This document shows, piece after piece, positions 1-64,000 of a DNA stretch of 64,000 nucleotides. Origin of the DNA: a bacterium (lineage in GTDB: Bacteria > 4484-113 > JAGGVC01); the NCBI GenBank assembly GCA_039961635.1, contig JABRWB010000012.1, forward strand, positions 22,273-86,272, written 5' to 3'. The position numbers and the translations under genes were made by a program. A model generated the notes under the pieces. That model ran no database searches. It saw only the letters and a program-made list of their open reading frames with translations, and had not been told where the DNA came from. Numbering within the stretch: position 1 is the first letter of the stretch; the number at the start of each line of letters is the position of its first letter.

Positions 1-2144
1 TATCGGTAGGCAAGTTCGAGTTTTGAATTTACGAAATTTACCGGAAGAAGGTTGCCTTGAATGCGGCTCGCCAATTCGAGGTCGTTGGCAATATGCTCCT
101 TGTACGCTTCGAGCGCCTCGCTGTGTTCTTTCAGGTTCTCGAAGTTGTATGCGTTCATGAGCGCGCTGGCGAGCTGGCTCGCGACCGTTTCGAGAACCGC
201 GATATCGGATTCCTTGAAGGAATTCGCCGCGCGGTTGGCAACGTCCAGAACTCCCAGAATATGCCTGCCCTTGGTAATCGGGATTGCGATTTCGCTCTGG
301 ATGTTCAGCGCACCGGGAAAGTGGTTCACGAACCGCTCGTCTTTGGAGCAGTCAGGCGCGAATTGGGTCTTTCCGCTTTGGGCGGCGATTCCGATCAAAC
401 CTTCACCGACCGGCACGCGCAGCCCGACATCTATGTAGTCTCCATCTTTTCCGACCGAGCTGTAAAGGTAAAGGCTTCCTATAGCTTCGTCTACGAGAAA
501 AAGAAAAACGTTGTCGTAGCCGAACAACTCGATGAGATTGCGGCCGGCTTCCTTCAAAATCGTGTCGATATGAAGCGACTCCAGAACGCGCTGGGAGAGC
601 TTGTAAATCAGCGCGAACTGCTCGCTCCTGCGCTTTTCAAACTCCAGCAACCTTGCGTTTTGGAGAATCGCCGCAAGCTGGCTGGACAACTGGGTGATGA
701 AGCTGATGGTCGGAGTATCGAACGAATCCGGCTTGTCGCTTTCAAACACAAGCAGGCCGAGCAATTCGTTCTTGTAAATCATGTTTACCACGAGAAGCGA
801 CTGAATCGCTCCGGGGTATGCTTCGGTCACGCCGAAACTTTCAAGGGTGTTGACGTCGAGCTTTCCGACGAACAGTTGCGAAGGCATTCCGCTTTTGAAA
901 GACTGCCAAAGCGGGCTTTTGTGAACGCCCACATCTTCCCCCAGCGGATATCTCGCCGGATTAGGAGGCCGGCATTCGGCCCGGAATGCTCCCAGGTTCT
1001 GCTCGTCGGCAAGCAACAGCGAGAACCTGGTGTAGTGGAAAAGATCCTTCAGCTCCCTGTCCAGCGTGTCCACTATGTCGGAAAGCTTCAAACTTTCATT
1101 AAGCGCCTTGCCGATTTTGACGATCCTGCTGAAAAGCAGATTCCTGGCTATCAAATCGCGTTCGAGCTCGTATCTCTCCGTCACGTCGCGGGCGATGGCG
1201 AGGATGTATACCTGGTCGCCCAGATCCAGCCGCACCGTCCGAAAGTTTGCGATTACGCGTTTGCCGTCCGCGCCCACAAGTTCGAGATCCAGCGAGCGCG
1301 GGCTTTCGCCCGGCTCCATCGGACGGAAAAGCTCCGCCGCGTCCTCGATTTCCTCCGGCGGGAATATGTAAATTATGTTTTTGCCAAGCAAGTCGAACGC
1401 ATTGCAGCCCGTCAATCTTTCGAAGGCCGGATTGCATTCGGTGATGACCAGCGTTTCCGCGTCGATAAGAACGATCGCGTCGCCGGCCTTCGCAACGACC
1501 TGGCTGTATCGCGATTCCGCGTCCAACAGCGCCAGGTTTTGCTCGGTCAGCATTCCCAGAGCCTCCCGGTACTTGGACTCATCCTCCAAACGGACGAGCA
1601 CCTTTCCGCCTCCGGCGGGAAGGAAATCCAGCGTGGCGGTAAAGCTGTACCTTTCCCTGGGAAGCTGCTGGATAAGCGTCAATTTGCACCTTTGCTTGTT
1701 CTGTTTCAGCGATTTGAAAGACTCGATGACCGATTGCCTGCTGGAATCGTCAAACAGGTTCGCCACCAGCAGCGAGCGCGTTGGAATCAGCTCCACATAT
1801 TGCCCGAGATAAGGATGACGCCGCCATTCTTCGTTTACTTCCAGCACGCGCCCCGTTTTGTCGCAAACCGCAATCGCGCCGACCGAATGATTGAAGATAA
1901 ACTCAAGCTCCTGGCGCGATTTCCTCACGGGCGGGATTTGGGTCCGGGCGTTGCTTTTCAGAATATAAAAAAGGACGGCAAAAAGCGCAACCAAATTGGC
2001 CGCGGAAATCGCGATTGGGGTGGGAATCGGGCCGATGCCGGACGGCGCGGCGAAATGCAGTATCGCGTCCAGCACCGTCACGAGCAGAAGGAATCCGGCG
2101 AAAATGGCGGCGATCTGCCTCCAAGATATATTCGCCGTTGACAT
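1..2144 (-). CDS. Membrane-anchored PAS-domain sensor fused to an RsbU/SpoIIE-type PP2C serine phosphatase. The 3' end (phosphatase domain) lies beyond the window start.
   Basis: Hand translation of the minus strand from ATG (complement of 2142-2144) gives MSTANISWRQIAAIFAGFLLLVTVLDAILHFAAPSGIGPIPTPIAISAANLVALFAVLFYILKSNARTQIPPVRKSRQELEFIFNHSVGAIAVCDKTGRVLEVNEEWRRHPYLGQ, i.e. a TM helix followed by PAS-like motifs. The same frame at nt 120..1 reads EALEAYKEHIANDLELASRIQGNLLPVNFVNSKLELAYR, the typical start of SpoIIE/PP2C domains (DLxLAxxIQxxLLP). The track omits this ORF because its stop lies outside the window. The + strand ORF 57..2141 is its antisense shadow. Confidence 0.7.
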   Translation of the reverse strand, partial: MSTANISWRQIAAIFAGFLLLVTVLDAILHFAAPSGIGPIPTPIAISAANLVALFAVLFYILKSNARTQIPPVRKSRQELEFIFNHSVGAIAVCDKTGRVLEVNEEWRRHPYLGQYVELIPTRSLLVANLFDDSSRQSVIESFKSLKQNKQRCKLTLIQQLPRERYSFTATLDFLPAGGGKVLVRLEDESKYREALGMLTEQNLALLDAESRYSQVVAKAGDAIVLIDAETLVITECNPAFERLTGCNAFDLLGKNIIYIFPPEEIEDAAELFRPMEPGESPRSLDLELVGADGKRVIANFRTVRLDLGDQVYILAIARDVTERYELERDLIARNLLFSRIVKIGKALNESLKLSDIVDTLDRELKDLFHYTRFSLLLADEQNLGAFRAECRPPNPARYPLGEDVGVHKSPLWQSFKSGMPSQLFVGKLDVNTLESFGVTEAYPGAIQSLLVVNMIYKNELLGLLVFESDKPDSFDTPTISFITQLSSQLAAILQNARLLEFEKRRSEQFALIYKLSQRVLESLHIDTILKEAGRNLIELFGYDNVFLFLVDEAIGSLYLYSSVGKDGDYIDVGLRVPVGEGLIGIAAQSGKTQFAPDCSKDERFVNHFPGALNIQSEIAIPITKGRHILGVLDVANRAANSFKESDIAVLETVASQLASALMNAYNFENLKEHSEALEAYKEHIANDLELASRIQGNLLPVNFVNSKLELAYR

Positions 2145-2327
2145 GACTAGATTCCGTCGGCCTCCTGCGTCGGGATGCGCCCACCCGCCGCGGATCGCGC
2201 GCGAATCGGGTCGGCGGCTTTGATTATAGCCGTGCTGCAAATAGGTGGCAACCCGCGAATGGCCCGCGAACGGAGCTTTCGATGGCTGTCAATTTGTTTT
2301 CGGACGCATTCCGGCTCGGTTTAGGCG

Positions 2328-2356
2328 TTTGCCGGAAGGTGTTTGGGGGGTATAAT
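2328..2356 (+). promoter_or_regulatory. Sigma70-like promoter: -35 TTTGCC (2328-2333), 17-nt spacer, -10 TATAAT (2351-2356).
   Basis: Hexamers read directly; SD GGAGG lies upstream of ATG 2379. Confidence 0.35.
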
Positions 2357-2378
2357 CAAGGCGCGGAGGTGTACGCAG

Positions 2379-3038
2379 ATGGTCAGACTCGCAATTAGCT
2401 TCGCTTTTGCCGTTGCGCTTCTTTCGGGCGCGGCATTCGCGCAGGGAACGGTGGACGGCACCGTGAAGCACGCTTCGGGGCTGTTCGAATACACGAAAAT
2501 TTCGCTCAAGGGAACTCATAGCGATCAATTCTTCACCTATTGGGTTGGCAGCGCGAAGGGCGTGTCCGCTCCGCTCTGGTACGATCCCTACAACCGGATA
2601 TGGGTGGAGGGGCCGATTTCTTATACACGGTCTACCCTTCCATTCGGGAACGGCCTAGTTGAAGGCTGGACGCGTTCCTACGGGGACGGAAGCGTTGACA
2701 AACGCTTCTTTTTCGGTGTGGACGGCCACGTTTACATGAGAAAGGACGTCTTCCGCAAGCGCAAGATGCAAAACAACCGCCGCCGCAAGCGGCTCGTTTA
2801 CTCATATTGGATGGATTTGGTCACCGGCAAGCGCAGCGATTGGGTATATGCGGAGCCCGGCGAAGCGGTACCCACTCAAGCGGAAATAGAAGCCGCCGCG
2901 GCCGCCGAAACGCCCGCCGAGTCCTTCCCCAACTGGAAGGAGGCTGACGAAAAACCGGTAATCGAAGAGGAGCCGCTCACGGAAGAGGAGCAGCTATCGC
3001 TCGGCGCCGCCATCCGCCAGACGATATCAGGCGGCTAG
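2379..3038 (+). CDS. Hypothetical secreted protein with N-terminal signal peptide.
   Basis: ORF 2343..3038. The likely start is MVRLAISFAFAVALLSGAAFAQG at 2379, preceded by GGAGG. No recognisable domain. Acidic, Pro/Ala-rich C-terminus. Confidence 0.5.
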   Translation: MVRLAISFAFAVALLSGAAFAQGTVDGTVKHASGLFEYTKISLKGTHSDQFFTYWVGSAKGVSAPLWYDPYNRIWVEGPISYTRSTLPFGNGLVEGWTRSYGDGSVDKRFFFGVDGHVYMRKDVFRKRKMQNNRRRKRLVYSYWMDLVTGKRSDWVYAEPGEAVPTQAEIEAAAAAETPAESFPNWKEADEKPVIEEEPLTEEEQLSLGAAIRQTISGG

Positions 3039-3130
3039 ACTTTCTTTTTCCCGGCCGACGGTTCAGTAATTACAACATCGGAGAATGCGCTTGTGCCGTT
3101 TCTAGCACGCTGGCTGCCCGGCCCGGCCTA

Positions 3131-3158
3131 TTGATTTGGCGGAGATAGGAATATAATC
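3131..3158 (+). promoter_or_regulatory. Sigma70-like promoter: -35 TTGATT (3131-3136), 16-nt spacer, -10 TATAAT (3153-3158), upstream of tdh.
   Basis: Hexamers read directly in an otherwise GC-rich intergenic region. Confidence 0.4.
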
Positions 3159-3211
3159 TGGCCTTGCCCGCCCGGGCCGAGTGCTCAATCCGGCGGGCCG
3201 GAGTACCGCTA

Positions 3212-4270
3212 ATGCCCGAAACGATGCTTGCCGCAGTGAAAGCCAAGCCCGCGCCCGGATGCGAGCTGATGGACGTCGCCATCCCCGCGCCCGTGGATAA
3301 CGAAGTGCTTATCAAGGTCGTGCGCACCTCCGTTTGCGGAACCGATCGTCACATATATACATGGGACGAGTGGGCGCAGGGGCGCATCAAGCCGCCGTTG
3401 GTATTCGGCCACGAGGGATGCGGCGAAATCGTCGCGGTCGGCCCAGGCGTGCGCTCGATGAAAGTCGGCGACTTCGTTTCGGCGGAGACACACATCCCCT
3501 GCGGTTTCTGCTTCCAGTGCCGCACCGGCAACCAGCACATCTGCAGCCATCTCACGATCCTCGGCGTTGACGTGGACGGCGTCTTCGCGCAGTACGCCAA
3601 GTTCCCGGAAACCGTCTGCTGGAAGAATCCGCCGGACATGAATCCCGACCACGCGAGCATCCTCGAACCTTTCGGCAACGCGTGCTACACGGTGATGGAG
3701 TCGCAAGTATCGGCGAAGGAAATCCTGATTACGGGCGACGGGCCGATCGCCGCGTTCGCCGCGGGCATCGCGCGCGCGGTGGGAGCGACCAAAATTATCG
3801 TAACGGGCCTTGTTGACTTCCTGCTGGAAATCTGCAAGCAAATGGGCGCGGATTACGTGATAAATGTCGGCAGGGAAAAAGATCCGAAGGCGTTTATCAT
3901 GGATCACACGGGCGGAGAGGGAGTGGATGTTGTGCTTGAAATGTCCGGAGCTCAAGCTGCGATAAACCTCGGCTTCAACGTGCTTAAAAAAGCGGGCACA
4001 TTCACCGCGTTCGGAATAAGCACGCAGGACGTTATTTCGTGGCCCATGAACAACGGCGTCGTCTTCAAGGGGGCGAAGATTCTGGGTATCAACGGCCGCA
4101 AGATGTTCGAGACGTGGTACCAGAGCCGCAACCTTCTTATGGCGGGGCGCGTGGACCCGTCTCCGGTCATCACGAACCGGTTCGCGCTGAAAGAAATAGA
4201 CGCGGCGCTGAAATCCATTTTTCTAGAAGGCCGCAGGGCCAGCAAGGTGACGATCGACCCGTGGGGGTAG
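3212..4270 (+). CDS. tdh: L-threonine 3-dehydrogenase (zinc-dependent MDR family).
   Basis: Strong resemblance to Tdh throughout: CGTDRHIYTWDEW, VFGHEGCGEIVAVG, GxGPIG-like Rossmann motif, RKMFETWY. Start at ATG 3212 (MPETM); the alternative ATG 3224 (MLAAVKAK) aligns to the canonical Tdh N-terminus. Confidence 0.85.
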   Translation: MPETMLAAVKAKPAPGCELMDVAIPAPVDNEVLIKVVRTSVCGTDRHIYTWDEWAQGRIKPPLVFGHEGCGEIVAVGPGVRSMKVGDFVSAETHIPCGFCFQCRTGNQHICSHLTILGVDVDGVFAQYAKFPETVCWKNPPDMNPDHASILEPFGNACYTVMESQVSAKEILITGDGPIAAFAAGIARAVGATKIIVTGLVDFLLEICKQMGADYVINVGREKDPKAFIMDHTGGEGVDVVLEMSGAQAAINLGFNVLKKAGTFTAFGISTQDVISWPMNNGVVFKGAKILGINGRKMFETWYQSRNLLMAGRVDPSPVITNRFALKEIDAALKSIFLEGRRASKVTIDPWG

Positions 4271-4431
4271 GGATTTGCATCGCACTAATTCCAACTGCTG
4301 TTTTATAGGCAAATTTCCGTTGCACTTCAATTTCACGGCATAAAGGCAAATTATCGGATATAATAAAGGTGGCGGCTCGATGGGGTTGTGCCGCCCTATC
4401 GGAGCGCACTTTGCGGGAAAGGGAGACCCGT

Positions 4432-7400
4432 ATGGGCAGGCTTCATTTTCGTTTTGCATATCATCGAAATTCGTTATTGCCGGCGGTTTTCCTTGCAATC
4501 GGCGCCGTCATTGTTTTTGCCAGTTGCCGTGCAGCCGGGCGGCTGTTCGATGCGTCCAATCCGTCGTCGCAACCTCAAAATCTCGTTCCGCCGGCCATTG
4601 AAAACTCGGACCCCGGCGCGCTCTTGGATGCAATATCGGAGATAAGCGAGTTCGAGGTACCGCAAGACGCCGATCCTCAAACCTTCGATATTTTGCGCGC
4701 AAAGCTCATTGAATTTGTTACATCCGCATCCTCCAGAAAATCGGGACTCCGCGAAGCATCCAGCGTGCCAAAGGCAGGATTCGGCGCGGTATCCGATCTC
4801 ATTTACGATGAAGAATCTGGCACGCTATCCTGGACTTATACGAATTGGGGCGATTACGACGGCAGCGGCGAAGTAAATGTGGCCGATATAACGCCGATAG
4901 CCATGTATTTCGGCTCGAAGGTGGAAGACGGCGCCGGATATCCGGAACTTAAAAGGTGGATCGACGGCGACGGCGATGGCGAAATAGGTGTTAGCGATAT
5001 CGTCCCGATCGCTTTGAATTACCTGGGCGAAGTTTGGGGCTACGCCGTGTTCGCGTCAGAAACCCGCGACGGAGCTTTTTCGGCCAAGCTTCCGGGAAGC
5101 GTTGAAACAACGACGGGGGCGGGCATCCCCAAGCGCTGTTCGTTCGAAGTTCCGGCGGAGGCAGGAAATTTTTTCGTGGTAAGGCCGCTCGACGGATCTG
5201 GTAATTATGGAGAGGCGAGCAACATTGCGCCAAAAGGAATCGAGCCGCGGGTTTTGTCCGTAACACCTACTTCGGGCGACCAGGGAAGCGTGGTAACGTT
5301 CGAGGCGCAGGTCGAAGGAAGCGAACCACTCACGTATTTTTGGGATTTCGGAGGCGCCGCACTGCCGAATAATGCGACCGACGCATCGCCTGAAGTCGTG
5401 CTGACTACATATGGTGATTTCCAGGCCACGCTTACTTTATCGAATGCACTCGGCTCCCATGCTTTCGAATTCCCCCTTTCGGTTGTGCCGGTCGGAACCG
5501 CGCCCGAAATACTTTGGGTGCTTCCCGAAACCGCGGTCGAGGGCGAATTCGTGCCGTTTATGCCGTTCGTTACCGGCTCCGCGCCGCTTTTGGCGGAGTG
5601 GGATTTCGGCGAAGGAGCTTCGCCACGGTACTCGAACGAAGCAGCGCCGCTTGTGATATGGGACGAGCCGGGCGATTACAGCGTGCATCTCAAGGTGTCG
5701 AATTATTTCGGCTCTGACGAGGTTGTCATTGTAATTCACATAATTCGCCAAGGAGTATCGCCGGTAGTTTTCGGCGCATCGCCAATAAAGGGGGCAGAAG
5801 GAGAAACGGTCAAGTTCATACCCTTGATTGGCGGCTCGTATCCGATGGACTTCAACTGGCAGTTCGGCGAGGCCGCAACTCCCTCTACAACAACCGACAG
5901 ATTCCCGGTGGTCACGCTGGGTCATCCGGGCAAGTACAGATGCGTTCTGACCGCGTCGAATTACTTCGGTACCGACGAAACGACTTTCGAATTAACTGTC
6001 ACCGACGGCGACGCGTATGGCAACTGGCCCCAGCCAGGCCGCTGGGCGACTCACCGGAGCAGGGCGGATGTGCCGGTTGCAGTGGACAGCGAGAATCCGC
6101 GGGCTGGGAGGATACTCGGATTGCCGGGCAAGGTGGATTCAAGCCCGATTGTGGACGAGTACGGCGCGGTTTATGTCGTTGTGGCGGACGAGTCCGCAGA
6201 TCCCCCGATTGACAGGTTTTGCGCTGCCAAACGGTCAGGCGATATCGAAGTGCTTTTCGAAGCCGTCGACATAATTGACGATCCTGTGATGGACGGCGAA
6301 GGCAGGATATTCCTGAAAGCGGGCGATGGAACGGAGTATTTCCTATATGCGATAGGCCGCGGCTATGGAAACTTGCTTTGGTCCAAGCCTATTGGCGGGG
6401 CGGCGCTTGGATTGGCTTGCACCAAAGATGGAAAAGTCGTTGCAGGAACTTCGATTCCGAACTCGGAACCTTCCGTAAAGTCCTATTGGAATACGGGAGA
6501 ACTCAGATGGTCGATTTCCGCAAAGTCGGAAGGGCCGGGAAGCATCGCTATTGCACCGGACGAAACCGCGTACATTTTTGGCGAAGATGGAATCAAGGCA
6601 TTTGGCTATGATTCGGGCGTTTCATGGTCAAAGTACTGGTCCTATTATGGGGATGGAGGCATATCTATCGGGTTGGGCGGGGAAGTTCTGCTTGCCGCGT
6701 GGCAAGAAAAACTTGTTGCCTTTGATCGTCTCGGCACGGAATTATGGCTAGGCGGGTTGACCGCATGCAGCGGGCCTCCGGCAGTCGGGATTGACGGCTC
6801 CGTATATTATGGAGTGTATCCCAATTACCTGGATTCAATTTCGCAAGAAGGTCAGCAATTGTGGAGCACGGAGTTCACCAATTTGGGGTGGTACGATGGC
6901 GAGGCCAACGGACCATTGATTTCAGCGCCGGCTATGGATTCAAACGGCACGCTGTATTTTCTTTTCTTCGGCCAGATCGATGACCAGAGTCAGGTAGTTT
7001 CCATATCCTCTACCGGAGAATTGCTTTGGGAGTATCCGGTCGGCTCGGTTCAAGTCCACCACAATCCCGCAATCAGCGCCGACGGCAGGCTTTTCGTACC
7101 CGCGGGCGATCTTTACGTTTTCGGCGGAGAAGTGACCGGTCCGCAGGCTGCGCTCGATGTCTCGGAATCAACTGGACAAGTCCCGTTTACGGTGACGCTC
7201 GATGCGTCGGGTAGCACTGACGAAGACGGCTCGTTGCTTACTTACGAATGGGATGTGGAAGGCGACGGCGTTTGGGATTTCAATTCGGGATACGCGCCGA
7301 AAGTCAGGCATACCTACACGCATCCGGGAAGCTATTCGCCGGTAGTCAAAGTGTCCGACGACGGTGAAAGCGATTATGCTCAAGCATCGGTTACTGCATC

Positions 7401-8469
7401 GCCAAGCATGCACGACAAGGAGTGGCACATAACGGTATTGGATTCCGGTTACAATGGCTACTATCGACCATCGATGATTGTGAGTGAGAACAAACCGGGC
7501 ATCGCTATTTCAAAATATGGCGTACTCTTTTATTTGTCGGCATTGGATCCGTATGGACAATCTTGGAATGCGCCAATCGATCCCGGTTTTTCAAATTTCG
7601 GCTTGGTTTTCACTGCATCGGAGATCCTTGGAAAACCTGCAATGGCATTCAGTTCCGACCTGTTCAACGATTACCTGGCTTATGCAACTGCCGAAGACCA
7701 GTCAGGTTTTGTTTGGAGCCCTCCCGTGTCGGTGGATTATCTTATGTATCATGATCCACTTGGTATTTCGTTGCAGGAAGTAAACGGGAATCCTGCAGCT
7801 GCTTTTTCGCGATTTGCGCGTGGCTTTTGGTTCATCCATGCAAACGACCCGGATGGAATATCTTGGGCAGCACCCGTTCAACTTGAGCCCGGGGGAATGA
7901 ACTACTGGGAATACTCGGTATCGTTGGTTGAAGCAGGTGGCAAACCTTGCGTTTTCTACGTCCATGACAACCAGCTAAAGGCAACCGTGGCTCTGGATGC
8001 CAACGGCGACGAATGGAATTCCTCTGTCACTCTCGATGATTTGGAACTAAACTATAGCGAAAACCGTGTAGTGGCAGCGATAGAAGTATCGGGTTGTCCT
8101 GCTGTTGTTTATTTCAATGGAAGCGGAATTTACTATATGCGCGCTTTGGATCCCGAAGGAACAAGTTGGGGCAATAGGGTATTCATAGATAATTCCAATT
8201 CGAATTTTTCGCCTTCGGCAGGAATTATTGGTGGAGTGCCTGCAATTGCATATGCACAACACTTGAATGTGCCAGGGATGTTCGACGGATGCGCGCTCGC
8301 CATCATTCGCGCCACCGATGCGGACGCTACCAGCTGGGGCGAGCCCGAAATCATCGACAGCCTGGGCGACGTTGGCCATTTCGCCTCCATCGCCGAAAAT
8401 TCCGTCGGGCCTTGCATCGCGTATCAGGATCGCACGAAACAGGCGCTGAAGTTCGCAATTTATTATTGA
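4432..8469 (+). CDS. Giant secreted lipoprotein with an N-terminal dockerin-like module, PQQ/BamB-like beta-propeller repeats, a PKD domain and C-terminal repeated propeller-like blades.
   Basis: ORF 4369..8469. Likely start MGRLHF... at 4432 with SD AAGGGAG. Signal peptide ends ...VIVFASC (lipobox). Dockerin-like pair GDYDGSGEVNVADITPIAMYFG / IDGDGDGEIGVSDIVPIALNYL. PKD-like segment VTLDASGSTDEDGSLLTYEWDVEGDGVWDF. Repeated blade-like segments with conserved W/G pattern in the C-terminal half. Confidence 0.75.
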   Translation: MGRLHFRFAYHRNSLLPAVFLAIGAVIVFASCRAAGRLFDASNPSSQPQNLVPPAIENSDPGALLDAISEISEFEVPQDADPQTFDILRAKLIEFVTSASSRKSGLREASSVPKAGFGAVSDLIYDEESGTLSWTYTNWGDYDGSGEVNVADITPIAMYFGSKVEDGAGYPELKRWIDGDGDGEIGVSDIVPIALNYLGEVWGYAVFASETRDGAFSAKLPGSVETTTGAGIPKRCSFEVPAEAGNFFVVRPLDGSGNYGEASNIAPKGIEPRVLSVTPTSGDQGSVVTFEAQVEGSEPLTYFWDFGGAALPNNATDASPEVVLTTYGDFQATLTLSNALGSHAFEFPLSVVPVGTAPEILWVLPETAVEGEFVPFMPFVTGSAPLLAEWDFGEGASPRYSNEAAPLVIWDEPGDYSVHLKVSNYFGSDEVVIVIHIIRQGVSPVVFGASPIKGAEGETVKFIPLIGGSYPMDFNWQFGEAATPSTTTDRFPVVTLGHPGKYRCVLTASNYFGTDETTFELTVTDGDAYGNWPQPGRWATHRSRADVPVAVDSENPRAGRILGLPGKVDSSPIVDEYGAVYVVVADESADPPIDRFCAAKRSGDIEVLFEAVDIIDDPVMDGEGRIFLKAGDGTEYFLYAIGRGYGNLLWSKPIGGAALGLACTKDGKVVAGTSIPNSEPSVKSYWNTGELRWSISAKSEGPGSIAIAPDETAYIFGEDGIKAFGYDSGVSWSKYWSYYGDGGISIGLGGEVLLAAWQEKLVAFDRLGTELWLGGLTACSGPPAVGIDGSVYYGVYPNYLDSISQEGQQLWSTEFTNLGWYDGEANGPLISAPAMDSNGTLYFLFFGQIDDQSQVVSISSTGELLWEYPVGSVQVHHNPAISADGRLFVPAGDLYVFGGEVTGPQAALDVSESTGQVPFTVTLDASGSTDEDGSLLTYEWDVEGDGVWDFNSGYAPKVRHTYTHPGSYSPVVKVSDDGESDYAQASVTASPSMHDKEWHITVLDSGYNGYYRPSMIVSENKPGIAISKYGVLFYLSALDPYGQSWNAPIDPGFSNFGLVFTASEILGKPAMAFSSDLFNDYLAYATAEDQSGFVWSPPVSVDYLMYHDPLGISLQEVNGNPAAAFSRFARGFWFIHANDPDGISWAAPVQLEPGGMNYWEYSVSLVEAGGKPCVFYVHDNQLKATVALDANGDEWNSSVTLDDLELNYSENRVVAAIEVSGCPAVVYFNGSGIYYMRALDPEGTSWGNRVFIDNSNSNFSPSAGIIGGVPAIAYAQHLNVPGMFDGCALAIIRATDADATSWGEPEIIDSLGDVGHFASIAENSVGPCIAYQDRTKQALKFAIYY

Positions 8470-8529
8470 TATCTATAGGGCCGCGACGAAACAGGTGCTT
8501 TCTAGCCGCACAAGTTTACGCGATCGAGA

Positions 8530-8558
8530 TTGACCGCGTTTGCCGCGAGTGCTATACT
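8530..8558 (+). promoter_or_regulatory. Sigma70-like promoter: -35 TTGACC (8530-8535), 17-nt spacer, -10 TATACT (8553-8558), driving the cobalamin riboswitch and btu operon.
   Basis: Near-consensus hexamers with ideal spacing immediately upstream of the riboswitch. Confidence 0.5.
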
Positions 8559-8564
8559 CCTCCC

Positions 8565-8790
8565 GTTCCGTCGGCGGGAAGCCGGTGCAAATCCGGCACG
8601 GACCAGCCACTGTGAGGCGGACTCCCCGGCACTACGCCATTGCCTTCGGGCGAGAAGGCGCCGGGCGGGGTTGAAACCGAGTCAGGAGACCGGGCGGAAA
8701 CTTCAGGGCTTCTCGGAGTAAGCCGCGATGGCTTTCGGCTTTCGCTGTTTCGGCATTGCGATATCTGTATCGGGTGCGCGGCCCGTGCGG
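8565..8790 (+). promoter_or_regulatory. Cobalamin (B12) riboswitch.
   Basis: Conserved core GGGAAGCCGGTGCAAATCCGGCACGGACCAGCCACTGTGA (8575-8615), including the B12 box GCCACTG. Located in the leader of an ABC importer and TonB receptor operon. Confidence 0.75.
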
Positions 8791-8792
8791 TT

Positions 8793-9683
8793 ATGCGCGC
8801 ACGTTCGCATTGCAATGCCCGGATGTGTTCCCGCTCCGAAGCCCGCCGGGGGTGCGGGCGTCTGAGCGCAAGAGCGGCGGTAAACGCAGCGGGAATTTCG
8901 TTCGGATACGACGGCGGGCGCGTGATTGACGGGCTGTCGCTGTCGGTCGCGCCGGGCGAGCTGGTCACGATTAGCGGGCCGAACGGGAGCGGGAAAACGA
9001 CTTTACTGAATCTGCTTTCGGGCGCGCTTGCGCCGGATTCGGGCACGGTCGAGATAAACGGCAAAGCGGTTGCGGATTTCAGCCGCCGGGAGCTTGCAAA
9101 GGCCGTCGCACTGATGCCGCAGTACCTTCCTTATTCGCCCTGGCTGACGGTGCGCGAGATTGTCGCGCTGGGGCGGTATCCGCATATGCCTGCGGCGTTT
9201 TCGCTGTGGGAGCGGGGCGATGACGCATCGGAAGGGAAAGTAGCGGAGGCGATGGAGAAGGCCGGAATTGCGCATCTCGCGGACCGGCTGTCGGGTGAAA
9301 TAAGCGGCGGTGAGCTGCGGCGGACGCACCTGGCACGGGTGCTTGCGCAGGGCGCTTCGATTGTATTGGCGGACGAGCCGACGGGCGATCTGGATTTGCA
9401 GCACGTCGGCGGGATGATAGCGACATTGCGCGGGCTCGCGGAGGGGGGGGCGGCGGTCGCGGCCGTCACGCATGATCTCAACTTCGCGCTGGCGCTCGGT
9501 GGCAGGCTGGTTCTGATGGCGCGCGGGAAAATTGCGGCAGACGGAATCGCGGACGAGATGCTGACGCAAGAGCGGCTTGCGTCGCTTTACGGCGGCGGAT
9601 TCAGAATCGAGGCGCTCGTTTCGGGGGGGAGGGCGGTGCTTCCCGCGTCTTCCGGCCAAGGATTGGAGGCGCATAATGGTTGA
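8793..9683 (+). CDS. btuD: ABC transporter ATP-binding protein (cobalamin/iron-siderophore import type).
   Basis: Walker A GPNGSGKTT, ABC signature LSGGELRR, Walker B ILLADEPT. In-frame ATGs at 8793 and 8823; the track start 8640 (TTG) lies inside the riboswitch. Symbol assigned by operon context only. Confidence 0.85.
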   Translation: MRARSHCNARMCSRSEARRGCGRLSARAAVNAAGISFGYDGGRVIDGLSLSVAPGELVTISGPNGSGKTTLLNLLSGALAPDSGTVEINGKAVADFSRRELAKAVALMPQYLPYSPWLTVREIVALGRYPHMPAAFSLWERGDDASEGKVAEAMEKAGIAHLADRLSGEISGGELRRTHLARVLAQGASIVLADEPTGDLDLQHVGGMIATLRGLAEGGAAVAAVTHDLNFALALGGRLVLMARGKIAADGIADEMLTQERLASLYGGGFRIEALVSGGRAVLPASSGQGLEAHNG

Positions 9684-10713
9684 GAGATACCGCGGACGGC
9701 GGACGGCATACTTTGCGTTTTGCTTCTGGGCGGTTGTGTTCGTCCTGCTGATCGCGCTGCCGTATCTGCGCCAGGCGTACTCGACGTTTTCACGCATACC
9801 CGAAAACAAGAACGCCGGAATCGAATCCCCGGCGGCGAAAAGCGATGCCGAATGGCCTCTGACCAAATTCGACGCACTGGGACGCGAAGTGACATTGGCG
9901 AAACCGCCGGAGCGCATCGTATCGCTCTCTCCCGCGATTACGGAAACGGTATTTGCGCTCGGCGCGGGGGGGAGGCTCGTGGGCCGCTCGGATTTCTGCA
10001 ACTATCCTCCTGAAGTTGCATACATAAAATCAATTGGTGGATTGCTCAACCCGTCGCTTGAAGACATCGTTCTTCTTCAACCGGATCTGGTGTTCGTGCA
10101 GAAGGTCAGCCCGAGGGAAATCGTGGAGAGGCTGGGGGAGGCGGGCGTCGCGGTTTTTGCGGTCGATGAGGCGACATCTCTCAATGGCGTTTTGGAGACG
10201 ATCCGGATAATCGGAATTATGTGCGCAAGCCGCGATAATGCGATTCGGCTTGAATTCGAAAAATCGGCGCTTATGGCGGAGTATAAGTCGCGCAGACGCG
10301 CGCACGCATGGCGCGTGTATTTCGGAGGAGTCGAAGCGCCGTACTACACGGCGGGAGAGGGCACGTTTATAGACGACCTGATTTCACTTGCGGGCGCCAG
10401 GAACATCGCGAGCGGGGAGGGAAGAGAACGGAAATCGTCGCAGGGATGGCCGCAGCTTTCGCCGGAGGAAATAGCCTCCGCGGATCCGGAGGTTATACTC
10501 GTCGGGCATTCTCCGCTCGTCGCGGGGAAAGATGCAACGGATTCCATTCTTTCCGCGGCGCGCAAAAATCCGGCGTTCCGAAACACCTCCGCCGTGAAAT
10601 ACGGACGGATTTGCGTAATAGATCAGGACGAGCTGCTGCGTCCGGGACCGCGCATTTTCAACGCGCTCGAAAAGTTCTCCGCATATCTCGACGGACTGGA
10701 GGATGTCGAGTGA
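9676..10713 (+). CDS. btuF: Periplasmic substrate-binding protein, BtuF/FhuD class (cluster A-2).
   Basis: ATG 9676 preceded by GGAGG; the track start 9577 is a 5' over-extension. N-terminal TM/signal FAFCFWAVVFVLLIAL. PBP motifs IVSLSPAITETVFALGAGGRLVGRSDFCNYP and LQPDLVFV. Overlaps the btuD stop by 8 nt. Confidence 0.85.
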   Translation: MVERYRGRRTAYFAFCFWAVVFVLLIALPYLRQAYSTFSRIPENKNAGIESPAAKSDAEWPLTKFDALGREVTLAKPPERIVSLSPAITETVFALGAGGRLVGRSDFCNYPPEVAYIKSIGGLLNPSLEDIVLLQPDLVFVQKVSPREIVERLGEAGVAVFAVDEATSLNGVLETIRIIGIMCASRDNAIRLEFEKSALMAEYKSRRRAHAWRVYFGGVEAPYYTAGEGTFIDDLISLAGARNIASGEGRERKSSQGWPQLSPEEIASADPEVILVGHSPLVAGKDATDSILSAARKNPAFRNTSAVKYGRICVIDQDELLRPGPRIFNALEKFSAYLDGLEDVE

Positions 10714-11741
10714 CCTCCCCCCCTATTAAAGAGAACGCGAATTCCAGAGATGCGAGGCTTGTGCGGCTTCTTGCAATCGCGCTCACCCTTCTCGCACTCG
10801 GATTGGTTCTTTCGTTGGCCGCGGGAAAGGAGTATGTCAATCCGATATCGCTGTTTACGGGCGCATATTCCGATGACGCCCACCGTAAGGCGCTTTCGAC
10901 GATAGTATGGTCGCTAAGACTTCCCCGCGCGCTCGGCGCGGGGCTTATCGGAATGTCGCTCGCGCTTTCGGGGCTTTTGTTACAGGCGTATTTCCGCAAT
11001 CCGCTTGCCGATCCGTTCATCTTGGGAGTGTCCAGCGGCGCGGCGCTCGGCGCGGCCGTAAAAATTATTTTCTTGCCGAATATTCCGATTCCCCTTCCGG
11101 TGTTCGCGCTCGCGGGCGGGTTCGCGCTTGTGTCCGGAGTATGGCTTATCGCCAGAGGCGTACGGGGAGATGAGACCGTTACGCTGCTGCTTTCCGGAGT
11201 CGCCTTATCGCTTCTTGCGGGAAGCCTTTTGAGCGTGCTCGTTTTGTGGGGCAGGCCTGGCGAAGTGGGGCTTGTGATGCGTTGGCTGATGGGCTCGCTC
11301 GCGGGCGTCGGATATCGCGAGGTCGCGTGGCTTGCCGCGGGCGCGGTTGCGGGGCTTGCGATTTCGCTTGCGCTTTCGCGCGAACTCAATGCGATTCTTT
11401 TGGGCAAAACCGTCGCGCAGAGCATCGGCGTGGACGTGCGCGCGGTGCGGCTGTGGGTCGTGGGCGCGGCGACCGCGCTGGCCGCGCTGGCGGTTTCCGC
11501 CGCGGGAATCGTGGGTTTCGTCGGCCTGGTCGTACCGCATATCGCTCGGTTGATCGTGGGGGGGGGCGCGCGGCGGCTCGTTCCGGTGGCCGCCGCGATC
11601 GGAGCATCGGCGCTTGTGTGGTGCGACTTGGGCGCGCGCGCGGCTCTCCCCTCGGGCGAGCTGCCGATAGGAGCGGCGACCGCGATTATGGGCGTTCCGT
11701 TTTTTCTTTGGCTGATGCGCAGGGGGAGGTATTTGGGATGA
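10710..11741 (+). CDS. btuC: ABC transporter permease, FecCD/BtuC family.
   Basis: GTG 10710 overlaps the btuF stop (GTGA). FecCD motifs LGAGLIGMSLALSGLLLQAYFRNPLADPFILGVSSGAALGAAV. Multiple TM helices. The track start 10308 is an over-extension. Confidence 0.85.
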   Translation: MTSPPIKENANSRDARLVRLLAIALTLLALGLVLSLAAGKEYVNPISLFTGAYSDDAHRKALSTIVWSLRLPRALGAGLIGMSLALSGLLLQAYFRNPLADPFILGVSSGAALGAAVKIIFLPNIPIPLPVFALAGGFALVSGVWLIARGVRGDETVTLLLSGVALSLLAGSLLSVLVLWGRPGEVGLVMRWLMGSLAGVGYREVAWLAAGAVAGLAISLALSRELNAILLGKTVAQSIGVDVRAVRLWVVGAATALAALAVSAAGIVGFVGLVVPHIARLIVGGGARRLVPVAAAIGASALVWCDLGARAALPSGELPIGAATAIMGVPFFLWLMRRGRYLG

Positions 11742-13642
11742 TTTTCCGGCTGCTTGCCGCTATTTGGTTGATACTTTCGCTAAATGCCGCGTGGATCGGG
11801 GCGGCCGAATGCCAAGATGAAGGTTCGGGCGGAAATTCCGAATCTGCCGCCGAAGCCGATTCGGGGCGGGACGATTCCGAAGAAATCGAAGTCGGCGAAG
11901 TGGAGGTTGAAGGCGAGAAACCCGCGTCCGCGGAATCGCTGCCCGGCGAGGATTTTTTGTTGATTGACATCGAGGATTTCTTGATTCCCGGAGAGTCGCT
12001 CGGCGATGTCCTTGATACGCTCGGGGGCGTCGAAGTGCGCGGCCTGGGGGGGGGACTGGATATGACGACGTTTTCGATCCGCGGCGCGGGCGCGCACCAA
12101 ACCGATATTCTGCTTGAAGGCGCGCCGCTTTCGCCCGCGACCGGCGGCGTTTTCGACCTCTCGCTGTTGCCGGCTTGGTTTGTGCAATCCGCTCTCGTCA
12201 CCCGCGGCCCAGGCTCGATAGGCGGGAAAGCGCTCGCGGGAGAACTGGATTTGCGCCTGGCGAACGATACAGGAACTTCATTTTGCTCCGGCCGCGGCAG
12301 TTTCGGGACTTATTCCGCGATGATGAGGGGCGGATGGAACGCAGGAAATTCGAATTTTGTCATGGCCATTGGCTATGATTCTGCGGACGGCGATTTCACC
12401 TACGGGCGGCGCGACGGGAAAACCTACACGCGCTCGAACAACGAACGCGAGCGCGTTGCGGTCGCGCTGTCTTGGCAAACCAAAAACGCCGCGCGGGACG
12501 ATTCCGCATTTTTGCTGGCCGCCGACCGCTCCGGCGGTGTGCCGGGGCTGTCGGAATTTCCGACGCCTTCGGCGCACCAGGACGACACGCTTTTTCTCGC
12601 CGGTTTTTCCTCGACGGACAAATCGTTTGAAAAGGGCGAGTTGACGTGGACCGGCTACTCGCGCGTCCAACACACGGGCTTCGGCGATCCTTCGCCTTAT
12701 CTTGGAAACGCGGTGTATGCTGATCAATCCGAATACGCCGCCGGCGCCGCGGTATCGTTCAGGCGTCCGTCGGGGGGGGGTATCTTCGGTGCAAAAATAT
12801 CTATCGATGGAGCGGTTCTTTCCGACGATTCCTACGGGAATCCTGAACGGAGAACAATCGCCGCGACTCTATGGCGCGAGTTTTACGCCGGCAAGGCGGC
12901 TTTTTCCGCCGCACTGTCCGGGGAGGCGGCGAGCGACGGCCCCGTCGGCTGGCGCGGCAAACTGGGAATGGAGCGTAAACTGGGTGCGGGATTGTCATTA
13001 GCGGGCAGCGCGGCGCGCTCGTTCAGACGGCCCGATTTCGCGGAGCTTTATTATCCCGAATCGGGATTCATCGGCGGCAACCCGGAGCTTTTCCCGGAAA
13101 CCGGATACACGTTCGATTTCGGCCCGCGATTTCGAGGAAGCAAGTTGGATGCTTCACTTGTCGGATTTATCCACCGGTTTTCGGAATCGATCGAATTCGT
13201 GCCCGTATCCGCATACCGGCTTCGCGCGGAAAACACGGGGGGGGTGCGAAGCCGGGGCGTATCGCTGGACATACAAGCGGCTCCCGCGGACGGATGGAAG
13301 CTGGACGGCTCATTCACATTCCTTGACGCGGAATACCTGGACGGCGGACTTCCGCTTGCGGGGAGGTCTCCGCGCAAATGGAGTGTCGGCATATCGCGCG
13401 AGTCCGCCAACTGGCAAGTGTCGGCTTCATTCCTTCACCGCTCTTCCACGCCCGTCGACAGATTCGGCTCGCTGTATGTGGGCGCGGCCGGCGATTTGTC
13501 CGCGGCTCTTGTTTTCAGGCCCGATGATTCCTGGCGGATTTCGGTGTCGGGATTCAACCTGCTCGACGAAGATATCCGGGACAGCCTGGATTTCCCCCGG
13601 CCCGGCCGCTCGTTTTTTCTTTCGGTAAATCGCGAGGTGTAG
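11738..13642 (+). CDS. btuB: TonB-dependent outer-membrane receptor, BtuB-like.
   Basis: ATG 11738 overlaps the btuC stop (ATGA) with SD GGGGGAGG. Signal peptide MIFRLLAAIWLILSLNAAWIGAA. Plug-domain motifs VEVRGLGGGLDMTTFSIRGAGAHQTDILLEGAPLSP and VTRGPGSIGGKALAGELDL. The barrel C-terminus ends ...FFLSVNREV, not the usual aromatic residue. Confidence 0.8.
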   Translation: MIFRLLAAIWLILSLNAAWIGAAECQDEGSGGNSESAAEADSGRDDSEEIEVGEVEVEGEKPASAESLPGEDFLLIDIEDFLIPGESLGDVLDTLGGVEVRGLGGGLDMTTFSIRGAGAHQTDILLEGAPLSPATGGVFDLSLLPAWFVQSALVTRGPGSIGGKALAGELDLRLANDTGTSFCSGRGSFGTYSAMMRGGWNAGNSNFVMAIGYDSADGDFTYGRRDGKTYTRSNNERERVAVALSWQTKNAARDDSAFLLAADRSGGVPGLSEFPTPSAHQDDTLFLAGFSSTDKSFEKGELTWTGYSRVQHTGFGDPSPYLGNAVYADQSEYAAGAAVSFRRPSGGGIFGAKISIDGAVLSDDSYGNPERRTIAATLWREFYAGKAAFSAALSGEAASDGPVGWRGKLGMERKLGAGLSLAGSAARSFRRPDFAELYYPESGFIGGNPELFPETGYTFDFGPRFRGSKLDASLVGFIHRFSESIEFVPVSAYRLRAENTGGVRSRGVSLDIQAAPADGWKLDGSFTFLDAEYLDGGLPLAGRSPRKWSVGISRESANWQVSASFLHRSSTPVDRFGSLYVGAAGDLSAALVFRPDDSWRISVSGFNLLDEDIRDSLDFPRPGRSFFLSVNREV

Positions 13643-13690
13643 TGTCCGCATCTTTCCAGATGCAAAGTGAATAATCTCGGAGGTTAGGAA

Positions 13691-14914
13691 ATGAAGAAGA
13701 ATGTTGTTATCAATATGTTCATTGCAACGGCGGCGTCGCTGGCCATACTGATTGCATCCGGATGCGGAGGCGGCTCCGGTTCCGCAAATCCGCCGCTGCC
13801 GCCCGGAACCAACAAGGTCACTCCGGCCGAGCTTCAGGCCGCGCTTAAAAAGGGGTTTTTCACGACCGGAAGCGCGCCGTCCAGATTCGAGGCGCGGGGC
13901 GCCGAAATATACACGCTCAACTCACTTTCGAACACGATGACCGTCAATTCCGCGTACGACGGCGCCGCGGTGCGCACGATTTCGTTTCCGGTCGGCGCCG
14001 GGCCGTTCGATTTGGAATGGGTCGGAGATGCCTGTTACATCTGTGCTAACGGCACGAACGCGGTTTACCGCTACCGGGCCGGGCAGGACGCTGTTGACGG
14101 CGAGTCTGTTTCGCTCGCATTAGGTGGTCTTGAAGCGCTTGCGTACATCGGCCCGGGAGAAATGGCAGCGTACGGCGGAAAACTGTACGTCCCCATTTCG
14201 GGGATAGTTTCGTTTGGTGACCCATCGAGCGGAATAGAAGCCGAGTACGCGCCCGGAAGAATCGCTGTGTTAGACCTTGCGGCTTTCGCATTCGAGCGTT
14301 TTATAAATGTTCCGTTTGTGAATCCGACCGCGGCCTACACATCGCCCGACGGAATTATCTATTTCGTTTGCACCGGCGAAAGCCAGTTCACCGCGGAATA
14401 CGAGGCCTATGCCGGCAGCGAGGGCGGAATTGTCGCGTTCAATCCAGCATCCGGCCAGGTCGTTTATTCTCTGTCGCTCGGCGAAACGCTGCCGGGCACG
14501 ATTATTCTGGTCAATCAGGATGTCGCCTACGTGGGAAGCAACCTGAAGGCAGAGGTGTACCGGGTGCGGCTGGATACGGGCATCGTTCAGCGCGGCCCGG
14601 ACAACCCTATCGTTCTCACGCAGGAATTCAGCTTCGTGTCGGGATTTGCAGGTCTTCCCGGCCTCGGCGTTCTGGCGGGAAGCTTCAACACCGACGAGGT
14701 GTTCTTCATCGATCCGAACGACGACGGCGTCGGCAAATCACCCTTTACGCAGCCGTTCGATTTCGGAGAAAGCGATACTTTCTTCGGCGGCGTCCAGGAT
14801 GTCTTGTATTTCCGGGAAAATGAAAAGCACAAGATTTTCGTGTTGCAGGGAATCGCCAACAAGGTCGGTGCGGTTGACCTTACGCAACTGTGGAACAGGA
14901 TTCGGCTTGAATAG
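13691..14914 (+). CDS. Surface lipoprotein, beta-propeller-like, hypothetical; last gene of the btu cluster.
   Basis: Lipobox LAILIASGC followed by a GGGSGS linker. Repeated blade-like segments (YTL..., VYRYRA, LYVPISG, IYFVCTG, VVYSLSLG, AYVGSN, VYRVRL). SD GGAGG before ATG 13691. Confidence 0.6.
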   Translation: MKKNVVINMFIATAASLAILIASGCGGGSGSANPPLPPGTNKVTPAELQAALKKGFFTTGSAPSRFEARGAEIYTLNSLSNTMTVNSAYDGAAVRTISFPVGAGPFDLEWVGDACYICANGTNAVYRYRAGQDAVDGESVSLALGGLEALAYIGPGEMAAYGGKLYVPISGIVSFGDPSSGIEAEYAPGRIAVLDLAAFAFERFINVPFVNPTAAYTSPDGIIYFVCTGESQFTAEYEAYAGSEGGIVAFNPASGQVVYSLSLGETLPGTIILVNQDVAYVGSNLKAEVYRVRLDTGIVQRGPDNPIVLTQEFSFVSGFAGLPGLGVLAGSFNTDEVFFIDPNDDGVGKSPFTQPFDFGESDTFFGGVQDVLYFRENEKHKIFVLQGIANKVGAVDLTQLWNRIRLE

Positions 14915-14988
14915 CTCCCATGTTCCTGTTTTGCAATTAACGCGGTTTTTGGGCTAATATCGGCCGTCTAAATCCGCAAGGAAGACAG

Positions 14989-15462
14989 ATGGCCGAATTA
15001 TTCGTGAAGTACGCGCCGCTTTGGGCAGCGCTGTTTTCATGGGTTCTCGCCCAGTGCATAAAGCTGGTGATTTCGCTCGTTCAGGAAGGGCGTATCAACG
15101 TCGCCAAGCTTATCGACACGGGAGGCATGCCCTCTTCGCACAGCGCGCTCGTCGCGAGCATTTGCACCAGCGTGGGGCTGATCCGCGGCTGGGACAGCAT
15201 CGAGTTCGCTATCACAGCTGTGTTCACCGCAATCGTTTTGTACGACGCCACCGGAATCAGGCGCAGCGCCGGGGAGCATGCGGCGGCGCTGAACGACATC
15301 ATTCCGCAGCTTCTTGCGGGCAAGTTCTTAAAGCCCGACACCAAGTTCCGCGAGGAATACCGGGAGCTTTTGGGCCACAATCCCGCGGAAGTCGTGGTGG
15401 GCTCGATACTGGGCGCAATCGTCACATTGCTGTTTCTCTACGGCTACGGGGTGGTTCGATAA
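14989..15462 (+). CDS. DUF212 / divergent PAP2 (YuiD-like) membrane protein.
   Basis: Hallmark GGMPSSHSALV motif and hydrophobic helices; about 157 aa. Confidence 0.75.
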   Translation: MAELFVKYAPLWAALFSWVLAQCIKLVISLVQEGRINVAKLIDTGGMPSSHSALVASICTSVGLIRGWDSIEFAITAVFTAIVLYDATGIRRSAGEHAAALNDIIPQLLAGKFLKPDTKFREEYRELLGHNPAEVVVGSILGAIVTLLFLYGYGVVR

Positions 15463-15495
15463 TCCGTGCGCGGGTATCTGCGCCGCCCGATTGAA

Positions 15496-16272
15496 ATGAA
15501 TGTGGACAATCTGGCGCAACTCCTGGTTACGAACGGGGCCGCGGATGATTTGAAGGCGGCCCGAATGCTGATTCGCAGGGGCAGGGTGACGGTAAACGGA
15601 AAAAACGCGTACGACGAGGAAATGCCGGTCAATCCGGATGCCGCAATAAAGGCTCTTTGCAAACCGGGCGAGTGGGCGAGCCGCGGAGGATTGAAGCTGG
15701 AAGCGGCACTGCTGCATTTCGGAGTATCGCCCGCGGACAAGGTCTGCCTGGATCTAGGCTGCTCGACGGGGGGGTTCACCGACGTGCTGCTGGCTTACGG
15801 CGCGGCGAAAGTGCATGCTGTTGACGTGGGATACGGAGTTTTGGACTGGGTGTTGCGAAATCATCCCAGGGTGGCCGTTCACGAAAGGACAAATGCAAGG
15901 TTTCTTACGGCTGAACAGGTGGGCGAATCGGTTGATTTGATCACGGCAGATCTCAATCACATTTCGCTTGCGGTTGCGCTGCCCGCTCCGGCGAAGCTAT
16001 TGGTCGAAGGAGGCGCGGTACTGGCGCTGGTCAAACCCCAATTCGAAATCCCGAAACAGTGGTGCGTCCAGCCGGATTGGCAAGGCGGAGTGGTCAAGGG
16101 CGATGCGCTTAGAAAACGGATTCTGGATTACTCGGTGGAAAGGCTGGAACGCGAGGGGTTGTCTTGTCAAGGGCTGTTCGAATGTCCGGTTGCCGGCCAC
16201 AAAGGAAACCGCGAATATTTCGCGCTTCTCAAGCCCGCTTTGGCTCATGCTGGAAAACCCCCGGTGATATGA
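15496..16272 (+). CDS. tlyA: rRNA (cytidine-2'-O)-methyltransferase TlyA (hemolysin A family).
   Basis: S4 RNA-binding start MNVDNLAQLLVTNGAADDLKAARMLIRRGRVTVNG, then an FtsJ-type MTase with LDLGCSTGGFTDVLL. The track start 15466 is also possible. Confidence 0.85.
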   Translation: MNVDNLAQLLVTNGAADDLKAARMLIRRGRVTVNGKNAYDEEMPVNPDAAIKALCKPGEWASRGGLKLEAALLHFGVSPADKVCLDLGCSTGGFTDVLLAYGAAKVHAVDVGYGVLDWVLRNHPRVAVHERTNARFLTAEQVGESVDLITADLNHISLAVALPAPAKLLVEGGAVLALVKPQFEIPKQWCVQPDWQGGVVKGDALRKRILDYSVERLEREGLSCQGLFECPVAGHKGNREYFALLKPALAHAGKPPVI

Positions 16273-16276
16273 TTCA

Positions 16277-17197
16277 ATGGCCGGGGCGAATGCCCGGACA
16301 GGCAAGTTGAGAAAAACATCCAAAATCGGCGTAGTCCTTCATCCGTTCAGGGTGAAGCGCAGCTTCATCGAGCGGAAGGTGTTTCCCGTGCTGGAACGCC
16401 ACGGGTTCGCGCCTGAATTTCTGTCGCCAACGCTGAACGAAACGAATCCGCCGCGGCCCGCCGCGCTGCCGAAAGATCACGGCCTGTCGTATTTGATGGT
16501 ATTCGGCGGCGACGGAACATATTTGGGAGCATCCAGGCTGGCCGCGCGCGCGGGGATTCCCATTATCGGCGTCGAAATGGGCAAAATGGGCTTTCTCTGT
16601 CAGGCGAAGCTCGAGGAACTGGAGCCTCTTGCCGCGTTGCTGGCCAGCGGCGGTTACGAGACCGAGAAACGGATACTGCTTCAAGGCTCGATTATCCGCG
16701 GGGGAGCGAAGGCCGCAAGCGACATAGCGCTCAACGACGTGGTTATAGGCAACGCGACAATCCCGCGGATGCTGGATTTGGATTGTTACATTGACGACAA
16801 TTTTCTGGTCAGCTATTACGCGGACGGCTTGATCGTTTCCACCCCCACCGGCAGCACCGCGTACGCGATGGCGGCGGGCGGCCCCATTATCGATCCGACG
16901 CTGCGTACGATAATGGTTACGCCCATTTGCGCGCACTCGCTTTACATCCGGCCTCTGGTCGTGCCCGAAGACAAAACCGTGCGCATCCTGCCGGAGCCGG
17001 GCGGCCCTCCGTTGATGGCGACATTCGACGGACAGGTTTTTTACAACCTGGAAGAGGGCGACGAAGTAAGGATCTCCCGCTATTCGAAGCCGCTAAAAAT
17101 GATCAAACTGCGCGATTTCAACTTTATCAACACGTTAATGAAGAAGTTTAAATGGGGCTTCAAGTACTCAAACGAATATACTTCGGGCGGAGCCTGA
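16277..17197 (+). CDS. nadK: NAD+ kinase.
   Basis: Motifs GGDGT, NDVVI, DGLIVSTPTGSTAYAMAAGGPI. The conserved tlyA-nadK adjacency is seen in many bacteria. Confidence 0.9.
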   Translation: MAGANARTGKLRKTSKIGVVLHPFRVKRSFIERKVFPVLERHGFAPEFLSPTLNETNPPRPAALPKDHGLSYLMVFGGDGTYLGASRLAARAGIPIIGVEMGKMGFLCQAKLEELEPLAALLASGGYETEKRILLQGSIIRGGAKAASDIALNDVVIGNATIPRMLDLDCYIDDNFLVSYYADGLIVSTPTGSTAYAMAAGGPIIDPTLRTIMVTPICAHSLYIRPLVVPEDKTVRILPEPGGPPLMATFDGQVFYNLEEGDEVRISRYSKPLKMIKLRDFNFINTLMKKFKWGFKYSNEYTSGGA

Positions 17198-17298
17198 AGC
17201 GAAGGTTGCCTGCCGAGCTTCACAAGCCGCCGCGCAGGTTAGCGCACGGGCATCCCCTGTGCTAATATCGTCGTTCCCAAATCACTGTTGGAGATGTC

Positions 17299-19374
17299 AT
17301 GTCGCACGTTTCGATAGCAAACAAGCGCAATTTCGCCCTCGTCGGGCACGGCGGGTCGGGTAAGACCACCCTCGCGGAAGCACTGCTTTACGCCACCGGC
17401 GCAACCACTAGAATGGGCAAAATCCAGGACGGAAACACCGTCAGCGACCACCATCCCGAAGAAATCAAGCGCAAGTACTCGATTTTCACCACGGTGATTC
17501 CTGTGGACGACGGCGGATTCCGTTTGAACATTCTGGATACGCCGGGCTATCAGGATTTCATCGGCGAGATGATTGGTGCGCTTTATTCGTCGGACGCGGC
17601 CGTTCTCGTCATCAACGGGCATGCGGGGTTGGAAAGCCAGGCGGAGAAGGCCTGGGAATATTGTGAAAAGCTTGTGCTGCCGAGGCTGATTTTTATTTCG
17701 CAACTCGAAAAGGAAGGAGCCGATTACTTCCGCGTCGTGGGCGAGCTTCGCTCCAGGCTCGGAACAAAAGTCGCCCCGCTTGTCATTCCAATCGGCGAGC
17801 AGCACGGAATAAACGGCGTGATTGACGTCATGGCCCGCAAGGCGTGGTTCGTGGACGGCAAAAACGCGCGAAGCGGCGAGGTGCCCTCCGGCGAATCCGA
17901 CCGCGTCGAGGAAACGAGGCAGAGCCTGCTCGAAGCCATCGTCGAAAACGACGACGAGTTGATGGAGATGTACCTTGCGGATGAAAAAATCCCGGACGAG
18001 CGCTTGATACAGGCGATGCGCGCGGCGACCCTGGCGGGAAGTCTCGTGCCGTGCATTGCCGGCGTTGCCGAGCAGCTAATCGGAGTGCATCCGCTGCTCG
18101 ACCTTGTTAAGGAATTACTGCCCGGTCCGCTGCATCGTGGCAAGATTGTCGGCTTGAAACCGGATGGTTCGGGCGAGGATTCGAGGCCGATCGATCCGGG
18201 TGCGCCTTTTGCGGCTCGCGTTTTCAAGGTCGAGGAATCCCCAATGGGTTCGATCACCTACTTCCGGATTTTTTCGGGCAAGATTAAGGCAGGTGACCAG
18301 TTCTACAATCCCGTGCGCAAATCCAGCGAAAAGATTTCCACTTTGCTGGAAATGACCGGGAAAAACAGAAAGGATGTAAACGAGGCCGAGGCGGGCGACA
18401 TCGTCGCGACGGTCAAACTGAAGGATACCCACCGCGACGACACGATTTGCGACAAGGAACACCCGTTTTTGTTTCAGCCGATTCAATATCCGACGCCGCT
18501 CGCCTTCGAAGCGATCCACGTGGAAAGCAAGGGCGATCTGGAAAAAATCTCTGCCGGATTGTCGGCGATAGCGCTCGAAGATCCGACGCTCAATTTCGGG
18601 CAGGACTCGGACACACGCCAAATGGTTGTGCGGGCGATGGGCGAGCTGCAGTTGGATGTCGCCCGCTCCCTTGTCTCCGACAAGTTTAAAGTCAATTTCA
18701 CTTATGTCGAGCCCAAGATTCCCTACCGGGAAACAATCAGGTCAACCGCTTCTTCGCAAGGAAAACACAAGAAGCAAACGGGCGGGCGCGGCCAATATGG
18801 CGACGTTTGGCTGGAGTTATCTCCGCTTGCCCGCGGCGAAGGATTCAAATTCATTGATGCGATCGTCGGCGGTGTAGTGCCGGGCAAGTTCATCCCCGCC
18901 GTCGAAAAAGGCGTGGTTGAAACGATGGCCGGCGGCATTTTGGCCGGCTGCCAGGTTGTGGACGTACAGGTGAAGTTGTTTGACGGAAGTCATCACTCGG
19001 TGGATTCGTCCGAAATGGCGTTCAAGCTTGCGGCGGCGCTCGGTTTCAAAGCCGCTTTCGAAAAGGCCAATCCGGTGTTGCTGGAGCCGATTTACGCCGT
19101 AAAGGTTACGGTTCCGGAAGCTTTTATGGGCGATGTAATGGGGGATTTGAACAGCCGCCGGGGCAGGCTTCAGGGTATGGATTCGAAGGACGGCGCGCAG
19201 GTGATCAAGGCGAATGTTCCTCTCGCCGAATTGTACAAGTACGTCAATCACCTCCGCTCCATGACGCAAGGCCGCGGCAGCTTCGAAATGGAGTTTTCAC
19301 ATTACGAGGACGTTCCCAGCGACGTCGCGCAAAAGGTGATTGAAGACTACAAGCGTTCCAAAGAGGAAGGCTAG
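17299..19374 (+). CDS. Elongation factor G family GTPase (EF-G paralog).
   Basis: Full EF-G five-domain architecture: G domain (NILDTPGYQDF; P-loop is GHGGSGKTT rather than AHIDAGKTT), then domains II-V (GGRGQYGDVWLELSP, FKLAAALGFKAAF). Confidence 0.85.
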   Translation: MSHVSIANKRNFALVGHGGSGKTTLAEALLYATGATTRMGKIQDGNTVSDHHPEEIKRKYSIFTTVIPVDDGGFRLNILDTPGYQDFIGEMIGALYSSDAAVLVINGHAGLESQAEKAWEYCEKLVLPRLIFISQLEKEGADYFRVVGELRSRLGTKVAPLVIPIGEQHGINGVIDVMARKAWFVDGKNARSGEVPSGESDRVEETRQSLLEAIVENDDELMEMYLADEKIPDERLIQAMRAATLAGSLVPCIAGVAEQLIGVHPLLDLVKELLPGPLHRGKIVGLKPDGSGEDSRPIDPGAPFAARVFKVEESPMGSITYFRIFSGKIKAGDQFYNPVRKSSEKISTLLEMTGKNRKDVNEAEAGDIVATVKLKDTHRDDTICDKEHPFLFQPIQYPTPLAFEAIHVESKGDLEKISAGLSAIALEDPTLNFGQDSDTRQMVVRAMGELQLDVARSLVSDKFKVNFTYVEPKIPYRETIRSTASSQGKHKKQTGGRGQYGDVWLELSPLARGEGFKFIDAIVGGVVPGKFIPAVEKGVVETMAGGILAGCQVVDVQVKLFDGSHHSVDSSEMAFKLAAALGFKAAFEKANPVLLEPIYAVKVTVPEAFMGDVMGDLNSRRGRLQGMDSKDGAQVIKANVPLAELYKYVNHLRSMTQGRGSFEMEFSHYEDVPSDVAQKVIEDYKRSKEEG

Positions 19375-19400
19375 CCGGCTGTCACCGGTCGCTGATTGCC

Positions 19401-19436
19401 AAGAAAAAAAACGGGCGATGCGTACAACCGCATCGC
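19401..19436. terminator. Bidirectional rho-independent terminator between convergent genes.
   Basis: A8 run (19401-19408), then hairpin GGGCGATGCG-tacaacc-GCATCGCCC (19411-19436), then AAATATTT. Reads as hairpin plus U-run on the minus strand (for the 19457..21667 gene) and a weaker terminator on the + strand for the EF-G gene. Confidence 0.5.
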
Positions 19437-19456
19437 CCAAATATTTACCAACGAAA

Positions 19457-21667
19457 TCATCTGTTCCGGCTGCCGGCAGCCGATTGCGCGCCTTCGGCGG
19501 GCGGAGGGATTTTTTGGCTGGAATCCTGCGGAGGCGCCTGCTGGCCGGACTCCGGGGGCGGAGCCTGCTGGACATTCGATTGATCTCCGGTGTTGACCGG
19601 TGCCTGCTGAGGAGCGGCGGTCGCATCGCCGGTGACGGGGGGTGTGGGCGCGCCGCGCGGAACGACTTTGCCGCTTCCGTCTGGGCCGGGTACAACCGGC
19701 CCCATCTCGCCGCCGCCGTAAGTCGGAGCTGGAGCCCCTGGCGTGACGGGACCCTGGCCGGCGGGCGCCGGGGTTCCGGCCGTGACCGGACCGCCTTCAA
19801 CCGGCGCGCCGGGAGCGGCTTCCCCGGCTCCAGCAGCGGGCGTTGCGGGAGTCTCGGGCGCCGGCGGCTGTTTCAGTTCAGTCTGAAGCTTTGGCAGGCC
19901 GGATGCCGGCGGCGGAAGCTGATTCTCCCCGGCGCTGTCCTGGATGTATCTGAAATTCGGATCGTCTGTAAGTCCGAATCCGAGATCTTCAATGTCTCCC
20001 GGAATCGGCGCACGAGCTTCGAATGTGAGAGTGGCCGCCTGGCCGCTGCCCCGCACAGTCCGTATGATGTCGTCAAGCGAAATAGCGATTGTGACCAATC
20101 CGCTGGATTTGTCCGGCTGGGCATAAAACATCGTTGCATCGCGCCCGCCGTCAAACATAGAGCCGATTTTGACTTTTGTAAGGCTGAAGTTGTTCACGTC
20201 GAACGTTACTCCAAACAGTCCGCGGCGAAAATCGGGGATATTGCGGACATCGAGTGAAACTTCCAACGAATCCCCGGGATCCATTCCGGACTTGGGCTTA
20301 TCATATTTCAATTCCGCCGCCGGTTGAGGTGTTTTCACCTCCAAATCCAGCACCGTGGGCTCCGTCAGAGGAACTCCTTTCGGATTTACGATTATCAGGC
20401 TGACCGTGACGGATTCCGCGGTATCGGGAATGAACCGGACGAACGGCTCCGAAAGCGTCAATGTGACCGTCGGCTTGTCCTTGACTTCAACGGCTTCGGC
20501 TTCCTTCGCGGCAATTTCGTCGGTGATCTGCTTTTGAATGTCGTCAATCAGCTTTTCGCCTGCATCCCGCTTGCCCGGCATCGTGAATTCCCAAGGCGTC
20601 GGCCAGGAGTTTCGCTCCTTCAAACCCGCGCCGGTGTCGTCCGAAGCCGTTTCGGGGGCGACGGAATCGGAGTCATTTGCATCTTCTCCGCTTGCTGCAT
20701 CGGTTTCGGTCGAAGGTGTTTCCTCTGCAGGTGCTATTTCCGCTTCGGCGGAAGCCGCCTCGCCGGATTCCATCCCGTCCGCGGGCCGCTCAAGTTCCGT
20801 TGACCCGGATTCAATTTCGGTATCGGATGCCGTTTCATCCGCAGTATCATCTGCGGAGTCAACCGCTTCGACGGAATTCACCACGCCATCGTCCTGAAGC
20901 GCCAATACCGCATACTTGATTTGGCTGTAGTTGCCGAACAGGCTTGCGAAAATCGTACTGCGTTCGTTCCTCGATGCGACGGTGACCGGCGGCGCAGCAG
21001 GCTCGGTTCTGGTCGGCTCGGCCGGTTTCGGCGCAAGCTGCGGCGGCGGCACCGGCTCGCCGGTTTTGAACTGCTGGTTGCCGCCGCTGGGCGCGGCCGG
21101 TTTCTGGTCCATAACTTTGTCCGGCGATACCGTTGCGGGGATGGTTTTGCCATCCACCGTAGCCGGAGCGCCGCCGGCCGGAACCGGAGCGCCCGTATCG
21201 GTTCCCGCGGGCGCCGCGGGAGTTTCGCTTTCTGGTGCGGACGAAGCCGGCGGGACTGCAAGCGCTTTCAGCCTTTCGCGATCCGATTCGTTGACCGGCA
21301 AAAGCTTGCCGCCGGTCACGTGCCATTCGTAGCGGATGTCTTTTTTGTCGGGGTTGTCCACTATGGCGTAAACGTTGTAAGGCTGATTAACCTCGACCTG
21401 GCCGACCTCGAAGCTGATTTGCATAATCGTGACCGGCCGCTCGGGCGCGCGCTGGCCGGATGTCTCGGACTGCCCAGAGGGATTGCCGTAACTCTGCGAG
21501 TTTCGGTTCGGCGTATTCATGTTTTGGTTGTAACTCGGATTCGTCTGAAGGTTGCTTCCGGACGAGGTGCAGGCCGAACCGTACGCGACCGCGGCCGAAA
21601 ACGCCAGAATCAATGCGGAACCAGCGAACTTCGTCGCATGCTCCCTGAAATAATTCCTGATATGCAT
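19457..21667 (-). CDS. Proline/alanine-rich secreted lipoprotein with a cohesin-like beta-sandwich segment.
   Basis: Probable start MHIRNYFREHATKFAGSALILAFSAAVAYGSAC (signal plus lipobox) at 21667; the track ORF extends to 21793. Long low-complexity P/A/T/E-rich tracts. One globular segment (LEVSLDVRNIPDFRRGLFGVTFDVNNFSLTKVKIGSMFDGG) resembles the cohesin-like segment of the 41194..41844 protein. Confidence 0.6.
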   Translation of the reverse strand: MHIRNYFREHATKFAGSALILAFSAAVAYGSACTSSGSNLQTNPSYNQNMNTPNRNSQSYGNPSGQSETSGQRAPERPVTIMQISFEVGQVEVNQPYNVYAIVDNPDKKDIRYEWHVTGGKLLPVNESDRERLKALAVPPASSAPESETPAAPAGTDTGAPVPAGGAPATVDGKTIPATVSPDKVMDQKPAAPSGGNQQFKTGEPVPPPQLAPKPAEPTRTEPAAPPVTVASRNERSTIFASLFGNYSQIKYAVLALQDDGVVNSVEAVDSADDTADETASDTEIESGSTELERPADGMESGEAASAEAEIAPAEETPSTETDAASGEDANDSDSVAPETASDDTGAGLKERNSWPTPWEFTMPGKRDAGEKLIDDIQKQITDEIAAKEAEAVEVKDKPTVTLTLSEPFVRFIPDTAESVTVSLIIVNPKGVPLTEPTVLDLEVKTPQPAAELKYDKPKSGMDPGDSLEVSLDVRNIPDFRRGLFGVTFDVNNFSLTKVKIGSMFDGGRDATMFYAQPDKSSGLVTIAISLDDIIRTVRGSGQAATLTFEARAPIPGDIEDLGFGLTDDPNFRYIQDSAGENQLPPPASGLPKLQTELKQPPAPETPATPAAGAGEAAPGAPVEGGPVTAGTPAPAGQGPVTPGAPAPTYGGGEMGPVVPGPDGSGKVVPRGAPTPPVTGDATAAPQQAPVNTGDQSNVQQAPPPESGQQAPPQDSSQKIPPPAEGAQSAAGSRNR

Positions 21668-21836
21668 CACTTGCGCCCAGCTCCTTGCCTTGAAATGGCA
21701 AACATTTTCAAAGACGCACCGGCGGGCGCGCTGTTCACGTCCGCGCCGTGCATCCGGATAGATTCTACCCCATAATTTGCCGTCTGGGAACATCCCGCCG
21801 GACCGAAATTCGGCGCGTCCGTCAGCAAGCTTTCAA

Positions 21837-22955
21837 CTATCCGGCGCGGGCGGTTTCGGCGGCCAGCAATCCGAATTTCTCGCGGGATTCGTTCCAGGTG
21901 AACCTGGCGGCCAAGCTGCGCGCTTCTTCGCCCTTTTGCTTCCGCAGCTCCGTGCTGGATGCAAGTTCGCCGATGATGCGCGCCGCGTCCAAATCGGATT
22001 CCGCGGGACAGGAAACCGCGTTTTCCCTGTGCGCAGCCACGTTCAGCGCGACCGTCGGCAATCCGGCGAAAGCCGCTTCTGCGACCGGCAGTCCGAATCC
22101 TTCCCATCGGGACAGCGATACGAAAATGTCGGCGGCTGCGTAAAGCTGCGCAAGTTCGTTCCAATCCGGCGCTTCCACTATGATCGCGCCGGTTTGCTTC
22201 AGAGACGCGATTTGGTCGGCGCGGCCCATTCCGGCAAGCACCAACTCAACCGGCGCGCCGCCTTCTTTGAGTTTGGCCGCAACCTGGGCCAGCTCCATCA
22301 CTCCCTTGTACGGATGCGATTTGTAATCCAGCCGCGAAATCGAAAACAACATCACGCGGCTGTCGTCCAATTCCAGCCGCGATCGCATAAGGTTTCTCGC
22401 GTAAGCTCCCGGCTTCGGAAGATGGTCGCCTCCGGGATAAATCACGATCGCTTTCGGTTTGGCCTCGCGCGGCAGGCCGTCCGCGAGAAATTTGGATATC
22501 GCGAGGATTTTGCCGGCCCGGCGAAGATGCCCGGCGTCGCTTATGTCGAGGTACGCCCGGTTAAGCCGCGCCGCTGCGGGCAACCCGGTTGTCGGAGGAT
22601 TGCCGAAATGCAGATGAATGGATGGGCAGCCCAGCACCTTTCCGGCGCCGTAAAACGGAAACGAAGCGGGCAGGGCGAGGTCGAGCTTTCCCGACTGGCC
22701 CAAATCGCTTTTAAGCTTTCTAAGCGTGTTCGTCGCGTCCGCCTCGAACACCTGCAGCACGCGGTTGGCCTGGTCGTTTTCCAGATGAAGCGGGACGATT
22801 GCGTATGGAGCGCCCTTGTATGTGTCGCTGTCCGTGTCGAAACAGTAGACGCGGACCGAATGGCCGTCGTCGCAGAGCCGCCGCGCCCACTGGTCGACGA
22901 CTAGATCGACCCCGAATCCCTTGCGCATCCTGATAGTGAAAAAACCGACGCGCAC
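21837..22955 (-). CDS. Glycosyltransferase family 4 (GT-B fold).
   Basis: GT4 C-terminal motifs: ...ADIFVSLSRWEGFGLPVAEAAFAGLPTVA... (EX7E-like); N-terminal MRVGFFTIR... typical of GT4. Confidence 0.8.
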   Translation of the reverse strand: MRVGFFTIRMRKGFGVDLVVDQWARRLCDDGHSVRVYCFDTDSDTYKGAPYAIVPLHLENDQANRVLQVFEADATNTLRKLKSDLGQSGKLDLALPASFPFYGAGKVLGCPSIHLHFGNPPTTGLPAAARLNRAYLDISDAGHLRRAGKILAISKFLADGLPREAKPKAIVIYPGGDHLPKPGAYARNLMRSRLELDDSRVMLFSISRLDYKSHPYKGVMELAQVAAKLKEGGAPVELVLAGMGRADQIASLKQTGAIIVEAPDWNELAQLYAAADIFVSLSRWEGFGLPVAEAAFAGLPTVALNVAAHRENAVSCPAESDLDAARIIGELASSTELRKQKGEEARSLAARFTWNESREKFGLLAAETARAG

Positions 22956-23016
22956 GAGAAGGATTATAAGCGAAAAGGCAGCCCGCCGTTAGATTTCAGG
23001 CGGAACGACATATCTT

Positions 23017-24552
23017 TCAAGCGTCCGGAATCGAAATGGATTTCGGTGTGCGTTCCACTTGCTCGAGTTCCAAAATATCGTCCTTGATTCCCGCATCAAG
23101 CTCTTTGAATTTCCTGGCCTGCGGCAAAACCCTGGATTCAAGGGAGCCTACCGCCCGGTTGTAAGATTCAACCGCCCCGTCAAGCCCCTTTTTGACTCCG
23201 TTGAAGTGCTCGGCCATAACTCTTATCCGGTTGTACAGCTCCTTGCCGAGATTGCTGATTTGCTTTGCGTTTTCCGCAATCTGCTCCTGGCGCCAGCCAA
23301 ACGCAACGGTTTTGAGCAGCCCCATAAGCATTGCAGGATTCGCAGGGAGAACCCGTTTGTCGAGGGCATATGAAATCAAATCAGGGTCAACCTTAAGCGC
23401 CGACATCAACAAATCCTCGAAAGGCAAAAACATGATTACGAAATCGGGGCTGCCCTGGACGAAATCCCAATATCCTTTTGACGCAAGCTGGTTGATATGG
23501 GTTTTCAAATTGGCCGCGTGCCTTTTCAGGCATTCGGCCTTCATCTCCTCGCTTTCGGCTTCGTAGGCTGAAATATATGCCTCCAGCGGGGCTTTTGAAT
23601 CGACAGGAATGCCGTGACCAGCCGGCATTTTAATAACCATATCGGGCCTGAACCTGGCCTCGCCCGCGGACACGGTGACCTGTTCCGCAAAGTCGCAGTA
23701 AGCCGTCATTCCCGCCAGTTCGACTACTCTTTTCAGCTGCATTTCGCCCCAGCTCCCCCACATGGTAGGTTTGCCGCGCAGCGCTGAAGTCAAACTGTCG
23801 GCCTTTGCGTGCAAATCTTTTTCGGCTTCTTGAAGGTTTCTGATTTGCTCGGTAAGAGTGGCGTACGCCTTGATTCTGCTTTCCTCGATCTCCCTGACAT
23901 GCGCCGAAAATTCCTCAAGTTTTTCTTTGAGCGGTTTTACCAGCGATTCCACTTTTTCCCTGCCCAATTCAAGCTCGTTTTTGGCTTGCTCGTTAAAGCT
24001 GCCCAGATTTTCCTTGGCAAGTTCCAGGAAACTTCTGGCGTTTCTGCTTAACGCGTCCGCCGACAAGGTTGAAAAAGCGTCTTTCAGTTGCTGTTTGGCC
24101 GCTTCCAAAAGCGCAAGTTTTTCTTCCGAATTTCTTTTTTCGTCGTCAAGCGCGGTACTCGCCGCGGCAAGGGCTTTTTCCAGGTTTTTGGTTAATTCGA
24201 TTTGTTCCGCGTACTTGGTTTTCCATTCGAGCGCTTCATTTCGAGAATGCTCCAAAAACGCCTCCTGGGACGATGCTCTTTCGCGCAGCTTCGAAATTTC
24301 TTCCGCGTCCGCTTTGGCGGCGGCCGTCAGTTCGTCTATTCTTTGAATACGTTCTTGGTTTTCATTGAGCGCCGACTGGAGCTCCGCGTCGCGGCTGCCA
24401 AGCCTTTCGTTCAGCAAAACGATTTCCGATTCCGCCCTGGAAACAGCATTCCTGACCGCCGCGTCAAGTTTTGCTTTGGAGCCGAGCCAGCATGAGCCAT
24501 ACCCTACGGCCAAACCGACGATCAGAAAAATCAAGTAAAATATCCAGTCCAT
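23017..24552 (-). CDS. rmuC: DNA recombination protein RmuC.
   Basis: N-terminal TM helix, long coiled-coil region, C-terminal RmuC nuclease-like domain (FRPDMVIKMPAGHGIPVDSKAPLEAY...FVIMFLPFEDLL). Confidence 0.85.
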   Translation of the reverse strand: MDWIFYLIFLIVGLAVGYGSCWLGSKAKLDAAVRNAVSRAESEIVLLNERLGSRDAELQSALNENQERIQRIDELTAAAKADAEEISKLRERASSQEAFLEHSRNEALEWKTKYAEQIELTKNLEKALAAASTALDDEKRNSEEKLALLEAAKQQLKDAFSTLSADALSRNARSFLELAKENLGSFNEQAKNELELGREKVESLVKPLKEKLEEFSAHVREIEESRIKAYATLTEQIRNLQEAEKDLHAKADSLTSALRGKPTMWGSWGEMQLKRVVELAGMTAYCDFAEQVTVSAGEARFRPDMVIKMPAGHGIPVDSKAPLEAYISAYEAESEEMKAECLKRHAANLKTHINQLASKGYWDFVQGSPDFVIMFLPFEDLLMSALKVDPDLISYALDKRVLPANPAMLMGLLKTVAFGWRQEQIAENAKQISNLGKELYNRIRVMAEHFNGVKKGLDGAVESYNRAVGSLESRVLPQARKFKELDAGIKDDILELEQVERTPKSISIPDA

Positions 24553-24625
24553 TTTTTCCTCTTAAAATACGGGAATCCATTATATCAAGGCGCCATGTCA
24601 AGGCGCCGCGAAATGAGGCTATACT

Positions 24626-25576
24626 TTGGCCGTGCGCTTCGCCGAACGACTTGAGAGATTATTCGCCCCGGTGCTTCGGCGCATCCCGTATCTGTACGAT
24701 TCGGAAGTCGGATTCAATCCGGTGATTGTGGCGGACTGGAGGGTGTTCAGGCACGATTTTCGCAAAAAGCGCCTTCATTATTTTTTGCTTACAATGATTA
24801 TGTATCTGGTTTTTCCTACTTCGGTATCTGCGTTTGTCGTTTATCAAAACTATTTGGCGGCAGGTTACACGCAAATGCCGCCGGAATATTTAACAAGCTG
24901 CCTAAACATGTTGACGTATGCGGTCGCCGCAATCGCATTGCTGCATTATTTTTCGATTGTGCTGCTTAGCCTGGTCAGCCCTCTCGGAAATGGCACTCAA
25001 AACTTGATTTATTCCGATCCCCCGATTGCGCAGTCGATTTCGCGGCGCGTTTTTTGGGGAAGGCTTCTTCCAAGGATTGCCGTAATTCCGTTTTTTGCGA
25101 TTGCAATATTCATGTATGAATATGGGACGGCGGCATGGAGATTGGACACGGGTTATGCGAATATATTTCAGCTGAATGTGCTTGTTTCGATTTCGGCATT
25201 ATTGGCGGGATTCCAGCTGCTTTCATATTCGGTGCTGGCGCATATGTACATTCCGTTTCCTTGGGCCAGGGCGATTCTTGTGTGCACGATGTTGACTGCA
25301 TTCGCGGTCACCACGAATATTAGCGGCGCGTCGACTGAATCCTATTCCCTATTAGATGCACTCAGGATTTTGAATCCCTTTTCGAGCGCGGCCGCGATAT
25401 CCGCATCCTTTCTCCGCAGTCAGCCTTTTTTGTCTCCTGGAACCGCGCCGTCCGCCTTGTATCCAATGTATAAAGTTGCGTTGGCATTCGCCGGGCAAAC
25501 GATCATCAACGTATTTTTGTGGCGTGCAAACTACGGAAGCTTCATCGCTCGATTTGGAAGATGCCGCGTGGAATGA
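24626..25576 (+). CDS. Hypothetical polytopic membrane protein encoded in a low-GC patch.
   Basis: Multiple hydrophobic helices. GC of 24780-25560 is visibly lower (about 47-50 %) than the flanks. No recognisable domain. The start is uncertain: the 5' 150 nt are GC-rich and may not be coding. Confidence 0.45.
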   Translation: MAVRFAERLERLFAPVLRRIPYLYDSEVGFNPVIVADWRVFRHDFRKKRLHYFLLTMIMYLVFPTSVSAFVVYQNYLAAGYTQMPPEYLTSCLNMLTYAVAAIALLHYFSIVLLSLVSPLGNGTQNLIYSDPPIAQSISRRVFWGRLLPRIAVIPFFAIAIFMYEYGTAAWRLDTGYANIFQLNVLVSISALLAGFQLLSYSVLAHMYIPFPWARAILVCTMLTAFAVTTNISGASTESYSLLDALRILNPFSSAAAISASFLRSQPFLSPGTAPSALYPMYKVALAFAGQTIINVFLWRANYGSFIARFGRCRVE

Positions 25577-25622
25577 ACGTGGAACTGCTTGATTGCGCTG
25601 CGGTTACTCCGCGAAAATCCGC

Positions 25623-26858
25623 CTAATACCTTTCGACGGTAATCTCCGTCTTTGACGGCTTCTTGGCCTTTCCAACGCGCTTGGCGCGCCTGAAGACTAT
25701 CCTGTCCTCGTCATGCTGCGCGTCGAACGCGACGTCGGCCACGATGAAATCGCCCGGCTTGATATTGCCGTAGCCCAGGTGCTCGGCCAGCTTCGTTTCA
25801 ATGTAACGCTCTACGGCCTTGACCAAAGGCCGAACGCCCATTTCGAGGTCAAGCCCGCGGTCCACCAGCCAGTCGCGCGCGGCCTGCGTAAGCTGCACCT
25901 GGAATCCGAGATGCGCGAACCTCGTCGCGCTTATGTTCAGCAATTTCTGCAGGATTTTATACAGCGCTTCTCGGTTTAACGCGCGGAAAACAATGAAGTC
26001 GGTTATGCGGTTGCGGAACTCCGGCGTGAAGGCGCGTTTCATCGCTTCCTTGACGGTTTCGTAAATGTCCTGGTCGGCCTTGTCCATCGAAACGGTCTGG
26101 TGCTTGAATCCGATGCGCTGCTCCTTCATGAGCCGGTCGATTTCCGGCGCGCCTACGTTGGAGGTCATGATCGGGATCGTATTCGTGAAATCCACGATAC
26201 CGTCGTCGTCCTTGGTGCGCCTGGCCAGAGTCAGCCTGCCCTCGTCCATAATCTGCAAGAGAAGGTTATGCAGCCGGAAGTGCGCCTTTTCGATTTCGTC
26301 GAACAGAACGATCGTGTTGGGCTTGCCCTCGACGGCCTCCTTTGAAAAAATCACCGGAAGGTCGCTTCCCACGTATCCCGGAGGGCTGCCGATCAGACGC
26401 GAAATGGCGTGCGGCTCGCTGTATTCGCTGCAGTCCACCTTGATCATCTTGCGGTAGTCGCCGTGCAAAGCGCGCGCCAGCGCGCGGGCGGTTTCGGTTT
26501 TGCCGACCCCGGTCGGCCCGGCGAAGTACATGACCGCTATAGGCTTGTAAGGATTGCGGAATCCGGCATAGTTTCTAATCAAAGCGCGGCATATCGCTTC
26601 GATCGCGCGCTCCTGGCCAATGACTTCTTCCGTCAAAATACGCCGGATGCTGTCAACGGGGCCGGGCTGGTCTTCTTTTATTTTCAGCGGAACGGTCGCT
26701 TTGGGGATAATGTCCACGCGCTTCCCGCCGCCGCCTTCGGTCGGGCCGCCGGGCAAAGCGGTGTCGGGGGCTTCGCCCTCATCCTTGTGCTTCGCCGGAT
26801 GGCCGGGCTTGGGTTTTTCCTTCTCCGGCTCGGCCGGCGCTTTTTCGGGTTCGTACAT
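25623..26858 (-). CDS. Stand-alone AAA+ ATPase of the ClpA/ClpB D2-domain type, with a disordered Pro/Glu/Lys-rich N-terminus.
   Basis: VIGQERAIEAI...GPTGVGKTETARALARAL...VDCSEYSEPHAISRLIGSPPGYVGSD...VLFDEIEKAH...MDEGRLT...TSNVG, plus a ClpB D2-small C-terminal domain. No N-domain, D1 or middle domain. Confidence 0.75.
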   Translation of the reverse strand: MYEPEKAPAEPEKEKPKPGHPAKHKDEGEAPDTALPGGPTEGGGGKRVDIIPKATVPLKIKEDQPGPVDSIRRILTEEVIGQERAIEAICRALIRNYAGFRNPYKPIAVMYFAGPTGVGKTETARALARALHGDYRKMIKVDCSEYSEPHAISRLIGSPPGYVGSDLPVIFSKEAVEGKPNTIVLFDEIEKAHFRLHNLLLQIMDEGRLTLARRTKDDDGIVDFTNTIPIMTSNVGAPEIDRLMKEQRIGFKHQTVSMDKADQDIYETVKEAMKRAFTPEFRNRITDFIVFRALNREALYKILQKLLNISATRFAHLGFQVQLTQAARDWLVDRGLDLEMGVRPLVKAVERYIETKLAEHLGYGNIKPGDFIVADVAFDAQHDEDRIVFRRAKRVGKAKKPSKTEITVERY

Positions 26859-26875
26859 TCAGTTTTCCACCGCGC

Positions 26876-27862
26876 TCATTTTACCCCGCTTGGGCTCGAT
26901 TGCAAAAACCAGTCGAATGTGCGCACGAGTCCGGATTTCAAATCCGTTTTGGGATTCCATTCGAAATCCCGCGCCGCCTTTGAAGAATCGAGCGCGATCC
27001 GCATCACTTCGCCCGATCTGGGCGGGCCGTTATCTCTTCCCGAGGGCTCGATGCCGCGTGACCTTGCAACATCTTCCAGCAATGCCGCTATTTGCGTTAC
27101 GGGAGTTTCGACGCCAGCGCCGACGTTGTACGCCAGATCGCTTATCGAGGTCGGCGGGCGCCAGCGCCCGCTTTCGAGATAGGTCAACGCGAGCAGCAAT
27201 GCATCGACCGCGTCATCAACGTATACGTAATCCCGTGTAGCTTCACCGGTGCCGTGGATCACGAGCGGCTTTCCCGCGATAATCCTGCTGCAAAAAATCG
27301 CCACCACGCCGGCTTCTCCGCAGGGATCCTGTCGCGGGCCGTAAACGTTGCCGGGTCTGACTGATACGCCGCGGATTTTCTTGCGCTCCGCCGCGTATAC
27401 GAGCACCCTCTCGAACTCGTACTTCGAGCGGCTGTAAGGAAACGGCAATCGCTTGTCCGCGGTTTCGGAGATCGGATATTCGACGAACGGAGTTTGGTCG
27501 CCGTACACGATGCCGGTTGAAACATTGACGAAATATTCCGCGCCTGACAGAATGGCCGCCGCGAGCACGTTCTGGCTTCCGCCGGCATTTATCGAGAAAT
27601 CCCTGTCCGGATCGCGGATGCTGTCCGGGACGCTCACCTGCGCGGCGAGATGAAATACTGCGTCCGGTTTGAATGCCGAAAGCAAATCCGAAAGGCGATC
27701 CTCGCGGATGTCCGCCTGCTCGAACTTCACGGAGGCGTTAAGATTTTCCCGTTTTCCCGTCGAAAGGTCGTCAATCACCAGTACCGCGTGCCGCAGGCCG
27801 ACGAGCGCGTCGACAAGATGACTCCCTATGAATCCAGCTCCGCCGGTTACCGCAACGCGCAC
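26876..27862 (-). CDS. NAD-dependent epimerase/dehydratase (extended SDR; UDP-sugar 4-epimerase-like).
   Basis: MRVAVTGGAGFIGSHLVDAL Rossmann motif and a YxxxK region. About 328 aa. Confidence 0.85.
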   Translation of the reverse strand: MRVAVTGGAGFIGSHLVDALVGLRHAVLVIDDLSTGKRENLNASVKFEQADIREDRLSDLLSAFKPDAVFHLAAQVSVPDSIRDPDRDFSINAGGSQNVLAAAILSGAEYFVNVSTGIVYGDQTPFVEYPISETADKRLPFPYSRSKYEFERVLVYAAERKKIRGVSVRPGNVYGPRQDPCGEAGVVAIFCSRIIAGKPLVIHGTGEATRDYVYVDDAVDALLLALTYLESGRWRPPTSISDLAYNVGAGVETPVTQIAALLEDVARSRGIEPSGRDNGPPRSGEVMRIALDSSKAARDFEWNPKTDLKSGLVRTFDWFLQSSPSGVK

Positions 27863-27898
27863 GGCCCGATTCTACCGCATTGCATCCGGAATGGCAGG

Positions 27899-29791
27899 CT
27901 AACGTGCCGTCTCGAGCTTCGGCCCGCCGGGCTTGTGCGAGCCGAGCTGTATCAACCTTGTCGCGCCGACGATTATCACGCCGACGCTGAACAGGATTAA
28001 AAGTACGATGGTCACGGCGAGCACGTTGCGCTGCACCAGGTCCGCGGGCGCCTTCTTGAACAGCCCCTGGAGCTGGTAAATGAGCGAATAAAGCGTGGTC
28101 GCGGTCATAAACACCGCGGGAATGAGCGTATACCAGGCGGTTTTCTTTCTGTTGACCAGCCAGATGCTTATCGCTATAAGCGCGAGCGCGGCCATCATCT
28201 GGTTCGCGGTGCCGAATACGGGCCAGATGATTTTGTATCCGTTGTTTACCGCAAGCAGAAACATAAGTCCCACGCTCAATCCGGCGTTGAACATATAGTT
28301 CATCAATAACGCGGGCGGCGTCTTCCAGATGAACCGCCACAATTCCTCGAAAAGATACCGGTTGAGCCTGACCGCGCTGTCCAGCGTCGTTACAATGAAT
28401 CCCTCGACCGCGAGTATGCCGAAAATTGTCGCAAGGTAAAGCGGGATTCCCAGAGCTTTGTTGGCCAGGCCGCCGAATCCCAGGGCGAATGTGAGTATCG
28501 GGTTTCCTTTGCCCGCCTCGGGATACATGTTCGCCATATATCCGCCGTGCCCCAGTCCGGCTGCCAGCGCGATGATCACTCCGGTCGCCAAAAGCCCTTC
28601 GAGAAGCATCCCGCCGTACGCGATGCGCTTGGCGTCGGACTCGGTCGCGCACTGCTTTGCAGTGGTGCCGCCGGCGACCAGCGAATGGAATCCGCTTATC
28701 GCGCCGCAGGCGATTGTGATGAACAAAATCGGCCAGATCGGCCCGAGCAGAGCGGTTCCCTTGGCTACGTTGTCGCCGAGCTTGAACAGCTCGGGGTCGG
28801 CTGTTATGCCCATAACTCCGCCAGCCAATCCTGCAATCAACAACACGGCGACGCCGGTGTATAGTATGAAGCTGTTGATGAAATCGCGCGGCTGAAGAAC
28901 GATCCAGACCGGAATGCCCGCGGCGACGAATGTGTATACCGTGAGAATTAGCATCCAGGGCAGCTTGATGTGCTCGTATGTCCCGTCGCCTATGACAACT
29001 GGAAGCTGCATTCCGACAAGGATGCTTCCAAGCGAAACGCAAAGCGCGATGGCAACCGCGGCCCAGGTTTTAATCCCGCGCCGGTAAACTATGAATCCGA
29101 CTATGGGCGCAATCAGCGTGATGATAATCACGGACGTCGTCGCGATGCCGCCGATGCGCACCATTTCCGCGCCGTCAACCATGGTTTTGTGCAAAGGGAA
29201 AAGAGCGGTACCCTCGGCGTTTCCGAAATACTTTCCGTCAACTATCGAAGTCAGCGAAACGACGGTCAAATCAAGAAACGCGCTCGTCACGAGCAGTATC
29301 AGCAATATCGTGAATGCGATGTAAAGAAAAAATCCCAGCTTGCCGGTCGTTTTGCCAGTTATTTCCGCAACGCTTCTGCCCTTCTCGCGTAAGCTTGCGA
29401 ACAAAGCCGTGTAGTCGTGCACCGCGCCGAAGAACACGCTGCCGACGACGATCCAAGCCCACGCGGGAAGGAATCCGTAAACAAGAGCGAGAGTCGGCCC
29501 GACAATCGGCCCGGCTCCCGCGATCGTCGCGAAATGGTGGCTGAACAGAATCGTCGGACGGGTAGGAACGTAATCCACGCCGTCTTCCATGGCTTTTGCG
29601 GGGGTGGGATTGCCGTCGTTTTCCTCGAACTGGCGGGCTATGAAGCGGGCGTAGAACTTGTATCCTGCTACGCCGATCGCGATCGAAATTAGCAAAATCA
29701 AGCCGATGTTCACCGAGCACCTCCATGGGCGCCTCCCCCCATCTGTCGCCGGAACAGCGGTTCCAGCGGCCTTATCCGGCGGCCGTCCCAT
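27899..29791 (-). CDS. cstA: Carbon starvation protein A (peptide/pyruvate transporter CstA family).
   Basis: CstA N-terminal signature ...YKFYARFIA...TRPTILFSHHFATIAGAGPIVGPTLALVYG... and about 16 TM helices. An in-frame GTG about 80 nt downstream of the track ATG, preceded by GGAGGTG, may be the true start. Confidence 0.85.
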   Translation of the reverse strand: MGRPPDKAAGTAVPATDGGRRPWRCSVNIGLILLISIAIGVAGYKFYARFIARQFEENDGNPTPAKAMEDGVDYVPTRPTILFSHHFATIAGAGPIVGPTLALVYGFLPAWAWIVVGSVFFGAVHDYTALFASLREKGRSVAEITGKTTGKLGFFLYIAFTILLILLVTSAFLDLTVVSLTSIVDGKYFGNAEGTALFPLHKTMVDGAEMVRIGGIATTSVIIITLIAPIVGFIVYRRGIKTWAAVAIALCVSLGSILVGMQLPVVIGDGTYEHIKLPWMLILTVYTFVAAGIPVWIVLQPRDFINSFILYTGVAVLLIAGLAGGVMGITADPELFKLGDNVAKGTALLGPIWPILFITIACGAISGFHSLVAGGTTAKQCATESDAKRIAYGGMLLEGLLATGVIIALAAGLGHGGYMANMYPEAGKGNPILTFALGFGGLANKALGIPLYLATIFGILAVEGFIVTTLDSAVRLNRYLFEELWRFIWKTPPALLMNYMFNAGLSVGLMFLLAVNNGYKIIWPVFGTANQMMAALALIAISIWLVNRKKTAWYTLIPAVFMTATTLYSLIYQLQGLFKKAPADLVQRNVLAVTIVLLILFSVGVIIVGATRLIQLGSHKPGGPKLETAR

Positions 29792-29914
29792 ATTTTATCA
29801 CTGAAAAGCGCACGGCCTGCCAATTCCGGACTTGGCGCTCCGGTATCTTTACGAGGCTGCAGTCTTCGGCTAAAATGCGGCATCCCCGCGGGGATATGCT
29901 CATTCCGGGAGTGG

Positions 29915-30655
29915 TTGATGAAGAAGTTTGCCCTTGTTGCAGTGCTTTTCGCCGTTATCGGGGCCGTATGCGCGCCTAGGCCCGCGCAGGCGAAAATAAC
30001 CGAGTTGAACCAGATTCCGACTGCGGACGTAATCGGGGTCGCCAAATTCAGAATCAATTTCGACGTGAGTTTCACAGGCGGCGAGAACACCATCGGCAGC
30101 ATCACCGAGGACGGCACCGGCTTCCTTCTCGGCGCGACTGCGGGAGTTTTCCCCAAGCTTGAAGTGGGAGTCACCGTCCCGTTCGAAGAATTCGACATCG
30201 GAGCGGGTTTCTGGCCGGAGGCGCCTTCCCAGACCGACGCGCAGTTCGAGTTCAAGTTCAACGTTATCGAGGAAAGCCTTACGATGCCGGGCGTTTCGGT
30301 CGGTATGCGCAACATAGCCAGCGACGCGGATGCCAATTACTTCGTCGTCGTTTCCAAGCACTTCACCGAGCTGGTCGGACTGCATGCAGGCGCACAGGGG
30401 AACACCTTCGGCATGGACGACGACATACAGTTCTTCGCCGGCGCGAACGCCAAGGTTATCCCCGGCATGCTGGAACTAATGGCCGACTGGCAAAACAACG
30501 ACGGCGACGAGCTTGACCAGGGCGTGTTCGGCCTCGGCGTAAAGTGGCAGGGCTTCCCGATGTTCGACATCATCGCGAAGGGCTTCTTCGTGGACGGGGA
30601 CAACAATCCGTTCGATAATCTGTACGTCGTGGAAGTCGCCTGGAACAGCATCTAG
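29915..30655 (+). CDS. Hypothetical secreted/outer-membrane protein with signal peptide.
   Basis: MMKKFALVAVLFAVIGAVCAPRPAQA signal peptide; alternating beta-strand-like pattern; no recognisable domain. Confidence 0.5.
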   Translation: MMKKFALVAVLFAVIGAVCAPRPAQAKITELNQIPTADVIGVAKFRINFDVSFTGGENTIGSITEDGTGFLLGATAGVFPKLEVGVTVPFEEFDIGAGFWPEAPSQTDAQFEFKFNVIEESLTMPGVSVGMRNIASDADANYFVVVSKHFTELVGLHAGAQGNTFGMDDDIQFFAGANAKVIPGMLELMADWQNNDGDELDQGVFGLGVKWQGFPMFDIIAKGFFVDGDNNPFDNLYVVEVAWNSI

Positions 30656-30791
30656 TCCTTGCCGGCGTTTCATTTGGAGAACTAATCCGGTGCAGGCCGC
30701 AATCGGAGCCGATTCGTTGCGGTCTGCACCGGGTCTTTGACCCGAACCTCGCGTTGACGGAGCGGTGGCAAAATAATAATCTTGGTGGGTC

Positions 30792-33272
30792 TTGCGGTTC
30801 CGCGTTTCCATTACGGGCATCGTCCAGGGCGTCGGCTTTCGTCCGAACGTTCACAAGCTGGCGGAGCGCTTCGGAATCCGCGGCTGGGTGCTCAACAATT
30901 CAAGCGGCGTCACGATGGAGATCGAGCCGCCTCCCGGGGGCGGAAAAAACGAGCTGACGCGCTTCCTGCTTGCCCTAAAGGACGAAGCTCCGCCGCTTGC
31001 GAAAATCCTTACGATTGAAGCCATCGAGCTTCCGGCCGTCGGTTTCGCCGGATTCGAAATCCGCGACAGCGAGCGGCTTCCCGGCGAGCTTACGCTTATA
31101 AGCCCGGACGTCGCGCTTTGCGCGGACTGCAAAGCCGAGCTGTTCGATCCGGGCGACCGGCGCCATCTGTATCCGTTCATCAACTGCACAAACTGCGGGC
31201 CGCGCTATTCGATAATCCGCTCGATTCCCTACGACCGGCCGAACACAACGATGGCCGCGTTTACGATGTGCGATGCGTGCGCGGCGGAATACTCCGACGT
31301 CGGCGACCGCCGCTATCACGCCCAGCCTGATTGCTGCCCCGCCTGCGGTCCGTCGGTCGAGCTTGTGGATTTCACCGGTGTTAAAATTGCGGGGGGGGAG
31401 TCAGATGAAACCGGTGCGATTGCGGTCTGCGCGCGCATGATCCTGGACGGCAAAATCGTCGCGATTAAAGGCGTCGGTGGATTCCACCTGGCATGCGACG
31501 CGTCGAATCCCGCGGCGGTCGGCCTTCTGCGCGCCCGCAAACGTCGAGCCCGGGCAAAACCTTTTGCCGTAATGGTGCGCGATCTCAAATCCGCGCTTGA
31601 AATCTGCGATGTTTCGGAACTTGAGGCGTCGCTGATTTCTTCCACCGCAGCGCCGATTATGCTTCTAAAGCGCGCGCGCTTGGAGCGGCATCCGGTCGCT
31701 TCCGAAGTCGCCCCGGGCCAATCCAGGCTGGGCGTTATGATTGCGTACGCGCCGCTGCATCACGTGATTTTCCACTGGCTTGAGCGATTGCGCGTTTCTC
31801 CGCTTGAATCCAAGGATACGCGTCTGGACAAAGCGGGTGTCCCCCGTTCCATCATCCTGGTCATGACCAGCGCGAATATTTCCGAAGAGCCGCTGGTCTC
31901 GCAAAACCGCGAAGCGCTGGAAAAACTTTCCGGCCTTGCGGACGCTTTGCTTATGCACAACCGGGACATCCACGCGAAATGCGACGACAGCGTTGCGCGC
32001 GTGGTTTCGGGACGCATCCAGCTGATCCGCCACAGCCGGGGCTTTTCGCCGCATCCAGTCAGTTTCGCATCGGACGGACCGCAGGTTTTGGGAGTGGGCG
32101 CCGAGAAAAAAAACACCTTCGCGCTTTCGCGCGGCCGCTTCGGTTTTCTCTCTCCGCACATGGGTGATATGGAAAATCTCGAAACGATGCGGTTTTTCGA
32201 GGAAACGCTGGAACATTACAAATCGCTTTTTTCAATCGAGCCCGAAGCGGTCGCGTGCGACCTTCATCCGGATTACCTCGCGACGAAGTGGGCGGAGGAA
32301 TACACCGCACGCAACGGGCTGCCGCTTTACCGCGTCCAGCACCACCACGCGCACATGGCGTCCGTCCTTGCGGAGCATGGCGAGGCCGGCCCCGCGCTGG
32401 GCGTATCATTCGACGGCACCGGCTACGGCCCGGACGGTACGCTGTGGGGGGGGGAGTTTCTATGGGGCGGTCTTTCGGATTACCGTCGATTCGGCAAGTT
32501 TTTTCCGCTCAAACTGCCGGGGGGCGAGGGTGCAATCAAGGAGCCATGGCGCGTCGCGCTCGCGGCTTTGTCCACGCTCGACGACGGGGAACTCGCCGGA
32601 GCCGCGCGGTCGCTTCTGGAAAAGCGGCTTTCTGCGGACGCAATCCCCGTTGACAAAATCGCCGACGTACGCCGGATGATCGATCGAAACGCGAACTGCG
32701 TTGCCACTTCGTCCTGCGGCCGCTTGTTCGACGCCATCAGCGCGCTCGTCGGGTTATGCCATACCGCAAGCTATGAAGGTCAGGCGGCGATGCTGCTGGA
32801 GGAGGCGATGGGCGATCCGCTGGCCTGGCGGGGCGAACTTGATCCGTACCGCTGGCGGTGGCGGGAGGCGCGGCCGACGGAGGCCATCGCCGGCTTTCTT
32901 TCAAGCGAAGACGGAGGCGGGCATCCGCCGCCGATAGTGCTGGACTGGCGCCCGCTCGTCGAGGATGCTTGCAAGGATCTGCTTTCGGGATTGTCGCTCG
33001 CGCGCATTTCGGCGAGGTTCCACCTTGCGATTGTGGACATAGTATGCGACGCGGCTTTTCGCGCGCACACCGTTCTCGGAGCGGAAATCGTCGCGCTTTC
33101 CGGCGGATGTTTCCAGAACGCCTTTTTGGTGGAAGAAATAACGCGCCGCCTGCCGAAAACGCGGTTCCGCGTTCTCACCGGCTCGCTCGTGCCGCCCAAC
33201 GACGCGGGAGTATCTCTCGGTCAAGTGGCATCCGCGCGTGCGGCGATTGGTAAATCCGGTGCGCAGGGTTGA
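30792..33272 (+). CDS. hypF: [NiFe]-hydrogenase maturation carbamoyltransferase HypF.
   Basis: Acylphosphatase domain (VQGVGFRP); two Zn-finger motifs (CADCKAELFDPGDRRHLYPFINCTNCGPRYSI and CDACAAEYSDVGDRRYHAQPDCCPACGP); YrdC and Kae1-like C-terminal domains. TTG start per the track. Confidence 0.9.
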   Translation: MRFRVSITGIVQGVGFRPNVHKLAERFGIRGWVLNNSSGVTMEIEPPPGGGKNELTRFLLALKDEAPPLAKILTIEAIELPAVGFAGFEIRDSERLPGELTLISPDVALCADCKAELFDPGDRRHLYPFINCTNCGPRYSIIRSIPYDRPNTTMAAFTMCDACAAEYSDVGDRRYHAQPDCCPACGPSVELVDFTGVKIAGGESDETGAIAVCARMILDGKIVAIKGVGGFHLACDASNPAAVGLLRARKRRARAKPFAVMVRDLKSALEICDVSELEASLISSTAAPIMLLKRARLERHPVASEVAPGQSRLGVMIAYAPLHHVIFHWLERLRVSPLESKDTRLDKAGVPRSIILVMTSANISEEPLVSQNREALEKLSGLADALLMHNRDIHAKCDDSVARVVSGRIQLIRHSRGFSPHPVSFASDGPQVLGVGAEKKNTFALSRGRFGFLSPHMGDMENLETMRFFEETLEHYKSLFSIEPEAVACDLHPDYLATKWAEEYTARNGLPLYRVQHHHAHMASVLAEHGEAGPALGVSFDGTGYGPDGTLWGGEFLWGGLSDYRRFGKFFPLKLPGGEGAIKEPWRVALAALSTLDDGELAGAARSLLEKRLSADAIPVDKIADVRRMIDRNANCVATSSCGRLFDAISALVGLCHTASYEGQAAMLLEEAMGDPLAWRGELDPYRWRWREARPTEAIAGFLSSEDGGGHPPPIVLDWRPLVEDACKDLLSGLSLARISARFHLAIVDIVCDAAFRAHTVLGAEIVALSGGCFQNAFLVEEITRRLPKTRFRVLTGSLVPPNDAGVSLGQVASARAAIGKSGAQG

Positions 33273-33365
33273 TTTGAGAAGACGTTTTAATTGGGGCATA
33301 TCGACGGTGGTACGAGCTGATTATATTAATTTATAAAACCTGTGCAGCAAGTAAATGCATAAACA

Positions 33366-34952
33366 TCACATCAAATCATCAGGAAAAATGTTGTTTTTCC
33401 ATTCGCAATCGCGAAGAAACTCGTCGGAAAGCGTGCCCGTGCGCAGCCCTTCGTATATATGGTTGAAATTGGCGATATGCGATTTCGTGCGCATTACCGC
33501 ATAGGACACCATTGTTCCCGTCTGCATTATGAACGCCCAATCGCTGGCCTGCAATAAAAGCAGCTCCCGCCGCGCCTGGGCCAGCGCGCGGCGGACAAAC
33601 CCGTCTTCCCAGTGGCCGAAATGGACTTCCAGTTCGTCCATCCTGCGCGCCAGTTGGAAAAAGTGCGGATATATCCACTCGTTCGATGCGGACAGCCAAA
33701 ACTCGCAGTAGCCTTTGTCCCCCCAGCTTGATTGCGCCGGCACCGCAACTTGATTCGCGGGGAACGCGTCGAGATAGTCCGGCGCGGTGCAAAGAGCGAC
33801 GGCGCCGGGATGCTCCGCGCAGCGGCGGATGACGGCTTCCAGCCACAGCGGGCCTTCGTACCACCAGTGGCCGAAAAGCTCCGCGTCGTATGGCGCCACC
33901 ACAAGGGGGGGGCGGTCAATCACCGCCGCGAGATGCTTGAACTGCTCCGTGCGGTTGAAGTGGAAATTGGACGCGTGCTCGTTAAGCTTGTTCCATGCGG
34001 CAACGGGATCGTATATGCGTTTGTGCGCCGTTTTGCCGGTTATCGCGTAGTACTTGAAACCGGTGTGGATGCGGACTCGTCCCTCGTGAATATAGGGAGC
34101 GACGTATTCCAGCGGCAGATCGAAGCCGATGTCGCGGTAAAAATCGCGGTAATTCCGGTCGCCGGGGTAGCCTTCCTGCGCGCTCCACACGGACTTGGAG
34201 GACTCCTTGTCCCTTCCGAACGCGGCGACGCCGTTTTCGCAGTAGACGGGCGCATGCACGCCGTATACTGGCGGGGGGGACGCATGTTCCAGTCCGTGCG
34301 TGTCAAGGAAGAAATAGCGCAAGCCTTCGTCCAACAAGAAGCTCTCGAGCCCGGGAAAGTAGCCGCATTCAGGCAGCCAGATGCCTTCCGGGCGCTCACC
34401 GAGGACGCGCTCGTGATACGCACACGCGACCGCCACTTGGCGGCGTATCGCGGACGGGGTGGGCTGCGCAAGCGGGAGGAACATGTGGGTGGCCGCGCAG
34501 GTGATGATTTCGAGCGCGCCGGATTCTCTGAAGCGGCGGAAGCCGCGGACGAGGAAGGTTTGGTATTGCTCCGCGAATACCGCGCGGCAATGCTCGAGGC
34601 GGGAGCGGTACATCAGCGCCAGGTTGTGGAATTCGCGGTCGTTATTCCATGTGCGCTCCGCCTCGCGGTTTGCAAGCTCGATGTGCGAGTCGAGGAATCG
34701 AAGATAGCGCATGCGCAGAAGCTCGTCCTCGAGCATCGCGAGAAGCGTCGGCGTGAGCGACATCGTGATTCGGAAGGGGATGCCGTCGCGTTCCAAGCGC
34801 TCCATCATATCGAGGAGCGGAATGTATGTTTCCGTGATAGCTTCGTACAGCCAGCGTTCCTCTAGGTGGTGCTCGTGCTCTGGATGGCGCACGTAAGGCA
34901 GGTGCGCGTGGAGCACGAACATAAGAAGGCCGGGCAAATTATCCTTCGGCAT
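33366..34952 (-). CDS. GH57-family 1,4-alpha-glucan branching enzyme (DUF1957-type).
   Basis: N-terminal GLLMFVLHAHLPYVRHPEHE...ERWLYEAITETYIPLL typical of GH57 branching enzymes; about 528 aa. Confidence 0.8.
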   Translation of the reverse strand: MPKDNLPGLLMFVLHAHLPYVRHPEHEHHLEERWLYEAITETYIPLLDMMERLERDGIPFRITMSLTPTLLAMLEDELLRMRYLRFLDSHIELANREAERTWNNDREFHNLALMYRSRLEHCRAVFAEQYQTFLVRGFRRFRESGALEIITCAATHMFLPLAQPTPSAIRRQVAVACAYHERVLGERPEGIWLPECGYFPGLESFLLDEGLRYFFLDTHGLEHASPPPVYGVHAPVYCENGVAAFGRDKESSKSVWSAQEGYPGDRNYRDFYRDIGFDLPLEYVAPYIHEGRVRIHTGFKYYAITGKTAHKRIYDPVAAWNKLNEHASNFHFNRTEQFKHLAAVIDRPPLVVAPYDAELFGHWWYEGPLWLEAVIRRCAEHPGAVALCTAPDYLDAFPANQVAVPAQSSWGDKGYCEFWLSASNEWIYPHFFQLARRMDELEVHFGHWEDGFVRRALAQARRELLLLQASDWAFIMQTGTMVSYAVMRTKSHIANFNHIYEGLRTGTLSDEFLRDCEWKNNIFPDDLM

Positions 34953-35006
34953 AAGAGATTCGCCCGGTGCATGGTGCGGCGGGCAAGGTATGATACCACC
35001 GGCCTG

Positions 35007-36344
35007 TCAATCGTCGTCCGGGTCGGGATGGAGAAATCGGAAGCGGGTTATCCCGAACGAGGGCGGCGGCGGCGCTGTGTATACGGTGTGCACTCCTGTG
35101 TCCGGATGGATGAATCCCAGCCTCCACGCGTGCAACAGATGGCCGCCGTAGGGATAGCCGTCCTCGATTCCTAGAAGCCCTCGTATCCGAATCCTTTCTT
35201 CATTATCTGAAACAAGCCCGGAAAGCGCGGGAGGCAGCGCTTCGATATCGCGCTTTCTTCCGGTGTCGACCGCTCGAACGAACCGCGCATTTATGCCTGT
35301 TCCATACAGCACGTCGCCCACGATTTCCAGCCCGATTGATTTGAGGTGGACGCGGATTTGGTGCGTTCTGCCTGTATGAAGAATGCATCGCAGGAGCGAG
35401 AAGCAATCGTTCGATTCGAGAACTTCGTAATCCGTGCGGGCGAATCGCGCCTTCGTGCCCGCGCGCGCCAGTATGTCGCCCGAAGCGAACTGTTTTCGCT
35501 CCTTTGGATGACGGCCGATCGGCGCGTCCAACGTTCCAAACGGCTCCTTCGGCGCCCCGTACACCACGGCGAGATATTCCTTCTGCACCGAGCGCGCCGC
35601 GAAGTCGCTTGAAATGTGCCGGTGCGCAATCACGTCGCGCGCTACGACCAGGCATCCCGTCGTCATTTTGTCGAGACGATGGACTATTCCGACGCCGCAG
35701 TGCGCGGAAAGCGCCGCTTTGATTTTCTCCACCGGGTCGTACTCGAACTCGGCGCGGCCGGGCAAGTAGGCCGGCTCGTCGGATTCCGACATTTCTTCTT
35801 CTTCCGAGGCGTTGCCGGACGGGAAAAAGCTGTCCGGTTCTTCAATGCGCTGTTCTTCGGTTTCCAACGGATGCGGGGCAGGGGACGGCGCGTCGAAGCG
35901 CGGAATTTCGAGCGGGATCGAAAGCGCGGGCGCGCCGTATCGGTGAAGCAGCGCCCCCGCGACGGTCGGTCCGCGGTCGCTCGGCGACGGATGCACCGCG
36001 ACGCCCGCTTGTTTGTTAATTACAATTATGCGGGCATCTTCGTGAATTACGTCAAGCGGAATGTCCTGCGGCTCGATTGTGATGCTTCCCAAAAATTCTT
36101 CAATCAGCGCTGCGATGCGCTCCGGCGATGCGGCGATTTCCAGCATTCCTTCGCGCAGCTTTGATGCGGGCTTCAGCCGCTTGCCGTCCTGGCTAACCAG
36201 GCCGGTCGTAATGATGGTTTTCGCCCGCTCGCGGGACACGTTCATATCGAGCCGCTCTGTCAAAAGCGCGGCGACCGCGGTGTCCGCGCGCTGACCAGCG
36301 CGGGCGGAAGTAATCTCTATCTGAAAAGCTCCTCCTTCGCCCAC
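35007..36344 (-). CDS. RluA/RluD-family 23S rRNA pseudouridine synthase with an S4 domain and an unusual roughly 70-aa acidic insertion.
   Basis: S4-like N-terminus; catalytic motif VGIVHRLDKMTTGCLVVA and ...HTGRTHQIRVHL. An inserted Glu/Asp/Pro-rich segment (PAPHPLETEEQRIEEPDSFFPSGNASEEEEMSESDEP) sits between the S4 and catalytic domains. Confidence 0.8.
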   Translation of the reverse strand: MGEGGAFQIEITSARAGQRADTAVAALLTERLDMNVSRERAKTIITTGLVSQDGKRLKPASKLREGMLEIAASPERIAALIEEFLGSITIEPQDIPLDVIHEDARIIVINKQAGVAVHPSPSDRGPTVAGALLHRYGAPALSIPLEIPRFDAPSPAPHPLETEEQRIEEPDSFFPSGNASEEEEMSESDEPAYLPGRAEFEYDPVEKIKAALSAHCGVGIVHRLDKMTTGCLVVARDVIAHRHISSDFAARSVQKEYLAVVYGAPKEPFGTLDAPIGRHPKERKQFASGDILARAGTKARFARTDYEVLESNDCFSLLRCILHTGRTHQIRVHLKSIGLEIVGDVLYGTGINARFVRAVDTGRKRDIEALPPALSGLVSDNEERIRIRGLLGIEDGYPYGGHLLHAWRLGFIHPDTGVHTVYTAPPPPSFGITRFRFLHPDPDDD

Positions 36345-36419
36345 GAAGGCATTTTAGCGCAATGCCTGGCGGAAACGCCCGCATCCCGCAGGCGTTAGTG
36401 CGGCATTCGTGGAAATCTC

Positions 36420-36455
36420 AAAAAAGGGAAGCCGGCGCGTAGCCGGACTTCCCTT
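36420..36455 (-). terminator. Rho-independent terminator of the MarR-like plus Cys-rich-protein operon.
   Basis: Hairpin GGGAAGCCGGC-gcgta-GCCGGACTTCCC (36426-36455), followed on the minus strand by a U6 run (A-run 36420-36425 on the top strand), 12 nt downstream of the 36467 stop. Confidence 0.55.
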
Positions 36456-36466
36456 GAAACCGGATG

Positions 36467-36676
36467 TTACTTGCAGCAGGAATCTCCGTCGCCGTCGTCC
36501 TTGCAGCATTCGCAATCGCAATTGCATCCGCAAGAGCAACAGCTGCAGGTGCACTGGCCTCTAAGGAACGCCTGGATGCGCTCGCCCCACTCGGCGCGGA
36601 TTTCCTCGTCCTCGCTTTCGACCGTGAGCATGTAGCCCTTGTCGGTCTTCGTGAGCTTGATCGTCAACATGTCCAT
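36467..36676 (-). CDS. Small (69-aa) cysteine-rich protein, metallothionein-like (12 Cys in the last 30 residues).
   Basis: MDMLTIKLTKTDKGYMLTVESEDEEIRAEWGERIQAFLRGQ-CTCSCCSCGCNCDCECCKDDGDGDSCCK. SD GGAGG lies 7 nt before the ATG. Follows the MarR-like gene by 55 nt. Followed by a terminator. Confidence 0.6.
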   Translation of the reverse strand: MDMLTIKLTKTDKGYMLTVESEDEEIRAEWGERIQAFLRGQCTCSCCSCGCNCDCECCKDDGDGDSCCK

Positions 36677-36733
36677 CGGACAACCTCCGTAAATCAGTTT
36701 AGAGTTTAGATTTGAGAGTTTTGAGTTGGAAAA

Positions 36734-37309
36734 TCAGCAGCAAGTGCCGCCTTCGGATTTTTCGAACGCGGAGATCAGCTCCTCAAGCGCGTCAACGACA
36801 TTCTTCCGCCGATCGCTCGGAATCATGCCAAGAACGTCTTCCAGAAAGCCGATTTTTCGCGAACGGATTTTCGCGGCAACGTCCGCTCCCCGCCCCGTGC
36901 AACACAGCCGGATGACCCTTCTGTCGCCGCCCTCGACGCGCTCCACAAATCCCGCCGACACAAGCGGATCGACGTGACGCGTCAGCGTTGATGCGGACAC
37001 GCCCGTCTGCTCCGCCAGCGTCGCGCACGTGCAGCCGGGGCAAAGGCAGAGCGTTTCGAGGGTGCGGCACTGGGCCGGCGTCAGCCCGTCGCAGCAGGGA
37101 GCAGCCTCGTCCCGGGAAAGCGCTTTCCCGAGCCGTCGCAGCACTGCATCCAGCCTGTGCGCTAGTGCATGGATTCCGCCGCGCCGGGAAGCCGCGCCGC
37201 AGGAGCCTGACGCACAGCAGCATTCGCCCTGCCTTGAAAGGACAGCGGCCGGCGGGAGCTCTCCGCGGCGGGCGGGGCCGGACTTTGGTTTTGCAGCCTG
37301 ATTCGCCAA
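36734..37309 (-). CDS. MarR-family transcriptional regulator with Cys-rich N- and C-terminal extensions.
   Basis: Winged-HTH core LTPAQCRTLETLC...ATLAEQTGVSASTLTRHVDPLVSAGFVERVEGGDRRVIRLCCTGRG. Cys clusters ECCCASGSCG, PCCDG, CLCPGCTC, and terminal GGTCC. Confidence 0.7.
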   Translation of the reverse strand: MANQAAKPKSGPARRGELPPAAVLSRQGECCCASGSCGAASRRGGIHALAHRLDAVLRRLGKALSRDEAAPCCDGLTPAQCRTLETLCLCPGCTCATLAEQTGVSASTLTRHVDPLVSAGFVERVEGGDRRVIRLCCTGRGADVAAKIRSRKIGFLEDVLGMIPSDRRKNVVDALEELISAFEKSEGGTCC

Positions 37310-37588
37310 CCTTTAACTCTCCTTGGATTCAACCGTCCGGACTTGAGGCCGCCGCCAAGACAAGAAAGCACGCAGGGACGAAGATACAAGGCCAATACGG
37401 CTCAATCAATCAAGCCGCATTCGCATCCTGCCTCCGGCCAAGCGGCTCGCAACGCCGCCGTCCAGATAGTTGTAGATTACAAATATCAGATATTCGAAGG
37501 ATTGTCAAGTAGAAAATGTGGTTTCGCTCAAAATGCTTATGCGCTGTATCCGATCGTTCCGCAAGGCCTGATGCGACGAATCCGCCTG

Positions 37589-40500
37589 TCAAAGAGTTTC
37601 CCCCCAGCGGTAACCGATTTGGCCCGCATCCCGCTCGTCTATCACGCCGTCCGCGTTGCAGTCGAACAGCGGATTGAATCCGGTGTCGGCGCTCGTCAGG
37701 AAAAGCACATCCGAGAAGCCGTCGAGATCACCTTCGCCGACCGTCCCGTCGCCGTTGGTATCGCCCACTAGGTTATACAGCCAAAATGGAAGCGAAATAG
37801 GGATCGATGAATCCCCGTTCGAGTTGAACGCCGTCACTACAACCTGCGCCCTTTGATTCGGAAGGGCGTTGTTTCCCACGCTGAAAGTGACGCCGAACGG
37901 CTCGTCCGAGATTTGGAACAATTGGTCGTACTCATCCTCCCGGCCGAGAGGCGCGTAATCCAGCCTGTATTCCACTCTTTCGACATAGGTAAGGCCGCTG
38001 ACCGAAAACGTCGCACTGTATTGATTCGTGATCTTTCCGAATATCCCGCTCGGGTTCATCGAGGCCTGCTCCACCACCGGCCATTTGAGAACGACGGACC
38101 GGTTGTTGATTTCGACGTCGTCCAGCCATGCGCCAATTCCGTTTGTCTGGTCGTTCCCCCACGCCCACCAGCAAAGCGCGCCCGAATATCCCTTGTAGTT
38201 GTTCAGCGGGAACAGCTCCTGGTACCAATCCGGCCGGTCGTTCGCCCATCCGCCGATCCACATGTAACCTTCCCAAGTGTTGTAAAGGTAAAGCCCGCCG
38301 CCGAAACCGTCCGGCAAATCCGCCTTGAACCAGTACGCAAGCACCGGATCGTCGACCGCGTCGCCCGCAAGATCCACGCATTGACGTCCCGCGGCCGGCG
38401 TAAGCCCGGAGTACCATAATCCTTCGCTGTTGTATTGTCCGAACGGCGCTTCATAGCCGAACGAAGTCGGCGCGGAGTGCGAGTCGGTCGTGACCGGCCG
38501 CCAGTCCGGCGCAATTCCGTCGGAGCCGTATCCCCAGTTATCAGTGCCGCCTTCAAGGTCGTCGAAAATCGGATAGGGGCGGTCGTTTTTCCACTTGAGC
38601 GAGATTGACGCAGGCTCGGACGGCAGTCCGTCGTTGTCCTCCGAAATCACCTTCAGGACGATATTCGGATGGTTGTCGTCGTCAAGTGTATTTCGAGTGT
38701 ATTCCCAGGGAGCATCTTCATCAGTGGAAACCAGCCAGTCGTGCAGATAGAAATACACGCGCTCGACAGCGTTGTCGTCCGATGCGTCCGCGGTGAAGGT
38801 TGCATCGCCTGAAATGACGTCGCCTTCGATGTGGCTTGTGATGGCCGCGGTAGGCGGATCGCTCGGCGCTTCCCGGAGCATGAAATCGTCTATGTTCGCT
38901 CCAAGCCCCGCGTCCGCGGTCGGATGCACCGAGCCGGTGTACCTCAGCTCTATGTATGCGCCGGTGCCTTGCAATTCGAAAGTGCGGTTCCAGAGCGTCC
39001 ATCCCCAGTTTGGCTGCACCCTGTCCACAAGCCGCCAGGTCGCGCCTTCGTCGGTGGTCGCGTAAACCTCGAACGTATCGCGCGATCGGTAGAAAAATTT
39101 CATGTGTATCCGGTTCGTGAATCCGGATATGTCGACGCGCTGGCTGCGCAGCTTGTCCTTGTTAGCATTGTGCCAGGTGTCTGCTCCGCCGTACGGGCGC
39201 ACCCAAGCCTCGTTGCCGGCGCCGAGCGGCGCGGGATCGCCGGGGCTGGTTCGCGTGTCCCATGCGGTGTATTGCCCGCCGGGTTCGCGCGGAGCGTTGA
39301 GGATTTTCCACTTGAATAAACCGCTTTCGAAATCGTCGGAAAGCGTTGTCACCCCGGCGTTGTCCACGGTCACGAAAATCGTGTCGGATGCGGACTGGCC
39401 GTTCCCGTCGAATGCGCGCGCGGTGATTTCAACCGATTTGTTGAACTCGACACGCGTGTTCCATGCGTAGTTGTACGGCGCGGAAGTCAGGTCCGCGGTC
39501 CATTCGCCGTCGATGAAAAGCTCGACTTTTGAAATCGAATCGTCGTCCGCCGCATCTACTGAAATCACTTCTCCGCCGCTTACGGTATCTCCCGGCCCCG
39601 GAGAAGTAATAGCGACCGACGGCGCGGAATCCGGATACAAAAGAATGTCTGCCGTCATCACCGCGCCGGCGGGAGAAATGTTGTTGACCGTGATTCCGGT
39701 GGGCGCGCCGGAGTAGTCGTTGGAATTGGGATAAGTGACCGGCGATAACGAAGTTCCTTCCGTGTAATAATCGCCGGCGTTCGCTCCCCCACCGTTTTCG
39801 ATTTCATCCAGTCCGTCCGCCTCCATAAGCTTGATGTACTTGTGGTCGGTGTACGAGTTGTTGTAACGCGTTCCCCCCCCTTCGTCGACGCGCGCATCTA
39901 TATGCCATATCAGAAGACCGCTGTTTGGATACCCTGCGTCCGAGCCTTCGGCCTGCCTGTTTTCGATCATGAAATATTCGGCCCACGGCGTCACGCCGTC
40001 GAACCATGGCATCGCAAGCACCGCGTCCGGATTTGCAATCACTTTGTCCAGCTGCTCTCCCGGCAGATTCGTGAACGTGATCGTTGGGGAAAGCCAGCCG
40101 AGCATATATTTGCTGAAGCAGCAATGCCCGCCCCAGCCGCCCATCATGTCGAGCCCGCCCACTCCGCCGCGCTCGCCCACCGAATCATCGTAGTCGTAAT
40201 AATCGGGCAGCCCAAGTCCGTGGCCGGTTTCGTGAATGACGGTTCCGGGATCCCACACTTCCGGAAGCGGCGGCTCCTCACCGAAGTAGTACCATCGCTC
40301 CGGCTGCCATGAGTAGCTTCCGAATTCGACGCCGTCCAGCGAAAATCCGCCCATCCACATCGCGAATCCCCACCAGTAAGTCGCCCAATCGCCGTTTGGC
40401 CCGGTCCAGAGAATCGTGAACCCGTCCACCAGGCCGTCCTTGTCGTTGTCGTACTGCGAAAAATCCACGCCCGCGTCGTCCGCCGCGGTCAGCGCTTCGA

Positions 40501-41197
40501 TAATGAGCTCGCGCTGGCGCTCCCCGTCGGTCGGCAATCCTTCGTTTTGATCGGGATGGTAATAGTCGCGTGTCCGGCTGGCCATATGCCAGGAAAAAAC
40601 ATCGCCCGTTATCTGAAGCTGGCCGTAGCTCTGCTCCAAATAATACTGTCGCAGGCCTATGTACGGCGCGCCGGGATCGCCGTCGCCGTAAAGCACGTCG
40701 TCGAACTGCTCTTCGGTGAAATAATGCGGGTAATTGGGGAATTCAATCGGCAGGCAGAACATCTTGACCGTACCGATTGAGGGGAGGACCGCAGTGTCCC
40801 TTGGCATTTCGAATCCGAGAACCAGCAGGTCGCGTTCGTCCACGACGCGGTCGTGATTAAGGTCGTATTCGATGTACGAAAGCTCGCGCGACGTGCTGCG
40901 GCCGATTTCGCTCGCGGATTTGCCGTCGAGCGAGCGGCCGAGATTGGCGAGTATTCCGTCGGCGATTTCGCGAGGACTCAATGCAGCGATTTCGAGCGCG
41001 CCGCGCTTGGGTACTTTTGCTTCCCAATTGCCGAGCCTTTTCGCGTTTTCGAGCGCCTCGGCGTAAGTACCTTCGCGCTTCATCCGCTCGATCATTCCGG
41101 GCTTGGGCGGCTCAAGCGCAAAAGCATGGCATGGCAACAAAACCGGAACAGCGAAAATCGCGGCAACCGGAATAAGAAGGGCAGGGGAGGATTTCAT
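37589..41197 (-). CDS. Secreted M6-family (immune inhibitor A-like) metalloprotease with Ig-like/PPC-like modules and a C-terminal dockerin-like module.
   Basis: Signal peptide MKSSPALLIPVAAIFAVPVLLPCHAFA. M6 zinc site TVIHETGHGLGLPDYYD. The C-terminus VGDTNGDGTVGEGDLDGFSDVLFL...FDCNADGVIDERDAGQIGYRWG is a two-segment dockerin-like Ca-binding repeat. Confidence 0.85.
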   Translation of the reverse strand: MKSSPALLIPVAAIFAVPVLLPCHAFALEPPKPGMIERMKREGTYAEALENAKRLGNWEAKVPKRGALEIAALSPREIADGILANLGRSLDGKSASEIGRSTSRELSYIEYDLNHDRVVDERDLLVLGFEMPRDTAVLPSIGTVKMFCLPIEFPNYPHYFTEEQFDDVLYGDGDPGAPYIGLRQYYLEQSYGQLQITGDVFSWHMASRTRDYYHPDQNEGLPTDGERQRELIIEALTAADDAGVDFSQYDNDKDGLVDGFTILWTGPNGDWATYWWGFAMWMGGFSLDGVEFGSYSWQPERWYYFGEEPPLPEVWDPGTVIHETGHGLGLPDYYDYDDSVGERGGVGGLDMMGGWGGHCCFSKYMLGWLSPTITFTNLPGEQLDKVIANPDAVLAMPWFDGVTPWAEYFMIENRQAEGSDAGYPNSGLLIWHIDARVDEGGGTRYNNSYTDHKYIKLMEADGLDEIENGGGANAGDYYTEGTSLSPVTYPNSNDYSGAPTGITVNNISPAGAVMTADILLYPDSAPSVAITSPGPGDTVSGGEVISVDAADDDSISKVELFIDGEWTADLTSAPYNYAWNTRVEFNKSVEITARAFDGNGQSASDTIFVTVDNAGVTTLSDDFESGLFKWKILNAPREPGGQYTAWDTRTSPGDPAPLGAGNEAWVRPYGGADTWHNANKDKLRSQRVDISGFTNRIHMKFFYRSRDTFEVYATTDEGATWRLVDRVQPNWGWTLWNRTFELQGTGAYIELRYTGSVHPTADAGLGANIDDFMLREAPSDPPTAAITSHIEGDVISGDATFTADASDDNAVERVYFYLHDWLVSTDEDAPWEYTRNTLDDDNHPNIVLKVISEDNDGLPSEPASISLKWKNDRPYPIFDDLEGGTDNWGYGSDGIAPDWRPVTTDSHSAPTSFGYEAPFGQYNSEGLWYSGLTPAAGRQCVDLAGDAVDDPVLAYWFKADLPDGFGGGLYLYNTWEGYMWIGGWANDRPDWYQELFPLNNYKGYSGALCWWAWGNDQTNGIGAWLDDVEINNRSVVLKWPVVEQASMNPSGIFGKITNQYSATFSVSGLTYVERVEYRLDYAPLGREDEYDQLFQISDEPFGVTFSVGNNALPNQRAQVVVTAFNSNGDSSIPISLPFWLYNLVGDTNGDGTVGEGDLDGFSDVLFLTSADTGFNPLFDCNADGVIDERDAGQIGYRWGETL

Positions 41198-41844
41198 GAC
41201 TGCGCCTCCCTCGTCTCGGTGTCGAAGCTAATTCGCCTTCCCGATGAATCGCGCAGCTGCATGAAAGCGGGGTCGGACATGAATCCGAAGCGCCTGCTTG
41301 GATTTTCGTTTGAAATCACGCGGAATCTGACGCGCAGAAGCTCGCTTTCGCCCGGCCGGATTTGCGCACCGCCCGGCAGCGCCGTGAACGAAAACGGAAC
41401 AGCACCTTCAAGATTCAGTCCGGCGACGGACAGCGTTTCATCCGGAAGTCCCGCGCCCCGGGAAGCCTTAATTGGCCGGTACTTTCGGGAATCGAAAACG
41501 ATCCTCGTGCTGCCCTGGAATACCGGCTCGCAGTTTCGCACGCTCAAGACCGCGTCGAATTCGTCGCCGGTTTTGTAATCGGAAGATGCGGGCGTCACAA
41601 GCGAAAGCACCGTTCTTCCTCCGGCATCCGCTGCTAAGCCGGGATTCGATTCGCTGCCGCCGGTTGAATTCGGATGCATCGGGCTTTTGCCCGATTTGCA
41701 TGCGGGAGCGGTCAACAGCGCCAGAAGCGCAAATCCAAAAAGCCAGGCCAGGCGAATCGTGTTTTGCAATCCGGACTCCGCGTATAAATATAGAGGCGGA
41801 GAGCCGCCTCGCGGAGCGGATTGTAGCATCCGGCCCGCGTACAA
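41194..41844 (-). CDS. Cohesin-like lipoprotein translationally coupled to the M6 protease.
   Basis: Signal/lipobox ...LFGFALLALLTAPAC. Beta-sandwich-like segment FDAVLSVRNCEPVFQGSTRIVFDSRKY...LSVAGLNLEGAVPFSFTALPGG. Its stop overlaps the protease start (ATGA, 41194-41197). Start uncertain: ATG 41844 or ATG 41829. Confidence 0.55.
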   Translation of the reverse strand: MYAGRMLQSAPRGGSPPLYLYAESGLQNTIRLAWLFGFALLALLTAPACKSGKSPMHPNSTGGSESNPGLAADAGGRTVLSLVTPASSDYKTGDEFDAVLSVRNCEPVFQGSTRIVFDSRKYRPIKASRGAGLPDETLSVAGLNLEGAVPFSFTALPGGAQIRPGESELLRVRFRVISNENPSRRFGFMSDPAFMQLRDSSGRRISFDTETREAQS

Positions 41845-41920
41845 TCACCGGCAATCAGCCTTGATACGAGCATTCTTTGTATAGTCTGGAAAACCCGTCG
41901 CCGGCAAGATATCATCCATC

Positions 41921-42598
41921 GTGCTTCGTTCGATATGCGCATTTGTGCTTTTGGCTGCGCCGCTGGTTTTGCTGGCGGCGGCACATCAAATTCCCGCGGA
42001 GCTTCCGCGCGAATACGGTTTCTCGGCGGAGCTTGCCGCGAAATTCGATGCCTGGGTGAAGGAAACGCTCGACTGGACGAATGAGAAGGGCAAATACGCT
42101 GTAATTGTGGATAAAAGCAAGTATTCGCTTTACCTGGCGATTAACGGCAAGGTCGTCGCCGCGATGCCAATTGAACTCGGATTCGAGCCGGTAGCCGACA
42201 AGCGGATGGAGGGCGACGGCGCGACGCCGGAGGGGAAATACAAAGTCGCGGAGAAGCGCGACGTCGGCCAGACGCGGTTTCACCGGGGATTGCTTCTCGA
42301 TTACCCGAACGAAACCGACCGCAGCGAATTCCGCGAATGGAAGGCCGCGGGCGAAATTCCGGCGGATGCAGCAATAGGCGGATTGATTCTGATTCACGGC
42401 TCCGGCTCCGGCAAGCGGCCCGCGGAAGGCGGCTCGAACTGGACGCTCGGATGCGTCGCGCTTTCGAATTCCGACATCGATCGGCTTTTCCGTCACGCGT
42501 ACAAAGGAATGCCGGTCACAATCGTGCGGTTCACGAATGCGGACTTGAGTCCAAAATATTCCCGGAAAAACAAAGCTCCGAATACCAGTTCTGCGTAA
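41921..42598 (+). CDS. L,D-transpeptidase (YkuD/ErfK catalytic domain).
   Basis: Signal peptide. Catalytic region GDGATPEGKYKV...HRGLLLDYPN...IHGSG...GGSNWTLGCVALSNSDIDRLF with active-site Cys. Confidence 0.8.
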   Translation: MLRSICAFVLLAAPLVLLAAAHQIPAELPREYGFSAELAAKFDAWVKETLDWTNEKGKYAVIVDKSKYSLYLAINGKVVAAMPIELGFEPVADKRMEGDGATPEGKYKVAEKRDVGQTRFHRGLLLDYPNETDRSEFREWKAAGEIPADAAIGGLILIHGSGSGKRPAEGGSNWTLGCVALSNSDIDRLFRHAYKGMPVTIVRFTNADLSPKYSRKNKAPNTSSA

Positions 42599-42652
42599 AT
42601 TGAATTGCGGTTCGCTGGTCTGGAGACCGGCGGCATATTTCAATACCTAATA

Positions 42653-43441
42653 TTACGCGAAGATTTCCTCGAAGAAATCAAGCATCGCCCGCCAGCTTCG
42701 CTTGTCGGCGGATTCGTTGTAAGCGGCGCCGCGGGACGGGTCGCTTCCCGCATTCCAGTCGCTGAATGCGTGCACCGCGCCGCCGTAAAGAACAATCTGG
42801 TAATCCGCGCCGGCCGCGCGCATTTCGTCCTCGAAAGCCTTCAACTGATCGCCCGCGATGTTCTTGTCGTCCGCGCCGTGAAGCACCAAAACTTTCGCCT
42901 TGATTTGCCCCGGCGCGGCGGGCATTTTCGTTTCGAACGAGCCGTGGAAGCTGACTACTCCCGCGATTTTCGCGCCGGTGCGCGCCAACTCAAGCACTCC
43001 GCCCCCGCCGAAGCAGTATCCGATCGCGGCGATGCGCTTCGGATCGACGTCCTTTTGCGCCAGAAGCGCGTCAAGCGCCGCGTTAAGCCGCGCGCGGAAC
43101 AACTCCGGGTCGCTGCGGTATTTTCCCGCCTGCGCGCCCGCTTCCTCCATATTTTGCGGCCGCACGCCTTTGCCGTAAATGTCGGCGCAGAACACGACGT
43201 AGCCCAGCTCGGCGAGCATCTCCGCCCGCTTTTTCTCGTAGTCGGACAGCCCGCGCCACTGGTGCACGATCAAAACGCCCGGCCGCGCGCCGCCTGCAAC
43301 GCTTTCGCGCACGACCCATCCTTCAAGCGGGACGCCGCCTTGCTCGTATTCGTAGGTTGTTCCCGTCACTTTTGCTTCCGCGAGCGATGAATGCAATACC
43401 ATTGCAATTGCAATCGCCGCCATCAAATATAAGGATTTCAT
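42653..43441 (-). CDS. Dienelactone hydrolase family protein (secreted).
   Basis: Signal peptide; GYCFGGG nucleophile elbow; ...VLHGADD... and HAF motifs typical of DLH. Confidence 0.85.
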   Translation of the reverse strand: MKSLYLMAAIAIAMVLHSSLAEAKVTGTTYEYEQGGVPLEGWVVRESVAGGARPGVLIVHQWRGLSDYEKKRAEMLAELGYVVFCADIYGKGVRPQNMEEAGAQAGKYRSDPELFRARLNAALDALLAQKDVDPKRIAAIGYCFGGGGVLELARTGAKIAGVVSFHGSFETKMPAAPGQIKAKVLVLHGADDKNIAGDQLKAFEDEMRAAGADYQIVLYGGAVHAFSDWNAGSDPSRGAAYNESADKRSWRAMLDFFEEIFA

Positions 43442-43526
43442 GTACGCTCCGCAGCCCCGCCCTGCGGGACGCCATTATCCTTACCCCCAAAACCGTTTCC
43501 CTATTTGGAAGGAGCGGGACGTTAGT

Positions 43527-44516
43527 CTACCTGTTCACCGCGCCCATTGCGCGTTCTGGATAGCGCAGTCCCGCGGTAATTCCCGCTGGCACGGCCTCGT
43601 CAATCGCGGCAAGCTCGTCCGAAGAAAGCTCGACCTGAACGGCCGCGATGTTTTCGTCAAGTCTTTCGCGCCGCTTCGTGCCGGGGATCGGGACGATGTG
43701 CTCGCCGCGGTGAAGCAGCCATGCAAGGCAAAGCTGCGCGGGAGTCACGCCCTTCGATTCCGAGATCTCCGAAAGCATTTCAACCAGCGCCCGGTTTTTT
43801 TGGAAATTTTCGCCCTGGAAGCGAGGGTGGTTGCGGCGCGCATCGTCTTCCGCCAAATCGCTTTCCGTCTTGAACATTCCCGCAAGCATCCCGCGGCCCA
43901 GCGGGCTGTACGCGACGAAGCAGATTCCCAGCTCCCTGCACAAATCCAGATGACCGCCCGCCTCCGGGTCGCGCGTCCACAGGCTGTACTCGGTTTGCAG
44001 CGCCGCAATCGGATGCACCGCCTGTGCGCGCTTTATAGTTTCCGGCGCGGCCTCCGACAGTCCAAGGTAGCGGATTTTCCCCGCATTCTTGAGCTCCACC
44101 ATCGCGCCGACGGTTTCCTCTATCGGCGTCTCCGGGTCGACGCGGTGCTGGTAGTAAAGGTCTATGCAGTCCACGCCGAGCCTGGAAAGGCTCGCGTCGC
44201 ACGCCGCTTTGACGTATTCCGGCTTGCCGCACACGCCTCGCCAGTTGCCGTCCGCGTCACGCACGTTGCCGAATTTGGTGGCGAGGAACACTTCGCCCCG
44301 CCGCCCGGCTATCGCACGGCCGACAAGCTCTTCGTTTCTGCCGCAGCCGTAAACGTCGGCGGTGTCGAGGAAGTTGACTCCGCGGTCGAGCGCATGGTGG
44401 ATGGTGGCGACGCTCTCGGCGTCGTCGCGGCCCGAGTAGAAGTCGCTCATCCCCATGCAGCCAAGCCCAAGAGCGGAAACCCGCTCGCCGGTGTAACCTA
44501 ATGTGCGATATTTCAT
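43527..44516 (-). CDS. Aldo/keto reductase.
   Basis: [24 protein letters not shown]...[10 protein letters not shown]...LATKFG AKR signatures; 329 aa. Confidence 0.9.
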
Positions 44517-44575
44517 GACGATTTATTCTACTTCATCTCGATCCTGTCCACATAGACTCTAGCCGCCCAGAAACC

Positions 44576-47500
44576 TCATTCTGAATGTTGTTCCGTTTTC
44601 ACTACTTCCACGCGTTCCACCTCCACCGACAGGCTGCCGTGATTGTCCGCAACGCGGCCCAGGACCGCGGCCACCTCTCCCGGATGTCCCATCGCCACCG
44701 CGCGGTCGTACGCGTCCGGCCACATCACGCAGTTGATCACGCCCTCCGGCCGGTCGAGCGTGAGGAACCGCATCCGCCGGTCCTGCTTCGTCACGGTGCG
44801 CCGCGCCTCGATAACGTAGCCGCAGACGATGACGTATCTTCCGACGTAATCCGCAAGCTGCGTCTGGAGGATGACGGGGATGCCTGTTCCGTTCCTGGAA
44901 TTGTACGGGTGGGCTTTGTATCTGCCCGAATTCGAATATCCGGATATACCGCCGGTCTCCGGAGCGGCGTGCATTGAATTATCCCAATTGTTTTTGGATG
45001 CGCCCTTATGAGGAAATGCGGCGTGTTTCGGTTTTTCCCTCAATTTTTCCACCGCTGCTTCAAGCTCCTCACTCCATATCTCCACCGGGTGCGCCCGCGG
45101 CGAAAATCCTAGCGACCTCCACTCCGCCAGCATTATTTCCTTTTCAGATGGAGCGGGCAGCTCCGGTACCGCGATTTGCGAATAAGGTTTGTCGTCGAAC
45201 AATGCGACGGCCGCCGCAGAGGCGCACTGCGTGCGCCCGCCCGAATCGTAGGGGCGGGGTTTATCCCCGCCCGCAGATTGAGGCGGGGGCGGGTAAACCG
45301 CCCCCCTACAGTTTTCATTTGAAACCTGCGCCAGCCAGTGCAGTTCGTTGCGGTTGTATTTTTTGGGAGTGCGGGAGCTCGCTCCCACCCAAGGCACCGG
45401 CGAGCCGGTGCACTCCCCAAAGTCCAGTGCGCCGCAGTCCACAAGATGCCGAGCCTCGTCGTCGCCCGGCCGCACGCGCGACATGAAATCGGCCGCGTCG
45501 CGGAACGGCCGCGCCGCGCGCTCGGCCAGTATCCGCTCCCGCGTCGCGCCCGACAGCCCGAATATCGAGCGAAGCCCCGTCCGTATCGCGGGTATGTCGT
45601 TCACCCCCTCCGCTCCGGAAGCGTATTCCGCAACCCACCTGTCCTCGCTTTTGTTCACGTCCGGCGGGAGCACCGCCACCCCCGTCCGCCGCGCCTCGCT
45701 GACGTACGCCTGCGGCCCGCTCGTTATGTAATAAATTCCGCTCCCGTTCGAGAGCACCGCGGCCATGTACTCCGCCGGAAAATGCTCTTTCAGGTAGACC
45801 GCGAGCCCGCTCACGCGCGCGAACGCGGCCGCGTGCGCCTTGCAGAAACTGTACCCGGCGAAGCTGCGCAGCTCCTCCGCGAGCTGCTCCACCGCGTCGC
45901 GCGGAATCCCGCGCTCCGCGCACCGCCGCCTGAAATCCACGAGCGCCACGGCCATCAGCTCGCCCCCGCGCAGGCTGCGCTCCTTCCCGCTCATCGCGCG
46001 GCGGAACGTATCCGCCTCGGCCCAGCTCATCCCGGCGATATCGTGCGCGACCTGCATCACCTGCTCCTGAAAGACGAGCTTGCCGTACGTCGAGCGCAGC
46101 ACCGGCTCTAGCTCCGGCAGAAGGTAGTTCGCCTTCTCCAGCCCCAGCCTGCACCGGACGTACTGCTCCTTCGCTCCCGTTCCGGCCGCGCCGGGCCGGA
46201 TCACGCTCGTGTTTATCGTCGCCTCGGGATAGCTCTGGCATTTCGTTAGGAAATAAAGCTCGCGCATTCCCGGGCTTTCGATGTCGAAACAGCCGATCGT
46301 CCGCGCCTCGCGCATCCGCGCTTTCGTGCGCTCGTCGCCGTAAATCGCGTCCACGTCCTGCGGATTTATCTCCAGCCTTCCGTTCACATCGCGAATCGTC
46401 TGCTGCACGGTTTCGAGCGCCCGCAGCGAAAGGATGTCCACCTTCACAAGCCCCACGTCCTCGACACCCCACATGTCCAGCTGCGTGAGCATGATCCCGG
46501 ATTTCGCCGTCGGCTGCACCGGGAGGAACCGCGACAGCTTTCCCGGCGCGATTACTACGCCCCCGCAGTGCACCGAAAGATGCGTCGGAAATCCCGCGAT
46601 GCCTTTCGCGATGTCGATGATGCGCGCGTGCGGCTCGTCGCGAAGCTGGGCTACCGCGGGATTGGCGTCGAACTCCGGGTCGCCGATGTATTCGAGTTGC
46701 CGGCCGCGCAATCCCGACAGCATCTTCGTAATCCGCGTGATTTGCGCGTCGGAGTATCCGAGAACCTTCGCCACCTCGCGGTAGCCGCTTTTCGCTTGGA
46801 ACGTGACGTATGTGCAAACGTTCGCGACGCGGTCGCCGCCGTATTTGTTGTAGATGTATTCGTAGACGCGGTCGCGATCCTTCCACGAAAAATCTATGTC
46901 TATGTCGGGCAGGCTCTTGCGCTCCGGGTTAAGGAACCGCTCGAAGAAGAGGTCGTGCTTTATCGGGTCTACGTCGGTAATCCCCAGCGCGTACGCGACC
47001 AGGCTGTTCGCCGCGCTGCCGCGCCCTATCGTGAACATCCCCCGCGAGTGCGCCCAGGCCACGATATCGTGCAAAATCAGGAAATACGGAATGAAACGCC
47101 CGTCGGCGATTATCCTGATTTCGTATTCGAGCTGGTTCAAATAACGCGAGCCCGCGTCCGGAATCCGCGCTTTCAGCCCGCTTAAGCAAAGGTCGTGAAA
47201 ATACTGCCACTCGGACAGCCCGAACGGGAGCGGGAACTTGGGAAAGTGCCACTTGCCCAGGTTCGGCGCGAACGCGCAGCGCTCCGCGATCGCCGCTGCG
47301 TTGCGCACCGCGTCCGGATACCGGAAATACCGCGACCATATTTCGTTGGCGGATAGGATCTTCTGCTCCGGCTGCGCGACCTCGCCCTGCCGAAGCGCGG
47401 AAAGCGTGGTCAGCTCGCGCATCGCGCGCAGCACGTGGTGCCGCGTCATCTCGCCGCGCGTCCCGTTCGCGGAGTACGCCGCGGCGGTCGCCGCGAGCGG

Positions 47501-48055
47501 GATGCGGTTCGCGCGCGCGAAGTCCGCCAGCTTCGCCGCGCGCTTTCTGTCCGCGTCGAAATCGGTCAGGATTATTTCGGCGAAAATCCTACCGCGCCAT
47601 TCCTGCACCAAACCATCAAGCAATTCCGCCCACGGCGAAATCAGAATCAATCCATCCGGGTCGGCGCGGCGCAGCGCGGGAACAAGCTCGAAATCCGCGT
47701 CGCAATGCCTGGCAGTTATCAGACCGCAAAGCGTTTCGTATCCCTTTTCGTTCTCGCACAGGAGTACCGCGTACTTCCACCATCCCGCCGCGGGCGCGGG
47801 ATCGCGCGCGGGTTCGCCGGGCGCGGCGGGCGCGCGGGGCTCGGTCACCGCGGCGCCGATGATGGGGCGAATGCCCGCTCGGTTGCATTCCTCGACGAAA
47901 ACCGTCATCCCGTATAGCCCGTCTGTGTCGGTGAGCGCGAGCGCGCGCATTCCCAGCGCGGAGGCGCGGTCCACAAGCTCGCCGGGCACGTTCGCGCCCG
48001 CCTGCATCGAATAGCAGGAATGCGTATGAAGATGAGTGAAGTTGCCGGAGATCAT
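44576..48055 (-). CDS. dnaE2: Error-prone DNA polymerase III alpha-subunit paralog DnaE2 (ImuC).
   Basis: PHP domain start MISGNFTHLHTHSCYSMQAGA; polymerase core; C-terminal OB fold (...VIVCGYVIEARRTVTKQDRRMRFLTLDRPEGVINCVMWPD). Assigned dnaE2 because of the adjacent imuB-like gene. Contains an apparent in-frame insertion of about 60-70 aa (around 45250-45420) encoded by palindromic repeat elements. Confidence 0.85.
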   Translation of the reverse strand: MISGNFTHLHTHSCYSMQAGANVPGELVDRASALGMRALALTDTDGLYGMTVFVEECNRAGIRPIIGAAVTEPRAPAAPGEPARDPAPAAGWWKYAVLLCENEKGYETLCGLITARHCDADFELVPALRRADPDGLILISPWAELLDGLVQEWRGRIFAEIILTDFDADRKRAAKLADFARANRIPLAATAAAYSANGTRGEMTRHHVLRAMRELTTLSALRQGEVAQPEQKILSANEIWSRYFRYPDAVRNAAAIAERCAFAPNLGKWHFPKFPLPFGLSEWQYFHDLCLSGLKARIPDAGSRYLNQLEYEIRIIADGRFIPYFLILHDIVAWAHSRGMFTIGRGSAANSLVAYALGITDVDPIKHDLFFERFLNPERKSLPDIDIDFSWKDRDRVYEYIYNKYGGDRVANVCTYVTFQAKSGYREVAKVLGYSDAQITRITKMLSGLRGRQLEYIGDPEFDANPAVAQLRDEPHARIIDIAKGIAGFPTHLSVHCGGVVIAPGKLSRFLPVQPTAKSGIMLTQLDMWGVEDVGLVKVDILSLRALETVQQTIRDVNGRLEINPQDVDAIYGDERTKARMREARTIGCFDIESPGMRELYFLTKCQSYPEATINTSVIRPGAAGTGAKEQYVRCRLGLEKANYLLPELEPVLRSTYGKLVFQEQVMQVAHDIAGMSWAEADTFRRAMSGKERSLRGGELMAVALVDFRRRCAERGIPRDAVEQLAEELRSFAGYSFCKAHAAAFARVSGLAVYLKEHFPAEYMAAVLSNGSGIYYITSGPQAYVSEARRTGVAVLPPDVNKSEDRWVAEYASGAEGVNDIPAIRTGLRSIFGLSGATRERILAERAARPFRDAADFMSRVRPGDDEARHLVDCGALDFGECTGSPVPWVGASSRTPKKYNRNELHWLAQVSNENCRGAVYPPPPQSAGGDKPRPYDSGGRTQCASAAAVALFDDKPYSQIAVPELPAPSEKEIMLAEWRSLGFSPRAHPVEIWSEELEAAVEKLREKPKHAAFPHKGASKNNWDNSMHAAPETGGISGYSNSGRYKAHPYNSRNGTGIPVILQTQLADYVGRYVIVCGYVIEARRTVTKQDRRMRFLTLDRPEGVINCVMWPDAYDRAVAMGHPGEVAAVLGRVADNHGSLSVEVERVEVVKTEQHSE
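45248..45309. repeat. GC-rich imperfect nested palindrome inside the dnaE2 coding sequence.
   Basis: GTAGGGGCGGGGTTTA-TCCCCGCCCGC-AGATTGA-GGCGGGGGCGGG-TAAACCGCCCCCCTAC; the outer and inner arms are mutually complementary. Translated in dnaE2 as ...CRGAVYPPPPQSAGGDKPRPYDSGG... Confidence 0.6.
45365..45417. repeat. REP/MITE-like nested-palindrome element, copy 1 (inside dnaE2 CDS, in-frame).
   Basis: GGGAGTGC-GGGAGCtcGCTCCC-acccaag-GCACCGGCgaGCCGGTGC-ACTCCC: outer arms GGGAGTGC/GCACTCCC enclosing two internal hairpins. An inverted second copy lies at 48084-48137. Confidence 0.7.
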
Positions 48056-48059
48056 GTTT

Positions 48060-48137
48060 TTATGTGGGAGTGCACCTTTATGTGGGAGTGCACCGGCTTG
48101 CCGGTGCCTTTGTCGGGAGCAAGCTCCCGCACTCCCA
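48060..48137. repeat. REP/MITE-like nested-palindrome element, copy 2, with a partial tandem duplication of its 5' arm. Located between the dnaE2 start and the DUF72 start.
   Basis: TTATGTGGGAGTGCACC (48060-48076) then TTTATGTGGGAGTGCACC-GGCTTGCCGGTGC-CTTTGTC-GGGAGCaaGCTCCC-GCACTCCC (48077-48137). The reverse complement matches copy 1 at about 85 % identity. Confidence 0.7.
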
Positions 48138-48159
48138 AAATTCCTTTTATAATCCCACC

Positions 48160-49149
48160 GTGGAAATCCACATCGGCACGTCGGGCTGGAGCTACCCCGA
48201 ATGGATCGGGCCGTTCTACCCGCGGGGCACGGGCCGCGCGAAGCTGCTCGAAGCGTACTCGGCGGTGTTCGATGCGGCGGAGGTGAACTCCACCTACTAC
48301 AGGCTGCCGGGCGCGAAGACCGTCGAGGGATGGGTGGAAAAAACCGGCGGCAGGATGATTTTCGCCGTCAAGCTCCCGAAGGAGCTGACGCACGCGGGAA
48401 GCCCGGTCGCGGGCAGCGCGGACGCGGGATGGGAGGTGGACGCCGCGGTCGAGCGCGCGGCGGAGGCGGTACGGCAGTGCGTCGCGCCGCTCGCGGACGC
48501 GGGCGCGCTTGGATGCCTGCTCGCGCAATTTCCGTCCAGCTTCCACCGCAACCGCGAAAACTCGCGCTACCTGGGATGGCTGCGCGGCGCGCTGAAAGAA
48601 TTTCCGCTCGTCGTCGAATTCAGGAACGACGAATGGATACGCCCCGAAATTCTGAAATGGCTCGCGGATACCGGCACTGGATTCGCCTGCGTTGACCAGC
48701 CGCGGCTCGCGGGACTCGCGCCGCCGTTCTTTCTCGCGACGGGCGAAACGGGATACGTGCGGATGCACGGGCGCAACTCGGCGAACTGGTGGACGGGCGA
48801 CAACGTGACGCGGTACGAGTACGATTACAGCGACGCTGAATTGAATGAATGGGCGGATGTCGTCCGCCGCGCAATCCAGAATTTCGGAGGCGGTACCTCC
48901 CAGTCCCGCAAAGAAGCCGATTCGTCCGAAACGTCCGCGTCCGCGATCCCGCTCGACGCCGATGCGGAAGTGTTTTTGAAGGAACGCAAGGTTTTCGACT
49001 GGGACAGAACACTCGGCGTCGAGTCCTCGATGACCGAAGCCCGCGCGATGCTCAAAAAGATTTTCTTCTTCTACAACAACCACTCGCACGCGTACGCCGC
49101 CAAGAACGCGTTGCGGTTCAGGGAAATGATGATGGAGGAATCGCGTTAG
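48160..49149 (+). CDS. DUF72 (YecE-like) family protein.
   Basis: GTG 48160 (VEIHIGTSGWSYPEWIGPFYP matches the DUF72 N-terminal signature IGTSGWxYxxW). A -10 TATAAT at 48148-48153 is only 6 nt upstream, suggesting a leaderless transcript. The track start 48064 would read through the repeat element. Confidence 0.8.
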   Translation: MEIHIGTSGWSYPEWIGPFYPRGTGRAKLLEAYSAVFDAAEVNSTYYRLPGAKTVEGWVEKTGGRMIFAVKLPKELTHAGSPVAGSADAGWEVDAAVERAAEAVRQCVAPLADAGALGCLLAQFPSSFHRNRENSRYLGWLRGALKEFPLVVEFRNDEWIRPEILKWLADTGTGFACVDQPRLAGLAPPFFLATGETGYVRMHGRNSANWWTGDNVTRYEYDYSDAELNEWADVVRRAIQNFGGGTSQSRKEADSSETSASAIPLDADAEVFLKERKVFDWDRTLGVESSMTEARAMLKKIFFFYNNHSHAYAAKNALRFREMMMEESR

Positions 49150-49157
49150 TCGTTTGC

Positions 49158-50189
49158 TCATGCCCCCACCCCCGCGAGCTCGCGGCCGGTTTTTATCGCT
49201 TCGAATCCGTACTTCGCGCGCACCCGGTTGACGCTGCGCTCAAGCGCTTCGCCCTTCACCCGCGACGCGGGAACGAACAGCCTGTCCTGCACGACGAACG
49301 GATAGAACCGCGACGCGGTTATCTCGACCGCGGCCACGTTCACGCGCCGAGTGTGCGCCCGCTCCGCGAGCTCCCGCGACGCGCACAGCATGTCGCACGC
49401 GTACGGCGTAGGCTCGGCCAAAGTCGCGCCCGCGTACCGCCTGCCGCCGTCTATGTAATGCAGCGCGAGGTCCAGCCTGCGCACCGCGCGCATCGCGCCC
49501 TCCCTGTACAGCGCGAACGAAAGCCGGTCGCAGACCACTTCCAGATACGGCGCAAGCCCGTCCGGCGACGAGACGCCGGGCGCGGGGACGGGCATCCGCT
49601 CGACAATCGCCTGCGGCCGCTCGGCCAGCTTCGGCGGAGAGACGTCCCGGCCGCGGCACTGGTGGAACGCTATATGGGCGAACCTGCGGCCGACGAGCAA
49701 ATCCAGGGCGCCGCGCTCAAGCCGCGCCACATCGCCAAGCTGGCGCAATCCGATCCGATGGAGCCGCTCCAAAGCTGGCTCCGGCAAATAAAGCGCGGGG
49801 AGAGGAAGTGGGGCGACCGCTTCGGATTCCGCGCCCGCGGGAACGAGCAGACCGCCGCGGCATTCAGCGCGCCGCCATTTGACGACCAAGCGCGCGACGG
49901 TCGCGTTGGGAGCGAGGCACATCGCGGCCGAGTCCGCGCCGCGCGCGCACGCGTGCTCCAGCGCAACCAGCGCCGCGCGCCCGGCCTCGAACACGTCCGG
50001 ATACACACGTCCGCAGCCGGTGAAGTCGGCCAGCCAGTCGCACCGCGGACGCGGCTCGACCGCGGGCGCGAACCGCCAAAGAAGCGTGCGTCCCGCATCC
50101 GGCCAGAGCGGCGGCCCGTCCATCCCGGCGCCGATCGAATACCAGGCGTACGATCGGGCGGCCGCCTCCGGGTTATCAATACTGAACAC
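49158..50189 (-). CDS. imuB: ImuB-like Y-family polymerase paralog (catalytically degenerate), accessory to DnaE2.
   Basis: Y-family HhH/thumb-like region LPLPALYLPEPALERLHRIGLRQLGDVARLERGALDLLVGRRFAHIAFHQCRGRDVSP resembles the DinB LPVxKLWGVG...LGIxTxGDL segment. The N-terminal region lacks catalytic acidic motifs. Shorter (343 aa) than typical ImuB. Confidence 0.55.
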   Translation of the reverse strand: MFSIDNPEAAARSYAWYSIGAGMDGPPLWPDAGRTLLWRFAPAVEPRPRCDWLADFTGCGRVYPDVFEAGRAALVALEHACARGADSAAMCLAPNATVARLVVKWRRAECRGGLLVPAGAESEAVAPLPLPALYLPEPALERLHRIGLRQLGDVARLERGALDLLVGRRFAHIAFHQCRGRDVSPPKLAERPQAIVERMPVPAPGVSSPDGLAPYLEVVCDRLSFALYREGAMRAVRRLDLALHYIDGGRRYAGATLAEPTPYACDMLCASRELAERAHTRRVNVAAVEITASRFYPFVVQDRLFVPASRVKGEALERSVNRVRAKYGFEAIKTGRELAGVGA

Positions 50190-50234
50190 AAGTATAGTAT
50201 ACTTGTTTTCAGCGAAGAATGCAAGCGGAGGGAG

Positions 50235-50840
50235 TTAGCCGTTGTCCCAGCGCGGCGGCTTGCCGCCCGCGCCGGATAAATCCGATAGATTAACGCGCGT
50301 GACCGGATATGGAACCGGACGGACGTATTCGAATTGGAGCTGGTCCACGTTTTCGCCTTGAACGAAAAGCGAAGACTTGAAAACGCCGACTTGGTTGAAT
50401 CCCAGTTTCGGATAAAGCGGGATGAGCGGATCCCAGCCCGCGGCCGAAGATATCGTCACGCGATCCATACGACAATCGCCGGTCAGGTAGTCACGCGCGA
50501 GCGTCAGCGCTTCGAGCCAAGCTTCTTCGTCGAGCGGAACCGCCGGGTCGGGGTACGGCTTGAGCCGAGCCGCGTTGCGCTGGGCCTGGACTCCCGGAAT
50601 GTGGATGTAACCCAGAGCTTTCATCGTTTCCGCTTCGAAAACGATGAACCACGGGCCTTTCGGCAACTGCCAGTCGTGAGACGGAGCTTCGAATTTGCCT
50701 TCCTTCAATTGTTTTTCGATGTCCGCGGTGCGCACCAATTCCCACTTCTCGCGCCAGACGCACCGGTTGTACAGCCCTGCGACGATTTCCGCGTCCGGCG
50801 ACGCCGCGCCGCGGAGCATTACCTTTTCACCTTTAAGCAT
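50235..50840 (-). CDS. GNAT-family N-acetyltransferase (RimJ/RimL-like).
   Basis: Acetyltransf_3-like pattern (LRGAASPDAEIVAGLYN...FIVFEAETMKALGYIHI...). Start trimmed to an internal ATG to reduce overlap with the upstream GNAT gene; the track start is 50861. Confidence 0.5.
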   Translation of the reverse strand: MLKGEKVMLRGAASPDAEIVAGLYNRCVWREKWELVRTADIEKQLKEGKFEAPSHDWQLPKGPWFIVFEAETMKALGYIHIPGVQAQRNAARLKPYPDPAVPLDEEAWLEALTLARDYLTGDCRMDRVTISSAAGWDPLIPLYPKLGFNQVGVFKSSLFVQGENVDQLQFEYVRPVPYPVTRVNLSDLSGAGGKPPRWDNG

Positions 50841-52011
50841 CGGGAACCTCCCTTGCGCCATACCATTCTTCTCTGGAAACGCCGTATAGCGCCGCGCCCG
50901 AAGGCGGACGGCGGCCTTCCTCGACGCCGGAGAACACGGCCTCGAACCGCAGCCCAGCGCGCAAAAGCGAGCATCGCGCCGCGCGGTTGTATTGGCTCGT
51001 CCCGGCGTAGATGCGGTTTATCGGCCACACGTCGAATCCGTGTCCCATCGCCAGAAGTTTCGCCTCGGTGCCGTAACCTTTTCCGCGGTCCGCGACGTCC
51101 ACAAGCAGCGTGCCTACCTCGGCCTCGCCGTTGCGCTTGTCGTATCCCCACATTCCCACCTGGCCCAGCGGCTTGCCGTCCAGCGTTTCGATGACGAATG
51201 TGTGGTTCGTGTCGCCCCAGAAATCGCCCTCGTCGTACCACTTGTTGTAGTCGTCGAGCGTGCAGATTTCGTGGTCGAGATACGGATACGGCTGCGACCA
51301 AAGGTTGGAGAGAAATATCCCGTCTTCTTTTTCCGTCGGACGTATCGCGATTAGCTTGCCGACAAGCCGCGTCTGCGCTTTTTCGGAATCGGGGACTTCG
51401 CGCGGTTCGACGGGATCGGTGTTGCCGTACAACTTCCAATCGCGCTTCGCCGCCCTGTAGTCCGAGCGCGTCATGCCATAGTTGTAGAAATCACAATACT
51501 TGCCGTGAATGAACCGGATATTGCGAGCGATTCCCTCGCGCTTGAATCCGCACTTTTCGAGCGACCGGATCGCGGGCGCGTTTTCCACATGCGTCGACGC
51601 GGACACGCGCTCGATCCGGAACGCGCGGAAGAGGTAGTCAACGAGCAGCATCTTCGCGCGCGTGCCCGCGCCCGTGCCGCGGTACGCGGCGGAGATTTTC
51701 GTCCCGACTTCGCACTCGCCGGTGACGTCGCGGAAATGCACGCCGATGTCGCCGATCGGAACGGCCGCGCCGTCCCGCTCGATTTCGACGATGAACAACT
51801 TCGTCTTGTCGTCCCAGAAGCCGCCCTTCTCCATCTGCTTCGCGATGAACGAGCGCGGGCACAGGTTCGTACGGTTGTACGCGACCGGCTCGCAATCGTT
51901 CTTCCAGAGGAAATCAACGTCGGAATCCGCGACGGGCCGAAGCCCCACGGTTCCGTCATACAAATCGTACTTGGTCACTTCCTTTCTCCGAATGAAATTA
52001 GTCCCGAACAT
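50833..52011 (-). CDS. Tandem-domain GNAT-family N-acetyltransferase.
   Basis: Two successive GNAT-like halves, each with an LRPV/IRPT start motif and a conserved ...G...G.G-like acetyl-CoA loop (VGTKISAAYRGTGAGTRA; VGTLLVDVADRGKGYGTEA). Confidence 0.6.
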   Translation of the reverse strand: MFGTNFIRRKEVTKYDLYDGTVGLRPVADSDVDFLWKNDCEPVAYNRTNLCPRSFIAKQMEKGGFWDDKTKLFIVEIERDGAAVPIGDIGVHFRDVTGECEVGTKISAAYRGTGAGTRAKMLLVDYLFRAFRIERVSASTHVENAPAIRSLEKCGFKREGIARNIRFIHGKYCDFYNYGMTRSDYRAAKRDWKLYGNTDPVEPREVPDSEKAQTRLVGKLIAIRPTEKEDGIFLSNLWSQPYPYLDHEICTLDDYNKWYDEGDFWGDTNHTFVIETLDGKPLGQVGMWGYDKRNGEAEVGTLLVDVADRGKGYGTEAKLLAMGHGFDVWPINRIYAGTSQYNRAARCSLLRAGLRFEAVFSGVEEGRRPPSGAALYGVSREEWYGAREVPDA

Positions 52012-52025
52012 AAATGAATCCGGGC

Positions 52026-52052
52026 AAAAAAAAACCCTCCGTTGCCGGAGGG
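52026..52052 (-). terminator. Orphan rho-independent terminator (minus-strand orientation) upstream of the GNAT operon.
   Basis: A9 run (52026-52034), then CCCTCCG-ttgc-CGGAGGG (52035-52052). On the minus strand this reads hairpin plus U9. No annotated minus-strand gene ends here. Confidence 0.5.
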
Positions 52053-52302
52053 CGGAACCTGGCCTGCGCGCAAGCGCCTAGCCGGACGGGCCGCCCCCTG
52101 GGATTGGGAGAACCGGGAGAACGATGCTGTAAGAGTGCGGGAAAACAGGGCAGGGCGCGGCCGCGGGCCGCTTCGGGATGCAAAGCGCAAAATTCATCAA
52201 GCCGTCCTCCTTTGGATGGATTTCCCCGGTGATGCGGTCAGCCCGCATGCCGTGGATTGCGCATTTTACCCCAGATCGCGGGAAATGCAACAGAAAAAAG
52301 TA

Positions 52303-52377
52303 GCCGAGTTGAGAGTTGCCGAGTTGTGAGTTGCCGATTTGTGAGTTGCCGAGTTGTGAGTTGCCGAGTCGAGGGTT
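52303..52377. repeat. Tandem direct repeat, 5 copies of a 15-nt unit (GCCGAGTTGTGAGTT consensus).
   Basis: GCCGAGTTGAGAGTT / GCCGAGTTGTGAGTT / GCCGATTTGTGAGTT / GCCGAGTTGTGAGTT / GCCGAGTCGAGGGTT, read directly; located in a 630-bp intergenic region. Confidence 0.8.
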
Positions 52378-52800
52378 GGAAACAATATCTACAAGGAGCC
52401 GAGGCTTCAGCCTCGGCGGAACGCAATGGAAACCGTGGCAAGTGCAAGGCAAGCCAATCCGAGGAGCGCCGCCCCCAATGGCTGCAAATCAAATGCCTCC
52501 ATATTGGCAGCTATGCAATTCCGCGAACCAAATGCCGGAATCCGGGTCTATAATGACGGCGATGGGGATTTTCCAGCGGGACGAATACGGGCCGATCATC
52601 TCGCCGCGCCGCCGCGCTCCGATTAACGGGTATTCCGGTACCCGAATGTGGATGCGCGCAAATTCCGCGCCAGTGGTACCTTACAAAAGCGCGTAATAGG
52701 GACTCAAGCGGGGTATAATACCAGCGAGCGGTCACCTTCCCGGAGGTTGGTGCAACTTGTCGGGAACACGCCGATTGGTTTTGCACATTGGAGAAAGGAT

Positions 52801-54483
52801 GTGAAAAGGGAGCTTTCGCAACGGTCGTTAATCGGGCCGTTATTTTTTTGTTTGCTTGCTGCGCTCGCGCTGTTAGCTGCGCTTGCCGGATGCGCCGGTT
52901 ATTCTCATCAGAAATACGCACGAGCCGGACACTCGACGCCTCTGTCCGCCGCGCTGGCCGAAATCCGCAACGCCGCGCCTCCCCAAGGCGCAGATCCCGC
53001 GGTTTTCGATTCGCTCAAGCTGCAGCTTGAATCCGAACTAGCCGCGCGCTACGGCGACACCGGACGAATCCCGTCTCGAACCGGAAGCCGGGTTGAAGAT
53101 TTGAGCTACGATACGGGCACGGGATTCATCATTTGGACGTACGTAAACGCGGCGGATTACGACGCGAACGGCGAGACGAGCATCTCGGATGTCACCCCGA
53201 TCGCGCTGAACTGGCAGGCGATTTGCGACGACGGAATAGGCGACGACGCTCACGAATCCTGGATAGACGGCGATCATTCGAACGAAGTGGGGATTTCCGA
53301 CGTGACTCCCATCGCGCTCAATTGGCAGTCCACAGTCGCCGAGTACATAGTCTTTGCTGCCGATGATGAGGCGGGGCCGTTCACCGAAGTCGCCAGAGTG
53401 CCGTTCGGAGATGTTATCGACAGCTGGCCGCCGCACTTCGAGCTGGAATGGCAGCCAGCTTGGGGCGATTATGGCGCGGTTCAGCCCGCGGACGGCGAAG
53501 GCAACACTGGCGAGATGAGCAACGTGGTGGCCATCGGCGGCGCGCTTAAGGATATCGAAATCATGGAGCCGTCCATCACCGCTACGGCGCTTGTGGACAC
53601 CGAAATTCAAAGGACGATCCGCGTAAGAAACAACACGGACGGTCCGATCGACTGGTCGCTCGACCTGACCGGCGCGTTCCTCGCGGCGGATCCCGCATCG
53701 GACACGACAGGCGCGCATTCGATTACCCAGGTGACCGTGACGCTTTCGGCAGTCGGCCTGCTTCCGGGCGTGTACAACGGCGGAATCGCGCTGGATTCGA
53801 TTGCGGGATTCGACAGCTGCCCCGTGTTTTTCACCGTCAACGAATTCGGCGCGGTCGTCAGCATTTTGGAGGATTCGATTTCCGCGACCGCGCCGGAGGA
53901 CGGCTCGGACTCCGAGGTATTCACCCTAAGGAACGACGGAAATATCGACCTTGACTGGGAGGCGTTCGCGGACGATCCGTGGATTACCTTCGATCCCTCA
54001 TCCGGCACTCTGGGCGCCGGGCTTGAAGTTCAGATTACCGCCGATTTCTCGGCCGCGGGAATGCAGGAAGGCGAATACGATTCGACGATCACGGTCGAGG
54101 AATCCGGCAATCCGGCGAACGCGGACTCTTGCGAGGCGCAATTTACGGTGACCACAGGCGGAGTTCCGGTTCTCGACCGCCTGACCGTGGACGGCGCGAC
54201 CGGCGGTTCGGGGACGCAGGCCGACCCGTGGGTGTTCCCAGTGGGCACGACCGCAGTCCAGTTCCACGCGTGGGACACCGACGACAACGAAATCACGGAG
54301 CATCCTTCGATGCTGTTCGATTTCGGAGCGGGCGTTTCGCCCAGCCCGGCCACCGGATGGAGCGTGTCGACAGCCGGAAACTTGATATGGGGCGAATTCG
54401 ATTCGTTAATCGAAGTAACCGGTCAGTACGACGGGTGGCCCGATCCTGCGATGAGTTATTGGATATACAAGGCTCCGTTTTAA
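52801..54483 (+). CDS. Secreted lipoprotein with an N-terminal dockerin-like module (paralogous to the N-terminus of the 4432..8469 protein) and Ig-like domains.
   Basis: Probable GTG start 52801 (SD GGAGAAAGG), giving VKRELSQRSLIGPLFFCLLAALALLAALAGC (lipobox). Dockerin-like ADYDANGETSISDVTPIALNWQ / IDGDHSNEVGISDVTPIALNWQ. N-terminal region PQGADPAVFDSLKLQLESELAARYGDTG parallels PQDADPQTFDILRAKLIEFVTS of the 4432 protein. The track start 52648 is probably an over-extension. Confidence 0.65.
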   Translation: MKRELSQRSLIGPLFFCLLAALALLAALAGCAGYSHQKYARAGHSTPLSAALAEIRNAAPPQGADPAVFDSLKLQLESELAARYGDTGRIPSRTGSRVEDLSYDTGTGFIIWTYVNAADYDANGETSISDVTPIALNWQAICDDGIGDDAHESWIDGDHSNEVGISDVTPIALNWQSTVAEYIVFAADDEAGPFTEVARVPFGDVIDSWPPHFELEWQPAWGDYGAVQPADGEGNTGEMSNVVAIGGALKDIEIMEPSITATALVDTEIQRTIRVRNNTDGPIDWSLDLTGAFLAADPASDTTGAHSITQVTVTLSAVGLLPGVYNGGIALDSIAGFDSCPVFFTVNEFGAVVSILEDSISATAPEDGSDSEVFTLRNDGNIDLDWEAFADDPWITFDPSSGTLGAGLEVQITADFSAAGMQEGEYDSTITVEESGNPANADSCEAQFTVTTGGVPVLDRLTVDGATGGSGTQADPWVFPVGTTAVQFHAWDTDDNEITEHPSMLFDFGAGVSPSPATGWSVSTAGNLIWGEFDSLIEVTGQYDGWPDPAMSYWIYKAPF

Positions 54484-54550
54484 ACGGCCGGCAAATTATC
54501 TCGTCAACCTTGATTTTTTCCGGAGCCGGAACCGGAAGAAATAAACCGGC

Positions 54551-57500
54551 ATGGAGTTTGAAATGGCGAAAAGGAATCTGATTGCTGTTGTCGTGCTCGT
54601 GCTTGCGTTTGCGATGTACGCCTGTGGAGGCGGCAGGAAGCTAAGCTCTCCCGCTCCTATTCCGTCCGGCCCAGTCTCCGACCAACAGGCAGGCGGCTCC
54701 GACAATACGGTTGGCTCGCTCTCGGATGCGCTGAAGGCAATCGTGGATTACGAAAACTCGCAGACCGCGATGCAGGCCGCGCGGGATGCCGCCCGCAAGC
54801 CGAGCGCCGTGCCGAATACGCTTCTTGGCGACGAGGAGTGGATGAAAGGCCCGACGATGAACAACTATGAAGAGGATTTCGATTCGCACACCCTTACGGC
54901 GATAAGCGATTCCTCCGATATCGAAGACGTCGGATTTTTGGGCTTCGCCGTGTACAGGTTCGACGGGCATGCCGCCGATACCGATCTTTCCCTCGCCGCA
55001 GAAATAGAGCCTGCGCCGGGAAGCTCCTTTTACATTTACGTGGTGAGCTGGGATGGACCGCCAAGATGGATAAGCTTCGGTCCGTTTTTTGAAAATCCAG
55101 GTCCGCCGGATTGGCCGATCGAATTCGCGTTCGACGCGGTTTCGCCAACCGGCAGCATTTACGTCGGGATTGCGGTTTACGCCGAAAGCGAAGCGACAAC
55201 CTGGTCGTTTACTGTGGATTCCACCGGAGGTGCATCAAGTCCTCCATTCGCGGATATTCAGGCCAATCCAAAGTCGGGAGATCCGCCGCTAAATGTTTCG
55301 TTTGATGCCGGAAACAGCTACGACCCTGACGGAGGGGCGATAACGTTATTCGAGTGGGATTTCGAAGGCGACGGCGTTTACGACGAATCTGGCGCATCAT
55401 GGACGGCTTCCCACATTTACAACGCGCCGGGCGTTTATGCCGCAACTGTTCGAGTAACGGACGACGAAGGGGAAAAGGACACAGCGCACACGATTGTGCG
55501 CGCGGGAGCGAATCCGTATTACGAAACGGAGGACAACGACGACCTTCCGCAGGCGAACGCGCTGCCTGCGTTCGACTTCTCGGGCAACACGGTGTCCGGC
55601 TCCATCGGCAACGACGATCCCGAAGGCAATTACCCGGGCTACGACGGGGACAGTTCGGATGCGTTTTCTTTTGCCATAACCGAGGCCAGCACGGTTTCGC
55701 TGACAATTCTGTATGACTGGGAAACCTGCGGGCTTGGATTCGACGTGTACGACGAAATGTGGAATTATTACGGCGGCGGCAATGGCGACAACGGTATCGC
55801 ATTCGCCGAAGTGGGATTGACAAATCCAGGCACTTACTACGTTTGGTTATACAGTTGGTGGGGATACAGCGATTACATAATCACCGGCTCGCGCGTGTCG
55901 GGGGTCAAACCGGTTGCAGATATCGTGGCTGAACCTTCGTCCGGCGAGGCACCGCTTGACGTTCAATTGGACGCCGGTGCAAGTTATGATCCCGACGGCG
56001 GCTCCATCGTCAAGTACGAATGGGATTTCGAAGGCGACGGAATTTATGACGAAGATACCGGCGGTACGCCCATAACCAACCACATTTATGCGGACGATGG
56101 ATTTTATCTTGCGACCGTCCGGGTAACTGACGACGAAGGCGCAGCCGCAACCGACTCCGCTCTTGTATATGTTGGAACTCCGTTTTACGAAGTTGAAGAC
56201 AACGAGGAGTTTTACCAGGCAACACCGCTTCCGGCATTTCCTTTCCCGGCTCCGCTTGTGAACGGCAGCGTAGGTTCAAGTTTGGATTATCCGGGTTACG
56301 ACGGCGATTACTACGATGTATTTTCGTTTGCAACAACAGAGGCAGGCGCTGTTGAATTCCTGCTTACATACGGCACCGACTATGGTACGGCATATTTCGA
56401 CATTTACGACGGGGATTGGAATTATTACGGCGGCTCTTGGGACGGCGACGGAGACGGTTACCTGGTGGTGTATTTAGACAATCCCAATACCTACTATATT
56501 TCGGTTGGGATGAACACGGGCGAATGGACCGAATACGAATTGGAAGGGGCGTTTTATCCGGGCCAGCTTCCAGTCGCCGACATAGTCGCAGCGCCCGCAT
56601 ACGGCGATCCGCCGCTCGACGTGGATTTTGACGCGGCCGCAAGCTACGATCCCGACGGAGGAGCCATCGTCAAATACGAATGGGATTTCGACGGCGACGG
56701 GGTTTGGGACGAGGACACGGGGGGCAGTCCGGTTGCTTCGCACCAATACACGTCCGAAGGTGTGTATGTCGCGGCGGTCCGCGTGACCGACGACGAGGGC
56801 GCGCCGGATATAGACACCAAGGTGATAGTTGTCGGCAATCCGCAGTATTTCGAAATCGAGGATAACGATTGGATGGATGAAGCCAATCCGTTGCCCGATT
56901 TGCCGTTCCCGTCGCCCTTGGTCAACGGCAGCATAGGCTGGGGCAGCGGCTATGATGGTTACGACGGCGATACAGAAGACTTCTTTAGTTTCGAAACCGA
57001 TGAATCCGGAAGCATTAATCTCTTTATCGAATTCGAGCAAATGACCGCACCGAACACCGAAGCCTACGTAATCAACTCAAATGAAGACTGGATCGCAGGA
57101 GATTACGACAGGGACGGCGACGGAGACATAGAGCTTCAGGCGTTCCTGCCGGATCCGGGCAAATACTATATAGCGGTTTTCAACAGTGGTTTTGAGGAAT
57201 TCTCTGATTACGAAATAACGGCGGAATTAATCCCAGGCGATCCGCCCGTAGCGGATTTCACAGCCGATCCGATCTGGGGCTCGCCTCCGCTGGCGGTGGA
57301 TTTTGACGCTTCCGCAAGCTACGACCCGGACGGAGGCCCGATTGTCAATTACATGTGGGATTACGACGGGGACGGCATTTACGATGAAGAATCGCCCGGC
57401 GATCCGACGATATCCCATTCGTACGATGACGCGGGGATTTATAACGCGACGCTCAAAGTGATTGACGAGGAGGGCGCGTATACCTCGGCCAGCATTAGAA

Positions 57501-57883
57501 TAATCGTCGGGCCGTTTTACGAAACCGAGGACAACGACGACTCGACGGAAGCGGACGCGCTTCCGGCATTCCCGTTCTATTCGGATACGGTGACCGGCAA
57601 TTTGGGAGCCGGCGGATACAACGGAGACAACGAGGATTGGTTTGAATTCGAGATTACAGATCCCGGCGAAATTTACTTTTACATCGAATACAACTTCAAT
57701 CTCGCCAACCTGCAGGTGGAGATTTTCGACTCATCGCTAAACCAAATCTACTCTTCCTATATGGACGGCGATTACGAGGAGATAGATTACTGGCTGGATT
57801 CACCCGGCACTTATTACCTGCGCTGTTTCGTCAACTCCGGTCAGACGAACTACGTGATGTCCGGCGAATTCTGGAGCTGGTAG
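54551..57883 (+). CDS. Giant lipoprotein with four tandem PKD plus pre-peptidase C-terminal (PPC) domain pairs.
   Basis: Lipobox VVLVLAFAMYACGGG. Four PKD units (PPLNVSFDAGNSYDPDGGAITLFEWDFEGDGVYDE...; APLDVQLDAGASYDPDGGSIVKYEWDFEGDGIYDE; PPLDVDFDAAASYDPDGGAIVKYEWDFDGDGVWDE; PPLAVDFDASASYDPDGGPIVNYMWDYDGDGIYDE), each followed by a PPC-like unit (YYETEDNDD...A..LPAF.F...V.G..G...Y.GYDGD..D.FSF). Repeat period is about 660-670 bp. Confidence 0.75.
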   Translation: MEFEMAKRNLIAVVVLVLAFAMYACGGGRKLSSPAPIPSGPVSDQQAGGSDNTVGSLSDALKAIVDYENSQTAMQAARDAARKPSAVPNTLLGDEEWMKGPTMNNYEEDFDSHTLTAISDSSDIEDVGFLGFAVYRFDGHAADTDLSLAAEIEPAPGSSFYIYVVSWDGPPRWISFGPFFENPGPPDWPIEFAFDAVSPTGSIYVGIAVYAESEATTWSFTVDSTGGASSPPFADIQANPKSGDPPLNVSFDAGNSYDPDGGAITLFEWDFEGDGVYDESGASWTASHIYNAPGVYAATVRVTDDEGEKDTAHTIVRAGANPYYETEDNDDLPQANALPAFDFSGNTVSGSIGNDDPEGNYPGYDGDSSDAFSFAITEASTVSLTILYDWETCGLGFDVYDEMWNYYGGGNGDNGIAFAEVGLTNPGTYYVWLYSWWGYSDYIITGSRVSGVKPVADIVAEPSSGEAPLDVQLDAGASYDPDGGSIVKYEWDFEGDGIYDEDTGGTPITNHIYADDGFYLATVRVTDDEGAAATDSALVYVGTPFYEVEDNEEFYQATPLPAFPFPAPLVNGSVGSSLDYPGYDGDYYDVFSFATTEAGAVEFLLTYGTDYGTAYFDIYDGDWNYYGGSWDGDGDGYLVVYLDNPNTYYISVGMNTGEWTEYELEGAFYPGQLPVADIVAAPAYGDPPLDVDFDAAASYDPDGGAIVKYEWDFDGDGVWDEDTGGSPVASHQYTSEGVYVAAVRVTDDEGAPDIDTKVIVVGNPQYFEIEDNDWMDEANPLPDLPFPSPLVNGSIGWGSGYDGYDGDTEDFFSFETDESGSINLFIEFEQMTAPNTEAYVINSNEDWIAGDYDRDGDGDIELQAFLPDPGKYYIAVFNSGFEEFSDYEITAELIPGDPPVADFTADPIWGSPPLAVDFDASASYDPDGGPIVNYMWDYDGDGIYDEESPGDPTISHSYDDAGIYNATLKVIDEEGAYTSASIRIIVGPFYETEDNDDSTEADALPAFPFYSDTVTGNLGAGGYNGDNEDWFEFEITDPGEIYFYIEYNFNLANLQVEIFDSSLNQIYSSYMDGDYEEIDYWLDSPGTYYLRCFVNSGQTNYVMSGEFWSW

Positions 57884-57941
57884 CCTCCGCTCCCGCTCGA
57901 TTAGGTTTCAGTAAGGGAGCTTGCGTTTTCGGAATAACCGG

Positions 57942-58358
57942 CTATTCCTTCTGTCCGAACGCGGTGTTGCCGATTATGTAAAGCTTTCCGCGGTCGCCGA
58001 AGACGTGAAGGTTGTAATTCACCTGCTGCTCGTCGCGGAAGATGCGCTCGTAGTAGACCATCCCGACCGATGCAGCGGGATCGAAGTTGCGGCTGCCGGT
58101 GTCCGCAATCGGCTTTTTCGTGTACGGATTCTCCGGCCATTTTTCGTTCGGAAGAAGATATTGTTTTACCTGCTCCAGCGACTCCGGATACTCGGCGACG
58201 TCGCGGAAGTATTCGTCGATAAGCCGGGAAATGCGCTTCGCTCCCTTCATCATCTCGTAGTCCTTGCCCACGAACTCACCCGGCCGTTTGGGGCAGGAAA
58301 GGAGCGGCAGCAATAAGCAGATAATCAAAACTGCAAAAGCCAAATTCGACAGCTTCAT
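57942..58358 (-). CDS. Hypothetical small lipoprotein.
   Basis: MKLSNLAFAVLIICLLLPLLSC lipobox. Lower GC than the flanks. No domain recognised. Confidence 0.5.
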   Translation of the reverse strand: MKLSNLAFAVLIICLLLPLLSCPKRPGEFVGKDYEMMKGAKRISRLIDEYFRDVAEYPESLEQVKQYLLPNEKWPENPYTKKPIADTGSRNFDPAASVGMVYYERIFRDEQQVNYNLHVFGDRGKLYIIGNTAFGQKE

Positions 58359-58434
58359 CTTGTCACCCCCATCTTTGATGAAGTGCGGGACGGAATAGTT
58401 CCGTCATAATCCTGTTTTATCGCGCGCTGTAAGA

Positions 58435-59595
58435 TTATCCCAGCGCGCACTCGTTTTTGCCGCCTTCCAGGATGTCCGCTTCCATTTCGGACACCTTGAA
58501 CAGGCCGGCGTTTATTCCCTTAATCTGCCTGTAAGCTTCAGGGGGATTGGAGATGCGGCTTTCGACCCATTCGAAAAACGCATCGGGATCTGAAACCGAC
58601 AGGTGTGCGTTGCCAGATTTTATTTCGCCGAATGTGCGCCAGATTGTCCTGTCCTCGTTTCGCTCCGATTCCGAACCGTAGTGTGCGGGCAGAACGCGCA
58701 GCCCTTCCGGCCACTCCCGCTTCGCGCGATCGATGCTCGCGAGCAAATCCTCGCTCCAGTCCCGCGTCTTTCCCGCCAGGTCCGGGCGCCCGATGGATGC
58801 GATAAACATAAAATCGCCCGTGAACGCGCCATCGCCTGCAACGAAACAAGTGCTCCCTTCGGTGTGCCCCGGAGTATGAATCGCGCGCACGATCCCGTTT
58901 CCGACCTTGATTTCGAATCCGTCCGAGAGCGGAGCAATATCCAGTTTGCCCGGCGTGCCGTCGTACGGGTACGCGTTGTCCGCCGGATGCAGGTAGTACG
59001 GAATCCCCAGCTTCGCCGCGAGCGCGGGCGCGCCGCTGATGTAATCCGCATGAACGTGCGTGTCCGCGACCGCAATTATCCGTGCGCCCGATTCCCCCGC
59101 GGCTTTTTCGATTTCGCCAAACTCGCGCGGAATGTCTATCGCAAGCGCCTCTCCGCCGGATATCAGCAGGTATGCAAGCGAGCCTTTCGCGATCCGGTCG
59201 AACTGGAGCAGCCGGTCGAATCCATCCGGCGGAGCTATTTCGCGGGCGACAAGCACGTGGTTCCACGCCGCCATCCCGCCCGAAAGCGACACCGCATCGA
59301 ATCCGCATTCGCACAGGTGCATCGCGACGCGCATGCTGTCGTGACCGCGCCCGCACACCGTCACGACGGGGAGCGAGCGGTCCAGCCCCGCTGCGGACGG
59401 ATCGTCCATTTCGACCACCTGCGAGCCGCGCACGTTTACGAACCGCGCGGGGGGCGCGACGTCCACCTTGCCAGCGGCCAGCCGCTCCGGCGCGCGCACG
59501 TCAAGCACCTGCAGCGCGGCGCCTCCCTCGATGCGCGCCGCCAATTCCGCCGGCGCGATTTCCATTCCGTTACCCAATTGCGGCTGGTGCGGCAT
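58435..59595 (-). CDS. Rhodanese-domain / metallo-beta-lactamase-fold fusion protein (persulfide dioxygenase-like).
   Basis: N-terminal rhodanese (…VTVCGRGHDSMRVAMHLCECGFDAVSLSGGMAAWN). MBL fold motifs ADTHVHADYISG...HTPGHTEGS...D. Start chosen at internal ATG 59595 (MPHQPQ...); ATG 59670 and ATG 59565 are alternatives. Confidence 0.7.
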   Translation of the reverse strand: MPHQPQLGNGMEIAPAELAARIEGGAALQVLDVRAPERLAAGKVDVAPPARFVNVRGSQVVEMDDPSAAGLDRSLPVVTVCGRGHDSMRVAMHLCECGFDAVSLSGGMAAWNHVLVAREIAPPDGFDRLLQFDRIAKGSLAYLLISGGEALAIDIPREFGEIEKAAGESGARIIAVADTHVHADYISGAPALAAKLGIPYYLHPADNAYPYDGTPGKLDIAPLSDGFEIKVGNGIVRAIHTPGHTEGSTCFVAGDGAFTGDFMFIASIGRPDLAGKTRDWSEDLLASIDRAKREWPEGLRVLPAHYGSESERNEDRTIWRTFGEIKSGNAHLSVSDPDAFFEWVESRISNPPEAYRQIKGINAGLFKVSEMEADILEGGKNECALG

Positions 59596-59625
59596 ACCCT
59601 TCCCCTGAAACGGAGGTGAAAATGA

Positions 59626-59814
59626 AGATACGAATTGTACCGCGGCGAAGAGGCGAAAATCGAAAGGCAAAAGCCATGGCGGCGCGATCCGGACGGCAAC
59701 GGCGTGGAGCTGTACTGGGACAAGCCAAAGGAGGAATGGCCGCGCGACGCGGAGGGGAATATCGAGATGTACACGCGGCCGGCGGATTTGGGGCGGGAGT
59801 TGGGGAGAAGTTGA
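59626..59814 (+). pseudogene. Remnant (C-terminal about 45 aa) of a VOC/glyoxalase-family gene.
   Basis: A reading frame with no M start but a strongly protein-like translation ...KPWRRDPDGNGVELYWDKPKEEWPRDAEGNIEMYTRPADLGRELGRS* matching the conserved C-terminus of VOC-family proteins (FRDPDGNxIELYWDRP...W...M.T.PLDL). Preceded by an in-frame stop at 59623. Confidence 0.4.
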
Positions 59815-59823
59815 AGTGCCAGT

Positions 59824-60216
59824 TTAGGTTTGGTCTTTGATAACTGTCGAAGCCCAGGCAAAAACGGCTTCCGCCAATTCAATCGCCTCAGCCAAATCCT
59901 GCTCGGTCGCATCTCTGTCCGGGCCCGGATACCTTAATGTCGTGGCGTAGTCGGTTAGGGAAAACGCGGCTGCAAGTTCCGCCGGGAATTCGGTGAATTC
60001 GGCTACTTTCCCTGCCAACGCTTCAATATCGTGTACCCAGGGAGGTTCCACGCCGAAGGATAAAATTACGGCTTTCAGCGATTTCTCCACGCACTGGTGA
60101 GCGCCGTTGCACAGCTCCTCGATGCAAACGCCCTCGGGGCGTTCCACCTTGGCTAGATTCAGATTGCTGCGAGCGATAACAAGCCAATCCGCTGGCGAGC
60201 CGGATTCAGGATTCAT
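59824..60216 (-). CDS. hepT: HEPN-domain toxin (HepT-like) of a type VII toxin-antitoxin pair.
   Basis: 130-aa HEPN-like protein. Overlaps the upstream MNT gene by 11 nt. Confidence 0.75.
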   Translation of the reverse strand: MNPESGSPADWLVIARSNLNLAKVERPEGVCIEELCNGAHQCVEKSLKAVILSFGVEPPWVHDIEALAGKVAEFTEFPAELAAAFSLTDYATTLRYPGPDRDATEQDLAEAIELAEAVFAWASTVIKDQT

Positions 60217-60589
60217 ATACGGTTTTGCCCTCGCGAAGAATCGTGCGGTAAATCAAGCCGATATTATCCGCATACTTTGCAAGCTCGCTGACCGTCGTAA
60301 CCAGGATGTCCTTAGCGGCGCCGCCGCCTTCCACGACTCTATAAAGGTGCCTTGCCGTTTTTCGCCGCGGCGTCCCGTCCGGCATGACGACTAGCAGGTC
60401 GAAGTCGCTGTCCGGCCCCATCTCTCCCCGCGCCGCCGAGCCGAAGAGGATTATCCTGACGGGATGCACCGCCTCGACGATCTGGCTTACCAGGCTGTCG
60501 AGCTGCGCGGAAAAGTCTGCTTTGGTCGCGGTTGACACCGTGAAAATTATACCGCACGGCGCGAGTACGCGCCGCCGGTTGCGCTTCAC
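60206..60589 (-). CDS. mntA: Minimal nucleotidyltransferase antitoxin (MntA-like).
   Basis: Pol-beta-type NTase motif ILFGSAARGEMGPDSDFDLLVV. 127 aa. Upstream of and overlapping the HEPN gene. Confidence 0.8.
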   Translation of the reverse strand: MKRNRRRVLAPCGIIFTVSTATKADFSAQLDSLVSQIVEAVHPVRIILFGSAARGEMGPDSDFDLLVVMPDGTPRRKTARHLYRVVEGGGAAKDILVTTVSELAKYADNIGLIYRTILREGKTVYES

Positions 60590-60656
60590 CGCCGCGTGGC
60601 AAATGCGTAAACCGCCAATTCACAATCACGGATGAACATTCACAATCGTCGCCTGC

Positions 60657-61361
60657 ATGATCGCGATTACCTTGCTTGCGTCCCCCGAAAAAGCGCGGAC
60701 TTGGCCCGTGCAGACGGTCAGGGTTTTTCCGGCGTTCTCCACTTTGCCCGTCGCCAGGAACCGCTCGCCGGCAGCCGGGCGCATGAAGTTGATCTTGAAC
60801 TCCGCCGAAACGACCTCGCAGCCGGGAGAGCTTCTGGCCCAGGACGCGTTTTACGTGGGATACCTGAAAGGGGTGGGCAAGGTTTATCTTCAGGCGGTTG
60901 TGGATACTTACGGGAGCTACGCCTTCGGCTTTCTGCACACCGGCAAGCTTCCCGTCTGCAGCGTTGCGGTGCTCCACAACGACGTGCTTCCGCAGTACAG
61001 GAAGTGGCGCGTCCCGGTGAAGGCTGTTCTCACCGACAACGGCCGGGAGTTCTGCGGAACGGACAACCATCCGTTCGAGCTCTACCTGGCCCTGAACGAC
61101 ATCGAGCACAAGAGAACCAAAGTGAGGCGGCCGCAGAGCAACGGCTTCGTGGAGAGATTCAACCGCACGGTGCTGGACGAATTCTTCCGCCTGAAATTCC
61201 GGGAGCGCTTCTACGAATCGGTGGATTCACTGCAAAGGGACCTGAACGAATGGCTGATCTTTTACAACAACGAGCGTCCACACCATGGCTACCGCAACAT
61301 GGGAAAACGCCCGATCGACACCATTAACGAATTCCAAAAGAGCGTTAGACAAGATGGTTAG
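60657..61361 (+). mobile_element. 5'-truncated IS481-family (DDE, rve) transposase remnant.
   Basis: rve core PGELLAQDAFYVG...LQAVVDTYGSYAF...LTDNGREFCG...RRPQSNGFVERFNRTVLDEFF...YNNERPHHGYRNMGKRP is complete. The N-terminal HTH region (about 100-150 aa) is absent and the upstream sequence is occupied by the MNT gene. Ends 14 nt from the tmRNA 3' end. Confidence 0.7.
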
Positions 61362-61375
61362 TGGTACAAACACAA

Positions 61376-61720
61376 TGGAGGTGGGGGGAATCGAACCCCC
61401 GTCCGAACGGGCACCCGGGACGGCGTCTACGGCGGTAGTCTGCGGATTAATCTTAACGCCCTTCGGAAGCCGCAAACGACACCTCCGGGCGGGCAGCCCT
61501 TAATCTTTCGCGGATGCCGGGCGTTCTCCGCGGCATCCCCTGGATCTGGCCGCGCATCCGAGCCCCAGGGGCCCGGCGCGGTGCGCGGTCGTCGCTATGT
61601 TAAGCGGCGAGAGCGAAATCGCGGTTGGCGATTATGTTTTGCTGGGGTTGTTGACCCGGCGTCCAGCCGCCGGGCGTCGCAGCCGATCGTGCATCCCATC
61701 CGTCGAATCCATACACCCCC
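61376..61720 (-). ncRNA. ssrA: Transfer-messenger RNA (tmRNA, ssrA).
   Basis: Minus-strand 5' end GGGGGTGTATGGATTCGACGG... (complement of 61720 downward). Tag ORF ...GCCAACCGCGATTTCGCTCTCGCCGCTTAA = ANRDFALAA* (around 61601-61630). 3' tRNA-like end GGACGGGGGTTCGATTCCCCCCACCTCCA with encoded CCA (complement of 61376-61378). Confidence 0.85.
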
Positions 61721-62156
61721 ATGTAAATGTGCAGGCGCGGGACAGGGCGGAAAAGCGCGCCCTCCACGCGGACACATTATACCCCGGTTTCGTCAAGTTT
61801 GAATGGGAGCCGGCAAAAAGGAGAATGGCCGGGACGAGCCGGCCCGTAATCCAAGCAGGAAATATACCCCCTATCTCCAGATCGGGGTAAGGTAGGTCTC
61901 TACGCCGCTCAAGAGAGCGGCGGTATATGTTTCAAAGGTTGATTCGGTGAACGTTGCTCTGAAGACCGGCGGCGTATATGGCAAAAGTTGATGAATTGAA
62001 CGCCGGCATCGAGATCGACCGTATATTATGTTATCAATTCCCGCTCGTTACATCTCTCACAAGCCCGCAATTCAGGTATATCAGTACCAGAATACCGATA
62101 TAAACATGCGGGTGCCAGGGAACGGCGCCCGTTGTTTGATTCCAAGGAGGAACATC

Positions 62157-62897
62157 GTGAACAACACAATCGACTTTAATCTTACCGTAGGCGAAATCGT
62201 GGCCGAGCGCATAGGACGCAGCCGCGTCCTGGAAAGCTACGGACTAGACTATTGCTGCGGCGGCGGAACACCGTTCGCGGACGCCTGCGCGGCGAAAGGA
62301 CTGGATCCCGACGAGGTCGCCGCGGCGATCGCCGAATCCGATGCCGCGCCCGCGGCGGGCGAGGACGACGGGGCGGACTACCGCAGCATGCCGCTTTCGC
62401 GTCTGTGCGACCACATCGAGGAAACGCACCACGTATTCATGAAGCGTGAGGTGCCGCGGCTGACCGAGCTTCTGGACAAAACGTTCAAGGCGCACGGCGA
62501 GAACCATCCGGAGCTTGCGCAGGTGGTGCGCGTATATGCGGGGCTGCGCGCCGAAATAGAAGCTCACTTGTTGAAGGAAGAACAGGTGCTTTTCCCGTTC
62601 ATCCGCCAGATGGAAGCGACCGGCGGGGTGCCGCAGTTCCATTGCGGAAGTCTTCAGGCGCCGATTGGCGTGATGCTGCAGGAGCACGACAACGCAGGCG
62701 ACGCGCTGCGCAAGCTGAGCGAACTGACGAACGGCTACGCTGTGCCGGAGGACGCCTGCAGCACTTACCGCGCCGCGCTTGACGGGCTGCGGGAGATGGA
62801 ACTCGACCTGCACCTGCACATCCACAAGGAGAACAACATCCTCTTCCCGCGGGCGCTGGAGGAGGAGCAGATTCGGTACGAAACGGCGGCGGGCTAG
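62157..62897 (+). CDS. ytfE: Iron-sulfur cluster repair di-iron protein (RIC/YtfE/ScdA family).
   Basis: GTG 62157 with perfect SD AAGGAGG 6 nt upstream. ScdA_N motif LDYCCGGG, then a hemerythrin-like H/E cation-binding region (HH..E...LFP). The track start 62028 is an over-extension. Confidence 0.8.
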   Translation: MNNTIDFNLTVGEIVAERIGRSRVLESYGLDYCCGGGTPFADACAAKGLDPDEVAAAIAESDAAPAAGEDDGADYRSMPLSRLCDHIEETHHVFMKREVPRLTELLDKTFKAHGENHPELAQVVRVYAGLRAEIEAHLLKEEQVLFPFIRQMEATGGVPQFHCGSLQAPIGVMLQEHDNAGDALRKLSELTNGYAVPEDACSTYRAALDGLREMELDLHLHIHKENNILFPRALEEEQIRYETAAG

Positions 62898-62937
62898 CCC
62901 GAAGCGGAATGCAAAAGGAGCAATTCAAAAGGGTGCG

Positions 62938-63591
62938 TCAGGCGCCCTTTATTTTTGCATTTACAATCATCACCGCGGTGGCGAGTTCCGCGTTGGAAGG
63001 GAAGCGGAGCTGCCCGTTCTGGTAAATGCTCCTCGCGTCGGTGTAGTAGCCGTAGTATTCCCATATCGAGCCGCCGACAAGAAAGTATGCGGGATTCTTC
63101 TCATCCAGGCCCAAATCGCGCCTGGTGCTAGTCACCTGCGCCGCGACGTCGCCGCGCGCCGCGCCCGTAACCGGCCCGTCGAAGCTGCCGGAACGTATCG
63201 CGCCGTACTGGTTCATGTCGCGCTCGGCCTTGAGCTTGTCCTGGAATTTCTTCAGCAGGATAGCCCACGTGCCGTTCTTTTTCGGCAGCTTGGAGCGGTC
63301 GCCGGAAACCAGTCCGGAAGTGATTTTCACGGTTTTCGACTCGCCGATCTTGTAAAGCTTGTCGTCCAGCAGAACGATTGCGGCATTTGCGCCCGCAACC
63401 GTTTTGATGGTGTCGTCGAGGCGCACAGGCATGCCAAGCTCGGCGTCCACGCCAGCAACCTTTACGTTCCCGTTGAAACTGACGACGAACGCGAGTATCT
63501 CCTTTTCCGCGGAAAAGGCCAGGGGCGCGTGAAAAACCGCGGACGCGTAAACGAGCAGTCCGCCGACTGCAGTCAGAATCAATCGAAACAT
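62938..63591 (-). CDS. Secreted FecR-domain-like protein, downstream of the adenylate/guanylate cyclase gene.
   Basis: Signal peptide MFRLILTAVGGLLVYASAVFHAPLAFSA. Segment GNVKVAGVDAELGMPVRLDDTIKTVAGANAAIVLLDDKLYKIGESKTVKI resembles the FecR/DUF4974 beta-sandwich. Assignment is weak. Confidence 0.4.
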   Translation of the reverse strand: MFRLILTAVGGLLVYASAVFHAPLAFSAEKEILAFVVSFNGNVKVAGVDAELGMPVRLDDTIKTVAGANAAIVLLDDKLYKIGESKTVKITSGLVSGDRSKLPKKNGTWAILLKKFQDKLKAERDMNQYGAIRSGSFDGPVTGAARGDVAAQVTSTRRDLGLDEKNPAYFLVGGSIWEYYGYYTDARSIYQNGQLRFPSNAELATAVMIVNAKIKGA

Positions 63592-63654
63592 GGTGTCCTC
63601 CGGGACAAGACATGCGAATTATACCCGCAAGAGGGGCGCGATTTTCGGGGAGCG

Positions 63655-64000
63655 TCAGATGCCGAGTTCTTTGTCCGCCCTGCCGTTCATCGCGCGCGCG
63701 CGTGAGCCGGCGCCCGACAGCTCGCCGACCCGGTAAATCACGACCGGTTGCGAGCGGCCGCGCACCGTGAAGCTGCCGATTTCGGAAAGCTCTGCGATTC
63801 CGTCCAGATCGGCCTTGGTTTCCTGGGTCACCACCACGGCGACGCCCTGGCGTTTCGCCTCCTCGACAATCCGCTGGCAAACGTTGACCGCGTCGCCTAT
63901 CACGGTGTATTCCATCCTTTGCGGGGAGCCGATGTTACCGACGCTCGCCGGCCCGGTGTGAACGCCGATGGTCGCGCCGAAATTTTCGACGCCGTAGCGC
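63655..64000 (-). CDS. Class III adenylate/guanylate cyclase catalytic domain (C-terminal part; the gene start lies beyond the window end).
   Basis: The minus strand reads ...[61 protein letters not shown]..., the canonical CYTH-unrelated class III cyclase core (GxHxGP...G...YTxxGDxVNxAxRL). The track shows only the internal-Met fragment 63655..63915. Confidence 0.75.

Follow-up and report, generated by a model that had tools for sequence, protein, structure and literature searches.

Bacterial resistance to arsenic and antimony relies on efflux, redox change, methylation or acetylation, under the control of ArsR and, since 2021, also of MarR_ars. Repressors paired with metallothioneins are known from other settings, such as the cyanobacterial SmtB-SmtA system, which couples an ArsR-family Zn sensor to a metallothionein, and the mycobacterial RicR/CsoR-MymT system, which involves a Cu(I) metallothionein. 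Among the MarR proteins, AdcR and ZitR sense Zn(II) via His/Glu sites; as a co-repressor of uptake genes, the metal turns on their binding to DNA. A C-terminal CXCX4CXC motif serves as the Cu(I)/Zn switch of CopY, a repressor of the BlaI/MecI family. The hallmark of MarR_ars is a vicinal pair of Cys preceding helix 2 together with a C-terminal Cys (Yu et al., 2021, bioRxiv 10.1101/2021.08.12.456183), and its members have been established experimentally as autorepressors which are released by As(III)/Sb(III) using Cys36, Cys37 and Cys157 (Yu et al., 2021).

The stretch of DNA analysed here (the window, 64,000 nucleotides) carries on its minus strand a two-gene operon which is real, conserved and self-contained, with both coding sequences, a conserved promoter/operator and a strong terminator on that same strand and the pair flanked by promoter/operator and terminator. 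The regulator gene (37309-36734, minus strand) encodes 191 aa from a TTG start behind the ribosome-binding site AAGGAG (37324-37319). It is followed by an intergenic spacer of 57 nt (36677-36733, minus strand), in which no promoter or terminator was called, and by the small gene (36676-36467, minus strand), which encodes 69 aa from an ATG start behind the site GGAGG, read from the sequence at 36688-36684. The unit is closed by an intrinsic terminator (36420-36455, minus strand), formed by a 13-bp stem at 36455-36424 (-22.8 kcal/mol, z about -3.7 (-3.66)) and a subsequent U run. An earlier note on this DNA had described the two-gene operon, the small Cys-rich ORF after GGAGG and the clean terminator, and all of these are confirmed; the Cys-rich tail and the spacer which it reported are likewise present, at 28 residues and 57 nt instead of the 30 and 55 given there.

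The same unit of promoter, regulator, small ORF and terminator occurs in a second lineage (loci L001 and L011; 58%/56% identity to the window pair), its neighbours being an M6 peptidase gene and rluD in the window and gdhA and a histidine kinase gene in L011. The conservation of the small ORF in relatives, which the earlier note had made a point of, is borne out by this lineage. Between the two lineages, the small ORF has a dN/dS of 0.29 and the regulator one of 0.22, at dS above 1, and judged by these ratios both genes are under purifying selection. Against a background of 1.1% Cys across the window ORFs, the 15 Cys among the 191 residues of the regulator correspond to a binomial P of ~6e-9, and for the small ORF, in which 12 of 69 residues are Cys, a P of ~9e-13 was computed for at least 13 of 69; the Cys richness of both ORFs exceeds chance. 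In Cys density the two ORFs of the operon rank first and second in the 64-kb window (667 six-frame ORFs of at least 30 aa), the densest being the one whose protein bears the tail. For this operon, we regard as demonstrated the reality of the genes, the operon structure, the MarR fold, the subfamily signature, the common operator and the absence of maturases from the contexts scanned.

Upstream of the regulator, a conserved promoter/operator block (37465-37510, minus strand) is identical at 36 of 46 positions between the window and L001, and the intergenic DNA flanking it shows 38% and 21% identity. Read from the sequence, this block contains a -35 hexamer TTGACA (37503-37508, minus strand), invariant in L001, and 17 nt after it a candidate -10 hexamer TATTTG (37480-37485, minus strand), which is identical in L001. 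The consensus promoter scanner called no promoter for the regulator, the -10 being weak, and because of this the promoter assignment rests on conservation. The 5' untranslated leader of about 160 nt (37310-37469, minus strand), which includes the AAGGAG site, is not conserved with L001, and an Rfam search of the region and this leader returned nothing meaningful.

The conserved palindromes between 37470 and 37494 overlap the -10, which predicts a palindromic operator within the regulator's own promoter. One of them, the perfect palindrome AATATCnGATATT (37482-37494, no strand assigned), has its sole exact match in the window at this site and is also found upstream of the regulator in L001, L011, L013 and L016. 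The other, TTGTA-N3-TACAA (37470-37482, no strand assigned), extended as TTGTAATCTACAACTATC down to 37465, is a probable MarR_ars-type operator. It has one site in 64 kb, scored on each strand because it is palindromic, where 0.34 hits are expected by chance, and it also occurs upstream of the ars-linked MarR genes of L002, L024 and L025, with one-mismatch versions in L023 and L026; at generic MarR loci the motif is absent. In the form TTGYA-N3-TRCAA, which is found once in the window, it is common to the regulator and its ars-linked relatives, the arsP- and arsM-linked members included.

The regulator is assigned to the MarR family by its Pfam matches (MarR_2, 41.3 bits, cutoff 27; MarR, 36.2 bits, cutoff 24.6). 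Its AF2 model has MarR topology (H39-69, H78-89, H95-102, H106-118, wing E122-126/E133-137, H139-160, H165-186), with a winged HTH placed between N- and C-terminal dimerisation helices and helix 6 present. All top PDB matches of this model in Foldseek are MarR proteins, with FabT, Rv0880, ZitR, SlyA and MarR at the head, and in a PDB sequence search Tm0710 came first (2.4e-7, aligned over residues 75-184). AdcR and ZitR are MarR-fold metal sensors, as the window regulator would be, and ZitR is among the top structural matches, but the sites of the window regulator are Cys thiolates and derepression is the expected response. Every Cys cluster listed in the earlier note is found in the CDS, namely ECCCASGSCG, PCCDG, CLCPGCTC, LCCTG and a terminal TCC, and sensing most likely proceeds via thiolates. 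The cluster CLCPGCTC (CxCxxCxC, residues 87-94) lies between helices 2 and 3 of the MarR fold. Its resemblance to the CVC of ArsR/CadC helix 3 prompted an ArsR-like reading, which was rejected on the grounds of the MarR sequence, the predicted fold and the presence of helix 6, which the five-helix ArsR/SmtB fold lacks; the ArsR/SmtB models stay below their cutoffs (HTH_5, 16.7 bits, cutoff 22; NF033788, 21.7 bits, cutoff 55) and the best ArsR match in the PDB sequence search has an E of 0.12. CopY, too, is a repressor of winged-helix type and carries thiolates in a CxC...CxC cluster, but here the cluster is a CxCxxCxC at the helix 2/3 junction of a MarR-family protein and not a CXCX4CXC in a C-terminal tail.

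As judged from sequence comparison, the regulator fits a divergent member of the MarR_ars subfamily of As(III)/Sb(III)-sensing MarRs. In alignment, its C71/C72 and C190 occupy the positions that Cys36/37 and Cys157 have in ars-linked MarRs (P. nitroreducens and five others); in the arsN-linked MarR of P. nitroreducens, the Cys pairs 36/37 and 157/158 fall on C71/C72 and C190/C191 of the window protein (alignment A7). An HMM built from six ars-linked MarRs scores the regulator at 88.7 bits and generic MarR controls at 59.7 bits or less, and in leave-one-out tests the regulator reached 76-92 bits, held-out true members 84-156 and generic MarRs at most 61, at an identity to the ars-linked MarRs of only 23-30%. 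When the regulator was compared with 72,556 plasmids by tblastn, 35 of the 37 best matches (E < 1e-5) came from genera with an ars-linked representative MarR. The plasmid contexts were inspected via a representative MarR gene each in Niallia, P. nitroreducens, B. cereus, Priestia and C. felsineum, and these genes head arsN1-oxidoreductase clusters beside arsR/arsD/arsA/ACR3, or an ArsP_1 permease operon. The nearest relatives of the regulator head arsM, arsN and arsP operons, and a more distant one (P0004) is translationally coupled to ArsM (282 bits, cutoff 263). Not all top matches are of the ars type, since the one from a Streptomyces plasmid (L027) lacks the Cys signature and is a generic MarR.

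The earlier note had presented a MarR sensor bearing thiolates as undescribed, but MarR_ars is already of this kind (AdMarR_ars of Achromobacter sp. As-55; bioRxiv 10.1101/2021.08.12.456183), and the regulator has its three Cys, scores together with the ars-linked MarRs and carries the common operator. It resembles MarR_ars in its MarR fold, in the homologous positions of the vicinal Cys pair and C-terminal Cys, and in its predicted autoregulated promoter. Unlike MarR_ars, it does not belong to an ars cluster, and the Cys-rich protein of 69 aa would be the sole target under its control. The genomic neighbourhood of arsV, arsN or arsP which otherwise accompanies MarR_ars is missing here, since no canonical ars gene occurs among the window ORFs scanned (none in 42 ORFs, with three ORFs of 126-256 aa outside the scan), and the small ORF is the sole gene co-transcribed with the regulator. 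The regulator also goes beyond MarR_ars by 12 additional Cys (the N-tail CCC..C, C81, CxCxxCxC and the wing CC). Its only ortholog (P0003) has lost the loop Cys pair and retains the C-terminal CC and the clade-specific clusters; the sensing site conserved in the clade therefore differs from the classical triad, and the specificity may have shifted. In place of the Cu(I), Cd or Zn put forward in the earlier note, these comparisons point to As(III)/Sb(III) as the leading candidate ligand.

The small protein consists of two parts. The N-domain (residues 1-40; 36557-36676, minus strand) is conserved in six lineages, with a dN/dS of 0.21, and is predicted by AF2 as a beta-hairpin (5-11, 14-20) followed by a helix (24-38), at pLDDT 80-88. 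The Cys-rich tail (residues 41-69 plus stop codon by translation; 36467-36556, minus strand; dN/dS 0.41), of which CTCSCCSCGCNCDCECCKDDGDGDSCCK makes up 28 residues with 12 Cys in CxC/CC composition, is predicted to be disordered and contains no aromatic residue, Y, W and F being found in the N-domain. The protein thus has the composition of a metallothionein, being small, rich in CxC/CC motifs and free of aromatics in its Cys region, and in its wealth of Cys it parallels the regulator with its extra Cys clusters. No tandem DNA repeat was found under the tail by TRF, and among relatives the tails vary in length and carry 5-16 Cys, with four of six ending in CC[KS].

An exhaustive HMM search of 1.8 billion cluster representatives uncovered five further members and thereby an unannotated family of six lineages; four other matches, to repeat or Big_2-type proteins, were discarded as spurious. 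Word-indexed searches with both small proteins returned only self matches, and tblastn against plasmids returned nothing. An alignment scan of genome and metagenome contigs gave the L001 lineage as its sole true return, its other matches being due to a chance EELRAEWG word in a heparinase-like protein and a cyanobacterial contig. No Pfam or NCBIfam model, including any metallothionein or precursor model, matches the protein at E <= 1, and the family profile found nothing significant among PDB sequences (best RPP1, E 0.11). Of the structural homology that the earlier note had proposed to look for, the regulator yielded the MarR fold, and the small protein yielded no PDB match in Foldseek at E <= 0.001. 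An obligatory pairing with a MarR is not supported, since the pairing is seen in only two of six lineages: at least three members (L018, L019, L020) have no MarR directly upstream, and no operator motif precedes the small-protein gene in L018-L021. It follows that the role of the small protein does not by its nature depend on this regulator. Its gene is present in single copy at each locus seen and is neighboured by housekeeping genes, e.g. rpsP, rluD and gdhA. The regulator probably controls this protein of an undescribed family, which would give arsenic-type regulation an output of a new kind.

The overall best reading, on which we are evenly divided, is that of a metalloid-derepressed operon which makes a thiolate sink or chaperone. 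A dimer of the regulator would bind TTGTA-N3-TACAA, an operator that overlaps -10/+1 in the promoter of the regulator itself, and would thereby repress both genes in an autoregulatory manner. The presumed inducer would be a trivalent metalloid, As(III) or Sb(III), possibly methylarsenite, which would bind to thiolates of the regulator at an ancestral metalloid site formed by C71/C72 before helix 2 and C190 at the C-terminus, supplemented by the CxCxxCxC at the helix 2/3 junction, the wing CC pair and the N-terminal Cys tail. Binding would presumably release the repressor from the DNA, and derepression would lead to production of the 69-aa cytoplasmic protein. The same metalloid or soft metal may be sequestered or chaperoned by the thiolates of its disordered 12-Cys tail, which, at three thiolates per ion, would accommodate about four As(III), and its folded beta-hairpin-helix N-domain may contribute solubility or oligomerisation. 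The ArsD metallochaperone and the As(III) S3 sites of ArsR also bind As(III)/Sb(III) through vicinal Cys pairs and Cys triads, as is proposed here; neither sequence nor fold relates the proteins of this operon to them, and the window contains no ArsA/ArsB partner. The concept of a thiophilic ion releasing a repressor that controls a small Cys-rich sequestering protein would be shared with SmtB-SmtA and RicR/CsoR-MymT, the regulator here being of the MarR fold and not of ArsR or CsoR type. In its more far-reaching and tentative form, which we think possible but doubtful, the proposal is that the 69-aa protein founds a new metallothionein-like family whose natural ligand is As(III)/Sb(III), under a MarR_ars repressor binding several metalloid ions, so that sensor and sink provide a graded sequestration defence without an efflux pump or redox enzyme.

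The same thiolates could serve other ligands. If the extra Cys clusters had shifted the specificity of the MarR_ars scaffold towards Cu(I), Cd(II), Zn(II) or Hg(II), the operon would be a soft transition-metal module and the small protein a true metallothionein, in line with the classical composition of the tail, with CxC...CxC motifs that recall the CopY Cu(I) site, with the lack of ars genes among the window ORFs scanned, and with the retention between the two orthologs of the clade-specific clusters and not of the As triad. We consider this unlikely: all informative relatives of the regulator are arsenic-linked and have the operator in common with it, the CopY motif differs in spacing and protein location, and the window revealed no gene for the efflux or chaperoning of Cu/Zn/Cd. 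The small protein, for its part, lacks homology to SmtA/BmtA, MymT and the Pfam metallothioneins and has a separate, predicted folded N-domain. A thiol-redox or reactive-sulfur/electrophile switch, in which oxidation, persulfidation or alkylation of Cys would derepress as in OhrR, MexR and E. coli MarR with the small protein serving as sacrificial thiol buffer, is less probable still, even if Cys oxidation-sensing is the commonest thiol mechanism among MarRs, both proteins are extremely rich in Cys and the unrelated contexts of the small family would suit a general stress role. The conserved Cys positions match the As(III) triad of MarR_ars and not the sensing Cys of OhrR/SarZ, NCBIfam gave no match to an OhrR-type model at E <= 1 (the sole OhrR-named match being the MarR-family protein P0006, E 2.5e-4), and neither peroxidase nor thioredoxin nor persulfide dioxygenase is co-encoded.

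Two further explanations concern the small protein in particular. Matching Cys motifs in both proteins, each of which ends in CC, and a predicted folded N-domain of unknown partner would agree with an anti-repressor or co-sensor that docks on the MarR via shared metal, Fe-S or disulfide bridges and is not a sink, but this is quite improbable given that in at least three lineages the family has no MarR beside it and that the characterised MarR_ars functions without a partner. Least credible of all is the RiPP precursor which the earlier note had offered as an alternative, with a conserved leader, a hypervariable Cys-rich core, a maturase encoded elsewhere and the MarR as pathway regulator. A conserved N-region of 40 aa before a highly variable Cys-rich C-region is the usual pattern of precursor peptides, and in its shortness and this two-part build the protein resembles the SCIFF/ranthipeptide and Cys-rich LAP precursors. 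Unlike these, it has no radical-SAM, YcaO, Lan or MNIO maturase either adjacent to it and the five other members or within the scanned set of 42 window ORFs (at least 100 aa), it is matched by no SCIFF or other NCBIfam precursor model and by none of Pfam, and its N-region is predicted to fold; the housekeeping neighbours and the single gene copy per locus also speak against a precursor.

For the preferred reading of a metalloid-derepressed thiolate sink or chaperone, we found no report in the literature of a natural thiolate sponge in the cytoplasm that is under metalloid regulation. Should As(III)/Sb(III) prove to be bound by the small protein, sequestration would join the ars repertoire of bacteria, the protein would represent a new metallothionein-like family without database annotation, and a compact sensor-plus-binder cassette for biosensing or bioremediation would be at hand. 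Independent of the ligand, the reach of MarR_ars would be extended to a target outside the classical ars genes, and the motif TTGYA-N3-TRCAA, which is found across phyla, can be used to find more of the MarR_ars regulon.

Both open reading frames are real genes of one conserved unit. On the minus strand, as the earlier note had accurately described, the Cys-rich MarR-family regulator (37309..36734, 191 aa, TTG start, AAGGAG 10 nt upstream), with 15 cysteines spread over the five clusters listed there, is followed after a 57-nt spacer by a small ORF (36676..36467, minus strand, 69 aa, ATG start preceded by GGAGG) with 12 cysteines in its final 28 residues. A 13-bp hairpin and U run (36455-36420, minus strand; -22.8 kcal/mol, z = -3.7) closes the unit as a terminator. 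Against a background of 1.1% Cys across the remaining window ORFs, these two adjacent ORFs top the Cys-density ranking of all 667 six-frame ORFs with 30 aa or more. A search of 5.8 billion protein clusters yielded one close relative of the regulator, P0003 (58% identity), and on its contigs (L001, L011, L013, L014) a 72-aa ORF, MNLLTIKVTDTEKGFSLLIESDNEELRAEWGERILAFFAGKCGCGCGCGGGSCGCHGDEEEKGEAKEGSCCS, lies 85 nt downstream. The conservation of the small ORF in a related genome, on which the earlier note had made its reading depend, is thereby borne out: dS exceeds 1 between the two lineages, with dN/dS at 0.22 in the regulator and 0.29 in the small ORF (0.21 in its N-domain, 0.41 in its tail). 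Since the flanking genes differ, being an M6-type peptidase and rluD in the window and gdhA and a convergent histidine kinase in L011, the conserved unit comprises promoter, regulator, small ORF and terminator. In the secreted, 1202-aa M6 protein directly upstream (37589-41197, minus strand), a Peptidase_M6 catalytic domain is accompanied by Big_7 domains and a C-terminal repeat of dockerin-like type; about 80 nt separate its stop codon from the -35 element of the operon.

The regulator adopts a MarR fold including helix 6, on which Pfam, PDB sequence search, the AlphaFold model and Foldseek agree; ArsR models score below thresholds. Its residues 1-40, bearing CCC...C, are predicted to be disordered. 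A tblastn search against 72,556 plasmids returned 37 matches at E < 1e-5, 35 of them from genera sampled via representative loci. Representative MarR genes in Niallia, P. nitroreducens and C. felsineum head arsN1-flavoprotein cassettes beside arsR/arsD/arsA/ACR3, those of B. cereus pBc10987 and Priestia head an ArsP_1 permease operon, and the gene for P0004, a more distant relative, shows translational coupling to that of an arsenite methyltransferase. This group has already been characterised as MarR_ars, an autorepressor that leaves DNA upon As(III)/Sb(III) and is encoded upstream of arsV, arsN or arsP; Cys36, Cys37 and Cys157 are conserved in it, and mutating them impairs the response (Yu et al., 2021, bioRxiv 10.1101/2021.08.12.456183). 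An HMM built from six ars-linked MarRs gave 88.7 bits for the window regulator, 77.0 for its L001 ortholog and at most 59.7 for nine generic MarR controls, which were the next-best matches of the query; in leave-one-out models the window protein reached 76-92 bits, held-out divergent members 84-156 and controls at most 61. By profile score, the regulator falls within the range of held-out divergent members and above all controls, and judged from its sequence it is a divergent, hyper-cysteinylated member of the MarR_ars class.

In an alignment with ars-linked MarRs, the arsN-linked protein of P. nitroreducens has Cys pairs at exactly 36/37 and 157/158, which align with C71/C72 of the window protein, immediately ahead of helix 2, and with C190/C191, respectively; C190 is invariant in all eight aligned sequences. 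In the ortholog P0003, the loop pair has been lost while CxCxxCxC and the CC pairs in the wing and at the C-terminus remain, and therefore this clade may sense via a different cluster, perhaps for another soft ion.

Upstream of the operon, a 46-bp block is 78% identical between the window and the P0003 lineage, the rest of the intergenic DNA being 21-38% identical. The block holds TTGACA (37508-37503, minus strand) and, after a 17-nt spacer, TATTTG (37485-37480, minus strand). A perfect palindrome, AATATCnGATATT (37494-37482), has its sole exact match in the window here and is directly followed by TTGTAATCTACAACTATC. The core TTGYA-N3-TRCAA (37470-37482) occurs once in 64 kb, with 0.34 occurrences expected by chance, and recurs at the equivalent position in L001/L011, in the arsM-linked L002, where it reads TTGTATATTACAACTATC, at two sites upstream of MarR and one between MarR and arsP in B. 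cereus, at two sites in Priestia and, with one mismatch, upstream of the MarR genes of P. nitroreducens and C. felsineum; it was not found in five generic MarR loci. An operator common to several phyla lends independent support to MarR_ars membership, and its position predicts repressor binding over the -10/+1 region. In the regulator's 5' leader, a six-codon upstream ORF (MRMRLD; 37406-37426, minus strand) has its own GGAGG at 37435-37431 and is not conserved in L001.

Several observations concern the related loci. P0004 (annotated as 206 aa) carries a 34-residue N-terminal extension (L002:5001-5103) with the operator TTGTATATTACAACTATC in its codons 28-33; translation probably begins at Met35, so that the annotated start looks mis-called. 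The MarR_ars-arsP operons of B. cereus pBc10987 and Priestia plasmids close with a hydrophilic 44-46-aa peptide (L024:5419-5559, L025:5432-5566), annotated as hypothetical, with two vicinal Cys pairs, MGLLSIFKRDKKEKDCCNIEIIEIKDEQSEKESCCSKNTEKEDKNS; it is a further small CC-peptide governed by a MarR_ars-type regulator, not homologous to the window's small-protein family. The C. felsineum arsenic island headed by MarR_ars includes a protein of the C-GCAxxG-C-C family (L026:4962-5393), encoded between an ArsN1-like acetyltransferase and arsR.

The small protein has no Pfam or NCBIfam match, and neither fold nor profile search against the PDB gave a significant one. When 1.84 billion cluster representatives were searched exhaustively by profile, five more relatives emerged: P0008, P0011, P0012, P0014 and the fragment P0009. 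All members have a 40-residue N-domain, M-[DE]-L-L-x-I-K-[LV]-T-x-T-E-x-G-F...S-E-D...R-x-x-W-G-x-R-I-x-x-F, predicted by AlphaFold as a beta-hairpin plus helix (pLDDT 80-88), and a disordered tail with 5-16 cysteines as CxC/CC motifs, ending CC[KS] in four of six members. At the P0008 locus (L018:1157-2098), a Tat-signal DUF362 gene lies 40 nt downstream of the small Cys-rich gene, and the other neighbour is a gene for an unknown 255-aa protein; in L019, a putative secreted protein is encoded divergently and a SpoU methylase convergently. Two divergent members from low-GC lineages (L020:176-825, L021:71-737) immediately precede rpsP (ribosomal protein S16) and a KH-domain gene, with 175 bp of non-coding DNA upstream in L020; no connection with metal handling is evident from this common synteny. 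TTGYA-N3-TRCAA was not found in L018-L021. The family is therefore not confined to MarR_ars operons, and the co-occurrence with MarR genes that the earlier note proposed to look for holds only in part: the P0003 lineage pairs both, and at least three lineages have no MarR directly upstream.

Gene structure, fold, signature cysteines, operator and the lack of maturases come from the analysis itself, whereas the inducer, the direction of the allosteric effect and ligand binding by the tail are extrapolated from the characterised subfamily and from composition. In the best-supported model, a dimeric MarR_ars-type repressor would sit on TTGTA-N3-TACAA until the C71/C72/C190 site, and possibly additional clusters too, takes up a trivalent metalloid; the repressor would then leave the DNA, both genes would be transcribed, and the thiolate tail of the small protein would bind the same species as sink or chaperone. 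We consider this metalloid model evenly balanced, because of three serious caveats: no ars genes were found nearby among 42 scanned window ORFs, P0003 departs from it at the loop pair, and the small family extends beyond such operons. A transition-metal metallothionein module appears rather unlikely, a redox or reactive-sulfur switch more so, and a role of the small protein as regulatory partner is improbable. Least probable is a RiPP precursor: the sign that the earlier note had named for it, a co-located maturase, did not appear, as enzymes of the radical-SAM, YcaO, lanthipeptide or MNIO type occur neither in the family contexts examined nor among the 42 window ORFs of at least 100 aa scanned against Pfam (three ORFs of 126-256 aa lay outside the scan). 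Elsewhere in the window, a complete HypF carbamoyltransferase for hydrogenase maturation (30792-33272, plus strand) suggests production of [NiFe] hydrogenase and a probable low-oxygen habitat, one in which a Cys-rich protein would remain in the reduced state.

A 2024 review (PMC11672702) names the Zn sensors AdcR/ZitR as the sole MarR metalloregulators characterised, and the MarR_ars preprint adds a metalloid class to them (bioRxiv 10.1101/2021.08.12.456183). The earlier proposal of an undescribed thiolate MarR sensing Cu/Cd/Zn was accordingly only partly right, since a thiolate class responding to As(III)/Sb(III) had been described. What is new is the target of the regulator, a metallothionein-like protein whose family lacks annotation, in place of an ars enzyme or pump, together with the shared operator motif, which is absent from the preprint passages compared. 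Also in the window, an ORF of 130 aa (59824-60216, minus strand) encodes a HEPN domain on its own and may be one half of a HEPN/MNT toxin-antitoxin pair.

Follow-up and report, generated by a model that had tools for sequence, protein, structure and literature searches.

The lipoprotein gene immediately upstream of a large M6 metalloprotease gene encodes a protein with a cohesin fold, and the two genes form a dedicated, translationally coupled pair. We propose, with a probability of about 0.4, that the lipoprotein is a dedicated tether for the protease, with its predicted contact at an N-terminal dockerin-like module and with the C-terminal dockerin of the enzyme as an accessory. Because translation is coupled, the cohesin lipoprotein and the protease would be synthesized in near-equal amounts. 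Both would be exported, and the membrane-anchored cohesin would capture the protease and retain the enzyme at the cell envelope. Contact would be made between one face of the cohesin (strands 3, 6 and 8) and an element that every protease in the clade possesses, rather than the C-terminal dockerin, and binding may be calcium dependent; the best candidate for this element is the Ca-loop/helix module near the N-terminus (residues ~61-128). The features are listed in Table 1, with positions in the window, the whole 64,000-nucleotide stretch of DNA analysed.

Table 1 Features of the coupled gene pair and of a related lipoprotein
Feature	Residues	Position (nt)	Strand	Basis or detail
Secreted M6 (InhA/PrtV-type) zinc metalloprotease gene, 1202 aa		37589..41197	-	TIGR03296, Pfam
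Putative Sec signal peptide (…CHAFA|LEPP)	1-27	41117..41197	-	Sequence, inferred
N-terminal dockerin-like helical module	~61-128	40814..41017	-	
M6 catalytic domain	152-432	39902..40744	-	TIGR03296 span
Two Big_7 Ig-like domains	526-593, ~782-869	38591..39622	-	Pfam
Type-I-like dockerin	1143-1202	37592..37771	-	Ca loops, profiles
Coupling junction		41194..41210	-	GGGAGG 41205-41210 within cohesin gene, ATGA 41194-41197
Cohesin-domain lipoprotein gene, 191 aa, single divergent cohesin		41194..41769	-	ORF and TTG start
Signal peptide and lipobox (...LLALLTAPAC)	1-24	41698..41769	-	Read from sequence
Low-complexity linker KSGKSPMHPNSTGGSESNPGLAADAGGR	25-52	41614..41697	-	AF2 model and alignment A2
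Cohesin-fold domain, nine-strand beta-sandwich	53-189	41203..41613	-	AF2, Foldseek, profiles
Pro/Ala-rich lipoprotein, 737 aa, with second related cohesin-like domain		19457..21667	-	Domain at nt ~19922-20287

At the junction of the two genes the protease ATG overlaps the TGA of the cohesin gene, as the first-pass annotation had noted, and GGGAGG lies seven bases upstream. A cohesin HMM placed a cohesin gene directly upstream of the protease in 26 of 26 clade loci, whereas the 115 other M6 loci that were scored had none. Stop and start overlapped or abutted in every one of the 26 and were accompanied by a GGAGG-like site, with junctions of the forms ATGA, GTGA, TAATG/TGATG and ATGnnnnnTA(A/G). 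The cohesin tree was broadly congruent with the protease-core tree, and across the distinct pairs (n = 17) cohesin identity ranged from 29 to 79%. Distant members of the cohesin family (~25% identity) were followed, again with an overlap, by M6-type N-termini in all three cases (3/3). These results supported a dedicated and coupled pair, a part of the previously proposed anchor-enzyme arrangement that was upheld; the C-terminal dockerin as its link was not, being absent from 24 of 38 full-length proteases of the clade.

Conservation of the overlap among cohesins this divergent argues for a stoichiometric partnership. The family was found solely beside this type of protease (26/26 loci and 3/3 distant members). 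Both observations count against a quite improbable alternative, that the lipoprotein and protease do not bind each other and are merely co-expressed for the same surface-degradative programme, with the cohesin recruiting other dockerin-like proteins such as those with PKD or BACON domains. The genes for cohesins and for their dockerin ligands are as a rule not coupled in cellulosomal organisms, which would fit such an arrangement, as would the further cohesin and dockerin proteins present in the lineage. Ca loops are scarce in the window: a regular expression for them, run on all six frames, returned five motifs, two of them in the protease tail and the remaining three spread over two further large secreted proteins. 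The latter, PKD or BACON proteins with paired Ca-loop modules, are possible ligands on this alternative, but their modules matched calmodulin-type EF-hand pairs and not the Pfam dockerin.

The protease was as first described, a 1202-aa M6 enzyme with the zinc motif HETGHGLGLPDYYD (residues 322-335, nt 40193-40234); the NCBIfam M6 domain TIGR03296 scored 144.5 bits (6e-42) against a cutoff of 110.8. Pfam identified Peptidase_M6 and two Big_7 domains (5.8e-28), which have an uncharacterised beta-rich region between them and Ig/Fn3-like matches in the PDB. A phmmer comparison of the protease with solved M6 structures gave no detectable sequence match. Residues 1-27 probably constitute a Sec signal peptide, with a cleavage-site position that is conserved in alignment A6.

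For the upstream gene, the open reading frame 41194..41844(-) is present as annotated, but the start is probably not at 41844; the TTG at 41769, with GGAG just before it, is the more probable one. The resulting 191-aa protein is identical to NCBI protein HRF49_02140 (P0001) and belongs to a family of ~45 representatives of 190-215 aa. Cys24, which ends the signal peptide and is invariant across 18 aligned relatives (alignment A4), is presumed to be the lipidated residue. Homologues carry canonical lipoboxes of the L-A-C-G-G type; that of the window lipoprotein, APAC, is non-canonical. The linker of ~28 residues that follows varies in length in alignment A2 and was modelled with a pLDDT of 55-72 and zero DSSP secondary structure.

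The beta-sandwich segment noticed earlier in this protein was recovered as nine strands in an AF2 model (pLDDT 88.1). When this model was searched with Foldseek, the top 50 PDB matches were all cohesins (best 6kgc_A, 3.7e-7), at 9-19% identity to the lipoprotein. The lipoprotein sequence alone had no match in Pfam, but the Pfam Cohesin profile was matched by 29 of 47 family members (best 1.3e-8), and the family profile A2 matched the solved cohesin 2vn5_A at 2.5e-5, as well as 1g1k_A and 4uyp_A. The suggestion of a cohesin-like protein was therefore borne out by family profiles and predicted structure, which make the assignment solid at the level of family and fold. The most conserved cohesin positions were Q85, R89, P125, A/S127, T129, L/M170 and R173, and 7 of the top 10 fell on strands 3, 6 and 8, the sheet that forms the canonical dockerin-binding face. 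The resemblance claimed between this domain and a segment of the 19457..21667 lipoprotein was also detected, by hhalign against A2 (probability 92.8%, E 3.9e-7, 116 columns) and by hmmsearch (1.4e-5); the larger lipoprotein had no Pfam match, and no homologues of it were found.

The protease tail contains two dockerin segments, DTNGDGTVGEGDLDGF at residues 1146-1161 and DCNADGVIDERDAGQI at 1179-1194, with Ca loops at 1146-1157 (nt 37727-37762) and 1179-1190 (nt 37628-37663). Taken alone, the tail fell below the Pfam dockerin threshold (19.2 versus 22.9 bits, E 0.0014); its best PDB match was the dockerin 2y3n_B (E 0.0014), and 2jnk was among the matches. A profile of 15 homologous tails matched 2y3n_B at 9.2e-10, and Pfam Dockerin_1 was matched by 14 of the 15 (best 1.1e-8). 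These profile results support the earlier call of a two-segment C-terminal dockerin, which the single sequence had left below threshold.

With a bona fide dockerin beside a bona fide cohesin in translationally coupled genes, the simpler reading keeps some probability for this organism, namely that Ca-dependent binding of the upstream cohesin to the two-segment dockerin at the C-terminus is the operative tether, and that in orthologues without a dockerin the cohesin is used differently or has other partners. The (V/I)DERD core of segment 2 (VIDERD) recurs in the N-terminal loop that is invariant across the clade (VVDERD), and the Glu at loop position 10 of segment 2 is invariant in 15 of 15 tails, so the same cohesin face could read both elements. 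We nevertheless consider this reading rather unlikely. The proteases that lack a C-terminal dockerin (~63% of the clade) end in an IPT/TIG domain, and of the 17 distinct pairs examined, 13 had kept the coupled cohesin although the protease had no dockerin. Dockerin-bearing proteases were polyphyletic, cohesin sequences did not cluster by dockerin presence or tail type, and the putative cohesin binding face was conserved in both protease classes. There are also other possible receptors: the 19457..21667 lipoprotein, a candidate alternative, and a cohesin-plus-dockerin adaptor that adjoins the protease at locus L012. The C-terminal dockerin is best read as an accessory, repeatedly swapped module, which in this organism may have as its partner either the same cohesin or a different one, such as that of the 19457..21667 lipoprotein.

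All 38 clade proteins carry the N-terminal module. It has a canonical Ca loop and helix, DLNHDRVVDERDLLVLG (residues 112-128, nt 40814-40864), with the consensus DLNHDRVVDERDLLxLG and the invariant residues D112, N114, D116, D120, E121, R122, D123, L125, L127 and G128; the first loop is degenerate in this protease and has no Ca ligands. The only structural neighbours of the module were dockerins, as weak matches. The AF2 model contains a beta-bridge between S89 and V118, the latter, by our own residue mapping, in the canonical Ca loop, which was read as resembling an EF-hand pair; the module looks like a half-degenerate dockerin. Just 3 of 82 shorter homologues had it, two truncated clade members and P0043, a protein of 777 aa that keeps the module without the long C-terminal region and whose start is overlapped by 4 nt by a 200-aa gene. 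Among the distant pairs, L164 and L168 had the module as well. Its co-occurrence with the cohesin was perfect (26/115/0), which may reflect shared ancestry and not function, since all 26 cohesin-coupled loci come from one clade.

The module is placed where M6 enzymes have a removable pro-region; the M6 enzyme PrtV is processed at both its N- and C-termini, has its first 105 residues removed as it matures, and gains stability from calcium (PMC2613228). A partner-specific element in what is probably a pro-region, together with strict 1:1 genetic coupling in 26 of 26 loci whatever the C-terminal module, would also suit a lipoprotein that is a dedicated inhibitor or a folding/secretion chaperone instead of an anchor, shielding the envelope up to the release of the enzyme. 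A parallel is offered by beta-barrel or beta-sandwich inhibitors whose genes share an operon with the secreted protease, as in the pairs serralysin/Inh, staphopain/staphostatin and protealysin/emfourin. We regard such a role as unlikely, since the fold is specifically that of a cohesin, a scaffold-type interaction module outside the known inhibitor folds, and the conserved residues lie on the dockerin-binding sheet and not on protruding loops. A lipid anchor and flexible linker suit tethering, and to our knowledge no cohesin acts as a protease inhibitor.

As first proposed, the context was judged to lie outside the classical cellulosome. The pair shares the nine-strand cohesin fold and the two-segment Ca-loop dockerin with cellulosomal type I/II pairs (Clostridium thermocellum, C. 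cellulolyticum, Acetivibrio and Pseudobacteroides scaffoldins), all the top structural matches of the lipoprotein being such cohesins and the protease tail being closest to 2y3n_B, and would also share the principle of plug-and-socket attachment to a cell-anchored protein. In cellulosomes, however, scaffoldins with several cohesins and with CBM, SLH or sortase anchors carry glycoside hydrolases, whereas here one cohesin, borne by a lipoprotein of 191 aa, has an M6 protease as its cargo, translation of the two genes is coupled, and the pairing persists without a canonical dockerin.

Non-cellulosomal modules were among the matches as well: the Archaeoglobus fulgidus cohesin 2xdh and the Clostridium perfringens cohesin-like 2jh2, which goes with the FIVAR-dockerin 2ozn/2jnk, among the Foldseek fold matches, and 2jnk among those of the dockerin tail. 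Known cases of this kind are scattered modules in multidomain enzymes, unlike the strict lipoprotein-cohesin/protease coupling seen here; our literature search found, and we know of, no described lipoprotein cohesin strictly coupled to a single protease gene. Cohesin and dockerin modules outside cellulose degradation are the subject of a survey by Peer et al., as cited in PMC6461901 (ref. 52). The use proposed in the first-pass annotation is conceptually that of the 'Planctosome' hypothesis for freshwater Planctomycetes, in which zinc peptidases for polypeptide degradation would be attached by cohesin-dockerin contacts to the outer membrane of Planctomycetes-like bacteria, through a 2,210-aa LTD-anchored one-cohesin protein, a dockerin-plus-cohesin adaptor and M12B and M14 peptidases (PMC6461901). 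Both are in silico models; the present one differs in its 191-aa lipoprotein cohesin, its M6 peptidase and its operonic 1:1 arrangement.

InhA of Bacillus, PrtV of Vibrio cholerae and this protease all have an M6 catalytic domain with HExxH...D, and each is secreted and built of several domains, those at the C-terminus being of Ig or PKD type. Four features set this clade apart from InhA and PrtV and were not seen in the 115 other M6 loci: the N-terminal Ca-loop module, a C-terminal region of much greater length, the optional dockerin and the obligatory cohesin gene upstream. The lineage of the two-gene module consists of uncultured bacteria, whose records read UBP7, 'Planctomycetales bacterium' or 'bacterium'.

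The M6 protease gene lies directly downstream of a small gene for a putative lipoprotein, and the two are joined at an ATGA junction in which the TGA of the upstream gene overlaps the protease ATG, as the first-pass annotation had described. GGGAGG lies seven bases upstream of the junction. The upstream gene had been called as a longer ORF; with the TTG at 41769 as start, which GGAG precedes, the product has 191 aa. Across its length, this product shares 99% identity with the one close relative in the database, which comes from a MAG and is called a 'hypothetical protein' by NCBI. A G+C-rich hairpin, GAGGCGGCTCTCCGCCTC, with TATATTTATA after it, lies just upstream of the TTG, within the longer ORF, and agrees with the shorter gene model. 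The gene order YkuD, cohesin-protease pair, MarR was the same in near-identical contigs from three sequencing runs. As a whole, the promoter and terminator scan around the gene pair, from which the hairpin comes, gave signals no better than chance, and a Rfam scan of 36500..42700 found no families. Plus-strand ORFs that overlap the genes (e.g. 40853..41578) were treated as artefacts of the high G+C content.

Features of the window discussed in the text, with window positions
Feature	Position	Strand	Basis or detail
Secreted protein, 1366 aa, four PKD domains	4369..8469	(+)	Paired Ca-loop module
Pro/Ala-rich lipoprotein, 737 aa, lipobox AYGSAC	19457..21667	(-)	Cohesin-like domain ~nt 19922-20287
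MarR-family regulator	36734..37309	(-)	280 nt downstream of the protease, same strand
M6 protease ORF, 1202 aa	37589..41197	(-)	ORF call and profile matches
Upstream ORF as first annotated, 216 aa	41194..41844	(-)	ORF call
G+C-rich hairpin	41793..41810	(-)	
Secreted protein, 611 aa, BACON_2	52648..54483	(+)	Paired Ca-loop module
PKD-repeat protein, 1110 aa	54551..57883	(+)	

As a single sequence the upstream protein resembled little: Pfam gave no family for the 216-aa ORF at E<=1 or for the isolated domain at E<=10, NCBIfam and PDB (phmmer) gave no matches, and a word-index homologue search retrieved only the protein itself. An exhaustive HMMER search recovered a family of about 45 representatives of 190-215 aa. 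All have an N-terminal signal peptide with an invariant Cys at its end; the linker that follows varies, and the domain of about 140 aa after it is conserved. Pfam Cohesin (PF00963) matched 29 of 47 family members (best 1.3e-8), and the family profile (alignment A2) matched the solved cohesins 2vn5_A (2.5e-5), 3l8q_A, 1g1k_A and 4uyp_A in the PDB. The AF2 model (pLDDT 88.1, pTM 0.71) is a nine-stranded flattened beta-sandwich of the jelly-roll type, and the top 50 Foldseek matches to it in the PDB were all cohesins (E 3.7e-7 to 2e-5, target-normalised TM up to 0.76). The protein suspected of being cohesin-like thus lacked a Pfam match of its own, but its family members, family profile and fold all pointed to cohesin; by family profile and predicted fold, it belongs to the cohesins. 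The signal peptide of the window protein ends in ...LLTAPAC, with -3 and -2 residues that are non-canonical against the lipobox [LVI][ASTVI][GAS]C; the lipobox Cys is invariant among homologues, and most of their boxes are canonical (e.g. LLACGG, LIACGG). Natural fusions of cohesin and M6 protease were sought among the long distant matches, and P0164, P0165, P0167 and P0171 proved to be multi-cohesin or Ig-repeat proteins instead, P0165 and P0171, both distant phmmer matches to the lipoprotein, being of the multi-cohesin kind.

Conservation within the cohesin family is strongest at Q85, R89, P125, A/S127, T129, L/M170 and R173, on strands 3, 6 and 8. In solved complexes, the sheet of cohesins that contains strands 3, 6 and 8 touches the dockerin. 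We infer, rather than observe, that the conserved positions map onto a dockerin-binding surface.

The downstream protein matched the M6 domain TIGR03296 over residues 152-432 (144.5 bits, cutoff 110.8) and Pfam Peptidase_M6 (PF05547; 41.5 bits vs 22), with two Big_7 Ig-like domains and the zinc motif HETGHGLGLPDYYD at residues 322-335 (HETGH from residue 322). A type I dockerin consists of two segments of about 22 residues, about 33 residues apart, each with a 12-residue Ca loop (D-x-N/D-x-D-G-x-x-x-x-x-D) and a helix. The protease tail has this two-segment pattern: its Ca loops, DTNGDGTVGEGD and DCNADGVIDERD, start at residues 1146 and 1179, a spacing of 33 residues; as first quoted, the segments span residues 1146-1161 and 1179-1194. 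The window tail alone scored 19.2 bits against Pfam Dockerin type I (PF00404; cutoff 22.9), and its best PDB match was the dockerin 2y3n_B (E 0.0014). Hundreds of protease homologues were found, and a colinear tail ends 14 of 37 other long-form proteins (alignment A5). A profile of these tails matched 2y3n_B at 9.2e-10, followed by many further dockerins, and 14 of 15 homologous tails matched Pfam Dockerin_1 at E<=0.1 (best 1.1e-8). These profile matches bear out the dockerin-like tail of the first-pass annotation, and by its segment pattern and family profile the tail is a dockerin. A cellulosome combines a multi-cohesin scaffoldin, equipped with a carbohydrate-binding module, and glycoside hydrolases that bear dockerins. 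The pair does not resemble one, as the 191-aa protein has a single cohesin and a protease takes the place of the cargo; no dockerin-bearing glycoside hydrolase was found near the module or among four other window proteins scanned.

The pairing was then assessed across 160 loci with M6 relatives from genome and metagenome collections, in which all ORFs were scanned with the cohesin family HMM. The gene immediately before the protease gene is a cohesin gene in 26/26 loci of the close clade, and the 115 other M6 loci have no cohesin gene at all. The clade records go under UBP7, 'Planctomycetales bacterium' or 'bacterium', their proteases are 45-57% identical to the window protein, and the 26 loci hold 17 distinct pairs with cohesin identities of 29-79%. 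Stop and start overlap or abut in all 26 (ATGA, GTGA, TAATG/TGATG or ATGnnnnnTA(A/G)), together with a GGAGG-like site. Three distant members of the cohesin family (about 25% identity) were inspected, and each is followed, with overlap, by an M6-type N-terminus. Taken together, the strict upstream position within the clade, its absence elsewhere, the conserved overlap and the distant pairs therefore indicate that the cohesin and protease form an ancient, dedicated and translationally coupled module. Neighbour-joining trees of the cohesin and the protease core were broadly congruent.

The C-terminal dockerin stands outside what the clade conserves. In 24 of 38 full-length clade proteases the C-terminus lacks a dockerin and consists of an IPT/TIG domain with a short tail after it, and the protease is dockerin-less in 13 of the 17 distinct coupled pairs. 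Dockerin-bearing proteases are not monophyletic in the neighbour-joining tree, where the window protein groups with the IPT type, and tail type does not sort the cohesins. It had been proposed that lipoprotein and protease are a dedicated anchor-and-enzyme pair, with a cohesin on the one and a C-terminal dockerin on the other. The coupled genes at all 26 loci support a dedicated pair, but a dockerin missing from most clade proteases speaks against the tail as the link, and we regard direct pairing with the tail as rather doubtful. Because the coupling outlasts the loss of the dockerin, these loci also carry a warning that a cohesin adjoining a dockerin is no proof of mutual binding; that the two proteins are simply co-expressed and do not bind is, in our judgement, very unlikely. 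A C-terminal element common to all clade proteases was also considered and rejected, as the 'VVLxPPxLxxxEQ[LY]' tail is confined to the IPT type and the window protein has no IPT domain. In IPT-type relatives (e.g. loci L005, L010 and L015; proteins P0003-P0039), the IPT/TIG domain is followed by a conserved 'V(V/I)L.PP.L...EQ(L/Y)' at the extreme C-terminus, which to our knowledge fits no known sorting signal.

The N-terminal module of the protease is conserved throughout the clade. Residues D112, N114, D116, D120, E121, R122, D123, L125, L127 and G128 are invariant in 27/27 aligned clade proteases and form a canonical 12-residue Ca loop and helix, DLNHDRVVDERDLLxLG, with the catalytic domain about 25 residues further on. 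This motif was found in 38/38 long-form proteins and in 3/82 shorter homologues, namely two truncated clade members and P0043. Across loci, motif and cohesin were both present at 26 and both absent at 115, with no discordant locus, and the motif also occurs in distant pairs (NLDGNDVIDERDVLPLG in L164, DRNGDDMIDELDLLE in L168). In L164, the motif is preceded by a second near-canonical loop (DLDRDSRVD), at the position of a degenerate loop in the window protein. The best PDB match of the N-terminal profile was a dockerin, at a weak E of 0.01. The AF2 model of the region is helical (pLDDT 76.6) and contains a beta-bridge S89-V118; by our mapping V118 falls within the canonical Ca loop, an arrangement like that of paired EF/F-hands. 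VIDERD, in the second segment of the C-terminal dockerin, and VVDERD, in the N-terminal loop, have a common core. Residues 600-1130, the long C-terminal region, are unlikely to be the cohesin ligand, because P0043 (777 aa) lacks them and still has a 200-aa gene that overlaps its start.

We favour, at a probability of about 0.4, a reading in which the lipoprotein would be a dedicated membrane tether whose conserved 8-3-6-5 face binds the clade-invariant N-terminal module, with the C-terminal dockerin as an accessory. Translational coupling would supply tether and protease in matched amounts. M6 enzymes such as PrtV lose their N-terminal region on maturation (PMC2613228), and because the module falls in this region, the tether may act on the zymogen. 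The C-terminal dockerin would be an accessory plug whose partner may be the same cohesin or another. A more specific version is unlikely: the operonic cohesin would read a cryptic, half-degenerate dockerin in the N-terminal pro-region, the zymogen would be held at the membrane until autoprocessing frees the enzyme, and variants with a dockerin could re-dock C-terminally on a second cohesin, such as that of the Pro/Ala-rich lipoprotein. If true, a cohesin-dockerin pair would serve both to tether a zymogen and to switch its release, and it would be the first cohesin-ligand pair that is both obligatory and gene-coupled. Less likely again is that the lipoprotein serves the protease as an inhibitor or chaperone.

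Cohesin-dockerin pairs are among the strongest protein-protein interactions known and are much used in synthetic biology. Cohesins and dockerins are already known outside cellulosomes, where their roles are mostly guesses. For Planctomycetes, a cohesin-dockerin 'planctosome' that tethers zinc peptidases has been proposed in silico (PMC6461901). The general idea of protease tethering by cohesin and dockerin is therefore not new. Our literature search found no description of a lipoprotein with a single cohesin whose gene is coupled, strictly and at the level of translation, to that of one M6 protease, of such coupling persisting without a canonical dockerin, or of a candidate cryptic N-terminal dockerin-like ligand. 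The module offers a clean, minimal and conserved case, in which a small cohesin lipoprotein and a single protease are firmly linked at the genetic level in at least 17 divergent lineages, and both proteins are directly testable in vitro. Should the N-terminal module be the ligand, the definition of a dockerin would widen to N-terminal forms with a single Ca site, and a means of surface retention or release of secreted zymogens would be revealed in uncultured, protein-degrading bacteria.

Two proteins are candidate other receptors for the C-terminal dockerin. The first is the Pro/Ala-rich lipoprotein of the window, whose domain aligned with the operonic cohesin family over 116 columns (hhalign probability 92.8%, E 3.9e-7), in agreement with the resemblance noted at first pass. 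This lipoprotein had no Pfam match, and a word-index search found no homologues of its cohesin-like domain; the long Pro-rich stretches that flank the domain point to a stalk on the cell surface. The second is a 922-aa protein in the dockerin-type relative L012 (JADZFO010000056.1), whose gene, at 9823..12588(-), comes immediately after that of the protease but on the opposite strand. It showed a weak cohesin-family match at residues 63-202 (E 0.002), Pfam Dockerin_1 at residues 240-290 (E 1.2e-4), and PKD and Big_9 domains. It resembles an adaptor and points to a broader network of cohesins and dockerins in the lineage.

Both secreted Ca-loop proteins carry, about 150 residues from the N-terminus, the paired module W(T/I)Y.N..DYD..GE....D(I/V)TPIA ... 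WIDGD...E(I/V)G(V/I)SD(I/V).PIALN. Pfam showed no dockerin in either (E<=0.1); in the PDB, the modules best matched calmodulin EF-hand pairs (about 1e-4). Both proteins could supply additional dockerin-like plugs for the cohesins of the window. The PKD-repeat protein, which adjoins the BACON/Ca-loop protein, has a lipoprotein-like N-terminus (…AMYACGGG) and four repeats, in each of which a PPC-like module comes after a PKD domain. The MarR-family regulator, which keeps its place downstream of the protease in the near-identical contigs, has an unusual Cys-rich N-terminal extension (…CCCASGSCG…CC…).

Follow-up and report, generated by a model that had tools for sequence, protein, structure and literature searches.

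In-frame REP-type inverted doublets within a DnaE2-like polymerase gene of a deep-branching bacterium

A DnaE2-like polymerase gene contains two palindromic repeat elements, here called A and B, which lie close together in its C-terminal part and leave its reading frame intact. Both were studied within the window, that is, the whole 64-kb stretch of bacterial DNA that was analysed, and the features of interest are collected in Table 1. We consider it highly probable that A and B are REP doublets of the REPIN type, mobilised by a RAYT transposase and carried in frame within linkers of the DnaE2-like enzyme, most likely as tolerated passengers. Since in-frame REP dimers in dnaE2 were already published in 2013 (PMC3733652), the present case is a new instance of a known phenomenon, and the rarity that an earlier note on this DNA had ascribed to such insertions does not hold up.

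Table 1. Features of the polymerase gene, its repeat elements and its surroundings (positions in the window)
Feature	Positions	Strand	Composition or remark	Basis
DnaE-family polymerase gene, DnaE2/ImuC-like	44576..48055	-	1159 aa	ORF and translation, Pfam
Third lineage-specific in-frame insert	44861..45043	-	~58 aa (aa ~1005-1065), between HPxE motif and OB fold	alignment
Element B, inverted head-outside doublet of GTAG-tagged REP units	45248..45309	.		palindrome, folding and repeat searches
Element B, unit 1	45248-45272		GTAG GGGCGGGG TTTAT CCCCGCCC	
Element B, unit 2 (inverted)	45285-45309		reverse complement: GTAG GGGGGCGG TTTAC CCGCCCCC	
Native coding segment between A and B	45310..45364	-	K898-N915 (18 aa), R-x-E-L-x-W helix	alignment
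Element A, REPIN-like inverted doublet	45361..45421	.	core 45365-45417, T/A runs on both sides	palindrome, folding and repeat searches
Element A, unit 1	45365-45386		GGGAGTGC + stem GGGAGC, loop TC, stem GCTCCC	
Element A, unit 2 (inverted)	45394-45417		reverse complement: GGGAGTGC + ACCGGC TC GCCGGT	
Perfect tandem duplication, 18 nt	48059..48094	+	TTTATGTGGGAGTGCACC x2	read from sequence, 8-mer matches
Second copy of element A, opposite in orientation to the one inside the gene	48080..48140	.	core 48084-48136	inverted-repeat search, pattern match
DUF72-family neighbour, divergent	48159..49149	+	GTG start at 48159 inferred	Pfam on the gene called in L003/L001

Palindromic elements and the gene that carries them

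In element A the outer arms GGGAGTGC and GCACTCCC surround two inner hairpins, with unit stems of 6-8 bp, loops of 2-4 nt and doublet arms of 22 nt that are 77% complementary. On the mRNA-sense strand it folds with -33.3 kcal/mol (z -2.9), and 3 of 200 shuffled sequences folded equally well. The outer arms of element B, GTAGGGG and CCCCTAC, likewise enclose two inner hairpins; here the stems are 8 bp, the loops 5 nt, and the doublet arms 27 nt (81% complementary) with a spacer of 8 nt. Its mRNA-sense strand folds with -41.5 kcal/mol (z -4.1, with none of the 200 shuffles equally good), and its plus strand forms a single long hairpin of -44.7 kcal/mol. The two hairpin elements that the earlier note had recognised at 45248-45309 and 45365-45417 are real; both fold better than shuffled sequence, and the z-scores of the elements overall range from -2.9 to -4.6. 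Each stem of element B has a GTAG before it and the doublet ends in CTAC, in keeping with the GTAG superfamily of Di Nocera 2013, whose stem-loops carry an unpaired GTAG, or a GYRG/GTGG variant of it, at one end. The canonical GTAG head is absent from element A, where GGGAGT/GTGC precedes the stem. None of the six frames of A contains a stop codon; in B, each strand has one frame with stop codons and two open ones, and the frame in use is open.

Element B is present once in the 64-kb window and element A twice, besides one 18-nt duplicated terminus; a degenerate 53-nt pattern of A matched at both A sites and nowhere else in the window, with 0 matches expected (100 shuffles). The second copy of A, which had been noted before and is confirmed here, is extragenic and sits between the divergent starts of dnaE2 (ATG at 48055) and the DUF72 gene. 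The two copies are 91% identical over 57 nt and constitute the longest inverted repeat of the window; they differ at 5 positions, all in loops or the spacer, and their stems are identical. An extra GGGAGTGC at 48066 arises because the 18-nt duplication copies the terminus and flank of this intergenic copy. The orthologous intergenic region of L001 is ~32 nt long and lacks element A. A scan for terminators and promoters revealed no such site coincident with the elements, and an Rfam scan of 44700-48300 returned chance matches only, the best reaching 16-20 bits against gathering thresholds of 51-80.

The Pfam domains of the polymerase follow in the order PHP, pol III alpha core, fingers, HhH and OB fold, all in one frame. 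PHP, pol3_alpha, finger and HHH_6 (aa 792-879) are N-terminal to both elements and the OB fold (aa 1075-1152) is C-terminal to them, in agreement with the earlier claim that the elements lie between polymerase core and OB fold without breaking the frame. The OB fold ends at residue 1152 of 1159 and nothing is found C-terminal to it, which is the domain arrangement of DnaE2/ImuC; according to Timinskas et al. (2014), DnaE1 is said to have a further C-terminal domain (tau-binding). The protein scored 651 bits with the NCBIfam DnaE1 model (cut-off 1002) and 582 bits with the error-prone model NF004225 (cut-off 939), and thus under both curated cut-offs. Among three more distant homologues examined, two, P0013 (36-37% identical) and P0022 (39%), lie in lexA-IMS(imuB)-dnaE cassettes, and the third, P0007, lies outside any such cassette. 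This genomic context of its homologues supports the label dnaE2 for the gene. The window gene and its orthologue have no linkage to imuB, their neighbours being DUF72, aldo-keto reductase or other genes. The word essential, which the earlier note applied to the fold of this polymerase, is open to question, since polymerases of the DnaE2 type have an accessory role.

Against its 75%-identical orthologue P0002, the gene has an overall dN/dS of 0.19/1.42 = 0.136 (about 0.14) over 1089 codons, with dS saturated, and its polymerase core has a ratio of 0.093. These values indicate purifying selection on the dnaE2-like gene, which, with all its domains in frame, is functional. A dS of 1.4 relative to the nearest relative also implies that the intact element is younger than that split or else has been maintained. 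A decaying pseudogene, whose frame stays open through the inserts as a by-product of high GC, would account for the missing imuB neighbour that its homologues possess, for the accumulation of three inserts and for the low NCBIfam scores; we regard it as extremely improbable given the low dN/dS, an intact ORF of 1159 codons with five domains in a single frame, catalytic-core columns that are invariant in an alignment of 14 sequences, and the fact that B has stops in one frame of three per strand and is read in an open one.

Inserts relative to homologous polymerases

Element A codes for G880-P897 (18 aa, GECTGSPVPWVGASSRTP) and element B for C916-Y936 (21 aa, CRGAVYPPPPQSAGGDKPRPY). In the alignment with orthologues both are lineage-specific inserts, located at exactly the A and B sites. 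They do not form one block of 60-70 extra residues, as had been proposed: 18 native residues intervene, and that account also overlooked the third insert. In the native segment R902, E904, L905 and W907 are invariant (14 sequences), and AlphaFold models it as helical with a pLDDT of about 94 (model residues 201-210). This helix has one insert on either side, and both inserts lie upstream of the OB fold and of a probable clamp-binding motif, A-L-F. Annotators should regard the peptides GECTGSPVPWVGASSRTP and CRGAVYPPPPQSAGGDKPRPY as derived from repeats, not as features of the polymerase.

The spacing from D878 to R902 at site A is 23 aa in our sequence, compared with a median of 5 and a maximum of 18 elsewhere in 119 homologues, and cutting out the 54 nt at 45365-45418 leaves 5 residues, which is precisely that median. 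The gene offers a clean, well-delimited case of mobile palindromic DNA turned protein sequence, in which excision restores the spacing of site A. At site B the length is 56 aa against a median of 30 (range 0 to 176), and the third site has 84 aa, where the homologues have 26 in the median and at most 52 (119 homologues in each case). The third insert, with a GC content of 52%, is non-palindromic and has no excess folding (z 0.12), and its similarity elsewhere is limited to 17-27 nt, at 42613-42638 and 61902-61928; as it has no secondary-structure signal and such short matches only, it was ruled out as a REP.

Intact elements are absent from the closest orthologue, and neither A nor B was found in 23 kb of that relative. 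P0002 does have 8 extra residues at site A, where 14 of 17 nt resemble A unit 2 in a different reading frame, so this stretch may in part reflect earlier or repeated insertion at the site and not a single clean event; P0002 carries extra residues at site 3 as well. No empty-site alleles were present within the 90% clusters of P0001 and P0002. Three fragments of a relative's dnaE2 (P0243-P0245) were considered as a natural disrupted allele and rejected, because neighbouring genes on the same contig, L248, are likewise broken up and P0245 owes its tail to a frameshift, both of which point to sequencing error as the cause of the split.

The hypervariable linker length of the homologues at site B and the extra residues of P0002 at sites A and 3 might suggest a native, fast-evolving, low-complexity linker that is palindromic by chance. 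This reading, together with that of an assembly artefact, is effectively refuted: A has a second copy of 91% identity in a non-coding stretch at a distance of 2.7 kb, exact units occur in hundreds of unrelated contigs, and the folding z-scores depart clearly from those of shuffled sequence. The 3.75-kb sequence is moreover 100% identical between assemblies of two separate sequencing runs, and the polymerase protein is also found in one NCBI MAG, as MEP0813455.1.

In the AlphaFold model, confidence is low at the inserts only: the mean pLDDT of 10-residue blocks falls to 44-67 at A (aa ~880-899), at B with the adjoining linker (~910-959) and at the third insert (~1010-1059). Values below 50 are reached at residues 882-894, 936-950 and 1035-1046, and the segments between the low regions have 91-95. 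Such low confidence is weak evidence of disorder, because it is expected wherever an alignment has no homologous columns; the peptides of A and B are nevertheless probably disordered, and the flexible linker that the earlier note had suggested fits the model.

REP units and RAYT genes in other genomes

Many phyla contain exact matches to the half-unit of A, of the GGGAGTGCGGGAGCNNGCTCCCC type (GGGAGTGCGGGAGCNNGCTCCC), in at least 120 genome stretches altogether, where a back-of-envelope estimate gives about 1 match by chance (20 specified bases in 596 Gb). The hosts of this half-unit include Acidobacteriota, Armatimonadota, Verrucomicrobiota, Kiritimatiellae, Planctomycetota, Gamma- and Betaproteobacteria, Eremiobacterota and Chloroflexota, and it can be multi-copy: one Fimbriimonas MAG has it on more than 20 contigs, and one Acidiferrales MAG at more than 12 loci. 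Among the matches listed, about 8 of 124 copies share the closed 53-56-nt doublet architecture of element A. The 25-mer that forms unit 1 of B recurs exactly in at least 120 metagenome contigs, where it is often arranged in inverted doublets. Units of A type fell within ORFs of at least 300 aa in 46% of cases, compared with 69% of random positions, a comparison based on stop-to-stop ORFs of which the long ones look like spurious high-GC frames.

RAYT genes adjoin A-type units in L067, L122, L012, L057 and L042, with a frameshifted copy in L096, and in L067 and L122 the units are found on both sides of the gene. L057 scored 83.8 bits with NCBIfam REP_Tyr_transpos (cut-off 80) and L067 78.7 bits (E 4e-22). 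B units likewise flank RAYT genes, which lie beside or between them in L182, L159, L199, L193 and L194, and those of L182, L159 and L193 reached 97.7-105.6 bits with the same model. The E. coli RAYT served solely as a tblastn probe, and the basis of these conclusions is that NCBIfam and Pfam confirmed its matches. A and B therefore belong to mobile repeat families, as had been surmised, with units of both found next to RAYT genes. The RAYT relatives of the GGGAGTGCGGGAGCTTGCTCCC REP unit are 42-57% identical, and this unit and its RAYT relatives span at least 8 phyla, a distribution relevant to the idea that vertical inheritance is the main route for REPIN-RAYT systems.

By the mechanism that we favour, a RAYT (a Y1/HUH tyrosine transposase) would have mobilised the REP doublets A and B through single-stranded DNA, each inserting into the C-terminal part of the DnaE2-like gene, with a further copy of A just upstream. 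The enzyme would survive only those insertions that comprise 3n bases, introduce no stop codon and sit in a surface linker; A and B are insertions of this sort, so they would persist and be translated as extra residues. Their effect on the enzyme is assumed to be neutral. The 64-kb window has no RAYT gene and just two copies of A and one of B, which counts against this explanation, and mobilisation by a RAYT in this genome is something that we infer.

The term REP/MITE-like, used in the earlier note, was apt in its first half: the inverted units and the RAYT partners are those of REPs and REPINs. MITEs such as Correia and Nezha are small non-autonomous repeats that rely on DDE transposases, bear terminal inverted repeats and target-site duplications, and sometimes lie in frame in genes (PMC10969869). 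A and B are also small, non-autonomous and in frame, and a deletion derivative of a DDE-transposase insertion sequence could likewise be short, non-coding, palindromic and repeated. No MITE hallmark is seen in A or B, however, and such an origin is very unlikely. The elements measure merely 53-62 nt and are built of two inverted stem-loop units rather than terminal inverted repeats around unrelated DNA, B has REP-typical GTAG/CTAC termini, and both unit types are flanked elsewhere by RAYT genes and not by DDE transposases. Target-site duplications, which the earlier note had proposed to look for, are not visible at the three insertion sites when the junctions are compared with L001.

A possible alternative role for the inserts is one in which they were recruited for function, as peptides or as hairpins, tying REP/RAYT activity to mutagenesis. 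As peptides, longer linkers around the clamp-binding motif could tune the contacts of DnaE2 with the sliding clamp and ImuB; as nucleic acid, hairpins in the 5' leader and the coding region could regulate dnaE2. REPs have repeatedly been reported in replication and repair genes (PMC3733652), both A copies of the 64 kb are associated with one gene, their stems are perfectly kept while loops and spacer vary, and three separate inserts cluster in the linker region between the clamp-binding motif and the OB fold. We nonetheless consider recruitment unlikely. Recent transposition explains the conservation of the stems equally well, and clustering in linkers is predicted by survivorship alone; the closest orthologue does without intact elements, the insert peptides are unconserved (the linker region is 48% identical to that of P0002, the core 83%) and predicted to be unstructured, and the elements coincide with no terminator- or promoter-like site.

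It is still less likely, though conceivable, that REP/RAYT systems preferentially target DnaE2 or are retained in it, where they might serve as a linker module of tunable length or, in the form of paired hairpins, as a gate on expression or RAYT-dependent rearrangement of the mutagenic polymerase. This idea draws on the occurrence of two REP families 18 codons apart next to the probable clamp-binding motif, on the sister copy in the leader and on the recurrence of REPs in repair genes; the paired hairpins would be those of the 5' leader and the coding region, which are 91% complementary over 57 nt.

Comparison with known systems

Ogata et al. (2000, cited in PMC3733652) reportedly described Rickettsia palindromic elements (RPE) that lie in frame within protein genes and are translated as surface segments, the function of the protein being kept. 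Elements A and B resemble RPE in being palindromic repeats that are in frame in a coding gene and, by our reading, translated as extra segments. RPE exceed our elements in length (about 100-150 nt in RPE-1), are rich in AT and bear a CGTC tag; no dedicated transposase is known for them, nor are they known outside Rickettsia. A and B, in contrast, are shorter, and RAYT genes stand beside their units in other genomes.

With REPIN-RAYT systems (Nunvar et al. 2010, PMC2817692; Bertels & Rainey 2011, PMC3116915) the elements share inverted REP doublets capable of forming hairpins, conserved units with a variable spacer, and RAYT genes flanked by cognate units, which here are those of other genomes. 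Short, imperfectly palindromic stem-loop units of 20-40 nt and the pairing of two inverted units across a short spacer, both typical of REPs, are found in A and B alike. Classic REPINs are extragenic by definition and measure 70-110 nt in Pseudomonas (PMC2817692, PMC3116915), whereas our doublets are of 53-62 nt and intragenic, the window contains no RAYT, and the head of A is not GTAG. An extragenic location, which A (45365-45417) and B lack, is seen in the second copy of A, and intragenic exceptions have been documented (PMC3733652).

The closest parallel is provided by the GTAG-tagged REPs of Di Nocera, De Gregorio & Rocco (2013, BMC Genomics 14:522), which are mostly dimers and, where in frame, encode 20-30 aa (PMC3733652). 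Opitutus terrae dnaE2 (Oter_4053) carries an in-frame REP dimer at aa 934-971 of 1116, and Sphingomonas wittichii dnaE2 (Swit_1119) and Rickettsia conorii dnaE are also REP-tagged (PMC3733652). Many intragenic REPs were located in replication and repair genes, these being the sole REP-tagged genes in some species, some genes had two inserts, and the authors speculated on a link between REP/RAYT activity and mutagenesis (PMC3733652). The elements described here are alike in being in-frame dimers within dnaE2, but they occur in a different, deep-branching host, have different REP sequences, and represent two REP families set 18 codons apart in one linker, with a sister copy upstream of the gene. 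For the host's EF-G, the closest matches with a lineage name come from KSB1, Zixibacteria and Calditrichota, at about 47% identity. The observation of REP-tagged dnaE2 genes is thereby extended to a deep-branching lineage.

In-frame inserts in a DnaE2-like polymerase

All Pfam domains of the polymerase lie in a single frame, and elements A and B, as previously claimed, lie in that frame between the polymerase core and the OB fold. Only seven residues remain past this fold before the stop; the protein therefore lacks the extra C-terminal domain that replicative DnaE1 carries there. The NCBIfam scores of 651 bits (DnaE1 model) and 582 bits (error-prone model), each under its own cut-off, do not settle the subfamily. 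The only close relative among 5.8 billion proteins is the orthologue P0002 (70–75% identity), all others being at most about 42% identical. Two of three distant homologues examined, P0013 and P0022, sit in lexA-IMS(imuB)-dnaE cassettes, a gene order classically tied to SOS mutagenesis, and on this ground we accept the name "DnaE2-like"; the third, P0007, is outside any such cassette. There is no imuB beside the window gene or the P0002 gene, the flank being a divergent DUF72 gene. Comparison with P0002 (dN/dS 0.19/1.42 for the whole gene, 0.13/1.38 for the core) shows purifying selection on the polymerase gene. In L248 (JGI Ga0645780_04349), from a strain with about 97% identity to P0002, the gene calls break up dnaE2 and several of its neighbours; simple frameshifts spread over many genes point to an indel-rich assembly and against real pseudogenes.

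Features of the window and linker lengths of its polymerase (residue n begins at nt 48055-3(n-1); comparison with 119 homologues)
Feature	Nucleotides	Residues	Details
Polymerase ORF (minus)	44576-48055	1159 aa	PHP, pol III alpha, finger, HHH_6 (aa 792-879), OB-fold (aa 1075-1152)
Element A core	45365-45417		GGGAGTGC ... GCACTCCC enclosing GGGAGC-TC-GCTCCC and CACCGGC-GA-GCCGGTG
Element A peptide		G880-P897	18 aa
Element B	45248-45309		GTAGGGG ... CCCCTAC enclosing GGGGCGGGG-TTTAT-CCCCGCCC and GGGGGCGG-GTAAA-CCGCCCCC
Element B peptide		C916-Y936	21 aa
Second copy of A (inverted)	48084-48136		91% identity over 57 nt
Perfect 18-nt tandem duplication	48059-48076, 48077-48094		TTTATGTGGGAGTGCACC x2; terminus of intergenic REP doublet
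Third in-frame insert	~44861-45043	~1005-1065	~58 aa, before OB fold; lineage-specific
Site A linker		D878..R902	23 aa; median 5, maximum elsewhere 18
Site B linker		W907..P964	56 aa; median 30, range elsewhere 0-176
Site 3 linker		P990..V1075	84 aa; median 26, maximum elsewhere 52
PKD-domain protein gene	54563-57883		four diverged ~666-nt repeats at 55283-57406
15-nt tandem array	52284-52378		AGTTGCCGAGTTGTG-like, 5-6 copies, upstream of PKD-domain gene
tmRNA gene (minus)	61376-61720		tag peptide ANRDFALAA

The earlier note read the elements as one block of 60–70 extra residues. Alignment with orthologues bears out the extra length at sites A and B but shows two inserts on either side of a native helix, since the intervening K898-N915 holds R902, E904, L905 and W907, invariant in a 14-sequence alignment. 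Once nt 45365-45418 (54 nt) are excised, site A retains F-K-K-Y-N and thereby has precisely its canonical length of five residues. P0002 has eight extra residues at this site (L001:12620-12660 versus window 45390-45420), and 17 nt there agree with unit 2 of A at 14 positions but are read in a different frame. The extra residues may be the remnant of an earlier insertion or may mark a recurrent target that was hit independently. As dS is saturated, an intact element must be younger than the split from P0002, or else maintained.

The third insert, missed by the earlier note, is non-palindromic, with 52% GC and no folding signal (z 0.12). Site 3 of the window protein is the longest among 120 homologues, P0002 having a shorter insert there of about 20 aa. 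Elsewhere in the window the insert finds similarity over only 17–27 nt, at two intergenic sites. The shared motif, GRAGACCGGCGG(C)RTATAT, lies in the convergent DLH/YkuD intergenic gap (42600-42638), in the insert (44944-44970) and, in two copies, a short way upstream of the tmRNA gene (61902-61977); with E values of 0.14–2.2 this similarity is weak and may be due to chance.

An assembly artefact is unlikely, because positions 44500-48250 are 100% identical between assemblies from two separate sequencing runs and the 1159-aa protein has also been deposited from an NCBI MAG.

Structure and folding of the palindromic elements

The hairpins reported earlier can be read directly from the sequence in both elements, in each case within outer arms. 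Each element consists of two inverted stem-loop units with their heads outside, which read 5'-3' as GGGAGTGC-GGGAGC-TC-GCTCCC and GGGAGTGC-ACCGGC-TC-GCCGGT in A, and as GTAG-GGGCGGGG-TTTAT-CCCCGCCC and GTAG-GGGGGCGG-TTTAC-CCGCCCCC in B. On the mRNA-sense (minus) strand both fold better than shuffled sequences, A at -33.3 kcal/mol (z -2.9; 3 of 200 shuffles as good) and B at -41.5 kcal/mol (z -4.1; 0 of 200). Neither matched an Rfam family, and a site scan found no terminator- or promoter-like sites coinciding with them.

The second copy of A, previously placed at 48084-48137, is indeed present, and the pair forms the longest inverted repeat of the 64-kb window. A 53-nt pattern with N at five variable positions matches just these two sites, with none expected; the copies have identical stems, and each of their five differences is in one of the two loops or in the spacer. 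The upstream copy is an insert as well, because the DUF72-dnaE intergenic region is about 103 nt here versus about 32 nt in L001, the orthologous locus. The 18-nt tandem duplication, to which an additional GGGAGTGC at 48066 belongs, is separated from the dnaE2 start codon (ATG) downstream by only 4 nt, and may be the footprint of the insertion or repair event.

A is free of stops in all six frames. In B, two frames out of three are open on each strand, and the frame in use is among them, so that every insertion with a length divisible by three would survive. When aa 700-1159 were modelled with AlphaFold on a 44-sequence alignment (mean pLDDT 79.5), 10-residue block means were 44–67, with no secondary structure, at aa ~880-899 (A), ~910-959 (B and the adjoining variable linker) and ~1010-1059 (third insert), falling below 50 at residues 882-894, 936-950 and 1035-1046. 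Values of 91–95 are reached by the OB fold and by the helix that separates A from B. The flexible linker proposed earlier agrees with the low values at the inserts, which hint only faintly at loops because low pLDDT is expected where the alignment is gapped. About 15 residues past the end of B, a conserved [SA]-L-F, aligned among homologues, is probably the internal clamp-binding motif, judging from its position and from knowledge of DnaE.

REP families and their transposases

Over 185,579 species-representative genomes, the A-family pattern GGGAGTGCGGGAGCNNGCTCCC matches at least 120 genome stretches, against about one by chance on a back-of-envelope estimate. Hosts among the matches listed include Acidobacteriota, Fimbriimonas, Chthoniobacter and other Verrucomicrobiota, Kiritimatiellae, Planctomycetota, Gamma- and Betaproteobacteria, Eremiobacterota and Anaerolineales. 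In most listed copies unit 1 is followed by another hairpin that is specific to the lineage and has a CTTG loop, and about 8 of 124 have the closed 53–56-nt architecture of the window. Searches by tblastn and then by profile placed genes for RAYTs (REP-associated tyrosine transposases) directly beside A-type units at six loci, with doublets on both sides in L067 and L122. The NCBIfam profile REP_Tyr_transpos (cut-off 80 bits) gives 83.8 bits for the Acidobacteriota gene and 78.7 bits (E 4e-22) for that of Kiritimatiellae; the Pfam Y1_Tnp match of the A-adjacent genes is weak. B units occur in at least 120 metagenome contigs, often as inverted pairs in those listed, nearly all of which carry exactly GTAGGGGCGGGGTTTA[TC]CCCCGCCC; five contigs have RAYT genes between or beside them, three of which were tested and score 97.7–105.6 bits. 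The 64-kb window itself contains no RAYT gene.

The 22-nt unit GGGAGTGCGGGAGC(TT)GCTCCC is identical in MAGs of at least eight phyla (for example L067:1697-1751, L122:53-110 and L057:1733-1754), and the RAYTs beside it are 42–57% identical across phyla. For REPIN-RAYT systems, which are said to be mainly vertically inherited, this distribution is odd, and it is suggestive of horizontal spread or of strong constraints on recognition.

Comparison with known in-frame REPs

REP doublets (REPINs) are established as a replicative unit with RAYT partners (PMC3116915; PMC2817692). Of the earlier label "REP/MITE-like", the REP/REPIN part holds, given the inverted doublets and the RAYTs that adjoin such units elsewhere; MITE is the wrong class. 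We consider it likely that RAYT-type REP doublets inserted in frame into a DnaE2-like polymerase that stays functional, within disordered linkers where A and B would persist as tolerated passengers. With these corrections the original observation is real and its interpretation largely right, except that in-frame fixation cannot be called rare: Di Nocera et al. (2013) describe the same situation, with examples that include R. conorii dnaE and the dnaE2 genes of S. wittichii and O. terrae (in the latter, a dimer spans aa 934-971 of 1116), and raise both the argument of neutrality in a linker or loop and a speculative mutator role (PMC3733652). The present gene is therefore a fresh instance of a known phenomenon, in a host whose EF-G is about 47% identical to its nearest named relatives. 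A REP dimer inside dnaE2 is common to the O. terrae case and ours; two distinct REP families 18 codons apart, and a sister copy of A upstream of the polymerase gene itself, are particular to the window.
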